From Burkholderiales bacterium (lineage in GTDB: Bacteria; Pseudomonadota; Gammaproteobacteria; Burkholderiales; Burkholderiaceae_E), in contig JAIYAG010000095.1 of the NCBI GenBank assembly GCA_027489195.1, positions 1 through 43,954 of the forward strand: a DNA stretch of 43,954 bases, given 5' to 3'. Of the stretch, positions 1 through 43,954 are shown piece by piece. Within the stretch, counting starts at the first letter, position 1. The number at the start of each line of letters is the position of its first letter. The notes beneath the pieces were generated by a model. The model saw only the letters and a program-made list of their open reading frames with translations, had not been told where the DNA came from and ran no database searches. The position numbers and the translations under genes are program-made.

Positions 1-323
1 CCGCGGGCCTGATGGGCGTGCCGCGGACCGCGCTGATCCTGCGCCACCTGCTGCCGAACGTGATGCCCTCGCTGCTGGTGCAGGCCGGCATCCGGATCAG
101 CACCGCGATCCTGCTGGAGTCGGGGCTGTCGTTCTTCGGCATCGGCGTGGTGCCGCCCACGCCCGACTGGGGGCTGATGATCGCCGAGGGCCGCGCCTTC
201 ATCACCATGGCGCCCTGGATCTCGGGTGTGCCCGGTGTCGCGCTCGCGGTGCTGCTGGTGGGGCTGACGCTGCTGGGCGACGGGCTGCGCGACGCGTTCT
301 CGCCGCGCTCCGAGGGGCGCTGA
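1..323 (+). CDS. ABC transporter permease, C-terminal fragment (DppC/OppC/GsiD type); 5' end lies outside the window
   Basis: The frame is open to the window edge. The translation ...LLESGLSFFGIGVVPPTPDWGLMIAEGR...LLGDGLRDAFSPR matches the conserved C-terminus of peptide/nickel ABC permeases. The TGA at 321-323 lies 1 nt before the next start. Confidence 0.85.
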   Translation, partial: AGLMGVPRTALILRHLLPNVMPSLLVQAGIRISTAILLESGLSFFGIGVVPPTPDWGLMIAEGRAFITMAPWISGVPGVALAVLLVGLTLLGDGLRDAFSPRSEGR

Positions 324-324
324 G

Positions 325-1293
325 ATGACGGCGCCCCTGCTGGAGATCGATCGGCTGTCGCTCAGGCGCGGCCGCAACACCGTGCTCGACGAGGTCTCGC
401 TGTCGCTGGCGCGCGGCCGCTCGCTGGGGCTGCTCGGTGAGTCCGGGGCAGGCAAGTCCACGCTCGCGATGGCGATCATCGGGCTGCTGCGCGAGCCCGA
501 GGTGGGCCTGTCCGGCAGCCTGCGCTTCGACGGCACCGAGCTCACCGAGCTCACCGAGTCGCGGTTCCAGACGCTGCGCGGCCGTCGCATCGGCTTGATC
601 TTCCAGGATGCGATGGGCTCGCTCGATCCGTGCTTCACCGTCGGCAGCCAGATCTGCGAGCCGCTGCGCCGGCACCTGAAACTGGACAAGCGGGCCGCGC
701 TCGAGCGCGCCGCCCAGCTCCTCGACAGCGTCGGCATTCCGGATGCGCGCGCGCGCCTGTCCGCCTATCCGCACCAGCTCTCCGGCGGCATGCAGCAGCG
801 CGTGATGATCGCGATCGCGCTCGCCTGCGACCCGGAGCTGCTGATCGCCGACGAACCGACCAGCGCGCTCGACGTCACCATCCAGGCGCAGATCATGACG
901 CTGGTGATGGACCGGGTGCGCGCGCTCGGCTCGAGCGCCGTCTTCGTGCTGCACGACCTCGCACTCGCCGCGCAGGTCTGCGACGAGGTGGCGGTGATGT
1001 ACGGCGGCCAGATCGTCGAGACCGGGCCGTCGGCGCTGCTGCTCGAGACGCCGCTGCACCCGTACACGCAGGGGCTGCGCGCCTGCGTGGTCGAGCTCGA
1101 CTCGCACGAGCTCGAGCCGCTCGCCGGCAACGTGCCCGATGCGGCCGACATGCCGCCGGGCTGCCGCTTCGCCACCCGCTGCCCGAAGGCCGGGCCGCGC
1201 TGCACCCAGGTGCGCCCGCCGCTCGTCGAGCTCGAGGGCCGGCGGGTCGCCTGCTGGGTCGCGCAGGGCGAGCCGGTCGGGGCCGCATCGTGA
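325..1293 (+). CDS. Peptide/glutathione ABC transporter ATP-binding protein (DppD/OppD type)
   Basis: Walker A GESGAGKST, signature LSGGMQQRV and Walker B LLIADEPTSALD are present. The C-terminal PPGCRFATRCP oligopeptide-ATPase tail is present. Tightly packed behind the permease. Confidence 0.93.
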   Translation: MTAPLLEIDRLSLRRGRNTVLDEVSLSLARGRSLGLLGESGAGKSTLAMAIIGLLREPEVGLSGSLRFDGTELTELTESRFQTLRGRRIGLIFQDAMGSLDPCFTVGSQICEPLRRHLKLDKRAALERAAQLLDSVGIPDARARLSAYPHQLSGGMQQRVMIAIALACDPELLIADEPTSALDVTIQAQIMTLVMDRVRALGSSAVFVLHDLALAAQVCDEVAVMYGGQIVETGPSALLLETPLHPYTQGLRACVVELDSHELEPLAGNVPDAADMPPGCRFATRCPKAGPRCTQVRPPLVELEGRRVACWVAQGEPVGAAS

Positions 1294-2297
1294 GCGGCGG
1301 CATCGCTGGCGGCACGAGCGGCCAGCCGCTGTTCTCGGTCCTCGACGTCGAGAAGGCGTACGAGGTCGGCCGCGCGCCGTCCGTGCGGCGCTTCGCGCGC
1401 GGCGAGCCGCGGCTGCTGCATGCGCTCGACGGCGTGCGGCTGGACGTCGGCGATGGCGACGCGGTCGCGCTGGTCGGCGAGAGCGGCTCGGGCAAGTCGA
1501 CGCTGGTGCGGCTGATGCTCGGGCTCGAGGCCGCCACCGAAGGCCGTCTGCTGTATCGCGGCGCCGACCTCGGCACGCTGTCGGGCGAGGCGCGCCGTGT
1601 CTTCTCGCGCGAGGTCGCCTACATCTACCAGGATGCGCGCGGCTCGATGAATCCGCGGATGCGCGTCGGCGACGTGCTCGCCGAGCCGATGCGTCTGCAC
1701 GGGCTGTGCACCGACGCCGAGGTGCCCGCGCGGGTCGGTGCGCTGCTCGAGCGTGTGGGCCTGTCGGCGACGATGCGTGACCGCTTCCCGAGCGAGCTGT
1801 CGGGCGGCCAGGTGCGGCGCGTCGCGGTGGCGCGCGCGCTCGCCTCGGAGCCGAAGATCGTGTTCGCCGACGAGTCGGTCGCGGGCCTCGACGTCTCGGT
1901 GCAGGCGCAGCTGCTGAACCTGCTGCGCAGCCTGCGCCGCGAGATGGGGCTGACCCTGGTCTTCATCACGCACGACCTCGGTGTCGCGAGCTACCTGTGC
2001 GACCGCATCGCGGTCATGTACCTGGGTCGCGTGGTCGAGGAGGGGCCGACCGGCGACGTGCTCACCCGCCCGCGCCATCCGTACACGCGCGCGCTGATGG
2101 ACGCGTTCCCCAGCTTCGGCCGGCCGCTGGGGGCGCCCTTGCGCGGCGAGATCCCCAGCCCGATCGACCTGCCGCGCGGATGCCGTTTCGCGTCGCGCTG
2201 CCCGCAGGCCCGTGACGCCTGCCGGGAAACCGAACCGGTGCTGGTGGCCGACGGGCCGGGGCGTCGTGTAGCCTGCGCCTTCCCGCTTTCGTCCTGA
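1290..2297 (+). CDS. Peptide/glutathione ABC transporter ATP-binding protein (DppF/OppF type)
   Basis: The GTG at 1290 overlaps the upstream stop (GTGA). Walker A GESGSGKST, signature LSGGQVRRV, Walker B VFADESVAGLD and the C-terminal PRGCRFASRCP motif are present. The long upstream extension of ORF 630..2297 is Arg/Ala-rich out-of-frame read-through of the previous gene. Confidence 0.9.
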   Translation: MSGGIAGGTSGQPLFSVLDVEKAYEVGRAPSVRRFARGEPRLLHALDGVRLDVGDGDAVALVGESGSGKSTLVRLMLGLEAATEGRLLYRGADLGTLSGEARRVFSREVAYIYQDARGSMNPRMRVGDVLAEPMRLHGLCTDAEVPARVGALLERVGLSATMRDRFPSELSGGQVRRVAVARALASEPKIVFADESVAGLDVSVQAQLLNLLRSLRREMGLTLVFITHDLGVASYLCDRIAVMYLGRVVEEGPTGDVLTRPRHPYTRALMDAFPSFGRPLGAPLRGEIPSPIDLPRGCRFASRCPQARDACRETEPVLVADGPGRRVACAFPLSS

Positions 2298-2350
2298 CAG
2301 CCCGACGTCCCGACGGCCCTGCCGTGCCGACGTCTTCCGGAGTACCTTCG

Positions 2351-3955
2351 ATGACTTCCCCCTCGGCCAGCGGCCGCGGCGGCGCGATCACCGCGCCCCA
2401 TCACCTGGCCACCGAGGCCGGTCTCGACGTCCTCGCCCGCGGCGGCAACGCCATCGAGGCCACCATCGCCGCCGGCGCCGTGCTCGCCGTCGTCTACCCG
2501 CACATGAACGCCATCGGCGGCGACGCGTTCTTCACCGTCGCCGAGGCGTCGGGCGCCTGCTTCGGCCTCGACGGTGCCGGGCCCTCGGCCGCGGTCTGCA
2601 CGCCCGAGGCGTACCGTGCGCGCGGCTTCCAGGCCATCCCCAAGCGCGGCCCGTGGGCCGCGAACACCGTCGCCGGCATGGTGTCCGTGTGGGGCGCCGC
2701 CTACGAGCATTCGCGCTCGCGCTGGGGCGGCACGCTGTCGTGGGCCGAGCTGCTCGCGCCGGCCACGAAGCTCGCCGGCGACGGCTTCGCCGCGAACGCA
2801 GGGCAGGGCGCCGCGATGCGCGGCCACTGGGCGCAGCTCTCGCAGACCGAGGCGTTCGTGAAGAACTTCGCGCCCGGCGGCCGCATCCCCGAGAAGGGCG
2901 ACACGCTGCGCCAGACCGCGCTCGCCGAGAGCCTCGCGCTGCTCGCGCACGAGGGTGCCAACGGCTTCTACCGCGGCGAGCTCGGCCGGCGCATCGCCGC
3001 CGGCCTGCAGCGCGAAGGCAGTCCGATCGACGCCGGCGACCTCGCCCGCTTCGAGTGCCGCCGCGTCGCGCAGCCCTCGGTGCGCTACCGTGCCGGCACG
3101 CTGCGCAACCTGCCGCCGCCCACCGTCGGCATCACCTCGCTCACGATTCTCGGCATCCTCGACCGCTTCGACCTCTCGGGCCTCGAGCCGATGTCCGCCG
3201 AGTTCGTGCACCTGCACGCCGAGGCCGCCAAGCTCGCGCACGCGCTGCGCGACCGGCACCTGGGCGACCCCGACTTCGTCGACGTGCCCGTGCAGCGCAT
3301 GCTCGCGCCCGCCACGCTGGACGCGCTCGCCGCCCGCATCGACCGCACCCGTGCCGCCCCCTTCAACGACGGCCCGCTGCCCGGCGACACCGTGTGGTTC
3401 GGCGTCGCCGACGCCCAGGGCCGCTCGGTCAGCGCCATCCAGAGCCTGTGCTGGGAGTACGGCAGCGGCGTGATGGCCGGCGACACCGGCATCGTCTGGC
3501 ACAACCGCGGTCACGGCTACACCTTCGAGCCCGGCCGCGCCAACACGCTGGCCCCCGGCAAGCGCCCGTCGCACACGCTGAACGCACCCACCTGGTTCGG
3601 CGACGACGGCTCGCGCATCGTGTTCGGCACCATGGGCGGCGAGGCCCAGCCGCAGATCTCCGCCGCCGTGCTCACGCGCGCGATGGACCTCGGCATGCCG
3701 CTGGCCGACGCGCTCGCCTCACCGCGCTGGGTGCTCGGCCGCGCCTGGGGCGACCAGTCGCCCACCACGCTCAAGCTCGAGCGCCGCTTCCCCGAGGCCA
3801 CCGCCGCGGGCCTGCGCGCGCTCGGCCACGACGTCGAGTGGTTCGACGAGTGGTCCGACTACATGGGGCATGCGGGCGTGATCCGCATCGGCGTCGACGG
3901 CGCGATGGACGTGGGGAGCGATCCGCGCAGCGATGGGGCGGCGGGGGCGCTCTGA
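2351..3955 (+). CDS. Gamma-glutamyltransferase family protein (Ntn hydrolase, no obvious signal peptide)
   Basis: The N-terminus GGAITAPHHLATEAGLDVLARGGNAIEATIAAGAVLAVVYPHMNAIGGDAFF is typical of GGT-family proteins. A candidate autoprocessing site lies at PGDTVWFGVAD. The ATG at 2351 is chosen; an in-frame GTG at 2324 is an alternative. Confidence 0.88.
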   Translation: MTSPSASGRGGAITAPHHLATEAGLDVLARGGNAIEATIAAGAVLAVVYPHMNAIGGDAFFTVAEASGACFGLDGAGPSAAVCTPEAYRARGFQAIPKRGPWAANTVAGMVSVWGAAYEHSRSRWGGTLSWAELLAPATKLAGDGFAANAGQGAAMRGHWAQLSQTEAFVKNFAPGGRIPEKGDTLRQTALAESLALLAHEGANGFYRGELGRRIAAGLQREGSPIDAGDLARFECRRVAQPSVRYRAGTLRNLPPPTVGITSLTILGILDRFDLSGLEPMSAEFVHLHAEAAKLAHALRDRHLGDPDFVDVPVQRMLAPATLDALAARIDRTRAAPFNDGPLPGDTVWFGVADAQGRSVSAIQSLCWEYGSGVMAGDTGIVWHNRGHGYTFEPGRANTLAPGKRPSHTLNAPTWFGDDGSRIVFGTMGGEAQPQISAAVLTRAMDLGMPLADALASPRWVLGRAWGDQSPTTLKLERRFPEATAAGLRALGHDVEWFDEWSDYMGHAGVIRIGVDGAMDVGSDPRSDGAAGAL

Positions 3956-3994
3956 GGCGCGATCGCCGGCGTCACGACCCAAGCATGATCGGGC

Positions 3995-4018
3995 GTCGGC
4001 CCGGGGCTGCAGGCCGAC
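3995..4018. terminator. Weak GC hairpin between convergent genes
   Basis: GTCGGCC (3995-4001) pairs with GGCCGAC (4012-4018) around a 10-nt loop. It lies between the ggt-like stop and the ATPase stop. There is no T-tract. Confidence 0.25.
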
Positions 4019-4036
4019 CAAGCCAGCGCCCTCGAG

Positions 4037-5230
4037 TCACACGTGGCGCCAGTCGTCGCCAGGCATGATGCGCTTCATGAACGCATCGAACATCGGGACC
4101 GTGTAGGCGGTGTCACCGTGGTTCGGACTCCAGATCATTCCCTTGGCGATCAGCGAACTGCGGGTCGGCGCGAGTGACGTGACCTTGGCCGGGTAGCAGG
4201 TGGCGATGTCGCCCGAGCGATGCGGACCCGGACCGAGTTCGGCCATCGCGCGCAGGTAACGCTTTTCCTTCGGCGTCAGCCGATCGAAGCGCACGCGGAA
4301 GAAGCTTTCGTCGAGCGCCGCCACTGCGCTCCCCGAGGCGCGCTGGACCGCATCGATGCCGATCGGCGAGCGCGCCGCCTGCTCCCAGGTGTGGAACCCC
4401 CATTGCTGCAGGAAATACGCATAGCCTTGGGTGACCTCGACGAGCTGATGAAGCGCGGCCTCGTCGATGTCTACCCCTTCCTTCTGCAACGGCACTCGGA
4501 TCGCCTGCTCGGCGGCGGGCCGCGGGAGCGGCCCGATCTCCGGGAAGTTGAACAGGCGCTCGGCGTAGGACTTGGCGTTGCCCATCCGACCGCGCAACTG
4601 CGGCAGGCCTGCGCCCACCAGCACGACCGGTAGCTGCTGCTGCTCGATGCGGTGCATGGCTGTGATCAGGACCGCCAATTGGTCCTCCGCGACGTATTGC
4701 AACTCGTCGATGAAGATCGCTTCGGCGGTGCCGGCTGCCTTCGCGGCCTGGCCGACCTGTTCGAAGAGCGCCTGCAGATCATGCTCGAGGTCGCCGTTGT
4801 CCGCGAGGCCGGGCTCGGCCTCGTAGTCCAGTCCGACCTCGAGATCCTGATACTTGATCTTCATCTTTCCCGCGAATCCTGCGAGTGCGCGCAGGCCGCG
4901 GATGGCGAACTCCTTCGCCGCTGCGATGTTGCTCAGCCTGAGCAGAGCTTGGCGCAGCTGAGGTGCGAGGATCGCGGGCAGAGATCGCCCCTCCGGGGCC
5001 TCGATCCGGATGGTATGGATCCCTGCCGCCTCTGCCTTGGTCCGGATGCGGTCGAGCAGAACGGTCTTTCCGACACCGCGCAGACCGACCAGCATGGCGC
5101 TCTTCGCATGGCGACCGATCCTGGCGCGCTGCAGCGCGACATGCATGTCTTCGAGAAGCGCGTCGCGGCCGGCGAGTTCGACAGGCGGCGAGCCGGCTCC
5201 CGGCACGAACGGATTTCGGATGGAGTCCAT
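4037..5230 (-). CDS. Orphan AAA+ ATPase (ORC/Cdc6- or archaeal-ATPase-like P-loop NTPase) with a C-terminal winged-helix-like region
   Basis: Walker A GLRGVGKTVLL and Walker B AIFIDELQY are present. The C-terminus FRVRFDRLTPKEKRYLRAMAELG...IAKGMIW looks like wHTH. The start is set at MDSIRNPF (5230), because the 28 codons upstream run into an AT-rich promoter-like tract. Confidence 0.8.
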   Translation of the reverse strand: MDSIRNPFVPGAGSPPVELAGRDALLEDMHVALQRARIGRHAKSAMLVGLRGVGKTVLLDRIRTKAEAAGIHTIRIEAPEGRSLPAILAPQLRQALLRLSNIAAAKEFAIRGLRALAGFAGKMKIKYQDLEVGLDYEAEPGLADNGDLEHDLQALFEQVGQAAKAAGTAEAIFIDELQYVAEDQLAVLITAMHRIEQQQLPVVLVGAGLPQLRGRMGNAKSYAERLFNFPEIGPLPRPAAEQAIRVPLQKEGVDIDEAALHQLVEVTQGYAYFLQQWGFHTWEQAARSPIGIDAVQRASGSAVAALDESFFRVRFDRLTPKEKRYLRAMAELGPGPHRSGDIATCYPAKVTSLAPTRSSLIAKGMIWSPNHGDTAYTVPMFDAFMKRIMPGDDWRHV

Positions 5231-5332
5231 GGGCCTCTCGTTTATAGCGAGTTTCGCAATCTTATCCTCTGACTGTAAGAACGCAAAGCTCTGTATAAAC
5301 ACCATCGGCGCCACAAGACCCCGCCGGGCGCC

Positions 5333-6235
5333 TCAACCCAGCCGACGCACCGCCTCGATCGCGATGGCCCGGCCGTGCTCCTGCACGAAGTGCCCGCCGT
5401 CGGCCACCTGCATCGGCGCCGGACAGCCGCGGATGCCTGCCCGGAGACGCTCCATCAGCGCCGGCGTGAACACCGGGTCCTGCATCCCGATCGCCATCAT
5501 CGAGCGGCCCGCCCAAGCCTCGGCCCAGAAGGCGGCCGCCTCGCGCGAGACGGCCGCGCCGTCGTCCTGCGGATGCTCCGGCACCAGGTCCGGGAACGCC
5601 CGGGTGGCCGCGCGGAAGTCCGGCCCCGGAAACGGCGCGTCGTAGGCCGCGCAGGCCGCGTCGTTCATCTGCGGATTGCCGCGCGAGAAGAGCCGCGAGA
5701 TCGCGAAGTCGGGCTTGCCGCGGCACATCGCGCGCCACTGCAGGAAGCCCTCGGGCAGCGGTGTCTCGGCGGTGGCCAGGTAGGTGTTCATCACCAGCAG
5801 GCCGCGCCAGCGCGCCGGCGCCGCCATCGGCAGCGTCAGCCCGATCAGCCCGCCCCAGTCCTGCACCACCAGGTTCACGCGCTCCAGCGCCAGCCACTCG
5901 ACGAACGCGAGCAGCACCCGGCGGTGCCGATCGAAGGTGTGCCACGCGACGTCGAGCGGCTTGTCGCTGCGGCCGAAGCCCGGCATGTCGGGCGCCACCA
6001 CGCGATGCCCGGCCGCGAGGAACTCGGGGATCATCAGCCGGTACAGGTAGCTCCAGGCCGGGTTGCCGTGCAGGCACAGCCAGGTGACCGGCGCATCGCG
6101 CGGGCCTTCGTCCAGGTAGTGCAGCCGCAGACCGCCGAGCTCGGGCAGGGCGCTGGTGTAGCGCGGCGTCCAGGGACAGTCCGGCAGGTCGGCGAAGCGA
6201 TCGTCGGGCGTGCGCAGGTGCGGGGTGTCGGTCAT
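5333..6235 (-). CDS. Haloalkane dehalogenase, HLD-I (DhlA/DhmA-like) alpha/beta hydrolase
   Basis: WLCLHGNPAWSYLYRLMIPEF, the nucleophile elbow VVQDWGG and the C-terminal GGHFVQEHG align closely with my recollection of Xanthobacter DhlA. The ATG at 6235 forms an ATGA overlap with the upstream stop. Confidence 0.88.
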   Translation of the reverse strand: MTDTPHLRTPDDRFADLPDCPWTPRYTSALPELGGLRLHYLDEGPRDAPVTWLCLHGNPAWSYLYRLMIPEFLAAGHRVVAPDMPGFGRSDKPLDVAWHTFDRHRRVLLAFVEWLALERVNLVVQDWGGLIGLTLPMAAPARWRGLLVMNTYLATAETPLPEGFLQWRAMCRGKPDFAISRLFSRGNPQMNDAACAAYDAPFPGPDFRAATRAFPDLVPEHPQDDGAAVSREAAAFWAEAWAGRSMMAIGMQDPVFTPALMERLRAGIRGCPAPMQVADGGHFVQEHGRAIAIEAVRRLG

Positions 6236-6588
6236 GGGGCGGCGTGCGGGTCGAGTCGGTGCGGCCCGAGCAGCAGCGCGCGCACGTCGCCGCGCTGGCG
6301 CAGGCTCTCGACCAGCAGGTAGATGCACAGGAAGGGCGTGCCCCCCACCGTCGCCAGCACCGCGAGCCCGAGGCCGCCTGCGCTGAAGCGGTGGCGCCAG
6401 GCGACCCACAGCGCCGACAGCAGCAGCAGACACAGGAAGTCCAGGTTGAACTGACCCGCCCAGCCCATCGCGGCCAGGTCGCCGATGAACACGGGCAGGA
6501 AGTCCGCCCCGTGGCGCGCGATGACGACGCCGGTGTACGCGACGACGGTGAGCAGCATCAGCGACAGGATCAGGCGGAGCGGCAGCAT
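6232..6588 (-). CDS. Small integral membrane protein (about 118 aa, 3-4 predicted helices), function unknown
   Basis: Hydrophobic segments LILSLMLLTVVAYTGVVIA, FLCLLLLSALWVAW and LGLAVLATVGGTPFLCIYLLV are present. Its stop overlaps the dehalogenase start (ATGA at 6232-6235). The start is taken at MLPLRL (6588); the ORF extends to 6678. Confidence 0.6.
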   Translation of the reverse strand: MLPLRLILSLMLLTVVAYTGVVIARHGADFLPVFIGDLAAMGWAGQFNLDFLCLLLLSALWVAWRHRFSAGGLGLAVLATVGGTPFLCIYLLVESLRQRGDVRALLLGPHRLDPHAAP

Positions 6589-6697
6589 GGTCGGAGGCTC
6601 GGAGGGTGAGGAGGGTGATCGGGGCCGTCGGACACGATCGGTCCAGGCCGATCCGGACGGTAGCCGTGCGCGTGGCACGCTTCAATGACGTGCGGGG

Positions 6698-7612
6698 TCA
6701 TGGGCCCGCCCCCGCCAGGTGGTCCCCGAACGCCCTGACCTTCGCCGACGGCTGGCGCACGCTCGGGCTGATCAGGTGCACCGGAATCGGGGGCGCGGGC
6801 CAGTCGGGCAGGAGCACCTGCAGGTCGCCGGTCGGCATCACGTCATCGAACAGCCAGGTCGGCGAGAAGCCGATCCCCATCCCCGAGAGCACGGCCGCGC
6901 GCACGACCTCGCTGCTGTTGGTCTGCAGGCGCCCTTGGGCGCGGACGGTCACCGTGGTCCCCGCAGCCACGGCGGCGCCGGGTCCGGCCGTGAAGGTCCA
7001 GGCGTTCTGGGTGGCCAGTTCGGTGTAGACGATGCAGTCCAGCCGCAACAGGTCCTCGGGCACGCGCGGCATCGCCATGCCTTCGGACAGGGTCCGCAGG
7101 TACTCGCGGCTGGCGATCAGCACGCGCTGCGTGGTGCCGATTCGGCGGGCCACCAGCGAACTGTCGGCCAGCTCCCCGATCCTCACGGCGACGTCGATCC
7201 CCTGCTCGACCAGATCGACGAATCCGTCGTCGAGCCGCAGGTCGATCTTCACCTCGGGGTGCGCCGCCAGGAAGGTCCTGACCCGGGGCAGCAGCTTGAG
7301 CCGACCGAAGCCGACCGATGCCGCCACCCTCAGCCAGCCGCTGAGCTGCCGGCCGCCGTCGCGCACGCTGCGCTCGGCCTCCGCCACCTCGTCCACCAGG
7401 CGGCGGGCCTGTTCGAAGTAGCGAGCGCCCGCTTCGGTCAGTGCGAGAGACCGGGTGTTGCGGCTCAGCAGCCGTGCCCCGAGTTCACGCTCGAGCGCCG
7501 CCACCTGCTTGCTCACCGCGCTCTGGGTGGTGCGCGCCTCCCGCGCGACGGTCGAGAAGCTGCCGCGCTCGACGACGCGCACGAAGGTCCGCATGGCCGT
7601 GAGTCGATCCAA
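6698..7612 (-). CDS. LysR family transcriptional regulator
   Basis: The N-terminal HTH is (M)DRLTAMRTFVRVVERGSFSTVAREARTTQSAVSKQVAALERELGARLLSRNTRSLALTEAG, followed by a LysR substrate-binding domain. The TTG at 7612 gives the canonical MDRL... N-terminus and leaves the T-N11-A box upstream. In-frame ATGs at 7594, 7684 and 7702 are alternatives. Confidence 0.88.
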   Translation of the reverse strand: MDRLTAMRTFVRVVERGSFSTVAREARTTQSAVSKQVAALERELGARLLSRNTRSLALTEAGARYFEQARRLVDEVAEAERSVRDGGRQLSGWLRVAASVGFGRLKLLPRVRTFLAAHPEVKIDLRLDDGFVDLVEQGIDVAVRIGELADSSLVARRIGTTQRVLIASREYLRTLSEGMAMPRVPEDLLRLDCIVYTELATQNAWTFTAGPGAAVAAGTTVTVRAQGRLQTNSSEVVRAAVLSGMGIGFSPTWLFDDVMPTGDLQVLLPDWPAPPIPVHLISPSVRQPSAKVRAFGDHLAGAGP

Positions 7613-7627
7613 GGTCCGCTCCAGAAC

Positions 7628-7642
7628 ATTCCTGAACGGAAT
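7628..7642. promoter_or_regulatory. LysR-type T-N11-A dyad in the divergent promoter region
   Basis: ATTCC-TGAAC-GGAAT is a perfect 5-bp inverted repeat containing T-N11-A. It lies 16 nt upstream of the proposed LysR start and 116 nt upstream of the divergent AhpD-like gene. Confidence 0.5.
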
Positions 7643-7757
7643 GAATGATAGGCCGGATGTCCGTCTAGTCGGTCGATCGGTCATGAACCAAAGTTCACCC
7701 ATCGGACGCGCCGCCGGCGCATCCGTCCCCGAACCCGCCCTTCACCGGAGCCTCGCC

Positions 7758-8303
7758 ATGACCCTGAACCCGATCACCGTCCCCACCCGCGACCAGGTGT
7801 CGCCCGCCAACCAGGCCCTGTTCGACGGCCTGAAGAAAGGTCTGGGCATGGTGCCCAACCTCTACGCCACGATGGCGCATTCGGAGCGGGCGCTCGGCAC
7901 CTACCTCGCGCTGCAGAACGCGGGCAGCAGCATCCAGGGCAAGGCGCGCGAGGTGGTCAACCTCGTGGTGAGCCAGGTCAACGGCTGCGAGTACTGCCTG
8001 GCCGCCCACACCGTCATCGGCGGCATGGTGGGCTTCACGGCCGATCAGATCATGGAGATCCGCCGCGGGCGCGCGTCCTTCGACGCGAGGCTCGACGCGC
8101 TGGCCCGGCTGGTCGAGCGCATCGCGAGCGAACGCGGCCACGCCGACCCGGCACGGCTGCAGGCGTTCTTCGACGCGGGCTGGACGACGGAGCACCTGGT
8201 CGACGCCATCGTCGTCATCGGCGACAAGACGGTCACCAACTACCTGCATGCGACCACCCGGGTGCCGGTGGACTTTCCGGCGGCGCCGGCCCTGGCCGCC
8301 TGA
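7758..8303 (+). CDS. Carboxymuconolactone decarboxylase / AhpD-like family protein
   Basis: The core NGCEYCLAAH CxxC motif and the overall size (181 aa) are typical of AhpD-like alkylhydroperoxidase-fold proteins. It is divergent from the LysR gene. Confidence 0.85.
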   Translation: MTLNPITVPTRDQVSPANQALFDGLKKGLGMVPNLYATMAHSERALGTYLALQNAGSSIQGKAREVVNLVVSQVNGCEYCLAAHTVIGGMVGFTADQIMEIRRGRASFDARLDALARLVERIASERGHADPARLQAFFDAGWTTEHLVDAIVVIGDKTVTNYLHATTRVPVDFPAAPALAA

Positions 8304-8394
8304 ACCCGACGCCACCGGCCCGGTCGGCGCCGCCGGCCGGGGTCCCCCGACAGGCCCGCCCTCGGCCCGTGCCGCCCCACTCTCGAGTCCCGAC

Positions 8395-9387
8395 ATGACC
8401 CCCGCCAGCCCGCCGCTCGTCCTCGCACCGCTCGTCCCGCTCGCCGCCGAGCGGCCCGCTTCCCCCGCCGCGACGCGGTCCGCCCCGACGCCTGCCGAGC
8501 GGTCCACCCTCCTCGCCGGCGTGGCCGTGGGCCTGCTGGCCGCGAGCATCGGCGCGCTCTACACCGTCTTCGCCCGCTGGGGCATCGCCCACGGCCTGCA
8601 GTCCACCGACCTCACGGTGCTGCGCTTCGGCGTGGCCGGCATGCTGACGCTGCCGGTGCTGTGGCTCGCCTGGCGCCGTGACGCGGCGCAGTTCGGCACC
8701 CGCTGGCGTGTCTGGCTGCTGATCGCGCTGCTCGCCGGCACGCCGTTCGGGCTCCTGATGTTCGGCGCGCTGCAGTTCGCGCCGCCCAGCCACGCGGCGG
8801 TGTTTCCCTTCACCGCGATGAGCGTGATGGGGATGGTGCTCGGCGCCGTGGTGCTGGGCGAGCGGCTGAACCTGCGCAAGCTGACCGGCATCGGCGTGGT
8901 GCTGCTCGGGCTGGTGCTGGTCTCGGGCGTGGATGCCGCGAGCTTCACGGCCCGCGCCGCGCTGGGCGACGCGATGTTCGTCGCGGCGGGCACGCTGTGG
9001 GCGGGGTTCGGCATCGTGCTGCGTCGTCACCGGCTCGACCCGCTGCTGGCCACGGCGGTGATCTCGCTGTCGGCGCTGCTGACCTACGTGCCGGTGTACG
9101 CCGTCGCGGTCGGCGGCGAACGGCTGCTGTCGGTCGCTCCGCAGGTCCTCTGGACCGAGGTGCTGGTGCAGGGCGTGATCGCGGGTGCCGGCACCCTCTT
9201 CACCTACGCGAAGATGGTGTCGCTGCTCGGCCCGGCGCGGGCCGCGGTCTTCCCGGCGCTGGCGCCCGGGCTGGCGGCACTGATGGCCTGGCCGGTGCTC
9301 GGGCACGTACCCACGGTCGCCGAGGCGCTGGGGCTGATGGTCGTGATGGCGGGGCTGGTCGCGGCGGTGACGCAGCGCAGGGGGTGA
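8395..9387 (+). CDS. DMT superfamily (EamA-like) transporter
   Basis: About ten hydrophobic segments form two EamA-like halves, e.g. LRFGVAGMLTLPVLW and GERLNLRKLTGIGVVLLGLVLVSG. The start is taken at the ATG at 8395. Confidence 0.82.
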   Translation: MTPASPPLVLAPLVPLAAERPASPAATRSAPTPAERSTLLAGVAVGLLAASIGALYTVFARWGIAHGLQSTDLTVLRFGVAGMLTLPVLWLAWRRDAAQFGTRWRVWLLIALLAGTPFGLLMFGALQFAPPSHAAVFPFTAMSVMGMVLGAVVLGERLNLRKLTGIGVVLLGLVLVSGVDAASFTARAALGDAMFVAAGTLWAGFGIVLRRHRLDPLLATAVISLSALLTYVPVYAVAVGGERLLSVAPQVLWTEVLVQGVIAGAGTLFTYAKMVSLLGPARAAVFPALAPGLAALMAWPVLGHVPTVAEALGLMVVMAGLVAAVTQRRG

Positions 9388-9457
9388 GTCGGCCCGGGGG
9401 CGAGGGTCCGCGTACGGGCCCCCTGGCCGGGCCGTTCACATCCCGATGACCCCGCCG

Positions 9458-9988
9458 TCAAGCGCCAGTCACTCGAGACGCGGGCTCGTCCCGCTGCCCA
9501 CGCGACTCCGCCAGCATCGCCTGCGCCTCGGCGGACAGTGCGGCCAGCACCCGGCCGAAGGTCGCGTAGTCCTCGTCGCTCAGGCAGCCGCGCAGCCGTT
9601 GCTGGCGCGCCTGCGAGCCGACGATGCCCCGGCGCAGCACCTCGACGCCCGCCGGGCTGACCGACAGCCGCTGCCGACGCCGGTCCGTCCGGTCGCTGTC
9701 CATCGCGATCAGTCCCTTCTCCACGAGCTCGTAGCTCGCGCGACTCACCTGGCTGTGGTCCAGCCGCGTGGCCGCCGCGACCTGTCCGGAGGTGGTCGGC
9801 CCGAGGCGGTTGAGCATCACCAGCACGCGCCACTGGCGGCTGGACAGGCCCAGGTCCTCGCCGACTGCGCCTTCGACCACGCGGGCCAGCAGCTGGGACA
9901 GCACCGACACCCGGAAGGTGATCAGCTCCTCGGGTTCATGCCGACGCAGCGCCGCTGCGCTCACCTGGACAGCCTTTTTACTTGTCAT
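9458..9988 (-). CDS. MarR family transcriptional regulator
   Basis: The wHTH core is LSSRQWRVLVMLNRLGPTTSGQVAAATRLDHSQVSRASYELVEKGLIAMDSDRTDRRRQRLSVSPAG. The ATG at 9988 is followed upstream by an AT-richer divergent promoter region. The remainder of ORF 9458..10693 is a spurious extension. Confidence 0.9.
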   Translation of the reverse strand: MTSKKAVQVSAAALRRHEPEELITFRVSVLSQLLARVVEGAVGEDLGLSSRQWRVLVMLNRLGPTTSGQVAAATRLDHSQVSRASYELVEKGLIAMDSDRTDRRRQRLSVSPAGVEVLRRGIVGSQARQQRLRGCLSDEDYATFGRVLAALSAEAQAMLAESRGQRDEPASRVTGA

Positions 9989-10060
9989 GGCAATGTTTGC
10001 TAAAGCACATAAAGTTCCGTATTCTCGGGCCGCACGACAGACCCCACCGCGGAGACATCC

Positions 10061-11029
10061 ATGCATTCTGCGCCGCGTCGCACCCTGCTGACGGCCGCCC
10101 TGGCCCTGCCCTTCGCCGCACCGGCCCGCGCCCAGGCCTGGCCCGCCAAGCCGATCACCCTTGTCGTCACCCAGGGCACGGGTTCGGGCAGCGACGTGAT
10201 GGCGCGCCTGCTGGCCGGCTACCTGGGGCCGCTGCTGGGGCAGTCGGTGGTCGTCGAGAACCGGGCCGGAGCGTCCGGGATCATCGGCCACCAGTCGGTG
10301 GCACGCGCGGCACCGGACGGCTACACGCTGCTGTTCACGTCGACCGCCGGCCTGTTCGTCGTGCCGGTGATGAATCCGAACGCCCGCTACGGCCTGGCCG
10401 ACTACGTGCCGGTGGCGCCGGTCATGCGCGCGCCCTTCGCGGTGCTGGTCGCCAACACGCCCACCGCGCCCAAGACCCTCGCGGAGCTGCTGGCGGCGGT
10501 CCGCGCCGCGCCGCAGAGCTACGCGTCGGCCGGCGTCGGGACCATGACGCACCTGGGCAGCGAGCTGCTGCTGCGCAAGGCGGGCGTGCAGGCCACGCAC
10601 GTCCCCTACAAGGGCAGCGGCGCCGCGATCACCGATCTGATCGGCGGTCAGGTGCTGTTCGCGACCGACTCGCTGACCGCCGCCATGCCGCACATCCGCA
10701 GTGGCAAGCTGCGCGCGCTCGCGACGACGGACCTGTCACGCGAGGGCTCGCTGCCCGAGGTGCCGACACTGGCCGAGGCCGGGGTCGCCGGCGTGCAGGT
10801 GGCGGCGATCGGCGGACTCTTCGCGCCGAAGGGCACGCCGGCGGAGGTCGTCGACAAGGTCGCCGCGGCCACCGCCCGAGTGCTGGCCAGCCCGGACGTG
10901 GCGCAGCGATTTGCCGCGGTGGAGACCGATCCGCTCAAGGTGACGATGCCCGCCTTCAACGAGCTGCTCCAGAAGGAGGCCGAGGTCTGGAGCCCGTTGG
11001 TGCGCCAGCTCGGTCTCAAGCAGGAATGA
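10061..11029 (+). CDS. Bug family (TctC-like) tripartite tricarboxylate transporter substrate-binding protein
   Basis: The signal peptide RRTLLTAALALPFAAPARAQAWP is followed by KPITLVV, and YASAGVGTMTHLGSELL and VPYKGSGAAITDLIGGQV are characteristic Bug motifs. Confidence 0.92.
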   Translation: MHSAPRRTLLTAALALPFAAPARAQAWPAKPITLVVTQGTGSGSDVMARLLAGYLGPLLGQSVVVENRAGASGIIGHQSVARAAPDGYTLLFTSTAGLFVVPVMNPNARYGLADYVPVAPVMRAPFAVLVANTPTAPKTLAELLAAVRAAPQSYASAGVGTMTHLGSELLLRKAGVQATHVPYKGSGAAITDLIGGQVLFATDSLTAAMPHIRSGKLRALATTDLSREGSLPEVPTLAEAGVAGVQVAAIGGLFAPKGTPAEVVDKVAAATARVLASPDVAQRFAAVETDPLKVTMPAFNELLQKEAEVWSPLVRQLGLKQE

Positions 11030-12291
11030 GCGCGACCCCGAGCCCGGCAGCGGCGCACCTGCCGACCGAGCCCCTGCGCCCCGATGCCACCGGCCCGCTG
11101 CAGGGCATCCGGGTGGTGGACCTGTCGCGCCTCGTGGCCGGCAACATGCTCACGCTGCAGCTCGGCGACTTCGGCGCCGACGTCATCAAGGTCGAGGCGG
11201 CGGGGTCCGGCGACACGCTGCGCGAATGGCGCGAGGTCCATGCAGACTTCCCCGAAGGCTTCGACGGCTGGTGGCGCACCTATGCGCGCAACAAGCGCAG
11301 CCTGGCGCTCGACCTGCGCGACGCCGAGGCGATGGGCTGGCTGCGCCGCCTGATCGACACCGCGCAGGTGCTGGTCGAGAGCTTCCGGCCCGGCACGCTC
11401 GAGGCGATGGGTCTGGGGCCCGAGGTCCTGCTGGAGCGCAATCCGCGTCTGGTGGTGGTGCGGCTGTCCGGCTGGGGGCAGAGCGGCCCGTACCGCGAAC
11501 TGCCCGGGTTCGGCAGCCTCATCGAGGGCTTCAGCGGCTTCGCGCACAAGCACCGCAGCGCGAGCGGCGCGCCGCAGCTGCCGAACCTGGCGATGGCCGA
11601 CATGATCACCGGCCTCACCGGCGCCTTCGCCACCCTGGCCGCGCTGCGCGAGGTCGAGGTGAATGGGGCCCGCGGTCAGGTGGTCGACCTGTCGCTGCTG
11701 GAACCGATGCTGGCGGTCATGGGCCCCGACGTGAGCACCTTCGCGGCCACCGGCACGGATGCCGAGCCCGGCCGCAAGATCGCGTCGCCGCGCGGCAGCT
11801 ACCGCTGCAGCGACGGCCTGTGGGTGTCGATGAGCGGCTCGACCGACGTGATGGCGCGCCGCGTGTTCGAGGCCATCGGCCAGGCCGCGCTGTTCGACGA
11901 CCCGCGCTTCGCCACCAATGCCGCGCGGCTCGAGCACGACGACGCGCTCGACGCGATGGTGGCGGGCTTCATCGCCGGCCTCACGCAGGACGCGTGCCTC
12001 GCGCTGTTCCGCCGCCACGGCGTGACCGTCGGCCCCATCTACGCGCCGCCGCAGCTCCTCGCCGACCCGCATATCGCGCAGCGCGGCGTGTACGTGCGCC
12101 TCGACGCCGGCGACGGCGCCGAGCCGACCGTGATGCATCAGGTCGTGCCGCGTCTGCTCGGCACGCCGGGCAGCATCCGGCGCACCGCGCCGTCACGCGG
12201 CGAGCACACGTTCGCGCTGCTGCAGGAGCTCGGAGCCACGCCCGCCGAGTGCGCCGAGCTGCAGCGCCGGGGGGGCATCGAATGCCCATGA
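11026..12291 (+). CDS. CaiB/BaiF family (family III) CoA-transferase
   Basis: GPLQGIRVVDLSRLVAGNMLTLQLGDFGADVIKVE is the typical N-terminus of this family. The start ATG overlaps the Bug stop (ATGA). Confidence 0.9.
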   Translation: MSATPSPAAAHLPTEPLRPDATGPLQGIRVVDLSRLVAGNMLTLQLGDFGADVIKVEAAGSGDTLREWREVHADFPEGFDGWWRTYARNKRSLALDLRDAEAMGWLRRLIDTAQVLVESFRPGTLEAMGLGPEVLLERNPRLVVVRLSGWGQSGPYRELPGFGSLIEGFSGFAHKHRSASGAPQLPNLAMADMITGLTGAFATLAALREVEVNGARGQVVDLSLLEPMLAVMGPDVSTFAATGTDAEPGRKIASPRGSYRCSDGLWVSMSGSTDVMARRVFEAIGQAALFDDPRFATNAARLEHDDALDAMVAGFIAGLTQDACLALFRRHGVTVGPIYAPPQLLADPHIAQRGVYVRLDAGDGAEPTVMHQVVPRLLGTPGSIRRTAPSRGEHTFALLQELGATPAECAELQRRGGIECP

Positions 12292-13133
12292 AGTCGCTGC
12301 GCTCGCTCCTCTTCCTGCCGGCCATCGCGCCGAGGCTGCTGGCCCGGGCGGCCGAGCGCGGCGCCGACGCGCTGGTGGTGGATCTGGAGGACTCCGTCCC
12401 CCCGGACCGCAAGGCCGAGGCCCGTCCGATGGCGCGCGCCGCCGTCCGGTCCCTCGCCGAGGGCGGGGCGTCCGTGGTGCTGCGGGTCAACGCCGATCCC
12501 GCCCTCTGGCGGCAGGACCTGCTCGAGATGCCGGTGCACGCGCTGGCCGCCGTCATGCTGCCGAAGGTGGAGACGCTGCAGCAGGTCGAGGTCTTCGCCG
12601 AGGCGCTGGCCTCGGTCGCCCGCGCCGACGGTCACCGCCCGCCGCCGATCGCCGCACTGCTCGAGACGCCGCGCGGCGTGCTGGCCGCGGCGCAGGTGGC
12701 GCAGCACCCCGCGCTGTGCGCCCTCGGCTTCGGCGCGGAGGACTACGCGGCTGCCCTCGGCGTGCCGCCCGAGCCCGCGGCGCTGGTCTGGCCCGCCTCG
12801 CAGGTGCTCACCTGCGCACACGCCTGGGGGCTGCAGTGCTGGGGGCTGGCAGCGAGCATCGCCGAGGTCGGCGACCTGGAGGCCTTCGGGCGCTCCGTGC
12901 GGGCCGCGCGCGCGATGGGCTTCACCGGCTCGGTCTGCATCCATCCGCGTCAGGTCGATGTCGTCAACCGCGGCTTCTCGCCCGACGCCGACGAGCTCGC
13001 CTGGGCGGCACGGGTCGTCGCCGCCGACGACGCGGCGCGGGCGGCCGGCCTCGGCGCGGTGCTGCTGGACGGCCGCATGATCGACCTGCCGATCGTCGAG
13101 CGCGCGCGCCGGTGGCTGGCCGCGGGCGGCTGA
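12282..13133 (+). CDS. HpcH/HpaI aldolase / citrate lyase beta-subunit-like CoA ester lyase (CitE family)
   Basis: RSLLFLPAIAPRLLARAAERGADALVVDLEDSV..., MLPKVE..., ALLETPRGV and GAEDYAA are CitE/malyl-CoA-lyase-like motifs. In-frame ATGs lie at 12282 and 12288; the latter overlaps the CoA-transferase stop as ATGA. Confidence 0.88.
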   Translation: MPMKSLRSLLFLPAIAPRLLARAAERGADALVVDLEDSVPPDRKAEARPMARAAVRSLAEGGASVVLRVNADPALWRQDLLEMPVHALAAVMLPKVETLQQVEVFAEALASVARADGHRPPPIAALLETPRGVLAAAQVAQHPALCALGFGAEDYAAALGVPPEPAALVWPASQVLTCAHAWGLQCWGLAASIAEVGDLEAFGRSVRAARAMGFTGSVCIHPRQVDVVNRGFSPDADELAWAARVVAADDAARAAGLGAVLLDGRMIDLPIVERARRWLAAGG

Positions 13134-13144
13134 GCGGCCTCGCG

Positions 13145-14443
13145 GTGCCGGGTCCCGCGACCGGTCCGGTCCCCGATCCCGACCCCGATCCCGACGGGCA
13201 CTGGGTGACGGTCTGGGCCGCATCGGCGCAGGCCGCCTACCCGGTGGGGTCGCCGATAGCCCAGCCGCCGCTCGATGCCGCGCTGCCCGACACCACGCGC
13301 GGTCTGGCGGACCAGTCGCTGCGCATGCTGCTGCGGCCCGGCCTCTGGTCGAGCCGCGTCCGGCTGCGGCTGAGCCACGTGTTCGGCGACCGGCCCCTGG
13401 TGCTGCGCGACCTCGGCGTGGCCCTGCACCTCGGCGGCGGCGCGCTGGTGCCGGGCAGCCGTGTCGGACTGCCCGACCAGGTCGTCGCCGCCGGACAGTC
13501 GACCTGGACCCCGCCGGTCGTCCTGCCCTGGCTGCGGAGCGCCGACGCGACGCTGATGCAGGGGCGCGCACTGGCCGTCAGCGCCCGGGTGGACGGCGCC
13601 AGCGGTCCGGTCACCTGGCATGCGAAGTCGATGGCCACGTCCTACCTGTCCGCCCCGGGCGATCGCGACGCCGCCGGACGGGACGACGCCTTCGGCTTTC
13701 CCCACGGCACCACGTCCACCTTCGTCGTCGACGCGTTCGATGCCTGGCTGCCCCGATCGGCGAGCGCCTTCGTCGCCTTCGGTGACTCGCTCACCGACGG
13801 CACCGGCACCACGCTCAACGGCCACGACCGATGGACCGACGTGCTGCAGCGCGAGGCCTGGCGCTCGGGCCGCGGCGACCTGGCCATCGTCAACGCCGGC
13901 ATCGGCGGCAACCAGGTGATCGGCCCGCCGCCTGGCAGCGGCTCGTGGCGGGGCGGGCCGTGCGCGGTGGCGCGCGTGGCGCGCGACGTGCTCGGCCTGT
14001 CGGGCGTGCGCACCGTGTTCTGGCTGCAGGGCATCAACGACTTCAGCGACAACGGGGGTGCGGAAGCGGTCGCCGTCGCCGAGGCCGTGGCCGCGACGGT
14101 CGGTCGGCTGCTGGGGCAGGGGCTCCGGGTGATCGGCGCCACCCTGCCGTCGGCGCTGGGCGCGACCCGACCGGGCCACGGCGGCGCGCTGCAGGATGCG
14201 AGGCGCCGCGCCTTCAACGAGGTGGTGCGCCGGGGCGGGCTCTTCGACGAGTTCGTCGACCTCGACCGCTGCCTGAGCGATGCGCGGACCGGGCGGCTGC
14301 ACACCGACTTCGACGGGGACGACACCCTGGGCGGGCCGGGCGACGGCATCCACCCCAACCGCGCGGGGCATGCAGCGATGGCGCGCTGCATCGGCGCGAC
14401 GTGCCTCGCTCCGGCCGCGCCCGGTGATCCGCGCGGGCCCTGA
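13145..14443 (+). CDS. SGNH/GDSL hydrolase family protein with an N-terminal beta-sandwich-like domain; no signal peptide detectable
   Basis: Block I is FVAFGDSLTDG, block II-III is VNAGIGGNQV and block V is GDGIHPNRAGH. The only plausible start after the upstream stop is the GTG at 13145, giving VPGPATGPVPDPDPDPDGHWVTVW. Confidence 0.78.
   Translation: MPGPATGPVPDPDPDPDGHWVTVWAASAQAAYPVGSPIAQPPLDAALPDTTRGLADQSLRMLLRPGLWSSRVRLRLSHVFGDRPLVLRDLGVALHLGGGALVPGSRVGLPDQVVAAGQSTWTPPVVLPWLRSADATLMQGRALAVSARVDGASGPVTWHAKSMATSYLSAPGDRDAAGRDDAFGFPHGTTSTFVVDAFDAWLPRSASAFVAFGDSLTDGTGTTLNGHDRWTDVLQREAWRSGRGDLAIVNAGIGGNQVIGPPPGSGSWRGGPCAVARVARDVLGLSGVRTVFWLQGINDFSDNGGAEAVAVAEAVAATVGRLLGQGLRVIGATLPSALGATRPGHGGALQDARRRAFNEVVRRGGLFDEFVDLDRCLSDARTGRLHTDFDGDDTLGGPGDGIHPNRAGHAAMARCIGATCLAPAAPGDPRGP
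13172..13195 (+). repeat. Tandem hexanucleotide repeat (CCCGAY)x4 encoding (Pro-Asp)4
   Basis: The sequence cccgat cccgac cccgat cccgac lies in frame near the 5' end of the SGNH hydrolase gene. Confidence 0.9.
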
Positions 14444-14481
14444 CCTGCGGCGGCCGCGGCGCGTGCCGCCGCCGCCGCAGG
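14444..14481 (+). terminator. GC-rich stem-loop immediately after the SGNH hydrolase stop
   Basis: A perfect 11-bp stem pairs CCTGCGGCGGC (14444-14454) with GCCGCCGCAGG (14471-14481) around a 16-nt loop. It starts 1 nt after the TGA and has no T-run. Confidence 0.4.
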
Positions 14482-14652
14482 GCCTTGCGCCAAGCCCGAC
14501 ACAATCGCCCCGCACAGCCCGGGCTTTGGGCCGCGACCCGTGCCGCGGCGGCTAGACTCGACCGCTCGCGCGGACCTCGTCTCGAACCCCTCGGGATCGC
14601 GTCCGCGTGGCGCTGCGAGCAGCACCTCCCGTCGCGCACAGCGCTGGCCTCC

Positions 14653-16128
14653 ATGACCGTGCCCCGCCGCTCGAACATCGTGGTGCTGCTGATCGACGAC
14701 CAGTTGATCATCGGCGAGAAGGTGCGCGAGCTGCTCGAGCACGACCCCCACATCGCGTTCCAGCACTGTGCGGACGCCGGCGACGCGATCGAGACGGCCT
14801 CGCGGCTGCAGCCCACGGTCATCCTGCAGGACCTGATGATGCCCGGCGTCGACGGGCTCGAGCTGCTGCGCCAGCTCAAGCGCGCCGACGCAACGCGGGA
14901 GGTGCCGGTCGTCGTGCTGTCGACCAAGGAGGAGCCGGCGATCAAGGCCGAGGCCTTCCGGCTCGGTGCCAACGACTACCTCGTCAAGCTGCCGAGCGCG
15001 GTGGAACTGATCGCGCGGATCCGCTACCACTCCGAGGCCTACCGCAATGCCGCGATGCGTCGTCTGGCCATGCAGGCGCTGATGGAGAGTCGGGAGGAAC
15101 TGCGCAAGAGCCACGAGCAGATCGCCCGACAGGCGGGCGAACTCGAGCTGCGCAACAGCTTCATCAAGAAGACCTTCGGCCGGTACCTGTCGGACGAGGT
15201 GGTGAGCGAACTGCTCGACTCCCCCGAGGGCCTGCGCCTCGGCGGCGAGAGCCGCGTGGTCACGATCATGATGGCCGACCTGCGCGACTTCACGTCCACC
15301 AGCGACCGGCTGCCGGCCACCCAGGTGGTGCAGATGCTCAATGCCTATCTCGGCGCCATGACGCGGGTCATCGCCGAGCATCACGGCACGATCGACGAGT
15401 TCATCGGGGACGCCATCCTGGCCATCTTCGGGGCGCCGCTGTCCCGGGACGACGATGCCCGTCGGGCCGCACGATGCGCGCTGGCCATGCACCAGGCGCT
15501 CGTGGCGGTGAACGAACGCGGTGCGCGCGACGGCCTGCCGATGCTGGAGATGGGCATCGCGCTGCACACCGGCGAGGTGGTGGTCGGCAACATCGGATCC
15601 GACATCCGCGCGAAGTACGGCGTGGTGGGCAGCAACGTCAACCTGACCGCTCGCATCGAGTCGCAGAGTGTCGGCGGCCAGGTCCTGGTGTCCGAAGCGG
15701 CCCGGGCGGCCATCGGCCCGGAGGCCCGGACGGGCCGCGAGCTGCGCTTCCAGGCCAAGGGCTTCCAGCGCGAGCTCGTGGCCTGGGAACTGACGGGGCT
15801 CGACGGCGAGGGCGGCCTGAGCCGTCCGGCCGGCGCCGGTCATCCGATGGCCATGCGCCTGCTCGAGCCGCCGCTGCCGCTGCAGTTCTGGCAGGCGCGT
15901 GGCAAGCGCGTCGACGGGCCGCCGCAGGACGGCTTCCTGGTGCGGGCGGGCGAACAGGCTGGCGCCCTGCGCACGGCGATCGCGCCGCCACCGTTCGCCG
16001 AGCTGAGGATCCTGCTGAAGGCCGGCGCCGATGACGAAGCGCCCCGGGAAGTCTGGGCAAAGGTGGTCGACACCGAGGGCGACGAGACACGGCTGCTGTT
16101 TTCCCGGCATCTGGACGCCCGGGCGTGA
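14653..16128 (+). CDS. Response regulator: REC domain, coiled-coil linker, class III adenylate/guanylate cyclase domain and an uncharacterised C-terminal extension of about 95 aa
   Basis: The REC domain has acidic pocket LLIDDQ, phosphoacceptor VILQDLMMPGVDG, VLST and YLVKLP. The cyclase has metal Asp residues in IMMADLRDFT (D209) and FIGDAILAIFG, plus GSNVNLTARIES. ATG at 14653. Confidence 0.9.
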   Translation: MTVPRRSNIVVLLIDDQLIIGEKVRELLEHDPHIAFQHCADAGDAIETASRLQPTVILQDLMMPGVDGLELLRQLKRADATREVPVVVLSTKEEPAIKAEAFRLGANDYLVKLPSAVELIARIRYHSEAYRNAAMRRLAMQALMESREELRKSHEQIARQAGELELRNSFIKKTFGRYLSDEVVSELLDSPEGLRLGGESRVVTIMMADLRDFTSTSDRLPATQVVQMLNAYLGAMTRVIAEHHGTIDEFIGDAILAIFGAPLSRDDDARRAARCALAMHQALVAVNERGARDGLPMLEMGIALHTGEVVVGNIGSDIRAKYGVVGSNVNLTARIESQSVGGQVLVSEAARAAIGPEARTGRELRFQAKGFQRELVAWELTGLDGEGGLSRPAGAGHPMAMRLLEPPLPLQFWQARGKRVDGPPQDGFLVRAGEQAGALRTAIAPPPFAELRILLKAGADDEAPREVWAKVVDTEGDETRLLFSRHLDARA

Positions 16129-16177
16129 ACCCCTGCTCTACAGTGACGCAACGCACGATCGACGAGGACAGTCGGAC

Positions 16178-17830
16178 ATGGTGATTCGCAATCTCGGCCT
16201 CGAGAAGAAGCTGATGCTGCTGCTGAGCATCTTCTCGCTGGCCTTCTTCGCCTTCGCCTTCGTGTCCTGGCACACCATCGAGACCGTGCGCGTGAACGGT
16301 CCCCTCTACGGGTCCATCGTCGAAGGCAAGGACCTGGTCGCGGACATCCTGCCTCCGCCGGCCTACATCATCGAATCGCACCTGCTCAGCCTGCAGCTGG
16401 TCGAGGAGTCCGACGCCGCGCAGCAGGCCGTGCTGATCGAGCGCGGGAACGCCCTGCGCGTCGAGTTCGACCGGCGCCACGAGTTCTGGAAGCGTGCGCT
16501 GGCGCCCGGCACGCTGGCGGACACGATGAACGTCACCGCCTATCGGCCCGCCGTGGCGTACTTCGAGGCGCGCGAGGCGGAGCTCATTCCCGCGGTCCGG
16601 GCGCGGAACGCGGCACGTGTCCGGGCCGCCATGACGGTGCTCAACCAACGGTACGAAGAGCACCGCAGGGCGATCGACTCGGTGGTCAGGCTGACCAACG
16701 AGCGCAACCTCCAGCTCGAGCAGACGGCCGAGCGGTCGGTGAGCGACGGCCGCCGCAACCTCGTCGTGCTCGGCGGGCTGGTGCTCGCGGTGGTCGCGGT
16801 GCTGGCGTGGCTCACGCTCGTGATGGCCAACTCCCTGAGTGCGCGTCTGTCGCTCGCTGCCGGGGTCGCGTCCCGGGTGGCCGATGGGGATCTCACGGTG
16901 CGGGTGCCGGATGCCAGCGAGTCGGACGAGTCCGGGCGCCTGCTCACGGCCATCCAGGCCATGACCACCAGCCTGCATTCGCTCGTGGCGCGCGTGCGCC
17001 AGGCCTCGAACATGCTCAGCGCCTCGACGGCCGAGTTCACGAAGGCCGGCCGGCAGCAGGACCGCCACATCGGCGGCCTGCGCGACTCCGCGGTGCAGAT
17101 CGCCGGCGGCGCGCGCAGCATCTCCGAGACGAGCGCCGACCTGATGTCCACGATGGAGAGCGTCAATGCGGTGGCCGGCCAGGCCGCGCAGGTCGCCGAG
17201 GGCGGCCGGTCGCTGCTCGAAGGCATGCAGGGCGCCATGCAGCAGCTGCAGCAGGGCACCGTGTCGATCTCCACGCGCTTGGGCGCGATCCGCGAGAAGA
17301 CGTCCGACATCAGCGGCGTCGTCACCACCATCACCAAGATCGCCGATCAGACCAACCTGCTGTCCATCAACGCCGCCATCGAGGCCGAGAAGGCGGGCGA
17401 CCAGGGCCTCGGGTTCATGGTGCTCGCGCGCGAGATCCGTCGCCTGGCCGACCAGACGGCCGCTGCCACGCTCGACATCGAGCAGATGGTGCGGCACATG
17501 CAGTCGGCGGTGTCGGCCGGCGTGATGGAGATGGACGGCTTCGCGGCGCAGGTCGAGCGTGGCGTGGGCGTCACGGCACAGGTCGGCACGCAGCTGGGCC
17601 AGATCATCGGCCAGGTGAAGTCGCTGTCGGAGCGCTTCGATGCGGTGAACCACGGCATGCGCAGCCAGTCGCAGGGCGCGCGCCAGATCAGCGAAGCCAT
17701 GACGCAGCTGATGGCCGGTGCGCAGGCCGGCGCTGACGCCCTGCCCGAGTTCAATGCCTCGATCGCCGGGCTTCGGGACGCGGCCGACTCGCTGACGCAG
17801 GAGATCTCCCGCTTCAAGCTGGGGACCTGA
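16178..17830 (+). CDS. Methyl-accepting chemotaxis protein (two TM segments, helical periplasmic sensor of about 170 aa, HAMP, MA signalling domain)
   Basis: TM1 is LMLLLSIFSLAFFAFAFVSW and TM2 is LVVLGGLVLAVVAVLAWLTLV. A HAMP domain follows, and the signalling hairpin tip reads QTNLLSINAAIEAEKAGDQGLGFMVLAREIRRLADQT. It lies 49 nt downstream of the REC-cyclase. Confidence 0.92.
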   Translation: MVIRNLGLEKKLMLLLSIFSLAFFAFAFVSWHTIETVRVNGPLYGSIVEGKDLVADILPPPAYIIESHLLSLQLVEESDAAQQAVLIERGNALRVEFDRRHEFWKRALAPGTLADTMNVTAYRPAVAYFEAREAELIPAVRARNAARVRAAMTVLNQRYEEHRRAIDSVVRLTNERNLQLEQTAERSVSDGRRNLVVLGGLVLAVVAVLAWLTLVMANSLSARLSLAAGVASRVADGDLTVRVPDASESDESGRLLTAIQAMTTSLHSLVARVRQASNMLSASTAEFTKAGRQQDRHIGGLRDSAVQIAGGARSISETSADLMSTMESVNAVAGQAAQVAEGGRSLLEGMQGAMQQLQQGTVSISTRLGAIREKTSDISGVVTTITKIADQTNLLSINAAIEAEKAGDQGLGFMVLAREIRRLADQTAAATLDIEQMVRHMQSAVSAGVMEMDGFAAQVERGVGVTAQVGTQLGQIIGQVKSLSERFDAVNHGMRSQSQGARQISEAMTQLMAGAQAGADALPEFNASIAGLRDAADSLTQEISRFKLGT

Positions 17831-17831
17831 G

Positions 17832-18347
17832 TTGGTCCGGGAACACGCCGCGCCGCGCGCGCTGATGGTCGTGCTGACCGTGGCCGGGCAGCGCCATGCG
17901 CTGAATGCCGCCGGGGTCGTGGAGGTGCTGCCCTGGCTGCCCGTGGCGCCTCTGGCGCTGGCACCGCCGGCCGTCGTGGGCGTGATCGACTACCGCGGCA
18001 CCGTCGTGCCGGTGGTGGACCTGTGCCGGCTGCTGGCGGGCCGCGACGCTCGGCGATGGCTCGCGAGCCGGATGGCGGTCGTCCAGGTCGGGCCGCCGAC
18101 GCGGCACCGCCTGGTGGCGCTGCTGGCGGAGGGCTGCACGCTGACGAGACTGGACACGGCATCGGCGCAGCCGGGGCTGCACCGGCCGGATGCACCCTTC
18201 CTGGGCCCGTTGCTGAACGACGCGGATGGCCTGCTGCAGAGCATCGACCCCGAGCGGCTGCTCGGCGCCGAGATCATCGACGCATTGCTGAGCGCGCCGG
18301 CGGACCTGCCGCCGGAGCCGCTGTCGGCGCGGGCCCATGGACGCTGA
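17832..18347 (+). CDS. cheW: CheW-like coupling protein
   Basis: The CheW fold signature is VVLTVAGQRHALNAAGVVEVLPW...VVGVIDYRGTVVPVVDL. The TTG at 17832 lies 1 nt after the MCP stop; an in-frame ATG at 17865 is an alternative. Confidence 0.85.
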   Translation: MVREHAAPRALMVVLTVAGQRHALNAAGVVEVLPWLPVAPLALAPPAVVGVIDYRGTVVPVVDLCRLLAGRDARRWLASRMAVVQVGPPTRHRLVALLAEGCTLTRLDTASAQPGLHRPDAPFLGPLLNDADGLLQSIDPERLLGAEIIDALLSAPADLPPEPLSARAHGR

Positions 18348-18984
18348 GGCCTGCTGGCGCACCATCGGCGTCGGGGGTGACCGAAGCTGCCCCGAGCTGA
18401 TCCGCCTCGTGCACTGCCGCGAGTGCCCGGTGCTCGGGCAGGCCGCCGAGCGCCTGCGCGAGCGCGACGTGCCGGACGGCTACGCCGAGGCCGCGGCCCG
18501 GGCGGCGGCCTCGAAGTACGAACCCCGCCGGAACGACCCGACGCTTCTGGTGTTCCGTCTGGGCACGGAGTGGCTGGCGCTGCAGACCGCCTGCGTCGAG
18601 GAGATCGCAGCGATGCGACCGATCCATCGGGTCGCGCACCGGGGCGGGCTGGTGGCGGGCCTCGCGAACGTGCGCGGACAGCTGCTGCTGACCGTGCGGC
18701 TGGGCGAGCTGCTGGCATTGCCGCCCGCCCCCTCGCGCCGGCTGGGCGAGCCCGCCGCCCGGCTGGTCGTGATGTCGCACGGCGCGCAGACCTGGGCCTT
18801 TGCCGCCGACGAGGTCGAAGGCGTGGTCGCCCTGGCCCTGGGCGAGCAGGCGCCGCCGCCGGCCACCCTGCCCGCCGCGCTCGCGGCCGTCACCCGTGGC
18901 ACGGTGCCCTGGCGAGACCGGCGCGTCACGCTGCTGGACACGGTGCCCCTGTTCGAGCTGCTCCAGCGCGGCATGACACCGTGA
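18337..18984 (+). CDS. cheW: CheW domain protein with an N-terminal four-cysteine extension
   Basis: The N-terminus is MDAEACWRTIGVGGDRSCPELIRLVHCRECPV (C6, C18, C27, C30). The CheW domain follows: LLVFRLGTEWLALQTACVEEI...GLANVRGQLLLTVRL. It overlaps the preceding cheW by 11 nt. Confidence 0.88.
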   Translation: MDAEACWRTIGVGGDRSCPELIRLVHCRECPVLGQAAERLRERDVPDGYAEAAARAAASKYEPRRNDPTLLVFRLGTEWLALQTACVEEIAAMRPIHRVAHRGGLVAGLANVRGQLLLTVRLGELLALPPAPSRRLGEPAARLVVMSHGAQTWAFAADEVEGVVALALGEQAPPPATLPAALAAVTRGTVPWRDRRVTLLDTVPLFELLQRGMTP

Positions 18985-21587
18985 GCGCGCTCGACGCCCT
19001 GTTCCGCGACGAGGTCGAGCAGCGGGCACCGGTGCTGCGCGACGGCCTGCGGCGCTGCGAACACTCGGCGCCCGACGGCGAGATGCTGTTCGCCGCGCAG
19101 GCGCTGAAGGGCGCGGCCCGGGTGATGGGGGTACGCAAGGCCGAGCGGCTGGCCGACGCCCTGGAGCTCCTGCTGGGGGCCTCGGAGACCGCGGCCGGGC
19201 CGATGGGCGCCGCCCAGCTGCAGGCCTGTGCGGATGCGCTCGAGCTGATCGAGGCCATCGCCCAGTCGGGGGCCGCCCGGGCCGACGAGGTGGCCACGGA
19301 CGCGCAGCTCGCCGATCTGCTGGATCGCCTGGCCGTGCCGGCGGTGTCCGCGGCGGTGACGCGCCCGGTCCGGCAACGGGCACCGCTGACGGCCGCGACC
19401 CTCGAGCTCTTCAGGCAGGAATGCGAGCAGCATTCCAGAGTCATGGGCGAGGGCCTCCTGTCGCTGGAGCGTTCGCCCGACCAGCCCGAGCTGCTGGACC
19501 GGCTGATGAGGGCGTCGCACTCCGCCAAGGGCGCTGCGAGGGCCGTGGGCCTGGACAGCACCGTCGCCCTCGCGCATGCGGCCGAAGACCAGCTCGAGCG
19601 CGCCCGGCGCCGACAGATCCTCGTCGGCCCCGACCTCGTGGACGCGCTGCTGGCCGCGAGCGACCTGATCCAGCGCACCGGCATCGCGGTGTCGACCGGC
19701 ACCGACCTGCCGGCCGACGACGCGGTGCTGGCCTGCGCCAGCCGCATCGTGCAGGCCGGCCAGGCCTGCATGATCCATCCGACCTTCGAGTCCGGCGGCG
19801 GCGAGTCCGGCCTGGCCGACGCGGCCCCGTCATCGCGACAGGCGGTCGAGGAGGAGCGGGTCGTGCGCATCCGCGCCACGCAGCTCTCGCGGCTGGTGGC
19901 CCTGGCGGGCGAACTGGTCGTCGAGAGCAGCCGGCAAGGCCTGCTGGCGGCGGCCCAGCAGCGCATGCGTCTGCAGCAGTCCGGCATCGCGGACCTGCTG
20001 GACGAGCTGCAGCAGTCGATGGCGACCCTGCCGGGCGGTCATGCGCTGCGCAGCCGGATGGAAGCCCTGCGGCTGCGGCTGAGCGATCTGCGCCGGAGCA
20101 ACGTGGCCTGGTCGGAGGACTTCGAGCAGCACGCGCAGCGCAAGGAGGACCTCAGCCTGCGCCTGTACCGCGAGGCGCTGGACAGCCGCCTGCAGCCCCT
20201 GGCCGACGGGCTGGGCGCGTTTCCGCGGCTGGTGCGCGACATCGCCCGGCGGCTCGGCAAGCAGGCCGAGCTGACGGTCAGCGGCGAGACGCACCGCATC
20301 GACCGCGACATCCTCGAGCGCATCGAGGCGCCGCTCAACCATCTGATCCGCAACGCCCTCGACCATGGCCTGGAACGGCCCGCCCTGCGGCGTGAACGGG
20401 GCAAGCCCGAGCAGGGCCGCGTGGCGATCGATGCGCGCGTCGTCTCGGGCCTGCTGGAGATCTCGGTCAGTGACGACGGTGCCGGGATCGACATCGACAA
20501 GGTCCGTGCGCGGGTGGCCGAAAAGGGCCTCGAGACGCCCGAGGCGGCACAGGCCCTGCCGGTCGACCGGCTGCTCGACCACCTGTTCGTGTCGGGCTTC
20601 TCGACAGCGGATCAGGTGACCGAGATCTCCGGCCGCGGGGTCGGCCTCGCCGTGGTGCGCAGCGTGATGCGCGACGTCAGCGGCTCGGTCAGCCTGCACA
20701 CCCGAGCCGGTCAGGGGGTGCGCTTCGAGCTGCGGGTGCCGATCAGCCGCTCGGTGCTGCGTGCGGTCGTCGTCTCCATCGCGGGGGAGCCGCACGCCTT
20801 CGCGCTCACGCGGGTTGACCGCCTGGTGCGGCTGTCCGTCGCCGATGTGCTGACCGCGGGCAACCGGCAGTACGTCGTCCTGGACGGGCGGACCGTGTCA
20901 CTCGTCTGGGCGTCCGAACTGCTGGAGCTGGGGCCGTCCAACCCCTCGGCCCGCCAGCTCGACGTGGTCGTGGTCAGCGACTTCGGCCAGAGCGTCGGCT
21001 TCATCGTGGATGCCGTGCTGAGCGAACAGGACATGGTGCTGCAGGCGCTCGATCCCCGCCTGGGTCGGGTACCCGACATCAGCGCCGCAGCCGTGCTGCC
21101 CGACGGTCGACCGGTGCTGGTGCTCGATGCCGAGGACATGGTGCGCTCGGTGCTGCGCACCCCGGAGGCGCAGACGTCGCAGCACGATGCGCGCAGCCCC
21201 GTGCCGACGCGACGGGCGCTGCGCGTGCTGGTGGCGGACGACACGGCGACGATCCGGGAGATGGAGCGCGAGCTGCTGGTGCGCGCGGGCTACGAGGTCG
21301 TCACCGCGGCCGACGGCATGGAGGCGTGGCAACAGCTGCACAGCACGGACGTCGATCTCGTGATGACCGACGTCGACATGCCGCGCCTGGACGGCATCGG
21401 GCTGATCCGCTCGATCCGCCAGGACGCGCGGCTGCAGCGCCTGCCGGTGATCGTGCTGTCGTACCGGGCCTCGGCGAACGACCGTCAGCAGGGACTGGAT
21501 GCCGGGGCCTCGGCGTACATGACGAAGGCCGACTACGACGACACCCATCTGCTGGACACCGTGGCGCGGCTCATCGGCCGCCCCTGA
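18981..21587 (+). CDS. cheA: CheA-like hybrid histidine kinase: two Hpt domains, dimerisation region, HATPase, CheW-like P5 domain and C-terminal REC (WspE-like architecture)
   Basis: The GTG at 18981 overlaps the upstream stop (GTGA). Hpt-1 is degenerate, reading AAQALKGAARVMG with Gln40 where His is expected. Hpt-2 is canonical, RASHSAKGAARAVG (His180). The ATPase boxes are HLIRNALDHG, DDGAGID and GRGVGLAVV. The P5 domain reads VVSIAGEPHAFALTRVDRL and the REC reads RVLVADD...LVMTDVDMPRLDG. Confidence 0.92.
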   Translation: MSALDALFRDEVEQRAPVLRDGLRRCEHSAPDGEMLFAAQALKGAARVMGVRKAERLADALELLLGASETAAGPMGAAQLQACADALELIEAIAQSGAARADEVATDAQLADLLDRLAVPAVSAAVTRPVRQRAPLTAATLELFRQECEQHSRVMGEGLLSLERSPDQPELLDRLMRASHSAKGAARAVGLDSTVALAHAAEDQLERARRRQILVGPDLVDALLAASDLIQRTGIAVSTGTDLPADDAVLACASRIVQAGQACMIHPTFESGGGESGLADAAPSSRQAVEEERVVRIRATQLSRLVALAGELVVESSRQGLLAAAQQRMRLQQSGIADLLDELQQSMATLPGGHALRSRMEALRLRLSDLRRSNVAWSEDFEQHAQRKEDLSLRLYREALDSRLQPLADGLGAFPRLVRDIARRLGKQAELTVSGETHRIDRDILERIEAPLNHLIRNALDHGLERPALRRERGKPEQGRVAIDARVVSGLLEISVSDDGAGIDIDKVRARVAEKGLETPEAAQALPVDRLLDHLFVSGFSTADQVTEISGRGVGLAVVRSVMRDVSGSVSLHTRAGQGVRFELRVPISRSVLRAVVVSIAGEPHAFALTRVDRLVRLSVADVLTAGNRQYVVLDGRTVSLVWASELLELGPSNPSARQLDVVVVSDFGQSVGFIVDAVLSEQDMVLQALDPRLGRVPDISAAAVLPDGRPVLVLDAEDMVRSVLRTPEAQTSQHDARSPVPTRRALRVLVADDTATIREMERELLVRAGYEVVTAADGMEAWQQLHSTDVDLVMTDVDMPRLDGIGLIRSIRQDARLQRLPVIVLSYRASANDRQQGLDAGASAYMTKADYDDTHLLDTVARLIGRP

Positions 21588-21588
21588 C

Positions 21589-23802
21589 TCAGAGGTCGGC
21601 GTCCTTGAGCAGCAGCGTCGCGGCGATCAGGCGCTCCGACACGATGCGAGCGAGGGCACGGTGCAGCGTCGCGGCATCGGCGGGCACGTCGGTGTCGAGC
21701 TGCGCCAGGCGGTCGCCACCGAGCACGAGGACGGTGCTGTCCTGCGTGGCCGTCACCGTCGCACTGCGCTCGCGTCGCGAATAGAAGCCGACCTCGCCGA
21801 GCAGCGTCCCCGGCAGCAGCCGGTTGAGCGTGGATTCGCCCCCGGTGACCTGAGCGACCGACACCTCGAGCTGCCCGCTGACCAGCACCATGATGCTGTC
21901 GGACGCATCGCCTTCGCGCATCACCGTCTGGCCCGCGCGGAACTCGCGCCGCTCGCCGTGCCGCTGCAGGACGGCGAGCACATCGTCGTCGCCCTGGCGC
22001 GGCATCGTCCGGCGGGCGGCCGCGGACTCGGCGAGCGTGCGTTCCTCGATGGCGGCCAGCAGCGTGTCGAGATCCCCCTCGACCTGCAGACCCGACGACT
22101 GCAGGGCCGCGATCTGGCGACCGAACTGCTGCCGCAGGGGCGCCGAGAGTCCGGTCAGGACCAGTTCGACCGACTGCTCCGCGCAGCGCCGCGCGAGGAG
22201 TCCGAAGGCCTCCCAGGCCGACAGGTCGAGCCCGACGATGCGCTTCATGTCCACGATGACGATGCGGGGTGGCGTCTCGCTCTGCAGGCTCGCCTGCAGC
22301 CGGCTCAGCAGACGTCGGGTGGTGCCGAAGAACAGGAATCCGGTCAGCGAATAGATGTGGACCCGGTCGCCCAGGCCGCTCAGCACGGCGCGCTCCTGCG
22401 GGCTGCGCTCGACCCGCGCCTTGAGGTGGGCCGCGGTCGTGAAGAGGCGCACGACGTCGATGCGCGCGTAGACGACCACGAACAGCAGGCAGGCCGCCAC
22501 CGCGCCCAGCGCCAGGGCCGGCAGCACGCCCAGCGTCACCGCGACGATCGGGATCGCCAGCACGAGGGCCTTGTCGCGGTGCGGGATGCGCCGACCGAAG
22601 TCCCAGAGCGCGGCCAGCAGCAGGTCGAACCCGAGGTACCACAGCACGCCGGCCACCAGGCCACGGGGCAGGTCCGACAGCACGTCGGCGCCCAGCGTGA
22701 TGCACAGGGCGCTCATGCCGACGATCGCCAGCCCGGCCGCGACGTCCGGCATGCCGACCCGCCTGGCCAGACTCGTCATGCTGACCATGTGATAGCCGGG
22801 CAGTCCGCCGACCAGCCCGGCGGTGGCGTTGGCGACACCGAGCGTCCTGAGCGCACCGTCGAGGTCCGCTTCGCGGCCGCTCAGCTGTTCCAGGCTGATG
22901 ACGTTGAGCAGCGCGCCCAGCAGGCACAGGCCGGCGACCGCCAGCATCATCGGAACGGCGGACCACAGCGCCGGCCAGGACACGTCCTGGAGACCCACGG
23001 TGCCCGAGCTCTGCAGCAGCGAGTCGTAGGGGAACGGACCCAGCAGCCAGCCCCGCGCGCGCGCCGTGTCGAGATCCAGCCCGAAGACGCCGAGGCCGAG
23101 ATAGAACGACCCGGCCGCCAGCGCGAAGGACAGCGGCACCAGCAGGCCGTTGCTCGAGCGTCGCACGACGAACGACAGCGCCAGCCCCAGCACGCACCAG
23201 GGCAGCCACTGCGGCCAACGTGTCGCGATGTCCGAGGGTGACCGGAAGGACACGTCGGCCATCACGATCGTGAACGCCTCACGGACCAGCAGCAGGCCGC
23301 TCGCGGCGAGGAAACCCGCGGTGACCTGGCGCGGCAGGTAGCGGACGACGAACGAGAGCTTCAGGTGACCGATGGCGTAGGCCGTCACGCCGGCCAGCAC
23401 GGTCGACAGGCCGATCATCACCACCGCGGTGGCGAACGCCGCCTCCGCGGCGAGGCCGGCGTCCGCGATCATCGCTCCGGCTGCGGTCGCCAGCAGGACG
23501 GCGGTCACGTCCTGGGGCTGGACGATGACGGCCCGACAGCTCTTCGAGACGACGGCGACCATCGCCATGATCAAGGCGCCGACCAGCACCAGCCCGATGC
23601 CGAGACTCAGGGAGGGCGCGAGCGCACCCGAGAAGACCAGCGTCGCCTTGGAGACGGTGAAGATGACCGTCATCGTCCCGATGATCAGTCCCGCCAGCAG
23701 CGACCTCACCCCCAAGGCCAGCTGGCCGACAGCACCCTGCAACGACGACTCCCCCGTCCGGCGCTCGTGCTTAGGCACGATCAGTGCGCGCGACGGTATC
23801 AC
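21589..23802 (-). CDS. SulP/SLC26-family anion transporter fused to STAS and a C-terminal cyclic-nucleotide-binding (CNB) domain
   Basis: A polytopic membrane domain is followed by STAS (VHIYSLTGFLFFGTTRRLL...IVIVDMKRIVGLDLSA). The CNB domain reads REFRAGQTVMREGDASDSIMVLVSGQLEV...LLGEVGFYSRRERSATVTA, a phosphate-binding cassette with Glu and Arg. The stop lies 1 nt from the cheA stop. Confidence 0.88.
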   Translation of the reverse strand: MIPSRALIVPKHERRTGESSLQGAVGQLALGVRSLLAGLIIGTMTVIFTVSKATLVFSGALAPSLSLGIGLVLVGALIMAMVAVVSKSCRAVIVQPQDVTAVLLATAAGAMIADAGLAAEAAFATAVVMIGLSTVLAGVTAYAIGHLKLSFVVRYLPRQVTAGFLAASGLLLVREAFTIVMADVSFRSPSDIATRWPQWLPWCVLGLALSFVVRRSSNGLLVPLSFALAAGSFYLGLGVFGLDLDTARARGWLLGPFPYDSLLQSSGTVGLQDVSWPALWSAVPMMLAVAGLCLLGALLNVISLEQLSGREADLDGALRTLGVANATAGLVGGLPGYHMVSMTSLARRVGMPDVAAGLAIVGMSALCITLGADVLSDLPRGLVAGVLWYLGFDLLLAALWDFGRRIPHRDKALVLAIPIVAVTLGVLPALALGAVAACLLFVVVYARIDVVRLFTTAAHLKARVERSPQERAVLSGLGDRVHIYSLTGFLFFGTTRRLLSRLQASLQSETPPRIVIVDMKRIVGLDLSAWEAFGLLARRCAEQSVELVLTGLSAPLRQQFGRQIAALQSSGLQVEGDLDTLLAAIEERTLAESAAARRTMPRQGDDDVLAVLQRHGERREFRAGQTVMREGDASDSIMVLVSGQLEVSVAQVTGGESTLNRLLPGTLLGEVGFYSRRERSATVTATQDSTVLVLGGDRLAQLDTDVPADAATLHRALARIVSERLIAATLLLKDADL

Positions 23803-23824
23803 ACCGACTGGCTGCCCTCGGCCG

Positions 23825-26149
23825 TCACTCGCCGGTCATGCCGACGTCGGTCGAATACGACGCGGCACTCGGCTGATCCGTCAGGGGGCGCTTGGCGGCG
23901 GCACGAGAGACCCAGTGCGTCAGGTCACCGGTCAGTCCGCGCACGCGGTCCGACAGGTGCAGCGCCATGTTCTTCAGCAGCAGCGCGGCCACGTCGGGGT
24001 GATCCCGCAGCAGCTGGTCGAACGCGGTCGTCGGCAGGAAGCAGGCGGTGACATCGGATTCCGCGACCGCTTCCGCGGACCGGGTCTCGTGGCTCAGCAC
24101 GGCGATCTCGCCGATCGTCACGCCGGCCGCGAACGAGGCGAGGCGCCGCGAGCTTCCCGGAAGCCGCAGGCCCACCTCGCCCCGCGTCACGACGTACAGG
24201 CCGTCGCCGGGATCACCCAATCGGAAGATCACCGTGTCGCGCGGGACGTGCAGCACCTGCATCGCGGCCTCGACCACCGCACGGCTGCTCGGCGTCAGGC
24301 CGCGCATGAGCGAGGTCTCCGCGAGCGGGATCGCCTCGTCCGAACGGACCTGCAGTCCCAGCCGCTCGATCAGCCTGTCCTCCGCGTGCTCCAGGGCCCG
24401 GTCGACGTCGTCGGAGAAGTGCAGCGGGTGGGCGCTGCCGGGGTCGACCATCGCTTCCAGCAGCTGTCGCCGACTGTCGTCCACGGGCCATTCCGCGAAC
24501 ACCAGCCGCCGTCCGCGTCGTGCCCAGTCGTCCGCCACTTCGGTCAGGATGCGCGCGGCCGTGATGTCGATGTCCTGAACCTGGCGCAGGTCGAGGATGG
24601 CCGTGCCGACCGTGTCCGGAAGCTGCTGCAGCCGGCTCTGCAGGGCATCGGCCGTGCCGAAGAACAGCGAGCCCTCGAGTTCGAAGAGCGCGATCCGTCG
24701 CCCTTCGCGGCGCAACGTGTCGCGCACCTGCGCCGGACGCACCTTGAGGGATCCCCGGGATTCGCCGGTCGACTGGTGGCGCACCACGTCGCGCATGTTG
24801 GCGCGCACGAACAGCAGCACCGCGCAGGAGGCGCCGATCAGGACCGCCGCGCTCAGGCCCCAGATCAGCGCGCTCAGCGCCACGGCCACCGTGACGGCCC
24901 AGTTGCCCACCAGCGCACGGGCCTCGCCTCGGGACGGGTCGGCGTGACCCTGCCTCAGGCGCAGCAGGCCCTTGGGGGCGCGCAGCAGGGCGGGCGCCAC
25001 CATCTGGGCGCCCTGCAGGACCAGCAGGCCGCCGAGGGCGCTTTCCGGAAGGACCCCCAGCCACTGCTGCCCCGCCACCAGCACGAGCAGCATCGCCAGC
25101 GCATAGAACAGCGCCACGTTCCGGACCTCCGGCTGCGGCGGAACCAGTGCGAGGGTGCGTGCGGCCGAGGGCGACGCGGCATGCCCGCCGCACAGCGCCG
25201 TCGCGATGTTCGCCACCCCCTGCGCCACGAGTTCCCGGTCGGCGCTTCGCCGCAGCCTCAGGCGGCCGTCGATGATGGACGTGGTGATCAGCGTGTCCAT
25301 GCTGCACAGCAAGGCCAGCGTGACCGCATACACCGCCAGCAGGGTGCCGGTCTTGAAGTCCACGTGCTCGACGACGCCGCTCACCGCCTGGATCAGCAGA
25401 CCCGCCTCGAACGTCGGCAGCTGCGGCACCCCCAGGGTACGGCCCCAGACCGCGACGCCGCCGTGGCTCAGGAGCACCTCGTGCAGCGCGGTGGCGGCGA
25501 TCATGCCCAGCAGCACCGGAGGCACCCGCGGCACGTGGCGGGCCACCAGCCAGCAGGTGGCGAGGGCACATGTGCCCACGGCTGCGGCCCCCCAGTCGGG
25601 GACCAGGCCGCCGGCCAGCAGCGAGGTGCCGAAGCGGTGGCCGAGCATCACGGGAAGCGCGGTGATCAGCAGCAGCAGGCCGATGCCGCCGGTCAGGCCG
25701 AGCCGAACCGGGTACGGGGTGAACTTGACCAGGTTGCCCAGACCCAGCCATCCGAACAGGCATTGCAGCAGGCCGGCGCCGACCAGGGCCAGCGCGATGC
25801 TGACCAGCACCTGCAGGACGCCCAGGTCGCCCTCGGCGACCGGGCTGTCGACGAGATTCGCCACCAGGCCCGCCGTCAGCAGTGCCAGCGACGAGCGCGG
25901 CCCGCTGGCCAGTCGCCCGCCGCCCAGCACATGGGCCACCGTGTTGGCCACCACCGCGCCCAGGATGGCCAGCGCCATCGCCGTGGGCCCGAACGCCAGA
26001 CCCAGCGGCGCCATGGCCATCAGCCCGTAGGCCGCGTTCTCGGGGACATGGGCCAGGGCCGCCGACACGGTCACGGCCGCGCGGGACGCCCAGCCGCGAG
26101 CCTGATCCAGACGGGGCGGCCGAGCCGGCACGTCGACCGATCCGCTCAT
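23825..26149 (-). CDS. SulP/SLC26-family anion transporter fused to STAS and a C-terminal cyclic-nucleotide-binding domain (paralogue)
   Basis: The SulP core contains AAYGLMAMAPLGL...GPRSSLALLTAGLV and related segments. STAS reads IALFELEGSLFFGTADAL...AILDLRQVQDIDITAA. The CNB domain reads LHVPRDTVIFRLGDPGDGLYVVTRGEVGL...TIGEIAVLSHETRSAEAVA. The start ATG overlaps the cyclase stop (ATGA, 26146-26149). Confidence 0.9.
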   Translation of the reverse strand: MSGSVDVPARPPRLDQARGWASRAAVTVSAALAHVPENAAYGLMAMAPLGLAFGPTAMALAILGAVVANTVAHVLGGGRLASGPRSSLALLTAGLVANLVDSPVAEGDLGVLQVLVSIALALVGAGLLQCLFGWLGLGNLVKFTPYPVRLGLTGGIGLLLLITALPVMLGHRFGTSLLAGGLVPDWGAAAVGTCALATCWLVARHVPRVPPVLLGMIAATALHEVLLSHGGVAVWGRTLGVPQLPTFEAGLLIQAVSGVVEHVDFKTGTLLAVYAVTLALLCSMDTLITTSIIDGRLRLRRSADRELVAQGVANIATALCGGHAASPSAARTLALVPPQPEVRNVALFYALAMLLVLVAGQQWLGVLPESALGGLLVLQGAQMVAPALLRAPKGLLRLRQGHADPSRGEARALVGNWAVTVAVALSALIWGLSAAVLIGASCAVLLFVRANMRDVVRHQSTGESRGSLKVRPAQVRDTLRREGRRIALFELEGSLFFGTADALQSRLQQLPDTVGTAILDLRQVQDIDITAARILTEVADDWARRGRRLVFAEWPVDDSRRQLLEAMVDPGSAHPLHFSDDVDRALEHAEDRLIERLGLQVRSDEAIPLAETSLMRGLTPSSRAVVEAAMQVLHVPRDTVIFRLGDPGDGLYVVTRGEVGLRLPGSSRRLASFAAGVTIGEIAVLSHETRSAEAVAESDVTACFLPTTAFDQLLRDHPDVAALLLKNMALHLSDRVRGLTGDLTHWVSRAAAKRPLTDQPSAASYSTDVGMTGE

Positions 26150-28002
26150 GGGGTCGACGGCCGGAGCGCGCCGACCCAGACCTCTTCGAGCGCAGCGCGG
26201 CCGCGCAGCTGCTGCGGCTCGAGTCTCACGAGGCCCCGCTGTCCGGCCCAGCGACGGGCGTGCGGCGTGGCCGCGACGAAGGCGCCCGACAGCGCCAGCG
26301 AGGCGTCGCGGGCGCGCGCGCTGTCCTGCAGGCGGCTGGCGGTGTTCACCACGTCACCGCTGACGGCCACGCGGCGATGCCGATCGCCACCCAGCACCCC
26401 CAGCTGCACCGGCCCCGCATGGGCGCTGAACCGCAGGCCGAGCCCCGGCCAGTCCGCAGACGCGAGCACCGCGGCGTCGAGCTGCTCGATGAACCGCAGG
26501 GCCTGTCCGACATCGTCCGCGCCGGGCTCGGGCACGCCGAAGACGACCAGCGCACCGTCGCCCGCGAAGTCGGCGATCATGCCGCCGCAGCGGTCCGCGG
26601 CCTGCTCCACCTGTCGCGTGAATGCGGCCAGGAACGCGTAGGTGCGCGCCGGGCCCGAGCGCTCGGCATGGGGCGTGAACCCGACGACATCGACGAACAC
26701 CACGACCGCGGGCAGAGGCGGCCGATCCCGCAGGGGGTCGGCGTCCGTGGCGAGGGTCTCCACCAGCGCCGGCGACTGGTACCGGGCGAGGTTGGTGGCG
26801 CGGCGCCGCTGCTGGAAGCGCTGGGCGGCGGCACTCGCTCCCGCGCCGAGCGCCAGGCACATCGCCACCGTCGTCGCGTCGAGCCACCAGCCCGCCGAGA
26901 ACGCGGCCTGCAGCGCCGCCGCCATCGCCAGCGCCGCGCCGGCGGTGGCCACCGTGGCGACGAGGGGGCCGTTCAGCCCGGCGGCCGCACACCCCGCGAC
27001 GGCAGCGAGCAGGCCCAGCAGGACACTGGCGCCCCAGGCCACGCCGTCACGGCGCAGCGGACGCCCCGTCAGGAGATTGGCCGCGAAGGTGGCATGCACC
27101 TCGACACCCGGCATCGTCGCGTCGAACGGCGTCGCGTGACGGTCGCCGAAGCCGGTGGCCGTCGCGCCCACGAAGACGATCTTCCCGCGCAGGTCCGCCT
27201 GCGACACGGACGCCGCGGAATAGGTCGGGATCGACCCTGCCGGGCCGTAGTAGTCCAGGGGCACCGTGCCGCGCAGGTCCAGCGGGACCGAGACCGGCCC
27301 GATCTCGAGACGGCCGCCCACGCCGCTGGGGGGGATCGACACCCGGGTCGGTCCGGCCTGGGCCGACACCGCGGCCACCGCCAGTCCGGGCAGGGTCACG
27401 AGGCCGTTCGAGCTCGCCACCGACAGGACCGGGCGCAGGCGGCGCAGCACACCGTCCGGCCCGTGTTCCACCGTCACGTGCGCCAGGTCGGCCGCCTCCT
27501 GCAGCACCGGGTCCGGCCCCATCGCGGGGAGCGGTGCCTGCGGCTCGGGCCCCGTGACCAGGCTCGGTCCACCGCGCTGGCGCAGCGTCACGAGTGATGC
27601 ACCCGACGCGGCTTCGGCGACACCGAGGATGGCCATCCCCCGGGCGAGCGCGGCGGCCAGGACCGCGTCGTCGGGTCGCGGGTCGATCAGCAGGACATCC
27701 AGTGCCAGCACCCGTGCGCCCGCCTGCCACGCGCCGGACACGACCTCGCTCAGCGCCGTGCGGGAGGGCGGGAAGGTGGCCGGGCGCTCGATCGCGGCGT
27801 CGTCGAACGCGACGATCGCGACCTGCTGCGGCGCGGGCAGCGGCCCCCGCACGAGGAACCTCGCGTCCAGCAGGCGGCCTTCGATGCCCTGCCAGAAGGC
27901 GCCGCGCTCGCCGGGATGCCACAGGCCCAGCGCCAGCGCGCCCAGCACGACCCCGGCCATCACCCCCAGCCGCTCCAGCCGGACACGACGCCCAGGACTC
28001 AC
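26146..28002 (-). CDS. CHASE2 sensor domain, TM segments and class III adenylate/guanylate cyclase
   Basis: After the N-terminal TM segment comes a CHASE2-like region (FWQGIEGRLLDARFLVRG...VAIVAFDD...LALDVLL). Three to four TM segments follow, then the cyclase: VVVFVDVVGFT, FAGDGALVVFG and VSGDVVNTASRLQD. The GTG at 28002 overlaps the FecR stop (GTGA). Confidence 0.9.
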   Translation of the reverse strand: MSPGRRVRLERLGVMAGVVLGALALGLWHPGERGAFWQGIEGRLLDARFLVRGPLPAPQQVAIVAFDDAAIERPATFPPSRTALSEVVSGAWQAGARVLALDVLLIDPRPDDAVLAAALARGMAILGVAEAASGASLVTLRQRGGPSLVTGPEPQAPLPAMGPDPVLQEAADLAHVTVEHGPDGVLRRLRPVLSVASSNGLVTLPGLAVAAVSAQAGPTRVSIPPSGVGGRLEIGPVSVPLDLRGTVPLDYYGPAGSIPTYSAASVSQADLRGKIVFVGATATGFGDRHATPFDATMPGVEVHATFAANLLTGRPLRRDGVAWGASVLLGLLAAVAGCAAAGLNGPLVATVATAGAALAMAAALQAAFSAGWWLDATTVAMCLALGAGASAAAQRFQQRRRATNLARYQSPALVETLATDADPLRDRPPLPAVVVFVDVVGFTPHAERSGPARTYAFLAAFTRQVEQAADRCGGMIADFAGDGALVVFGVPEPGADDVGQALRFIEQLDAAVLASADWPGLGLRFSAHAGPVQLGVLGGDRHRRVAVSGDVVNTASRLQDSARARDASLALSGAFVAATPHARRWAGQRGLVRLEPQQLRGRAALEEVWVGALRPSTP

Positions 28003-28613
28003 CAGTCGGCGCCGAGCAGTTCACCGAAACGGGCGATGCGCGGAGGTCTCCACTGAACCACCGGCTTGAGTGCGCCGGTATCCGACACATCGACGCCATC
28101 ACCCGGGCCCAGGGTCGCCGTGCCGCCGTCGGCCGACACGGTGACGGTCCCCTCGCGGGTGAAGACCTCGCTGACGCCATTGGCCCAGCGCATCGCCCAT
28201 TCCGTGGACCGGACCGCGGCCACGGCCGAGGGCGTCCGGACCTGCACGCCGCCGCTGCCCTTGAAGACGAAGCCCGCGATGCCCTCGAGCAGCCGCAGAC
28301 CGAACGGCTGCGAGCCTGCGGCCAGCACGCTCTCGACCGTGATGGCGCTGTCGGGGCCGACGACCACCTTGAGGCCGCCGGCGCAGCCCAGGCTGACGCG
28401 CGACGCCGGCTGCGTCCGGACGGTGTCGCTGGCGGCGAGGGTCTGACCCATCTGCGCGGCGAGTGGCGCGGCACCGCCCGCCGAGACCGTCACCGTGCCT
28501 TCGATCCGCTGGATCAGGCAGCCCCCGGAGGGCTGGGCCGAGGCGGGGGCAGGGGCGGCGAGCGTGAGCGCCGCCGCCACTGCGATGCCGGCCTGGCGAC
28601 GTGCGTGGATCAT
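27999..28613 (-). CDS. Periplasmic FecR-domain protein
   Basis: The signal peptide is RRQAGIAVAAALTLAAPAPASA. A beta-rich FecR-like region follows: GTVTVSAGG...GQTLAASDTVRTQPASRVSL...VRTPSAVAAVRSTEWAM...EGTVTVSADG. Confidence 0.8.
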   Translation of the reverse strand: MIHARRQAGIAVAAALTLAAPAPASAQPSGGCLIQRIEGTVTVSAGGAAPLAAQMGQTLAASDTVRTQPASRVSLGCAGGLKVVVGPDSAITVESVLAAGSQPFGLRLLEGIAGFVFKGSGGVQVRTPSAVAAVRSTEWAMRWANGVSEVFTREGTVTVSADGGTATLGPGDGVDVSDTGALKPVVQWRPPRIARFGELLGADW

Positions 28614-28800
28614 CGTTCAGCTTTCATGGAATGACGCGCGGGGCCGTTGAAACCGCCGGCGCGGGGGTCGTGTGGACGTGAGGCCCGATCATCAGTGCAC
28701 GCTCGGATGTTGTCGAGTGCACGGCTCGTCCGATCTGGGGATGCCGCGGACCTCGGTGACGGGCGTTCCGATGGGGGGAGCCCGGGCAGCGCCCGCGCAC

Positions 28801-30711
28801 TCACGTCCCGATGATCCCGCCGTCGTTCTTCCGGATCACCACTGTCGCGCTGCGGGGCCGCTGCCCCTTCACCCCCGAGGGCCAGGTCGAGAACTTCGTC
28901 GGATCGGCCGGGTCGCTGCGGTCGCTGGGGCTCTCGCCGGGATGCTGGACGTTGACGAACATCGTCCGCATGTCGGGCGTGCAGACCACCCCGGTGATCT
29001 CGCAGTTGACCGGCCCGACCAGGAAGCGCCGCGTCTCGCCGGTCTTCGGATCGGCGGCCAGCATCATGTTGCTGCCGACGCCGGCGTAGTCGCCCTGGTA
29101 CATGTTCGTGGCGTGGGCGTCGGTCTGGATCCACAGCAGGCCCCGGCTGTCGAACCACAAGCCGTCGGGACTGCCGTACGCGTCGCCCTTGACGTCGCCG
29201 CGCGCCTCGGTGCGCGTGTTCGCCGGGTCGCCTGCCATCACGAAGTGGGTCCAGGTGAAGGTGTCCGCATCGAAGTCGCCGCGCTCCTTCCAGCGGATGA
29301 TGTGGCCCATGCTGTTGTTGGCGCGCGGGTTGGCGCCATCCGTGGCGGGCTGGCCGCTCGCGCCGCGGCGCGTGTTGTTGGTGAGCGTGCAGTAGACCTC
29401 GCCGCTGGCCGGGTCGATCGCGATCCACTCGGGGCGGTCCATCTTCGTCGCGCCGAGCAGGTCGCTAGCCTGCCGGGACTTCACCATCACCTCGCCCTGG
29501 TCCGCGAAGCCGTTGGCGGCGGTCAGCCCCCGGCTGCCATGACGGACCTCCATCCACTGGCCGCTGCCGCCGCCGTCGAAGCGGGCGACGTACAGCGTGC
29601 CGTGGTCGAGCAGCTCGCGGTTGGCCGCGAAGCCGCCCGGCTGGATGCGGTCGCGGCTCACGAACTTGTAGATGTACTCGAACTGGGCGTCCTCGCCCAT
29701 GTACACGACCGCGCGCCCGTCCTTCGTCGTGGCCACCGTCGCGCCCTCGTGCGCGGCACGACCGAGCGCGGTGCGCTTGATCGGCGTCATCGTCGGGTCG
29801 GCGGGGTCGATCTCGACCACCCAGCCGAACCGGTTGGGCTCGTTCGGATGGCGCACGGCGTCGAAGCGCGCCTCGTGCTCGTGCCAGCGGTAGCCGCGTC
29901 CGTTGCGGCGCAGGCCCCAGCGGGCGCCGTGAGCGTCGGGCGTCTCGGGCCCGTTGAAGTAGAAGATGAAGTTCTCTTCGCAGGTGAGGTAGGTGCCCCA
30001 GGGCGTGTAGCCGTGGGCGCAGTTGTTCAGCGTACCCAGCGCCCGCCGGCCCTCGGGGTCGGCGGCGGTGCGCATCAGTTGGTGGCCGGCGGCCGGGCCG
30101 CCGATCGCCATCGGCGTGCCTGCGGTGATGCGGCGTGCGTACTTCGAGGGGCGCACCGCCTGCCAGGTGCCGTCGCGCTGCTCGACCTCGAGAACGCTCA
30201 CGCCGTGCGCGGCGATGCTCTTGGCGACCTTCTCGGCAGACCACGTGGCCACACCGTCGGTGTGCAGCAGGCCGTCGTCGGTGTACTCGTGGTTGATGAC
30301 CAGCAGACCGCGCCGGCTGCCGTCGAGCGGGAAGTAGTGCATGCCGTCGTGATGCATGCCGATCTGCACGCCCTGCTCGGCGGCGGTGTTGGAGCCGTCG
30401 GGCCTGAAGGCCGGCATGTTGCCCGGCACGCCGACCGGCTCGCCCCACATGAAGGCCGGCACGGCGGAGTAGCCCTCGGCGACGAAGAAGCCGTCCGCGC
30501 GGGTGACCGGCACGCTCCGGAAGCCCGGCCGCGCGCCGCCCGCGGGCAGGCCGGGCAGGCCGGCGCAGCCCGCCAGCGACGACAGGAACGGCAGCATCGC
30601 CGCGACCACGCCGCCCCGGAACACGATGCGCCGCGCGGGGTCGCTGATCTCGTGGATGGTGGGGTTGGAGGACCGGTTGCTGTCCTCCATCGTGGTGAAA
30701 TCCTTGGGCAT
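28801..30711 (-). CDS. phoX: PhoX family alkaline phosphatase (beta-propeller), Tat-type signal with a lipobox-like LAGC
   Basis: A twin-arginine leader is present: DPARRIVFRGGVVAAMLPFLSSLAGCAG. PhoX-typical blocks include GMHYFPLDGS..GLLVINHEY, NNCAHGYTPWGTYLTCEEN, RFGWVVEIDP and DRPEWIAIDP. The start is taken at MPKDF (30711); MEDSNR (30690) is an alternative. The ORF's first ATG (30768) would overlap the Pho box. Confidence 0.9.
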   Translation of the reverse strand: MPKDFTTMEDSNRSSNPTIHEISDPARRIVFRGGVVAAMLPFLSSLAGCAGLPGLPAGGARPGFRSVPVTRADGFFVAEGYSAVPAFMWGEPVGVPGNMPAFRPDGSNTAAEQGVQIGMHHDGMHYFPLDGSRRGLLVINHEYTDDGLLHTDGVATWSAEKVAKSIAAHGVSVLEVEQRDGTWQAVRPSKYARRITAGTPMAIGGPAAGHQLMRTAADPEGRRALGTLNNCAHGYTPWGTYLTCEENFIFYFNGPETPDAHGARWGLRRNGRGYRWHEHEARFDAVRHPNEPNRFGWVVEIDPADPTMTPIKRTALGRAAHEGATVATTKDGRAVVYMGEDAQFEYIYKFVSRDRIQPGGFAANRELLDHGTLYVARFDGGGSGQWMEVRHGSRGLTAANGFADQGEVMVKSRQASDLLGATKMDRPEWIAIDPASGEVYCTLTNNTRRGASGQPATDGANPRANNSMGHIIRWKERGDFDADTFTWTHFVMAGDPANTRTEARGDVKGDAYGSPDGLWFDSRGLLWIQTDAHATNMYQGDYAGVGSNMMLAADPKTGETRRFLVGPVNCEITGVVCTPDMRTMFVNVQHPGESPSDRSDPADPTKFSTWPSGVKGQRPRSATVVIRKNDGGIIGT

Positions 30712-30761
30712 GGAGCGGATCCTGGGTGGTCGACGCAACCGGACGTTGTAGCTGCAGTTCG

Positions 30762-30779
30762 ATGACACGCCGATGACAG
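30762..30779 (-). promoter_or_regulatory. Pho box (PhoB-binding site) upstream of phoX
   Basis: The minus strand reads CTGTCAT-CGGC-GTGTCAT. These are two 7-bp direct repeats separated by 4 bp and match the CTGTCAT-N4-CTGTCAT consensus at 13 of 14 repeat positions. The site lies 51-68 nt upstream of the proposed start. Confidence 0.6.
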
Positions 30780-30811
30780 CCCGCCCGGCGACGCCGGCCG
30801 CGCTCCGCGGT

Positions 30812-31297
30812 TCACGCCCGCCGCACCGGGGGCCGCACCCCGCTGCTCGCCGCAGCGCCCGGGCCGGGCTCGACGCTCACTTCGCGGGGCAGCAGCTCGC
30901 CCGCGCAGTGCGAGCAGGTCAGCACCGGATCGAAGCGATGGCCGCATACCGTGTGACGGTGCAGCACCGGGCGCCCCTTCTTGCCCGCCATGTGCACGTC
31001 GCCCCAGTGCACGATGGCCATGATCACCGGATGCAGGTCCAGGCCCTTCTGCGTCAGCCGGTACTCGTGGCGCAGCGGGTTGTCCTGGTACGCCACCCGG
31101 GTGAGCACGAAGCTGTCGACCAGCTTCTGCAGCCGGTCGGCCAGGATGGGCCGGCCGATGCCCAGGCGGGCCTGGAAGTCGTCGAAGCGGCGCACCTTCA
31201 GGAAGCAGTCGCGCAGGATGAGCAGCGTCCAGCGATCGCCGATCACCGACAGGGTCCGTGCCACCGAGCACGCCTGCTGATCCAACTCGTCCCACTG
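30812..31297 (-). CDS. HxlR family (MarR-like wHTH) transcriptional regulator
   Basis: CSVARTLSVIGDRWTLLILRDCFLKVRRFDDFQARLGIGRPILADRLQKLVDSFVLTRVAYQDNPLRHEYRLTQKG is a canonical HxlR core. The start is at MQWDEL (31297). Confidence 0.9.
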   Translation of the reverse strand, partial: QWDELDQQACSVARTLSVIGDRWTLLILRDCFLKVRRFDDFQARLGIGRPILADRLQKLVDSFVLTRVAYQDNPLRHEYRLTQKGLDLHPVIMAIVHWGDVHMAGKKGRPVLHRHTVCGHRFDPVLTCSHCAGELLPREVSVEPGPGAAASSGVRPPVRRA

Positions 31298-31335
31298 CAT
31301 CCCGCGAACTCCCGCGTCACGCCGCCATGCGTGCA

Positions 31336-31427
31336 TTCTATTTCAGCACTCCGGCCCCGGTACAGGCACTTCGGGGAAGTGCGTTCTACAGCGGCTCGTG
31401 ACAGAATGCCAGTTCTGTTTCGGCACT
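31336..31427. promoter_or_regulatory. Pair of 15-nt direct repeats in the divergent HxlR promoter region (candidate operator)
   Basis: TTCTATTTCAGCACT (31336-31350) and TTCTGTTTCGGCACT (31413-31427) match at 13 of 15 positions. They lie 77 bp apart within a relatively AT-rich intergenic region. Confidence 0.3.
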
Positions 31428-31448
31428 GACCTCCATCGAGGAGACCCC

Positions 31449-32078
31449 ATGACGCCCATCCGGTTCTACTTCGACTTCGGCAGCCCCAACGCCTACCTGA
31501 GCCACAAGGTCATCCCGGACATCGAGGCGCGCAGCGGCGCCACCTTCGAGTACGTCCCCGTGCTGCTCGGCGGCATCTTCAAGCTCACCGGCAACCAGTC
31601 GCCCGCCGCGGCCTTCGCGGGCATCAGGAACAAGCCCGCGTACGAGCGCCGCGAGATGCACCGCTTCATCCAGCGGCACGGCCTCACGGCGTTCGCGATG
31701 AACCCGCACTTCCCGGTCAACACGCTGCTGCTGATGCGCGGTGCGGTGGCCGCGCAGGAGGCCGGCGTGTTCGCGCCCTACGTGGACGCGATGTTCGCCT
31801 GCATGTGGGAGCACGGACTGAAGATGGACGATCCCGCGGTGGTCCGGCAGGCGCTCGCCGACGCCGGCCTGCCGGTGGACACGCTGCTGGAGCGGGTCAC
31901 CACCGATGCGGTGAAGGCCCGGCTGATGGCGAACACCGAAGGCGCGGTGGCCGCGGGTGCGTTCGGCAGCCCGTCGTTCGTGGTCGGTGGCGAGCTGTAC
32001 TTCGGCAAGGACCGGCTGCGCGACGTCGAGGAGGAGTACCTGCGCCAGGCCGGCGCGTCCGCCGCGTCGAAGTCCTGA
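31449..32078 (+). CDS. 2-hydroxychromene-2-carboxylate isomerase family protein (DsbA-like / GST-kappa fold)
   Basis: The N-terminus IRFYFDFGSPNAYL and the C-terminal GAFGSPSFVVGGELYFGKDRL are hallmark motifs of this family. Confidence 0.88.
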   Translation: MTPIRFYFDFGSPNAYLSHKVIPDIEARSGATFEYVPVLLGGIFKLTGNQSPAAAFAGIRNKPAYERREMHRFIQRHGLTAFAMNPHFPVNTLLLMRGAVAAQEAGVFAPYVDAMFACMWEHGLKMDDPAVVRQALADAGLPVDTLLERVTTDAVKARLMANTEGAVAAGAFGSPSFVVGGELYFGKDRLRDVEEEYLRQAGASAASKS

Positions 32079-32112
32079 TCCCGAGTCCGCCCACCCACCG
32101 ACAGGAACCGTC

Positions 32113-32856
32113 ATGTCAGAGCAAGCACACAAGAAGGTCTGTCTCGTGATCGGCGTCGGCGACGGCGTCGGGGCCGCCATCGCGCGGGCCTTCGCGCTCG
32201 ACGGCTTCGAGACCGTCATCACGCGCCGCGCGCGCAACCTGCCGGACCTCGAGGCCATCGCCCAGGGCATCCGCGACCAGGGCGGCATCGTGCACGCCCG
32301 CGGCGTGGACGCCCGGTCCGAGGAAGAGACCGTGGCACTGTTCGAGGCGATCGAGCGCGACATCGGTCCGATCGAGGTGATGGTGTTCAACATCGGCGCC
32401 AACGTGCGCTTCGGCATCCGGGAGACCACCGCCCGCGTCTTCACCAAGGTCTGGGAGATGGCCTGCTTCGCCGGCTTCCTCGCCGGCCGCGAAGCCGCCC
32501 GCGTGATGGTGCCGCGCGGCCGCGGCACCATCCTCTTCACCGGCGCCACCGCCAGCCTGCGGGGCCGCGAGCACTTCTCGGCCTTCGCCGCGGCCAAGAG
32601 CGGCCTGCGCGCAGTGGCCCAGAGCATGGCGCGCGAGCTGGGCAGGCAGAACATCCATGTTGCGCACGTCGTCTGCGACGGCTCGATCGACGGCGTGTTC
32701 TCGCGCGAGAACATCCCCGACATCGAGCAGCGCGTGCAGGAAGACCGGGTCCTCAAGCCCGACGACATCGCGCTGAACTACCTCGCGCTGCACCACCAGA
32801 AGCGCTCGGCGTGGACGCACGAGATGGACCTGAGGCCGTGGAGCGAGCCCTGGTGA
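32113..32856 (+). CDS. Short-chain dehydrogenase/reductase family protein, atypical (Phe at the catalytic Tyr position)
   Basis: A Rossmann N-terminus KVCLVIGVGDGVGAAIARAF is present, and the SDR core reads ILFTGATAS...FAAAKSGLRAVAQSMAREL..IHVAHVV. The YxxxK motif reads F158-A-A-A-K162. Confidence 0.82.
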   Translation: MSEQAHKKVCLVIGVGDGVGAAIARAFALDGFETVITRRARNLPDLEAIAQGIRDQGGIVHARGVDARSEEETVALFEAIERDIGPIEVMVFNIGANVRFGIRETTARVFTKVWEMACFAGFLAGREAARVMVPRGRGTILFTGATASLRGREHFSAFAAAKSGLRAVAQSMARELGRQNIHVAHVVCDGSIDGVFSRENIPDIEQRVQEDRVLKPDDIALNYLALHHQKRSAWTHEMDLRPWSEPW

Positions 32857-33109
32857 GCGGGCGCTCGCCGGCGGCGTGCAGGCGGAGCAAGGGTACGGCC
32901 CACCGAGACGACATCCGCCAAGCTTGACCATGAACGGCGTAGGCCGGCAGCTCGGACTGACGTGTCTGCAGCAGCCGTCTCCGTTCGCGGGCCTTCAGGG
33001 AGACCGTGCCAATCGAAGGCACAATCCAGACGAACTCGCATCTTCCACCTTGGCTGGCTCGCGACGGAGCCGCTGGCTGAAGCGTGTCACTCATCAAGGG
33101 ACATCGCGC

Positions 33110-35824
33110 ATGCGCAGCACCGACACCGTCTCCGATCACGCGCACCGGCCGCTGATCGACCTTCTCGGACCGGAGCCGTTCTCACTCGACGCGCCCCAGG
33201 TCCGCGTCGCCCTGAAGCACGCCCGGCTCTACACCCCCCAGAGCTGGCTGGCGCTGCATGCCGCGGTCGCCCGGACGCTGTCCGTCGGCGAACCCTACGT
33301 GCTGGAGCTCGAGTACCTGCGCCCCGACGGCGCCACCGGCTGGGTCGAGGCCCGTGGCGAAGCGGAGCGGGACGATCGAGGCACGATCATCGGGTTGCAC
33401 GGCACGGCGCAGGACATCACGAACCGGCGCGACGCCGTGGAGCCGGGCCTGCGCGGGGACGTGTCCCGGTTCACGGCCTCGGCACCGACCGAGGCCGAAC
33501 GACAGCTGCACCTGCGTGACCGGGCCATCGCGGCGTCCGACACCGGGGTCTTCATCGTCGACCCTCATCTGCCCGACTGTCCCATCGTGTTCGCCAGCGA
33601 AGGCTTCGAACGGCTGACCGGCTACACGGCCTCCGAAGCGATGGGCCTCAATTGCCGCTTCCTGCAAGGCCGCGACACCGACCCGGGCGCCGTTGCCCGA
33701 CTGCGCGAGGCGGTCCGCGCATGCCGGCCGGTGCGTCAGGCGCTGATCAACTACCGCAAGGACGGCACGCCGTTCTGGAACGACCTCGCCATCTCTCCCG
33801 TGACGGACGCGCAGGGCCGCGTCACGCACCTGGTCGGCATCCAGAACGACGTGTCCGCGATGTATGCGTTGCAGGCGGCGCTGCAGGCCTCCAAGGACAG
33901 GCTGGCGCTCGGTGTCGAAGTGGCCGACCTGGCGCTGGCGGAGATCGACTACGACAGCGGGCTCAACCACCTGACGCCCGAGGCGGCCCGGGCGTTCGGT
34001 CTGGGGCAGGTGGCGCGGGTCGTGCCCCGCGAGCAGGTGCACGCGACCTTCCATCCTGACGACAGGGATGAGCTGGCGCGGCGCATCGCAGCGTGCCTCG
34101 ATCCGGCAGGGCCCGGCTGGTTCGCGATGGACCATCGGATCGTCCGGCCCGATGGCACGGTCCGCTGGCTGACGGTGCGCAAGCAGGTGTTCTTCTGCGG
34201 CGAGGGGCTCGCGCGCCGACCGCAGCGTGCCGTGCTGGCCGTGCGCGACGTGACCGAACGCAAGCGCGTCGAAGCACGGCTGGTGGACAGTCTCACCCGC
34301 GTCCAGTTGGCGACCGAGGCCACCGCGGTCGGCATCTGGGAATGGAATGTCCTGGACGACACCCTGCGCTGGGACGCGCAGATGTTCCGCCTCTATGGCA
34401 TGTCTCCGACGCCCGATGGTGTCCTGCAATACCAGGACTGGACCGCAGCAGTCGTCGAGGATGAACTCGCCGATCAGGAGCGGATCCTGCAGGACACGGC
34501 GCACCGAGGCGGGCGCAGTCGCCGGCAGTTCCGCATACGCCGTCGCGATGACGGACTGCAGCGCGACATCGAAGCGGTGGAGGTGGCGCGCAGGAACGCC
34601 GCCGGGGACATCGAGTGGGTGCTCGGAACGAATCTGGACATCACGGAGCGCAGGGACGTCGAGCGTCGGCTGCAGCACGCCGCGGCCGCCCTGACCGATG
34701 CAGACCGGCGCAAGGACGAGTTCCTCGCCACGCTGTCCCATGAGCTGCGCAACCCGCTGGCGCCCGTCTCCAATTCGCTGGAGCTGCTGAAGCGGGCGAC
34801 CGGAGACCTCACCCTGATCGATCGCGCGCGGGCGACGATGGAGCGTCAACTGGCGCAGCTGGTTCGCCTGATCGACGACCTGCTCGACGTGAGCCGCATC
34901 ACCCGCGACAAGCTCACCTTGCAGCGGGAGCGCACGTTCCTGTCGGACGTCGTGCACGATGCCGTCGAGATCTGTCAGCCTCACTTCGAGCGTGCCGATC
35001 AGACCCTGAGCGTCACGCTGCCGTCCGGTCCCGTGCCGCTGCACGCCGATGCGGCGCGTCTGGTGCAGGTGCTGGGCAATCTGCTGAACAACGCGTCGAA
35101 GTACACGCCGACCGGCGGGCAGGTCGAGCTGGTGGCCGAGTCTCGCCCCGATCAGGTGGTGGTGACGGTGCGAGACAACGGCATCGGCATTGCGGCGGAC
35201 ATGCAGGCGAAGGTCTTCGAGCTGTTCGCGCAGGTCGACGCGTCGCGCGAGCTGTCCAAGGGTGGGCTGGGGATCGGGCTCGCCCTCGCGAGGCGGCTGG
35301 CGGAAATGCATGGCGGCACGATCGCGGTCCGCAGCGAGGGACCGGGGCGCGGCAGCGAATTCGTCGTCACGTTGCCGCCGATGCATGCCGAACCCGACGC
35401 GCCGGCCGCAGCCGATCGTTCCGGCGCCCCGGCGCACAGGGCAGCCCGGCGCATCCTGGTGGTCGACGACAACCTGGACAGTGCGCAGACCATGGCGCTG
35501 CTGCTGGAACTCGATGGCCACCAGACCCTGACGGCGCATGACGGGCCCGAGGCATTGGACAAGGCGTCGGCATTCCGGCCCGAGGTGGTCCTGCTCGACA
35601 TCGGCCTGCCGCATCTGAGCGGCTACGAAGTGTGTCGACGGCTGCGTCAGCAGCCCTGGGGCAGCGATGCGCTGATCATCGCCATGACGGGGTGGGGACA
35701 GGCCGACGATCTGCGCAAGTCGGCCCACGCCGGATTCGACAATCACTGCGTCAAGCCCGTCGATCACGACGCCCTGACGGCACTCATCCAGCAAGCCCGT
35801 CCAGGGACGGGGGCGGAGCGATGA
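33110..35824 (+). CDS. LOV/PAS multi-sensor hybrid histidine kinase (PAS, LOV, two PAS, HisKA, HATPase, REC)
   Basis: The LOV core is PIVFASEGFERLTGYTASEAMGLNCRFLQGRDTD, with the flavin-adduct Cys182 codon at 33653-33655. The H-box is FLATLSHELRNPL (H544). The ATPase boxes are LLNNASKYTP, DNGIGI and GGLGIGLALARRLAE. The REC reads RILVVDDN...VVLLDIGLPHLSG. The start is taken at the ATG at 33110; the ORF is open from 32876. Confidence 0.9.
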   Translation: MRSTDTVSDHAHRPLIDLLGPEPFSLDAPQVRVALKHARLYTPQSWLALHAAVARTLSVGEPYVLELEYLRPDGATGWVEARGEAERDDRGTIIGLHGTAQDITNRRDAVEPGLRGDVSRFTASAPTEAERQLHLRDRAIAASDTGVFIVDPHLPDCPIVFASEGFERLTGYTASEAMGLNCRFLQGRDTDPGAVARLREAVRACRPVRQALINYRKDGTPFWNDLAISPVTDAQGRVTHLVGIQNDVSAMYALQAALQASKDRLALGVEVADLALAEIDYDSGLNHLTPEAARAFGLGQVARVVPREQVHATFHPDDRDELARRIAACLDPAGPGWFAMDHRIVRPDGTVRWLTVRKQVFFCGEGLARRPQRAVLAVRDVTERKRVEARLVDSLTRVQLATEATAVGIWEWNVLDDTLRWDAQMFRLYGMSPTPDGVLQYQDWTAAVVEDELADQERILQDTAHRGGRSRRQFRIRRRDDGLQRDIEAVEVARRNAAGDIEWVLGTNLDITERRDVERRLQHAAAALTDADRRKDEFLATLSHELRNPLAPVSNSLELLKRATGDLTLIDRARATMERQLAQLVRLIDDLLDVSRITRDKLTLQRERTFLSDVVHDAVEICQPHFERADQTLSVTLPSGPVPLHADAARLVQVLGNLLNNASKYTPTGGQVELVAESRPDQVVVTVRDNGIGIAADMQAKVFELFAQVDASRELSKGGLGIGLALARRLAEMHGGTIAVRSEGPGRGSEFVVTLPPMHAEPDAPAAADRSGAPAHRAARRILVVDDNLDSAQTMALLLELDGHQTLTAHDGPEALDKASAFRPEVVLLDIGLPHLSGYEVCRRLRQQPWGSDALIIAMTGWGQADDLRKSAHAGFDNHCVKPVDHDALTALIQQARPGTGAER

Positions 35825-35852
35825 TCATGGCCCTGCCGCACTGGCCCGGCGC

Positions 35853-37613
35853 CTAGCTCGCCGGCGCCACCGCGGGTTCCCCTGCACGGTCCTCCCAGTC
35901 CACCCAGGGCACCGAGTTCGATTCGAGATAGGCACTCACCGCCTCGCCGAGGGTGGCGAAGAAGTGTGGCTCGCCGAGTCTGGCGAAGAGCCCGAAGCGC
36001 TTGAGCGTGTCCTTGACCGGATCCTTCATCTCGGCAAAGCACAGGTCGATGCCCGCCTCGTGCAGCGTCGCCTCGAGTTCATCCAGCACATCGGCCGAGG
36101 TGACGTCCACGCCGGTGATCGGCTCGGCGCCGACCACCAGCCAGCGAACGGGTGTCGGCGATCCGGCCACCGCGTTCAGCGCGCGATCGCGGAACAGCGC
36201 CGCGTTGGCGAAGAACAGCGGTGCATCCCACCGGAACAGCACCAGGCCAGGCACCACGCGGGCCTCGGGGTAGCGCGTGATGTCGTGATACCCCTTGATG
36301 CCATCGACGCGGCCCAGCACCGCCGAGTGCGGCCGCCAGCCGTCCCACAGGAACTCGATGACGGCCACCAGGATCGCCAGGCCGATGCCGGGTATCGCGC
36401 CCAGCAGCGCCACGCCCAGCAGGCAGCCGATCGACAGCCAGAACTCCCAGCGCTGGATGCGCCAGATGCGGCGCAGGTCGGTGACTTCGATCAGGCCGAT
36501 GGCCGCGGCGATCACAACCGCCGCCAGGGCCGCGACCGGAAGGTTGCTCAGCAGGCCGGGAGCCATCAACAGCATCGCGCCGACGGACAACGCCCCCACC
36601 ACGCCGGTGAGCTGGGTCTTGGCGCCGGCGGCCTGGGCCACGGGTGTGCGCGAGGCGCTGGCGCTGGTGGGAAATCCCTGGAACGGCCCGGCCGCGAGGT
36701 TGGCTGCGCCGAGGCCGACCATTTCCTGGTTCGGATCGACGAACGACGCCGTCCGGCCCGCGTAGGTCCGTGACAGCACGCTGGTGTCGGCGAACGAGAT
36801 CAGTGCCACCGCCAGCCCGCCCAGCAGTACCGGTGCGATGTCGTCGGCGCCCATGGAAGGCAGCGAGAAGCCCGGCAGCCCCTGCGGCAATGCGCCGAGC
36901 ACGGGCAAGCCGGCATGGGTGCCGGTGGAGGCGGCCAGGTCCAGGAGGGTGACGAGCAGGGTCGCGCCCACCACGGCGATCAGGACGCCCGGCAGCCGCG
37001 GATGCCGCCCGAGGAGGAGGATCGTCAGCAAGGTTCCTCCGCCGACGGCCAGCGCCAGGGGATTCGTGCTGCCGGCCCGCAGGGCCAGTCCGAATTGCCA
37101 GCACCCGTCCAGCAGTCCATCGGCATCCACGCGGAAGCCGAAGAGCGCCGGCAACTGGCTGGCGATCACCGTCAGCGCGATGCCGTTCATGTAGCCATAG
37201 CGGATCGGCGTGGACAGCAGCTCGGTGACGAAGCCCAGCCGCGCGATGCCGGCTCCGACGCAGAGGGCTCCGGACACCAGGGCCATCATGCCGGCCAGGG
37301 CGACCGCACGTTGCGGGTCGCCGGCCGACAGCGGCAACACGACGGCCAGAATGAGGGCAGCCAGCGAGGAATCCGGCCCCAGGACCAGGATGCGGCTCGG
37401 ACCGAACAGGGCATATGCCAGCAGCCCGGCCATGGTGGCGTACAGCCCGCAGATGCCGGGCACGCCGGACGCCACGGCGTAGGCGATGCCGACGGGCACC
37501 AGCACGGCGGTCAAGGCCAGCCCGGCGAGCACGTCGCGTGGCAGCCAAGCCAGCTCGTAGTGACGCAGCACCGCCACGCCCGGCAGCCAGCGCAACCAGC
37601 CAGCTAGACCCAT
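35853..37613 (-). CDS. SulP/SLC26-family anion transporter with a C-terminal STAS domain (no CNB domain)
   Basis: LPRDVLAGLALTAVLVPVGIAYAVASGVPGICGLYATMAGLLAYALFGPSRILVLGPDS is a canonical SulP N-terminus. The STAS domain reads LVLFRWDAPLFFANA...VVGAEPITGVDVTSA. The start ATG at 37613 overlaps the corA stop by 10 nt. Confidence 0.9.
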   Translation of the reverse strand: MGLAGWLRWLPGVAVLRHYELAWLPRDVLAGLALTAVLVPVGIAYAVASGVPGICGLYATMAGLLAYALFGPSRILVLGPDSSLAALILAVVLPLSAGDPQRAVALAGMMALVSGALCVGAGIARLGFVTELLSTPIRYGYMNGIALTVIASQLPALFGFRVDADGLLDGCWQFGLALRAGSTNPLALAVGGGTLLTILLLGRHPRLPGVLIAVVGATLLVTLLDLAASTGTHAGLPVLGALPQGLPGFSLPSMGADDIAPVLLGGLAVALISFADTSVLSRTYAGRTASFVDPNQEMVGLGAANLAAGPFQGFPTSASASRTPVAQAAGAKTQLTGVVGALSVGAMLLMAPGLLSNLPVAALAAVVIAAAIGLIEVTDLRRIWRIQRWEFWLSIGCLLGVALLGAIPGIGLAILVAVIEFLWDGWRPHSAVLGRVDGIKGYHDITRYPEARVVPGLVLFRWDAPLFFANAALFRDRALNAVAGSPTPVRWLVVGAEPITGVDVTSADVLDELEATLHEAGIDLCFAEMKDPVKDTLKRFGLFARLGEPHFFATLGEAVSAYLESNSVPWVDWEDRAGEPAVAPAS

Positions 37614-38575
37614 CCGGCCCGACGCAATCGACGGTAGACGAGGACACATCCCGCCGCGGTCACGGCAACGGCCATCGGATAGCCGGCCTTCCACTTCAAC
37701 TCGGGCATCCACTCGAAGTTCATCCCGTACAGGCTGAAGATGACGGTGGGGATGGCAAGGATCGCGCCCCAGCCCGCCAGGCGCTTGACCACCTCGTTCT
37801 GGTTGTTGGCCACCAGTGCCAGGTTCACCTGCATCGCAGTGGTCAGCATGTCCCGCATGCCATCGATCAGGCCCACCAGGCGCGAGACATGATCCTGGAT
37901 GTCCCGGAAGTAGGCCCGCAGTTCCCTGGGGATCAGGTCCTCGTGCAGACGCATCAGCTCGGCGCTGATCTCCGCCAGGGGCAGCGCGGCGTTGCGAAGC
38001 TCGAGGAGGTTGCGCTTCAGCGCGTACAGGCGCTCGATCACGAGCCTGTCGAACCGATCCTTGAAGATGTCGGTCTCGATCGCATCGAAGTCCTGTTCGA
38101 ACTGGGCAACGACCGGCTGGTAGTTGTCGGCCACGAAGTCCAGGATCGCGTAGAGGGCGAAGCCCGGTCCCTTGGGCAGGCCCCTGGTGCCGTCTTCGCA
38201 GCGCTGCAGCACCTGCGCGAAGCTCGACGACGCGCCGTGGCGCACCGACACCAGGAAGTTGGGTCCGACGAAGAGATGCGTCTCTCCGTAGGCCACCTGG
38301 CTGGCCCGCAGCTGGGCCGTCTTCAGCACGATGAACAGCGAGTCGCTGTAGGCCTCGATCTTCGGGCGCTGATGGGCGTGGTGAGCGTCCTCGATCGCCA
38401 GTTCATGCAGACCGAAGGCCCGCTGGATGCTTCGCAGCGTGACATCGTCCGGCTCGTGCAGTCCGAGCCACACGAACGTGCCGGGTTGCCTGATGGCCTC
38501 GCCGATGTCGGCGATGGGGATGTCGCCGATCCGCTTGCCGTCTCGATAGCACCTGCTGTCCACGAGGGATGTCAT
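37604..38575 (-). CDS. corA: Magnesium/cobalt transporter CorA
   Basis: The C-terminal YGMNFEWMPE (GMN motif) is followed by a second TM segment. The N-terminal soluble domain contains FVWLGLHEPD. The ATG at 38575 has a GGAG a few nt upstream; an in-frame ATG at 38608 is an alternative. Confidence 0.9.
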   Translation of the reverse strand: MTSLVDSRCYRDGKRIGDIPIADIGEAIRQPGTFVWLGLHEPDDVTLRSIQRAFGLHELAIEDAHHAHQRPKIEAYSDSLFIVLKTAQLRASQVAYGETHLFVGPNFLVSVRHGASSSFAQVLQRCEDGTRGLPKGPGFALYAILDFVADNYQPVVAQFEQDFDAIETDIFKDRFDRLVIERLYALKRNLLELRNAALPLAEISAELMRLHEDLIPRELRAYFRDIQDHVSRLVGLIDGMRDMLTTAMQVNLALVANNQNEVVKRLAGWGAILAIPTVIFSLYGMNFEWMPELKWKAGYPMAVAVTAAGCVLVYRRLRRAGWV

Positions 38576-38611
38576 CGCCTTGCTCCGCTCGTCGTCGAGC
38601 GAAAACATGCG

Positions 38612-39343
38612 TCAGCCCACGGCGCGCAGGCGCCACAGCGGGTCGGCCCAGTCCATCGGGAACGCCTGCAGCGCACGCTCGAGCTCCGCGTGCCACCCGT
38701 CGCGCGCGACGGCGAGGTCGTCGGCGGTGAACCGGCCCTGGCGGAACCCCGCGCCCGTGCCGTCGTCGACCACCACGTCGATCGGGAAGTCCACGTCGAT
38801 GACGCTGGCCCGGGTCGCGTCGAACGCCAGGTAGGCGAGCGCGAGCGCGGTGCGCAGCGGCGTGCGATGGCCGAGCAGGCGGTCGAGGATCGGCTTGCCG
38901 AAATGGCTTCGGCCGATGACGAAGTACGGCGAGTCCTGCGTGGCGCTGATCCAGTTGCACTCGGGGAAGACCTGGAACAGGCAGGGCTCGGCGTCGGCCG
39001 CGAGCCGCCCGCCGATGATCGCGTGCAGGTTGAACGACAGGCCGCCGGCGTTGAGGGTCGCCTCGTCCTCGGCGCGCACTTCGCGCAGCGCGTCGCCGAA
39101 CGCCGAGGCGAGCTGGTGCGCCCGGGTGAACGGCTCGGGCATCGCCGCGAGCCGGTCCTCGAGGCGGCTGACCGCCTTGTCGCGTACCGAGCGCAGGCCC
39201 GAGGTCATCAGGAACAGCCGGCGCTCTCCGACCTCGAGCATCGACAGCTTCGCCTTGCTCGAGACCTGCTCGCCACGGACGATCTGGGTGTCGGCCAGGG
39301 CGATCAGCCCGGCGTCGATGCGGATACCGATGCAGAAGGTCAT
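38612..39343 (-). CDS. Proteasome-type Ntn-hydrolase (Anbu-like bacterial proteasome homologue)
   Basis: The N-terminus is M-TFCIGIRIDAGLIALADTQIVRGEQVSSKAKL. That gives Thr1 after Met removal, Asp17, and Lys29/31 near the proteasome Lys33 position. At 243 aa it is typical of Anbu/beta-subunit homologues. The start is at the ATG at 39343. Confidence 0.72.
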   Translation of the reverse strand: MTFCIGIRIDAGLIALADTQIVRGEQVSSKAKLSMLEVGERRLFLMTSGLRSVRDKAVSRLEDRLAAMPEPFTRAHQLASAFGDALREVRAEDEATLNAGGLSFNLHAIIGGRLAADAEPCLFQVFPECNWISATQDSPYFVIGRSHFGKPILDRLLGHRTPLRTALALAYLAFDATRASVIDVDFPIDVVVDDGTGAGFRQGRFTADDLAVARDGWHAELERALQAFPMDWADPLWRLRAVG

Positions 39344-39449
39344 GGGGTGCCGGCGGGAGGTCGGCACCGCGCGCGATCGCGCGGTGCCTGCCAGCGTGCG
39401 TCGAGGCAAGAAGCGGGCCCGGCTCGGACGTGCCGGGCCGCCCCGAGGC

Positions 39450-42400
39450 TCAGGGCCGGTACAGCTCCACCCGGTCGAGCAGCGCGCCCAGCCCGTCGTT
39501 CTCGCCCGACTCCGAGAACGTCAGCGTGTCCTGGCCGGTCCCGACCACCCGCAGCGTGAACGTCTGCCAGCGGGGGGCGGTGAGCCCGGCCCCCTCGGGG
39601 GAGAAGCTGGCGACCTCGCGGCCGTTCCACCGGACCACGAACGCGTTGGAGTACGCCGAGACGCCGGGGCGCGGCGAGTAGGCGAAGCGCAGCTCCAGCG
39701 GCTCGCCCGGCCGGGTCGTGACGGTCTGCGAGATCGCGTCGTACTTGTTGGGCTTGCCCTCCACGTCGAGCTCGACCCACGAATCGCCGTTCGCGCCGCG
39801 CAGTCCGAAGAGCGATCGCCACACCTCGACCGCGAAGCGGCCGGTCCAGCCGCGCACCCCGTCGAGCACGGCATACGTGCCGGGCTGCAGCGGGTTCTCG
39901 TCGAAGCTGCCGTTCTCCAGCAGGTTGCCGCAGGCGCGGTCGGCGGTGCGCCCGCGCAGCGAGTCGTGGGTGCCGTCGACGTCCTGGTCCATGCCGATGC
40001 GACGCTCGGTGCCGCTGCGCACCGCGGTGTAGGTGATCGGCCGATCCGCCGAGGCCTGTGCCCGCAGCGCGTCGAACGACACGGTCTCGTAGGCGCGGTC
40101 GGTCCAGAAGGTGCCGTTGCCGACGTACGCGAAGCCCTTGCGCTGGCCGCCGACGCAGGCGTGGGCTACCAGCCCGACCGCGCCGCGATCGGCCAGCGTG
40201 CGCAGGTCGGCGAGCAGCGGGGGCGCGGTCGAGCCCGAGCGCAGCGTGAGCTGGCGTCCGACGGCTGCGTGTGCATCGACCGCGACGGTGTGCGCGTCCA
40301 GCCCGAACGGCACGTACGGGAACGAGCCGTTGAACGAGTACATGAACGCCATCATGTCGTTGCTGCGCGTGCGGTTGTGCGACGCGTCGTAGGTGCCGTC
40401 CTGCTGGAAGCCGAAGCCCGCGGAGCTGCCGGTGGCATCGTCGAACCACAGGCCGTCGCGCTTGTAGAAGTTCTGCCAGCGCGGCGCGGTGAGCACGATG
40501 CCTTCGCCCGAGAACTGCGGCCGGTTGGAGTGGAAGACCGCGCCGCGCCCGGTATGGCCCAGGTGGCAGCTTCGGCAGCGCTGCTCGAACTCGCGGGCCC
40601 CGGCTTCGGCGTCGCCGGTGCGCAGCGTCGCGCCGCGCGGGCCGGGGATGTCGACCCGGTTGGAGTACGAGTTGTCGAGCTTGCGGTACGGATTGGGCGG
40701 CGTGCGCAGCGTCGCGAGGTAGGTGCGCATCGAGGCCATCTCGGCTGCGGTGGCGGGCGCGTCGGCGCCCTGCAGGTCACGGAACGCACCGGCGAAGTGG
40801 GCGAGGTCGGGCTTGTCGCCGCGCCAGTGCAGCAGCGCGCTCTGCATGGTGTCGACCAGGGTCTGCGTCAGCAGCGGCCCCTTCATCGGATGGTGGCTGA
40901 CAGTGCGTCCGTTCACGTCGGTGGCGGCGACCATCTCGCCGGCCGGGTTGCCGAGGTCCCAGGCGAGGCGGTCGGTCTTGCCGTCGACGTGGCACGAGGC
41001 GCACGACACGTGGCCGGTGCCCGAGGTCCGATGGGTGTCGTAGAGCAGCGGACGACCGGCACGCACCTCGGGCGGGGTCGGATCGAACGACAGCTCGAAG
41101 CGTCCGGTCACGCGCTCGCTGCCGAGGTCGACGATCGAGACCGACGCGTCGAAGCGGTTCAGCACGAACGCGCGCTGCGAGGACTCCTGCAGCACGACAC
41201 CGGTCGGACCCTGCCCGACCTCGATCGTCGGTGCGCGGCCCGCGCGGCGCCCCTGGGCGTCGATCACCACCAGGTTGTTCGAGCCCATGCCGGTCACGTA
41301 GGCACGGGTGCCCGCCGCATTCCACGCGATGCCGCGCGGGTCGCCGATGGAACGCTCGCGCTCGGCGCGCGGCACGCGGGCGCTCGTGTAGTCGAGGTGC
41401 GGGTTCAGGTCGTCGGTCGAGATGCCGCCGCGGGCATCGACCTGGCCGAGCTGCACCCGCAGGAAACGGCCGTTGAGGTTCGGCTCGTAGCGGATCTCGT
41501 TCAGCGCATCGGTGCCGACCATCGAGACCGCGCCGTTCGCCGGGTTCACCGCGAGCGCCATCACGATGTTCAGCATGCCGCCGCGGTAGCTCACCTGGCG
41601 GGTGGCGGTGTCGATCATCGCGAGGTCGCGGTCGACCAGGTCCCAGCCCTGCACGCGGCCGCGGGTGTTGCCGCCCACCGCCTGCGGGCCGCCGGTGACC
41701 ATCGCACGCCAGTTGCGGCCGTTGTCGTCCAGCCAGTCGCCGGCGGCGGTGCGCCGCACGATCAGGCTCGTGCCGGGCGGCGGCGGGTCGTTGGCCGGGT
41801 TCAGCGGCGGCTCGAAGGCCGTCGCGTTGCGCGCGTTCGGCGGTGGGTTCACGCCGCCGTAGGGGCCCGCCGGATGGCGCACGATGTTCGGCTCGACGCC
41901 GCTGTTCTTGGCCGACAGCGCGATGGTGCCGTTGCCCGACTCGAAGATGCCGAGGTAGACGGTGCGGCCGTCGCGGCTGGCCGCGAGCGCACGGGGCTGC
42001 TGGCCCAGGATCGGCAGGCGCGCCAGCGGCGCCGCGGTCGCGGCCGGATCGAACACCAGCAGCGTGCGCGACTGGGCGCAGGACACGTAGGCGCGCCGCG
42101 GCGAGCCGGCGAACACGACGTCGGCGGGCTCGTCGTCGGTGTCGACCGTCGACACCACGGTGCCGCGCTCGAGGTCGACCACGCTGATGCTGTCGGAGAG
42201 GTGGTTGACCACCCAGGCCTCGGTGTTCGAGGCGGCGCGCACCGTGACCGGGTCGAGGCCGACGTTGACGACCGTCGAGCGCGCCACGCGTCCGGCGGCG
42301 ACGTCGAAGACCTCGAGCGTGCCGGCGGCGGTGTTGACCACCAGCAGCCGCTTGCCGTCGGGCGTGAGGTCCATCGGATGGACGTGCGGCGACTCGAAGT

Positions 42401-42662
42401 TGCTGAAGCCCGCACCGGTGGCGCCCGCGCCGCGCAGGGCCTTCGTCGTCGGCGACGCCGCCGGGTCGGCCGCCGGATCCGCGGCCAGCACGTCGGCGAT
42501 CGACGTGCTCGATGCGGCGGTGGCCGCCTTGCCCTCGCCCGGCTCGACGACGTCGGCGCCGCAGCCGCCCAGCATCACGGCCCCGGCGAGCAGGAGGGGG
42601 CCGAGCGCGCGGCCCGCGAGACGGGTGCCTGTGGCGAGGGCGGAATCGGGCGGCAATGACAT
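39450..42662 (-). CDS. Large lipoprotein: YVTN/YncE-like beta-propeller repeats, di-haem cytochrome c peroxidase-like region and a C-terminal jelly-roll (DUF642/CBM-like) domain
   Basis: The lipoprotein signal is LLLAGAVMLGGC. Propeller repeats are present, e.g. DLTPDGKRLLVVNTAAGTLEVFDV and AYVSCAQSRTLLVFD. Two CxxCH haem motifs are CASCH (40989-41003) and CRSCH (40563-40577). The C-terminus reads NLLENGSFDE...WVELD...LDRVELY. Confidence 0.8.
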   Translation of the reverse strand: MSLPPDSALATGTRLAGRALGPLLLAGAVMLGGCGADVVEPGEGKAATAASSTSIADVLAADPAADPAASPTTKALRGAGATGAGFSNFESPHVHPMDLTPDGKRLLVVNTAAGTLEVFDVAAGRVARSTVVNVGLDPVTVRAASNTEAWVVNHLSDSISVVDLERGTVVSTVDTDDEPADVVFAGSPRRAYVSCAQSRTLLVFDPAATAAPLARLPILGQQPRALAASRDGRTVYLGIFESGNGTIALSAKNSGVEPNIVRHPAGPYGGVNPPPNARNATAFEPPLNPANDPPPPGTSLIVRRTAAGDWLDDNGRNWRAMVTGGPQAVGGNTRGRVQGWDLVDRDLAMIDTATRQVSYRGGMLNIVMALAVNPANGAVSMVGTDALNEIRYEPNLNGRFLRVQLGQVDARGGISTDDLNPHLDYTSARVPRAERERSIGDPRGIAWNAAGTRAYVTGMGSNNLVVIDAQGRRAGRAPTIEVGQGPTGVVLQESSQRAFVLNRFDASVSIVDLGSERVTGRFELSFDPTPPEVRAGRPLLYDTHRTSGTGHVSCASCHVDGKTDRLAWDLGNPAGEMVAATDVNGRTVSHHPMKGPLLTQTLVDTMQSALLHWRGDKPDLAHFAGAFRDLQGADAPATAAEMASMRTYLATLRTPPNPYRKLDNSYSNRVDIPGPRGATLRTGDAEAGAREFEQRCRSCHLGHTGRGAVFHSNRPQFSGEGIVLTAPRWQNFYKRDGLWFDDATGSSAGFGFQQDGTYDASHNRTRSNDMMAFMYSFNGSFPYVPFGLDAHTVAVDAHAAVGRQLTLRSGSTAPPLLADLRTLADRGAVGLVAHACVGGQRKGFAYVGNGTFWTDRAYETVSFDALRAQASADRPITYTAVRSGTERRIGMDQDVDGTHDSLRGRTADRACGNLLENGSFDENPLQPGTYAVLDGVRGWTGRFAVEVWRSLFGLRGANGDSWVELDVEGKPNKYDAISQTVTTRPGEPLELRFAYSPRPGVSAYSNAFVVRWNGREVASFSPEGAGLTAPRWQTFTLRVVGTGQDTLTFSESGENDGLGALLDRVELYRP

Positions 42663-42794
42663 CGGTGGCGTCCTGAGGCGCGAGAGGGCGCCGGCGATGA
42701 GGTCGAGCCCGGGATTCTCCGAAGGACGGGTCGATTTGGCCGTGACGGAGTGCAGCGAACCCAGGAGCGACCGCTCTGCGCGCCCGGCGCTTGT

Positions 42795-42824
42795 GATGTG
42801 TAGGAAACATCAATAAGATGTGTA
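42795..42824 (+). promoter_or_regulatory. Candidate vapBC promoter/operator
   Basis: The direct repeat GATGTGTA occurs at 42795-42802 and 42817-42824. An inverted repeat ACATC-N5-GATGT lies at 42807-42821. The site sits in an AT-rich tract 20-50 nt upstream of vapB, and the RBS GGAGGG is at 42835-42840. Confidence 0.4.
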
Positions 42825-42844
42825 TCAATCTGGCGGAGGGCCCC

Positions 42845-43039
42845 ATGCGGACCAACATCGTGATCGACGACAAGCTGATGGCGGCCACGCTGAAGGCGAC
42901 CGGACTCAAGACCAAGCGGGAGGCCGTGGAGCAGGGGCTGCGGACCCTGCTGCGGCTCAAGCAGCAGACCGAACTGCGCAAGCTTCGCGGCAAGTACGAA
43001 TGGGAGGGTGATCTGGACGCCATGAGGCGCGACCGGTGA
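42845..43039 (+). CDS. vapB: Type II antitoxin VapB (RHH-like, MRTNIVIDD class)
   Basis: MRTNIVIDDKLMAATLKATGLKTKREAVEQGLRTLLRL is a typical VapB/DUF2191-type antitoxin N-terminus. The stop overlaps the vapC start. Confidence 0.88.
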   Translation: MRTNIVIDDKLMAATLKATGLKTKREAVEQGLRTLLRLKQQTELRKLRGKYEWEGDLDAMRRDR

Positions 43040-43437
43040 TCCTCGTCGACTCCAGTGTCTGGATCGATTTCTTCCGCAACCAGCCCACGCCTCAAGCCGA
43101 CTGGCTGGACCGGAACCTCGGCGAGCAGAACCTGCTCGTCGGCGACCTGATCCTCGCGGAAGTCCTTCGCGGGTTCCGGGACGACAAGGGCTTCAACGAG
43201 GCGAAGCGGCTGCTCGGACGTCTCGAGCAGGTATCGCTGTGCGGGGAGGATCTCGCGGTCAGTGCCGCACGAAACTTCCGCAGGCTGCGGCGCCTCGGCA
43301 TCACCGTCCGCGGAACGGTCGATTCGATCATCGCGACGCGATGCATCGCCGACGGGTTGCGGCTGCTCCACAGCGATCGCGACTTCGATCCGTTCGTGAC
43401 GCACCTCGGTCTGGCGGTCGTGGACTGCGGGGCCTGA
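43036..43437 (+). CDS. vapC: Type II toxin VapC (PIN-domain ribonuclease)
   Basis: ILVDSSVWIDFF, LILAEVL, TVDSIIA and HSDRDFD supply the four conserved acidic PIN residues. The GTG start overlaps the vapB stop (GTGA). Confidence 0.9.
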   Translation: MILVDSSVWIDFFRNQPTPQADWLDRNLGEQNLLVGDLILAEVLRGFRDDKGFNEAKRLLGRLEQVSLCGEDLAVSAARNFRRLRRLGITVRGTVDSIIATRCIADGLRLLHSDRDFDPFVTHLGLAVVDCGA

Positions 43438-43494
43438 CGAGGCGCAACGCTTCCGGGCCCCACGCCTGTTAACCGCTTCGTTACCATAGGCGTC

Positions 43495-43954
43495 ATGCAC
43501 GCCAAGGCCGCCCCCCGTCCCCGCGCGAAGTCCGCGGTCCCGCAGACGCGCGACCCGACCGCCACGCGCGCCGGCATCCTGCGCGCCGCCACCGACGAGT
43601 TCACGCAGCACGGCCTGGGGGGCGCGCGGGTCGACCGCATCGCCGAGAAGGCGGGCATCAACAAGCGGATGCTGTACTACTACTTCGGCAACAAGGAGGA
43701 CCTGTTCCTCGCGGTGCTGGAGCAGTCGTACCGAGACATCCGCGACGCCGAGCAGGCGCTGAACCTGTCGGAGACGGACCCGGTCGAGGGGATCCGCAGC
43801 CTGGTGGCCTTCACCTGGAACTACTACCTCGAGCACCCGGAGTTCCTGCGCCTGCTCAACAGCGAGAACCTGCACCGCGCCGAGCACCTCAAGCGCAGCC
43901 ACGAGATCCGCGCGATGCACTCGCCGTTCGTCGCGATGATCGACGACCTGCTCG
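43495..43954 (+). CDS. TetR/AcrR family transcriptional regulator, N-terminal part (runs off the window)
   Basis: This gene is absent from the ORF track because no stop lies in the window. My own translation from the ATG at 43495 gives MHAKAAPRPRAKSAVPQTRDPTATRAGILRAATDEFTQHGLGGARVDRIAEKAGINKRMLYYYFGNKEDLFLAVLE, a canonical TetR HTH. Confidence 0.85.
   Translation, partial: MHAKAAPRPRAKSAVPQTRDPTATRAGILRAATDEFTQHGLGGARVDRIAEKAGINKRMLYYYFGNKEDLFLAVLEQSYRDIRDAEQALNLSETDPVEGIRSLVAFTWNYYLEHPEFLRLLNSENLHRAEHLKRSHEIRAMHSPFVAMIDDLL

Follow-up and report, generated by a model that had tools for sequence, protein, structure and literature searches.

A window of 43,954 bp, one entire contig, was analysed. 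Genes were called with a codon-usage log-likelihood caller and domains were assigned with Pfam, which recovered the gene coordinates given in the original prediction. Positions 14653-21587 hold five closely packed genes on the plus strand, encoding a REC-cyclase, an MCP, two CheW proteins and a CheA-REC. The features of this module and its surroundings are listed below.

14480-14652, plus strand: putative operon promoter region and conserved upstream leader, ~88% identical to the relative L091
14653-16128, plus strand: response regulator, 491 aa (Response_reg, 2.6e-21; Guanylate_cyc, 3.8e-24)
16178-17830, plus strand: WspA-like transmembrane chemoreceptor (MCP), 550 aa (HAMP, MCPsignal)
17832-18347, plus strand: WspB-like CheW, start at TTG 17832 or ATG 17865 (CheW, 2.4e-18)
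18337-18984, plus strand: WspD-like CheW (CheW, 1.2e-22)
18981-21587, plus strand: WspE-like hybrid CheA, 868 aa (two Hpt, HATPase_c, CheW, Response_reg)
21589-23709, minus strand: SulP anion transporter with STAS and C-terminal cNMP-binding domain (Sulfate_transp, STAS, cNMP_binding 2.1e-18)
23825-26074, minus strand: second SulP-STAS-cNMP-binding transporter, a paralogue (Pfam)
26146-27963, minus strand: CHASE2-sensor class III cyclase (CHASE2, 1.3e-44; Guanylate_cyc, 1.5e-9)
27999-28580, minus strand: FecR-domain protein (FecR, 1.1e-9)

The regulator gene is preceded by an intergenic gap of 209 nt. Conservation of the leader with L091 covers the ~165 nt 5' of the regulator ATG, and the gene upstream of it differs, a GDSL lipase in the window and EamA in L091. 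A sigma-70 consensus was not found in the region 14480-14652. Regulator and MCP genes are 49 nt apart, with a GAGGA ribosome-binding site in between. The two CheW genes overlap by 11 nt, and the second of them overlaps the CheA gene by 4 nt. No terminator-like sites were found on the plus strand between the five genes.

The four che proteins pair one-to-one with WspA, WspB, WspD and WspE of the canonical wspABCDEFR operon at 38–41% identity, which bears out the Wsp architecture proposed earlier; the reference was the operon of Azoarcus sp. KH32C (MCP-CheW-CheR-CheW-CheA/REC-CheB-diguanylate cyclase). The MCP (38% identity to Azoarcus WspA, 66% to the MCP of a Thermoanaerobaculia seven-gene cluster) has two transmembrane segments at residues ~10-30 and ~192-220, a periplasmic domain of about 160 aa, a HAMP domain and a signalling domain of 40 heptads (20+20) with the hairpin tip at D408 and no C-terminal tether. 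The first CheW is 40% identical to Azoarcus WspB. The second is 41% identical to WspD, with which it shares an N-terminal four-Cys motif, CWRTIGVGGDRSCPELIRLVHCREC, that is also kept in L001, L004, L086, L087 and L088. CheA begins with a pseudo-Hpt (residues 1-~120) in which the His is replaced by Gln, followed by an Hpt with His (~141-226), the dimerisation region, HATPase, a CheW-like domain and a C-terminal REC (749-850). Residues 139-866 are 40% identical to Azoarcus WspE, and CheA homologues at 83% and 69% identity carry the JGI name WspE. The pseudo-Hpt motif 'FAAQALKGAARV' is kept in cyclase-linked clusters and is not present in Azoarcus WspE.

The regulator consists of a REC domain (residues ~8-125), a stalk helix (~126-167), a class III cyclase domain (~168-372) that includes a Cya2-like transducer element 'FGRY', and a PilZ-like beta-barrel (~401-491). 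For residues 1-220 the best PDB matches were WspR structures (3bre, 3e-46, and 3i5a); the next-best receiver (4e-16) was ~30 orders of magnitude weaker. The REC is 57% identical to that of P. aeruginosa WspR and residues 8-218 are 45% identical to Azoarcus WspR. By sequence, REC and stalk are thus specifically WspR-like and the regulator is a WspR derivative, in agreement with the earlier proposal that a REC-cyclase replaces WspR. The phospho-acceptor pocket, likewise predicted to be intact, has all its residues (D15, D16, D60, S90 and K112), invariant or nearly so across the family. The C-terminal domain is predicted to adopt a PilZ-like fold (AlphaFold pLDDT 83, PilZ domains as top Foldseek matches), from which the c-di-GMP-binding motifs are missing.

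The top PDB match of the catalytic domain was 6fht (2.3e-53), an engineered fusion with Cya2 E488K as its cyclase module, and the closest natural match was Cya2 itself (2w01, 2e-52, 52% identity). Residues D209, E249, D253, G323, N330 and R334 are conserved, and about 85 regulator relatives show little or no variation at the metal, transition-state and specificity positions. The specificity pair is Glu/Gly. Animal guanylate cyclases have Cys or Ser at the partner position, which is Gly here.

Downstream, the first SulP transporter gene is convergent with that of CheA, the stop codons lying 1 nt apart, and its phosphate-binding cassette (GEVGF..RERSAT) is intact. From its sequence this transporter is a candidate receiver of the cyclase product. 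The cassette of the second transporter reads GEIAV..HETRSAE. Both cassettes retain Glu and Arg; R-S-A-T and R-S-A-E do not separate cAMP from cGMP binding. The CHASE2-cyclase is built from the same domains as Cya2, but its catalytic domain has diverged, with Asp at the Lys specificity position and Ala at the Asp position (by eye, from an alignment with Rv1625c); this enzyme is possibly a second input to the same cNMP pool. The start of its gene is overlapped by 4 nt by the stop of the FecR gene. The second transporter gene, the CHASE2-cyclase and the pairing of the latter with FecR are all conserved in L091. Genes of the SulP-STAS-cNMP type also lie next to the module in L091, P0002's contig, L001 and L088. 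No SulP-cNMP genes stand beside the module in L092 and L093, and the transporter link is therefore lineage-specific. More broadly, 37 of ~86 loci have cNMP-binding ORFs in their flanks, often as immediate neighbours.

Because the catalytic domain is of the Cya2 type with Glu/Gly as specificity residues, cGMP is a likelier product of the regulator than cAMP. E249 aligns with Cya2 E488, and the E488K change turned Cya2 from a guanylate into an adenylate cyclase (PMC5995499); by analogy with Cya2 alone, the Glu would favour GTP. The same pathway might instead yield cAMP or a cAMP/cGMP mixture, which we consider rather unlikely but worth weighing. 'Adenylate cyclase' is the family label in Pfam and in source annotations, the adjoining cNMP domains have a CAP-like R-S-A cassette, common in cAMP receptors, and Gly at the second specificity position imposes little selectivity. 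However, Cya2 is a guanylate cyclase established by experiment, and the Glu whose change to Lys is required for adenylate cyclase activity is kept here and in all but one of the relatives.

The regulator-side search found the five-gene module in the window, P0002's contig, L001, L088 and L087, and a seven-gene operon of Wsp order ending in the REC-cyclase in L004, L086, L012, L013, L017, L019, L029 and L030. Operons of the latter kind, including CheR and CheB, occur in Acidobacteriota, Desulfobacterota, Moduliflexus and Thioploca. In the kinase-side search, L091, L092 and L093 (CheA 94%, 62% and 51% identical) were all five-gene modules with a REC-cyclase; orthologous che clusters lacking the cyclase, which the original prediction had named as evidence against itself, were not among them. 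Adjoining che genes are missing for roughly 40% of the nearest regulator homologues and for almost every member of the more distant half of the family, so this type of regulator can work with other kinases. The REC-cyclase could accordingly be pictured as an independent unit with incidental che adjacency, controlled by, for example, the hybrid PAS histidine kinase at 33110-35824, 11.5 kb downstream of the CheA gene, and the gap with its conserved leader would suit such a unit. We regard this as highly unlikely: the regulator stands beside a Wsp-type core in no fewer than 20 loci, which span several phyla and show two gene orders, its receiver is specifically WspR-like, and its gene lies just 49 nt from that of the MCP without a terminator. 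Nor is the module consistently accompanied by the PAS kinase, which is missing from the genes called in L001, L092 and L093.

The absence of CheR and CheB, noted earlier for the window, held in searches confined to this contig. Pfam detected neither a CheR nor a CheB_methylest domain in 35 of the 36 called genes, the remaining one being a truncated ORF at 3-323, and tblastn of all six frames (E<=10), with two CheR and two CheB from related Wsp-type operons as queries, returned only REC-domain matches. In a neighbour-joining tree the five-gene clade is sister to, and nested among, the seven-gene clusters. These relations suggest that the clade of the window derives from an ancestral seven-gene form with a CheR-TPR methyltransferase and a CheB methylesterase, and that in this clade the genes for both enzymes were lost and the regulator gene came to stand first. 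Unless CheR and CheB are supplied in trans, the pathway would lack methylation-based adaptation. The MCP lacks the canonical methylation motif, but so do relatives that keep CheR and CheB; this lack is therefore uninformative on adaptation.

With both adaptation genes missing and the first Hpt without its His, the five-gene cluster might be a decaying, non-working remnant of the seven-gene form, a view that is very hard to credit. No catalytic or phospho-acceptor residue has been lost, the five-gene form is kept in at least eight contigs at 51–94% protein identity, one of them from a Sinobacteraceae genome, and all eight genes tested against L091 are under purifying selection (dN/dS 0.13-0.42). 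The pseudo-Hpt is also found in the seven-gene form and is thus no sign of decay. The presence of MCP, CheW and CheA might suggest a standard chemotaxis system for flagella or pili, a reading that can practically be dismissed, since Pfam detected no CheY, CheZ, flagellar or pilus genes among the called genes of the window, the kinase belongs to the hybrid WspE type, the sole stand-alone regulator has an enzymatic output and the best annotated homologues belong to wsp-type operons.

Gene content, homologies, catalytic and phospho-acceptor residues, synteny and purifying selection together point to a chemosensory pathway of the Wsp family (alternative cellular function) that probably ends in an enzyme making a cyclic mononucleotide and not c-di-GMP. 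The direct cAMP/cGMP output proposed earlier would fit this reading. We infer phosphotransfer, product identity, stimulus and transporter effect from the sequence. WspA-like receptors would form arrays with the WspB-like and WspD-like couplers and control the WspE-like CheA, which by analogy would first autophosphorylate at the second Hpt, on its His, and then hand the phosphoryl group on to D60 in the WspR-like receiver; the REC fused to CheA is probably a competing sink. Phosphorylation of the regulator would act through the stalk helix and the FGRY element to switch on the dimeric Cya2-type catalytic domain, most likely converting GTP to cGMP. The nucleotide would be read by cNMP-binding domains next door, here those of the two SulP/STAS anion transporters, and we therefore propose that the signal alters transport and not motility.

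In P. aeruginosa, the chemosensory Chp (Pil-Chp) system likewise raises the level of a cyclic mononucleotide, by way of the adenylate cyclase CyaB. That link is indirect and dependent on type IV pili, whereas in the window the cyclase domain is fused to the receiver domain of the pathway itself. With Cya2 of Synechocystis PCC 6803 the regulator shares, besides the catalytic domain, the FGRY element and the Glu/Gly pair, a C-terminal extension, which in Cya2 is required for activity. Cya2 differs in being under extracellular CHASE2 control, not that of a receiver, and is not linked to che genes.

The module is a relative of Wsp of Pseudomonas, which senses surfaces and is the 'R-system' of Kessler et al. 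2021 (PMC8552884). Receptor, both couplers (including the four-Cys motif of WspD) and hybrid CheA-REC correspond, the receptor is of class 40H without a pentapeptide tether, and relatives of the window have the identical seven-gene order, including CheB and a long CheR (434 aa, the size of a CheR-TPR fusion). In contrast, the Cya2-type cyclase and the PilZ-like domain stand where WspR has its GGDEF domain, CheA has the additional N-terminal pseudo-Hpt, and the clade of the window lacks wspC and wspF and has the regulator gene first. While Wsp was reported as exclusive to beta- and gammaproteobacteria (PMC8552884), the cyclase variant also occurs outside these groups.

The Burkholderia 'H-system' has a Wsp core with a terminal WspH, a hybrid histidine kinase/response regulator feeding a further phosphorelay (PMC8552884), and is a precedent for a GGDEF-less, c-di-GMP-independent terminal regulator. 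It differs in retaining wspC and wspF, and the regulator of the window is itself a second-messenger synthase. Muñoz-Martínez et al. 2012 include 'mononucleotidyl cyclase' among the output domains of CheR-TPR-containing ACF clusters and list in Table S2 a REC-CHD regulator in a cheR-TPR cluster of the delta proteobacterium NaphS2 (PMC3447774), which is probably of the same seven-gene type. This is a single table row, without analysis of WspR ancestry, nucleotide specificity or distribution, nor of the CheR/CheB-less derivative and the cNMP-binding neighbours. Published surveys give WspR or WspH only as Wsp outputs, and the REC-cyclase would represent a third type, present in several phyla and barely described so far.

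After training on the clearest ORFs, a codon-usage log-likelihood model called 36 genes in the window, a complete contig of 43,954 bp for which raw ORF lists were useless at a G+C content of about 72%. Our gene caller and Pfam returned the same coordinates and domains for the region 14653-21587 as had been put forward in the original prediction:

14653-16128, forward strand: regulator (491 aa), with Response_reg and Guanylate_cyc domains
16178-17830, forward strand: MCP, with HAMP and MCPsignal domains
17832/17865-18347, forward strand: CheW1, with a CheW domain
18337-18984, forward strand: CheW2, with a CheW domain
18981-21587, forward strand: CheA, with two Hpt matches, HATPase_c, CheW and Response_reg domains

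The regulator gene is preceded by a gap of 209 nt and separated from the MCP gene by 49 nt containing a GAGGA site, and the CheW/CheW and CheW/CheA junctions overlap by 11 and 4 nt. A promoter and terminator scan of 13000-24000 revealed no terminator-like site between the five genes, with just two weak matches over the interval, both on the minus strand. No sigma-70-like site was found in the same scan, which is uninformative at 72% GC. The spacing supports a predicted single operon across the five genes. Upstream of the regulator start codon, about 165 nt are conserved in comparison with L091, a close relative locus, despite a different upstream gene; such a stretch would fit a promoter or leader belonging to the module. 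In the window, a block of five genes (9458-14443), encoding a MarR protein, a TctC/Bug receptor, a family III CoA-transferase, an HpcH/HpaI aldolase-lyase and a GDSL lipase, sits between an EamA gene and the regulator's leader. The block is absent from L091, where the EamA gene lies directly 5' of the regulator gene, and at another relative locus (L085) an AhpC/Redoxin gene is located between the EamA and regulator genes. The five-gene block of the window looks like an inserted carboxylate-utilisation cassette. Taken with the 72% GC, the TctC/Bug genes would suggest a Burkholderiales origin.

In a tblastn search of annotated plasmids and chromids, the best annotated match of CheA was found in an operon of Azoarcus sp. 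KH32C pAZKH, of which the gene order (MCP, CheW, CheR, CheW, hybrid kinase/regulator, CheB, diguanylate cyclase) is the wspABCDEFR layout. Pairwise BLASTP gave a one-to-one correspondence, the best Azoarcus match of each che protein of the window being its expected Wsp counterpart: the MCP matched WspA (38% identity, E = 5e-73), CheW1 WspB (40%, 5e-25), CheW2 WspD (41%, 2e-44) and CheA WspE (40%, 1e-148). The composition of the Wsp core is present, with one MCP, two CheW paralogues resembling WspB and WspD, and a hybrid CheA-REC. Homologues of CheA at 83% and 69% identity are named ‘WspE’ by JGI (KEGG-style). The receptor is of class 40H, with the hairpin tip at D408, 20 heptads per arm and the coiled coil forming the end of the protein. 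Both this receptor length and the JGI naming are consistent with the ACF class.

The N-terminus of CheW2 contains a four-Cys motif, CWxxIGxxGDRSCPEL...HCRxC, common to Azoarcus WspD. In the form CWxxIGxxGDxSC-x8-HCRxC it precedes the CheW domain (18337-18420 in the window) and was also seen in L089 (6354-7007); it occurs in the canonical Azoarcus WspD and in the cyclase-linked clusters of both the five-gene kind and a seven-gene kind that includes CheR and CheB. The motif looks like a metal or Fe-S site, and no description of it was found in the literature examined. At its N-terminus, the CheA carries an additional Hpt-like domain (18981-19340), in which a Gln replaces the phosphorylatable His (F-A-A-Q-A-L-K-G). 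This domain is missing from Azoarcus WspE and is kept, with its Gln, in all cyclase-linked CheAs examined, five-gene and seven-gene kinds alike.

The regulator is a three-part chimera of a WspR-like REC and stalk, a Cya2-type cyclase and a PilZ-like domain. For residues 1-220 the WspR structures 3bre (3e-46) and 3i5a (3.5e-43) lead the PDB matches, followed by PleD (4e-16). The REC domain shares 57% identity with that of P. aeruginosa WspR and the stretch of residues 8-218 shares 45% with Azoarcus WspR, and the receiver of this terminal regulator is of the WspR type. Neither GGDEF nor HisKA was detected by Pfam and Guanylate_cyc was found instead, so the output is neither that of the R-system, in which Wsp acts through WspR (GGDEF), nor that of the H-system, with the hybrid kinase WspH.

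A cyclase transducer element (TFGRYLSD) starts at about residue 168 and is followed by a class III catalytic domain, of which the closest natural structure is Synechocystis Cya2 (2w01, 2e-52, 52% identity). Cya2 is an experimentally established guanylate cyclase that the E488K mutation turns into an adenylate cyclase (PMC5995499). In the regulator, E249 is located at the position of Cya2 E488 and G323 at the partner position, the same Glu/Gly pair as in 2w01; in that alignment, Lys occupies the first specificity position of 6fht, an engineered adenylate cyclase. Both metal-binding Asp residues (D209 and D253) and the transition-state pair N330 and R334 are in place and do not vary across the family, and the set of catalytic and specificity residues is conserved in about 85 relatives. 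Judging from these positions, the cyclase probably makes cGMP.

The last 90 or so residues of the regulator have no Pfam match, yet are conserved across the family. Cya2 has a C-terminal extension as well (residues 638-756). As Pfam gave nothing meaningful for this domain in four family members, even at E<=10, the fold was taken from structure prediction. An AlphaFold model built on an alignment of 19 sequences (mean pLDDT 83) has six strands, and its top Foldseek matches in the PDB are PilZ domains (4xrn, BcsA, Alg44, YcgR and MapZ) at marginal E values of 1e-3 and TM scores of 0.5-0.6. The c-di-GMP motifs RxxxR and (D/N)xSxxG are absent from the regulator and occur in two and one of the 19 family members, respectively. 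The modelled domain is termed PilZ-like, and c-di-GMP binding is not claimed.

No CheR or CheB domain was found by Pfam in 35 of the 36 called genes, the partial ORF 3-323 lying outside the scan. When tblastn was run against the six frames of the window (E<=10) with the CheR and CheB of two related operons of Wsp type, only receiver-domain matches were obtained, and the predicted absence of both enzymes from this 44-kb stretch was borne out. The gene order is regulator-A-B-D-E, without the wspA-wspF synteny that includes WspC and WspF; this synteny is found in sister and deeper relatives (L004, L086, L012, L019 and L030). The canonical methylation-site motif [ASTG][ASTG]xx[EQ][EQ]xx[ASTG][ASTG] is also absent from the MCP. 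It was dropped as a sign of lost adaptation because most MCPs of relatives that keep CheR and CheB lack it too, with a single match in each of two of them.

The regulator belongs to a large family in which the full length is conserved; the nearest named relative (about 60% identity) comes from a Rubrivivax sp. MAG. P0035, a REC-REC-REC-cyclase of 802 aa, had been suspected on this contig and proved by tblastn not to be encoded in the window. Gene contexts were obtained from contig look-ups and from 80 loci of a species-representative genome collection, and the loci were scored by tblastn with the window proteins and the CheR and CheB of L004, a Thermoanaerobaculia locus.

Two arrangements were found. 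The five-gene module without CheR and CheB occurs in the window, on the contig of the homologous regulator P0002, and in L001, L088 and L087, and partly in L085 and L006. The seven-gene operon has the order MCP, CheW, CheR, CheW, CheA-REC, CheB and regulator. It was found in Thermoanaerobaculia (L004 and L012, with a divergent arrangement in L024), on a metagenome contig (L086), in Desulfobacteraceae and other Thermodesulfobacteriota (L019 and L029, and L013 with the MCP gene relocated), in Candidatus Moduliflexus (L017) and in Thioploca (L030). The order CheA-CheB-regulator was seen at contig-truncated ends in Holophagales (L002/L005), Thermoanaerobaculia (L014) and Moduliflexus (L022), and ends with MCP-CheB-regulator or CheB-regulator in Desulfonema magnum and other Desulfobacterales (L016, L008 and L010) and in two cyanobacterial MAGs (L025 and L031). 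The L016 locus, of the MCP-CheB-regulator form, is from the complete genome of Desulfonema magnum 4be13. The seven-gene Wsp layout extends to Acidobacteriota, Desulfobacterota, Moduliflexus and large sulfur bacteria.

In a neighbour-joining tree of the regulators, the five-gene loci form a monophyletic clade that has a seven-gene clade as its sister and lies within a wider set of seven-gene clusters. The parsimonious reading of this quick tree would be that the five-gene clade has lost CheR and CheB. Such a derivative offers a natural experiment on the contribution of methylation to a non-motility chemosensory array. The distant half of the family has a Thr for Ser at position 90 and no che linkage. 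Orthologous che clusters lacking the cyclase, which the original prediction had named as evidence against itself, did not emerge from a kinase-side search: CheA homologues of 94% (L091), 62% (L092, a Sinobacteraceae MAG, assembly GCA_018883185.1) and 51% identity (L093) all lie in a five-gene module with the regulator gene first. Values of dN/dS against L091 were 0.13-0.42 for the five pathway genes, two adjacent transporters and a CHASE2 cyclase, and are noisy with a dS of only about 0.1.

Several seven-gene clusters have an extra single-domain receiver gene beside the REC-cyclase gene (L017 8651-9893, L019 11171-11638 and L029 9869-10435), and L017 also has a small cNMP-binding ORF there. 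These genes hint that the ancestral form had further phosphate sinks or feedback.

Directly 3' of the CheA gene and convergent with it are two genes for SulP-STAS transporters with C-terminal cNMP-binding domains (Pfam cNMP_binding, 2e-18 and 7e-17). Their phosphate-binding cassettes, GEVGFYSRRERSAT and GEIAVLSHETRSAE, both keep the Gly-Glu and the Arg. The domains are candidate receivers of the cyclase product; nothing relevant on the characterisation of SulP/STAS/cNMP-binding transporters was found in the literature. Genes of this type adjoin the five-gene module in L091, on the contig of P0002, and in L001 and L088, at varying positions and orientations, and do not adjoin it in L092 or L093. 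An HMM built from these domains located cNMP-binding ORFs in the flanks of 37 of about 86 regulator-family loci, often directly adjacent; the expected background of less than 10% is a rough estimate from typical gene counts.

The SulP-cNMP position of the window is occupied in L001, a relative at 74% identity, by a glutaminase-cNMP fusion (16995-18851) convergent with the CheA gene, a candidate for a further cNMP-regulated effector. In Halieaceae and related gammaproteobacteria (L063, L068, L073, L075, L076, L080-L082 and L084), regulators that are not che-linked have a divergent cNMP-binding protein (about 215 aa) and, downstream, a receiver domain as neighbours. This arrangement is a conserved three-gene cNMP module, separate from the Wsp-linked one.

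The transporter genes are followed by a gene for a class III cyclase with a CHASE2 sensor and then by a FecR-domain gene (26146-28580, minus strand), the FecR gene lying directly 5' with an overlap of 4 nt. The pair is kept in L091 beside the same transporters. The CHASE2-cyclase shares its domain architecture with Cya2 and differs in a divergent catalytic domain. It was ruled out as a Cya2 orthologue, with a catalytic-domain match to Cya2 of 4e-8 compared with 2e-52 for the REC-cyclase. Its specificity positions are Asp, at the Lys position, and Ala, at the Asp position. The enzyme may feed the same cNMP pool as a second input.

Among the other genes of the window is one for a hybrid histidine kinase with multiple PAS domains and a REC at its C-terminus (33110-35824, forward strand), adjoined by genes for a CorA Mg2+ channel and a third SulP-STAS transporter, this one lacking a cNMP-binding domain (35853-38608, minus strand). 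A protein of 1068 aa (39450-42656, minus strand) combines matches to lactonase/YncE-like beta-propellers with a MauG-like region of the di-haem cytochrome c peroxidase type, and a gene of this type is also present in L091. At 42818-43437 (forward strand), a VapB antitoxin gene is paired with one for a PIN-domain VapC toxin, their stop and start codons overlapping. An AAA_16/AAA_22 ATPase gene (4037-5314, minus strand, 425 aa) lies in the 2-kb interval of lowest GC in the window (4001-6000, 0.68), scores among the lowest of the called genes in codon usage per codon, and may have been horizontally acquired.

The one-to-one homology with the Azoarcus operon, the WspR-like receiver and the Guanylate_cyc domain support the original reading of the locus as a Wsp architecture with REC-cyclase output. 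From its sequence it is best described as a Wsp-family pathway with a WspR-type regulator that carries a Cya2-type cyclase, probably making cGMP, and a PilZ-like domain. Among its relatives, it is best described as a reduced derivative, lacking CheR and CheB, of the seven-gene form found in several phyla, beside cNMP-binding transporters. For this pathway, we infer the phosphotransfer, the identity of the product, the stimulus and the action on effectors.

We regard it as possible, if somewhat short of probable, that REC-guanylate cyclase-PilZ-like systems form a third Wsp class that converts a WspA-type envelope or surface signal into cGMP and has spread horizontally over at least four or five phyla, the Burkholderiales-like lineage having a non-adapting switch without CheR and CheB that directly gates SulP anion transporters through their cGMP-binding domains. 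If so, cGMP would serve widely among bacteria as a second messenger for which both the sensory input and the effector are defined. To our knowledge, only a handful of cases of bacterial cGMP signalling have been described. For such signalling, a conserved module of sensor, kinase and probable guanylate cyclase beside cNMP-binding effectors would provide an input-output pathway open to testing.

Wsp is the textbook chemosensory pathway controlling biofilm formation through c-di-GMP. No functional or evolutionary study of a Wsp variant with a mononucleotide cyclase was found in open-access full text. Munoz-Martinez et al. 2012 (PMC3447774) list ‘mononucleotidyl cyclase’ among the regulator output domains of cheR-TPR clusters, with one such entry in the supplement, delta proteobacterium NaphS2. 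Kessler et al. 2021 (PMC8552884) searched GenBank for conserved wspA-wspF synteny. As the locus has neither the wspC/wspF synteny nor a GGDEF or WspH output, it is placed as a variant outside the R- and H-systems. Together with its relatives, it points to a third Wsp output, in which GGDEF is swapped for a Cya2-type mononucleotide cyclase on the WspR receiver and stalk.

Follow-up and report, generated by a model that had tools for sequence, protein, structure and literature searches.

A candidate Cya2-type guanylate cyclase as response regulator of a Wsp-like chemosensory operon in a Burkholderiales bacterium

Which second messenger would be made by a response regulator that joins a WspR-like receiver to a class III nucleotide cyclase, and what pathway would it serve? 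The question is raised by a gene of a Burkholderiales bacterium, analysed here within a window that comprises the whole stretch of DNA (43,954 nt). A first-pass annotation of this DNA had proposed a candidate bacterial guanylate cyclase on the basis of a Glu/Gly pair at the substrate-specifying positions. Few guanylate cyclases from bacteria have been characterised so far, and little is known of what cGMP does in bacterial physiology. The same annotation described cGMP signalling as rare in bacteria, which is fair for the characterised cases; however, because the Cya2-like clade is widespread among environmental bacteria, the word describes what has been characterised and not what exists.

The REC-cyclase gene and its operon

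The REC-cyclase gene starts with the ATG at 14653, and public data hold an identical 491-aa protein named 'adenylate/guanylate cyclase domain-containing response regulator [Burkholderiales...]'. In a scan of species-representative genomes no relative with more than 58% identity was found. Pfam assigns Response_reg to residues 11-124 and Guanylate_cyc to residues 202-354 (E 3.8e-24); the domains, key residues and neighbouring genes are compiled in Table 1. The receiver is 57% identical to that of WspR, residues D15, D16, S90 and K112 are invariant in the family alignment (A1), and the phospho-acceptor set is intact. Receiver and stalk together match the WspR structure 3bre with an E value of 2.4e-45. 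The stalk leads into the cyclase transducer element (CTE), the motif of which is FGRY (PMC5995499), and F175, G176, R177 and Y178 are likewise invariant in the family alignment. The resemblance to WspR is limited to receiver and stalk, as Pfam finds no match to a GGDEF output domain in the REC-cyclase, the output being Guanylate_cyc.

Table 1. Features of the REC-cyclase, its operon and the adjacent transporter genes (positions in the window; res, residues).
Feature	Positions	Strand	Description	Basis
REC-cyclase gene, 491 aa	14653..16128	+	Receiver, stalk, CTE, class III cyclase and PilZ-fold C-domain	ORF, codons, Pfam REC and Guanylate_cyc
Receiver domain, res 9-124	14677..15024	+	Phospho-acceptor D60 = GAC 14830-14832	Pfam
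Long helical stalk (res 116-174) and CTE (FGRY, res 175-178)	14998..15237	+		AF2 helix 116-174, aligned with WspR stalk
Class III cyclase catalytic domain, res 199-385	15247..15807	+	Cya2-type	Match to 2w01; Foldseek rmsd 1.0 A
D212	15286..15288	+	Gly-to-Asp in DLRGFT loop (reads DLRDFT)	Restricted to the window's immediate clade
E249	15397..15399	+	Purine-selecting Lys position, equivalent to Cya2 Glu488	GAG, in TIDEFIGDA; Cya2 has 'TIDEFMGD'
K321-Y322-G323	15613..15621	+	Candidate supporting Lys, and Gly at the Asp/Thr position (Cya2 Gly562)	Codons, Cya2 alignment
A333	15649..15651	+	Equivalent of Cya2 Tyr572, before the transition-state Arg	'NLTARIES' vs Cya2 'NLTYRIES'
PilZ-fold beta-barrel, res 402-483	15856..16101	+	Homologous to the 118-aa C-terminal extension of Cya2	AF2 pLDDT 91
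Methyl-accepting chemoreceptor (MCP), 550 aa	16178..17830	+	HAMP and MCP signalling domain	Pfam; start from length of 550-aa orthologs and upstream GAGGA
CheW-like coupling protein 1	17832..18347	+		Pfam CheW E 2.5e-18
CheW-like coupling protein 2	18337..18984	+	Also in orthologous operons	Pfam CheW E 1.2e-22
Hybrid CheA kinase (CheA-REC), 868 aa	18981..21587	+	Hpt, HATPase_c, CheW, C-terminal REC	Pfam; orthologs 868-871 aa
SulP anion transporter	21589..23802	-	STAS and C-terminal cNMP-binding domain; candidate receptor	Pfam; phosphate-binding cassette (PBC) GE...RSA intact
Second SulP-STAS-cNMP-binding transporter	23825..26149	-		Pfam; PBC intact

The gene is the first of an operon at 14653-21587 that continues with the MCP, two CheW genes and CheA-REC, an order conserved in orthologous loci, and the GTG start of CheA-REC overlaps the stop of the second CheW gene. 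A promoter and terminator scan of the operon was uninformative. The MCP, the two CheW-like proteins and the hybrid CheA-REC, together with a multidomain response regulator, make up the Wsp-type (ACF) gene set within one operon. No match to CheR or CheB was found anywhere in the window; both CheR(-TPR) and CheB are present in relatives L004, L005, L010, L012, L021, L022 and L025, and in distant relatives the cyclase occupies the WspR slot, after cheB, in operons with the complete Wsp order (MCP-CheW-CheR-CheW-CheA-CheB). The first-pass annotation had drawn a parallel with Rhodospirillum centenum, in which both cGMP and the Che-like pathway Che3 control cyst formation. This is an analogy only; here the REC-cyclase itself appears to be the response regulator of a Che pathway.

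Active site and predicted substrate

The protein scores 85.7 bits against PF00211 (gathering cut-off 21.9), which places it among the class III cyclases, and its model retrieves many class III structures in Foldseek. The nearest solved structure is by a wide margin that of Synechocystis Cya2 (PDB 2w01), at 188 bits, with the top-scoring adenylate cyclase reaching 101 bits. In phmmer, residues 195-385 align with Cya2 over 191 residues without a gap (50% identity, E 2.8e-54), and the AF2 model superposes on 2w01 with an rmsd of 1.0 A and a TM score of 0.95-0.97. The ungapped alignment upholds the class III alignment that had originally been made by eye, placing E249 and G323 on Glu488 and Gly562 (an offset of 239 between the two numberings; Cya2 positions as in Table 1 of PMC6005667).

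The codons and positions first reported for E249 and G323 (GGC, 15619-15621, within AKYGVVGSNVN; 'KYGVVGAQVN' in the aligned segment of Cya2) are all correct, and D209 is encoded by GAC at 15277-15279. Both metal-binding Asp residues and the Asn-x-x-x-Arg pair are present as described, namely D209, D253 (GAC, 15409-15411), N330 (AAC, 15640-15642) and R334 (CGC, 15652-15654). Together with R211 and K369 the residues D209, D253, N330 and R334 correspond to Cya2 D448, D492, N569 and R573, R211 and K369 being equivalent to R450 and K608, and all metal, phosphate and transition-state residues of Cya2 are matched in the REC-cyclase. The six are invariant in 120 homologs, except for K369 (118/120).

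Cya2 indeed carries Glu/Gly at the specificity positions, as the first-pass annotation had stated (PMC4215837, PMC6005667). It prefers GTP, and the single substitution E488K converts it into an adenylate cyclase (PMC5995499); the Glu is therefore decisive in the Cya2 scaffold. According to the alignment summary in PMC4215837, Glu at the purine-selecting position is described in guanylate cyclases only. With Cya2 as nearest solved relative and the active-site residues matching, the original proposal gains support, and the REC-cyclase is a well-supported candidate guanylate cyclase, its preference for GTP being predicted from sequence.

The Glu/Gly pair occurs in 111 of the 120 closest homologs, and Glu249 is combined with Gly or Ala at position 323 in 78 of 86 genomic loci distributed over many phyla; judged from these alignments, the pair is no chance feature. 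A monophyletic sister clade with the same operon carries K249, E321 and S323, along with changes at positions 207, 251, 256, 320 and 325. K321, the Lys of the Cya2 'KYG' motif, becomes Glu where position 249 is Lys, and is a candidate partner of the Glu. The switch suggests that functional selection acts on the pocket and that position 249 pairs with 321, and this natural change from Glu/Lys/Gly to Lys/Glu/Ser constitutes a ready test of class III specificity rules. The contigs of the sister clade, which were searched for cNMP-domain neighbours, end within cheA, and an unrelated gene lies upstream of the operon.

The first-pass annotation had also considered the domain catalytically competent. 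The catalytic residues are all present, as it had noted, but two deviations were overlooked, G212D and the absence of a Tyr that boosts guanylate cyclase activity (Ala333). Position 333 is Ala, Ser or Gly in all 120 closest homologs, and among the 86 genomic loci Tyr is found only in two from cyanobacteria (L016 and L025). Rauch et al., as cited in PMC4215837, ascribe to Tyr572 a strong enhancement of the guanylate, but not the adenylate, cyclase activity of Cya2. In Ma1120, an unrelated adenylate cyclase scaffold, introduction of Glu/Gly (K101E/D157G) raised guanylate cyclase activity, with ATP still preferred until A167Y was added. The REC-cyclase might by this token be an active enzyme of adenylate or dual specificity, in which Glu/Gly is insufficient without the pocket-shaping Tyr of Cya2 and the signal is cAMP or both nucleotides; the CRP-like cassettes and cAMP-binding structural neighbours of the adjacent cNMP domains (see below) point the same way. 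We nevertheless hold this to be rather unlikely, in that the scaffold is that of Cya2 itself and not of an adenylate cyclase, the E488K swap marks the Glu as decisive there, and Glu at this position is, in the summary cited above, a guanylate cyclase trait. The Lys switch of the sister clade, with its compensating K321E, would moreover be less easily accounted for had the Glu form preferred ATP to begin with.

The second deviation affects the conserved Gly of the D-x-x-G-F-T loop that follows the first metal Asp, a residue that the REC-cyclase lacks. Position 212 is Gly in 117 of 120 homologs and Asp solely in P0001-P0003 and their cluster members. Such a change beside a metal ligand, in a nearly invariant loop and within so narrow a group, could mean that the cyclase is catalytically impaired in the window's clade and that the protein acts as a phospho-sink or scaffold of the Che-like pathway. 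This is improbable: the clade has kept all remaining catalytic and specificity residues at 82-83% overall identity, a sign that purifying selection still acts on the active site, and the cNMP-binding genes are still adjacent. Some active class III cyclases, too, have a residue other than Gly at the equivalent loop position.

The C-terminal domain, neighbouring genes and a possible pathway

Foldseek searches with the C-terminal domain return mostly PilZ domains as top PDB matches, with TM scores of 0.6-0.7, though at an E value of only 2e-3, and the Pfam PilZ model matches 6 of 20 family members. Comparison of the domain with the Cya2 extension by hhalign gives a probability of 98.4% and an E value of 5.8e-15. 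In the wider Cya2-like clade a PilZ-fold domain lies beside the cyclase domain in all ten matches (10/10), which were sampled without regard to the Glu/Gly residues, whatever the sensor. The c-di-GMP-binding pair of motifs, RxxxR and [D/N]xSxxG in that order, was found in 0 of 118 family members, and the REC-cyclase protein contains neither motif. Canonical binding of c-di-GMP by the PilZ-like domain is rejected on account of the missing motifs. The 118-aa extension is known to stimulate Cya2 activity and has been termed 'structurally uncharacterised'.

Both genes that follow the operon on the opposite strand encode SulP transporters with a cNMP-binding domain. SulP-STAS-cNMP genes adjoin the REC-cyclase operon in all three loci of the window's clade that have enough sequence (3/3), and the other neighbours vary. 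The window contains a second cyclase, linked to CHASE2 and co-directional with both SulP-cNMP genes, which could be their real partner. No SulP-cNMP genes were found following the CHASE2-cyclase in its relatives, whereas REC-cyclase operons of the window's clade keep theirs. The 'RSA' cassette is present in all four cNMP domains, as in the cAMP-binding CRP, and the best PDB matches are cAMP-binding proteins; neither the phosphate-binding cassette nor the PDB neighbours answer whether cGMP or cAMP is preferred. Elsewhere in the family, a cNMP-linked glutaminase is the neighbour of the cyclase in one relative, and genes for Apyc1-like metallo-beta-lactamases, putative cNMP phosphodiesterases, lie downstream of the cyclase in five distant relatives. 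This family context of cNMP-binding neighbours and putative phosphodiesterases fits a cyclic-mononucleotide pathway.

The Apyc1-like genes, together with matches of the domain to the PycC models of PADLOC (best 85 bits), might also hint at another product, for example cCMP or cUMP, as with the Pycsar cyclases. We consider this highly improbable, given that the residues at the base-contacting positions match Cya2, the PycC match reflects generic class III similarity far below the 188 bits for Cya2, and the gene sits in a chemosensory operon and not in a two-gene defence module, with no Pycsar effector adjacent. Identity with PycC itself is rejected, as the gene is surrounded by Che and transporter genes and is not paired with an effector of the PycTM or PycTIR type.

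Taken together, the REC-cyclase is probably a response regulator with a Cya2-type guanylate cyclase output and the effector in a Wsp-like chemosensory pathway of the non-motility kind. The fusion of a receiver to the catalytic module of Cya2, the only bacterial guanylate cyclase with a solved structure, in a chemotaxis-like operon beside cNMP-binding transporters, implies that a chemoreceptor signal is probably turned into cGMP. In such a pathway the chemoreceptor would control CheA, CheA would phosphorylate D60, and stalk and CTE would pass the signal to a cyclase homodimer converting GTP to 3',5'-cGMP. The cGMP could then bind the adjacent SulP/STAS transporters at their C-terminal cNMP domains and alter anion transport; in the distant relatives the signal may be degraded by the Apyc1-like metallo-beta-lactamase encoded beside the cyclase.

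More tentatively, there may exist a large, phylum-spanning class of Wsp-type pathways with 3',5'-cGMP in place of c-di-GMP as output, the Burkholderiales form of which directly gates SLC26/SulP transporters through their C-terminal cNMP domains. Under this broader reading the PilZ fold would identify the C-terminal extension of Cya2, and the PilZ-fold domain would be a built-in activator module. A PilZ fold for the extension bears on optogenetic tools based on Cya2. If cGMP is made, the locus links three well-studied and previously unlinked modules, i.e., a Wsp-like array, a Cya2-type guanylate cyclase and the SulP/SLC26 transporters with cNMP domains. The cassette is found in many phyla, including the cultured Mariprofundus ferrooxydans PV-1, Desulfonema ishimotonii and Iningainema tapete, which offers tractable systems for the study of bacterial cGMP function.

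Comparison with known systems

Cya2 of Synechocystis sp. PCC 6803 (sll0646) shares with the REC-cyclase the whole effector cassette of FGRY element, catalytic domain and C-terminal extension (about 100-118 aa), including Glu488/Gly562, the 'KYG' Lys, both metal Asp residues, Arg450, Asn569/Arg573 and Lys608. The two differ in their sensors, an extracellular CHASE2 domain with membrane helices in Cya2 and a soluble WspR-type receiver and stalk in the REC-cyclase, and in the replacement of Cya2 Tyr572 by Ala and of Gly451 (DLRGFT) by Asp; the chemosensory operon is likewise peculiar to the REC-cyclase.

The WspR (PA3702)/Wsp system of Pseudomonas has in common with the locus the receiver (57% identical), an alignable stalk, and the MCP, two CheW-like and hybrid CheA-REC partners, and relatives of the REC-cyclase hold the place of wspR after cheB. 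In contrast to WspR, a class III mononucleotide cyclase with a PilZ-fold domain takes the place of GGDEF as output, cGMP that of c-di-GMP as predicted messenger, and in the window the regulator gene comes first in an operon without CheR or CheB.

A literature search on cGMP-output chemosensory pathways or SulP-STAS-cNMP transporters yielded nothing specific apart from a 2012 census that includes REC-mononucleotidyl-cyclase regulators of ACF-type Che clusters (PMC3447774). These resemble the REC-cyclase as multidomain regulators that occur in cheR-TPR clusters and have a class III cyclase as output; the census lists the domain combination only, without a substrate prediction, a link to Cya2, the C-terminal domain or candidate receptors.

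The Gcy/CgrA system of R. centenum and XC_0250/XC_0249 of X. campestris provide the precedent of cGMP made by a class III cyclase and sensed by proteins with cNMP-binding domains whose genes lie close by (PMC8042644, PMC4681086). Compared by description and not by sequence, the cyclases of these systems do not belong to the response regulators, and the receptor role falls to a CRP-type regulator or a cNMP-GGDEF protein, whereas the candidate receptors of the REC-cyclase are SulP/STAS transporters.

Domain layout and catalytic residues

Read from its most plausible start, the REC-cyclase is a protein of 491 residues, and the public-data prediction for the same sequence is an identical protein, annotated as 'adenylate/guanylate cyclase domain-containing response regulator [Burkholderiales...]'. 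At residues 11-124 Pfam recognizes a receiver domain, and at residues 202-354 a class III cyclase domain (85.7 bits). The match to WspR (3bre, E 2.4e-45) covers residues 4-182 and takes in both its receiver and its helical stalk; the two receivers are 57% identical, and the phospho-acceptor set D15, D16, D60, S90 and K112 is invariant in the homolog alignment. In the AlphaFold2 model (mean pLDDT 84) the stalk is a helix (116-174) leading into an invariant FGRY motif, the cyclase transducer element (CTE) described for Cya2, the Synechocystis guanylate cyclase, and for other class III cyclases (PMC5995499).

Among all PDB sequences, the top matches to residues 195-385 are Cya2 (2w01, E 2.8e-54) and an engineered phytochrome-Cya2 fusion (6fht), with the best adenylate cyclases, CyaC and CyaB, far lower (E about 1e-27). 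In the 6fht chain the Glu488 site holds Lys, since this is the E488K variant, an adenylate cyclase (PMC5995499). REC-cyclase and Cya2 align over 191 residues with no gap, 50% identity and a constant numbering offset of 239. Here D209, R211, E249, D253, G323, N330, R334 and K369 correspond to Cya2 D448, R450, E488, D492, G562, N569, R573 and K608, the full Cya2 active-site list (PMC6005667 Table 1). E249 coincides with the Glu in Cya2 'TIDEFMGD', G323 with the Gly in 'KYGVVGAQVN'. The by-eye class III alignment from which the first-pass annotation had proposed a Glu249/Gly323 guanylate cyclase is thereby upheld, as are its metal-binding Asp residues (D209, D253), its Asn/Arg pair (N330, R334) and, with the start at ATG 14653, all of its codon positions. 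In the structural alignment to Cya2 that it had proposed, the model superposes on 2w01 with an rmsd of 1.0 A (TM 0.95-0.97).

Features of the window and residues of the REC-cyclase
Feature	Position	Strand	Remark
REC-cyclase ORF	14485-16128	+	most plausible start ATG 14653, 491 aa
REC-cyclase	14653-16128	+	first gene of tightly packed operon
D209	15277-15279		GAC
E249	15397-15399		GAG
D253	15409-15411		GAC
G323	15619-15621		GGC
N330	15640-15642		AAC
R334	15652-15654		CGC
C-terminal beta domain	15856-16101	+	residues 402-483; well predicted, after catalytic domain
MCP	16178-17830
CheW	17832-18347
Second CheW	18337-18984
Hybrid CheA-REC	18981-21587
SulP-STAS transporter	21589-23802	-	C-terminal cNMP-binding domain; convergent to Che operon
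Second SulP-STAS transporter	23825-26149	-	C-terminal cNMP-binding domain; tandem with first
CHASE2-cyclase	26146-28002	-	second class III cyclase; beyond SulP-STAS-cNMP pair
FecR-domain gene	27999-28613	-	precedes CHASE2-cyclase
PhoX alkaline phosphatase	28801-30768	-
Large hybrid sensor kinase	32876-35824	+	several PAS, HisKA, HATPase, receiver; 11 kb downstream
Third SulP-STAS gene	35853-37712	-	10 kb away; without cNMP domain
CorA Mg2+ transporter	37604-38608	-
PIN-domain gene, then TetR regulator	43012-43953	+	TetR cut by window end

Conservation of the specificity positions

There are more than 7,500 homologs, of which the best 120 were used for residue counts. In these the catalytic residues are invariant, K369 being kept in 118/120, and Glu249 is paired with Gly323 in 111. 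At 78 of 86 loci from species-representative genomes, which include Acidobacteriota, Desulfobacterota, Myxococcota, Zetaproteobacteria, Alphaproteobacteria, Leptospiraceae, cyanobacteria and others, Glu249 is combined with Lys321 and with Gly or Ala at 323.

Lys249 and Ser323 stand instead in six close relatives (P0006, P0007, P0009, P0013, P0017 and P0023), which are 63-72% identical, and Lys321 is Glu in exactly those six. They form one clade, sister to that of the window and nested among sequences with Glu, Lys and Gly, sit in the same operon type (loci L086 and L087), and have further changes around the pocket at positions 207, 251, 256, 320 and 325. This clade appears to represent a natural switch from guanylate- to adenylate-cyclase-type specificity with a charge swap. 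The pattern suggests functional selection on the pocket positions and an interaction between 249 and 321, which would fit the 'supporting Lys' described for Cya2 (PMC6005667).

Judged by sequence, the catalytic cassette fits the Cya2-type group in every tested feature except Tyr572, a residue that is reported, in a passage of PMC4215837 citing Rauch 2008, to raise the guanylate and not the adenylate cyclase activity of Cya2. The corresponding position is Ala333 in REC-cyclase and Ala, Ser or Gly in all 120 closest homologs; Tyr occurs there at only two cyanobacterial loci. On the unrelated scaffold Ma1120, Glu/Gly raised guanylate cyclase activity roughly five-fold, and the preference for ATP was kept until Tyr was added. 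The main rival reading is therefore a dual or ATP-preferring enzyme, which we regard as rather unlikely.

To the first-pass annotation the domain had also looked catalytically competent. The catalytic residues are indeed present, but Ala333 was overlooked, as was Asp212: in the window's immediate clade, and only there, Asp takes the place of the DLRGFT-loop Gly, which is otherwise nearly invariant. Inactivation of the cyclase in this clade, which Asp212 could indicate, is nonetheless very improbable because the active site is otherwise conserved there. A Pycsar-type pyrimidine cyclase was considered and rejected, as the models match at the generic class III level only (85 bits) and the genomic context is wrong.

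The C-terminal PilZ-fold domain

Modelled alone, residues 402-483 reach a pLDDT of 91, and their best structural matches in the PDB are mostly PilZ domains (4xrn, BcsA, Alg44, YcgR, MapZ; TM 0.6-0.7, E about 2e-3); a Pfam PilZ match is found in 6/20 family members. Canonical binding of c-di-GMP is improbable, since the RxxxR and [D/N]xSxxG motif pair occurs in 0/118 members. A profile of the domain matched 1,394 representative proteins, and in nearly all matches listed the domain lies at the C-terminal end or within about 100 residues of it. In 10/10 sampled matches it directly follows a class III cyclase domain, independently of the sensor (HAMP-PAS, REC, HisKA-REC, 4HB-HAMP, GAF or kinase-STAND-GAF). 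In Cya2 the domain has a homolog in the C-terminal extension of 118 aa (P0398; hhalign probability 98.4%, E 5.8e-15), which Etzl et al. describe as 'structurally uncharacterized' and 'important for stimulating cyclase activity' (PMC5995499). With a WspR-like receiver and stalk, the FGRY motif, and Cya2-type catalytic and C-terminal domains, the window protein is, by homology, a WspR-type input fused to the whole Cya2 effector cassette.

Genomic context and predicted signalling

The five-gene operon recurs in relatives 83% and 74% identical, in both of which a SulP-STAS-cNMP gene adjoins it and the surroundings otherwise differ. The phosphate-binding cassette GE...RSA is intact in all four cNMP domains compared, both window transporters included. 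In the 74%-identical relative, the Che operon ends next to a convergent gene for a glutaminase-cNMP-binding fusion (L001, 16995-18851, minus strand), suggesting that the same messenger has a metabolic target.

The second cyclase of the window has a CHASE2 sensor, the sensor type of Cya2. A FecR-domain gene precedes it at all three loci inspected, those of the window and of two relatives; no SulP-cNMP neighbours are present at the two relative loci, although FecR is kept. As relatives of the REC-cyclase do have such neighbours, the transporters appear to travel with the REC-cyclase module. The specificity positions of the CHASE2-cyclase are Asp/Ala; among 120 homologs, all with the catalytic residues kept, the first is D/H/Q/G/S, just 4 having Lys there, and the second is S/T/A.

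In five distant relatives (L005 at 11511-12269, L010, L011, L019 and L024) an Apyc1-like metallo-beta-lactamase (MBL) gene lies directly downstream of the REC-cyclase; its Pfam family is named after the cyclic-nucleotide-degrading anti-Pycsar protein. One protein, P0267, has an MBL domain fused to HisKA-REC-cyclase-PilZ.

From the observed domain make-up, residue identities, Cya2 and WspR homology and conserved operon, a chain may be proposed in which the chemoreceptor would modulate CheA, CheA would phosphorylate D60, and this phosphorylation would be relayed via the stalk and CTE to a cyclase dimer. The dimer would convert GTP to cGMP, and cGMP in turn would act on the SulP transporters through their cNMP domains. 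A phosphorylation-controlled guanylate cyclase is the probable function; the whole chain, transporters included, is put forward tentatively.

Regulators of the REC-mononucleotidyl-cyclase type were listed for ACF-type Che clusters in a 2012 census, with no further analysis (PMC3447774), and according to reviews Cya2 may represent a subgroup of bacterial guanylate cyclases (PMC6005667). A partial literature search found no papers characterising REC-cyclase regulators or tying them to Cya2, identifying the C-terminal domain, or proposing cNMP-gated SulP targets, and none on cNMP-regulated bacterial SulP transporters. The REC-cyclase prediction is sound and testable, and not surprising in kind. 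The REC-cyclase system differs from the WspR system in that the protein has no GGDEF domain and no CheR or CheB gene lies within the 43,954-nt window. The predicted pathway would nevertheless work as Wsp does, and in relatives at 44-58% identity the cyclase follows cheB in MCP-CheW-CheR-CheW-CheA/REC-CheB operons, the exact Wsp order with the cyclase in place of wspR.
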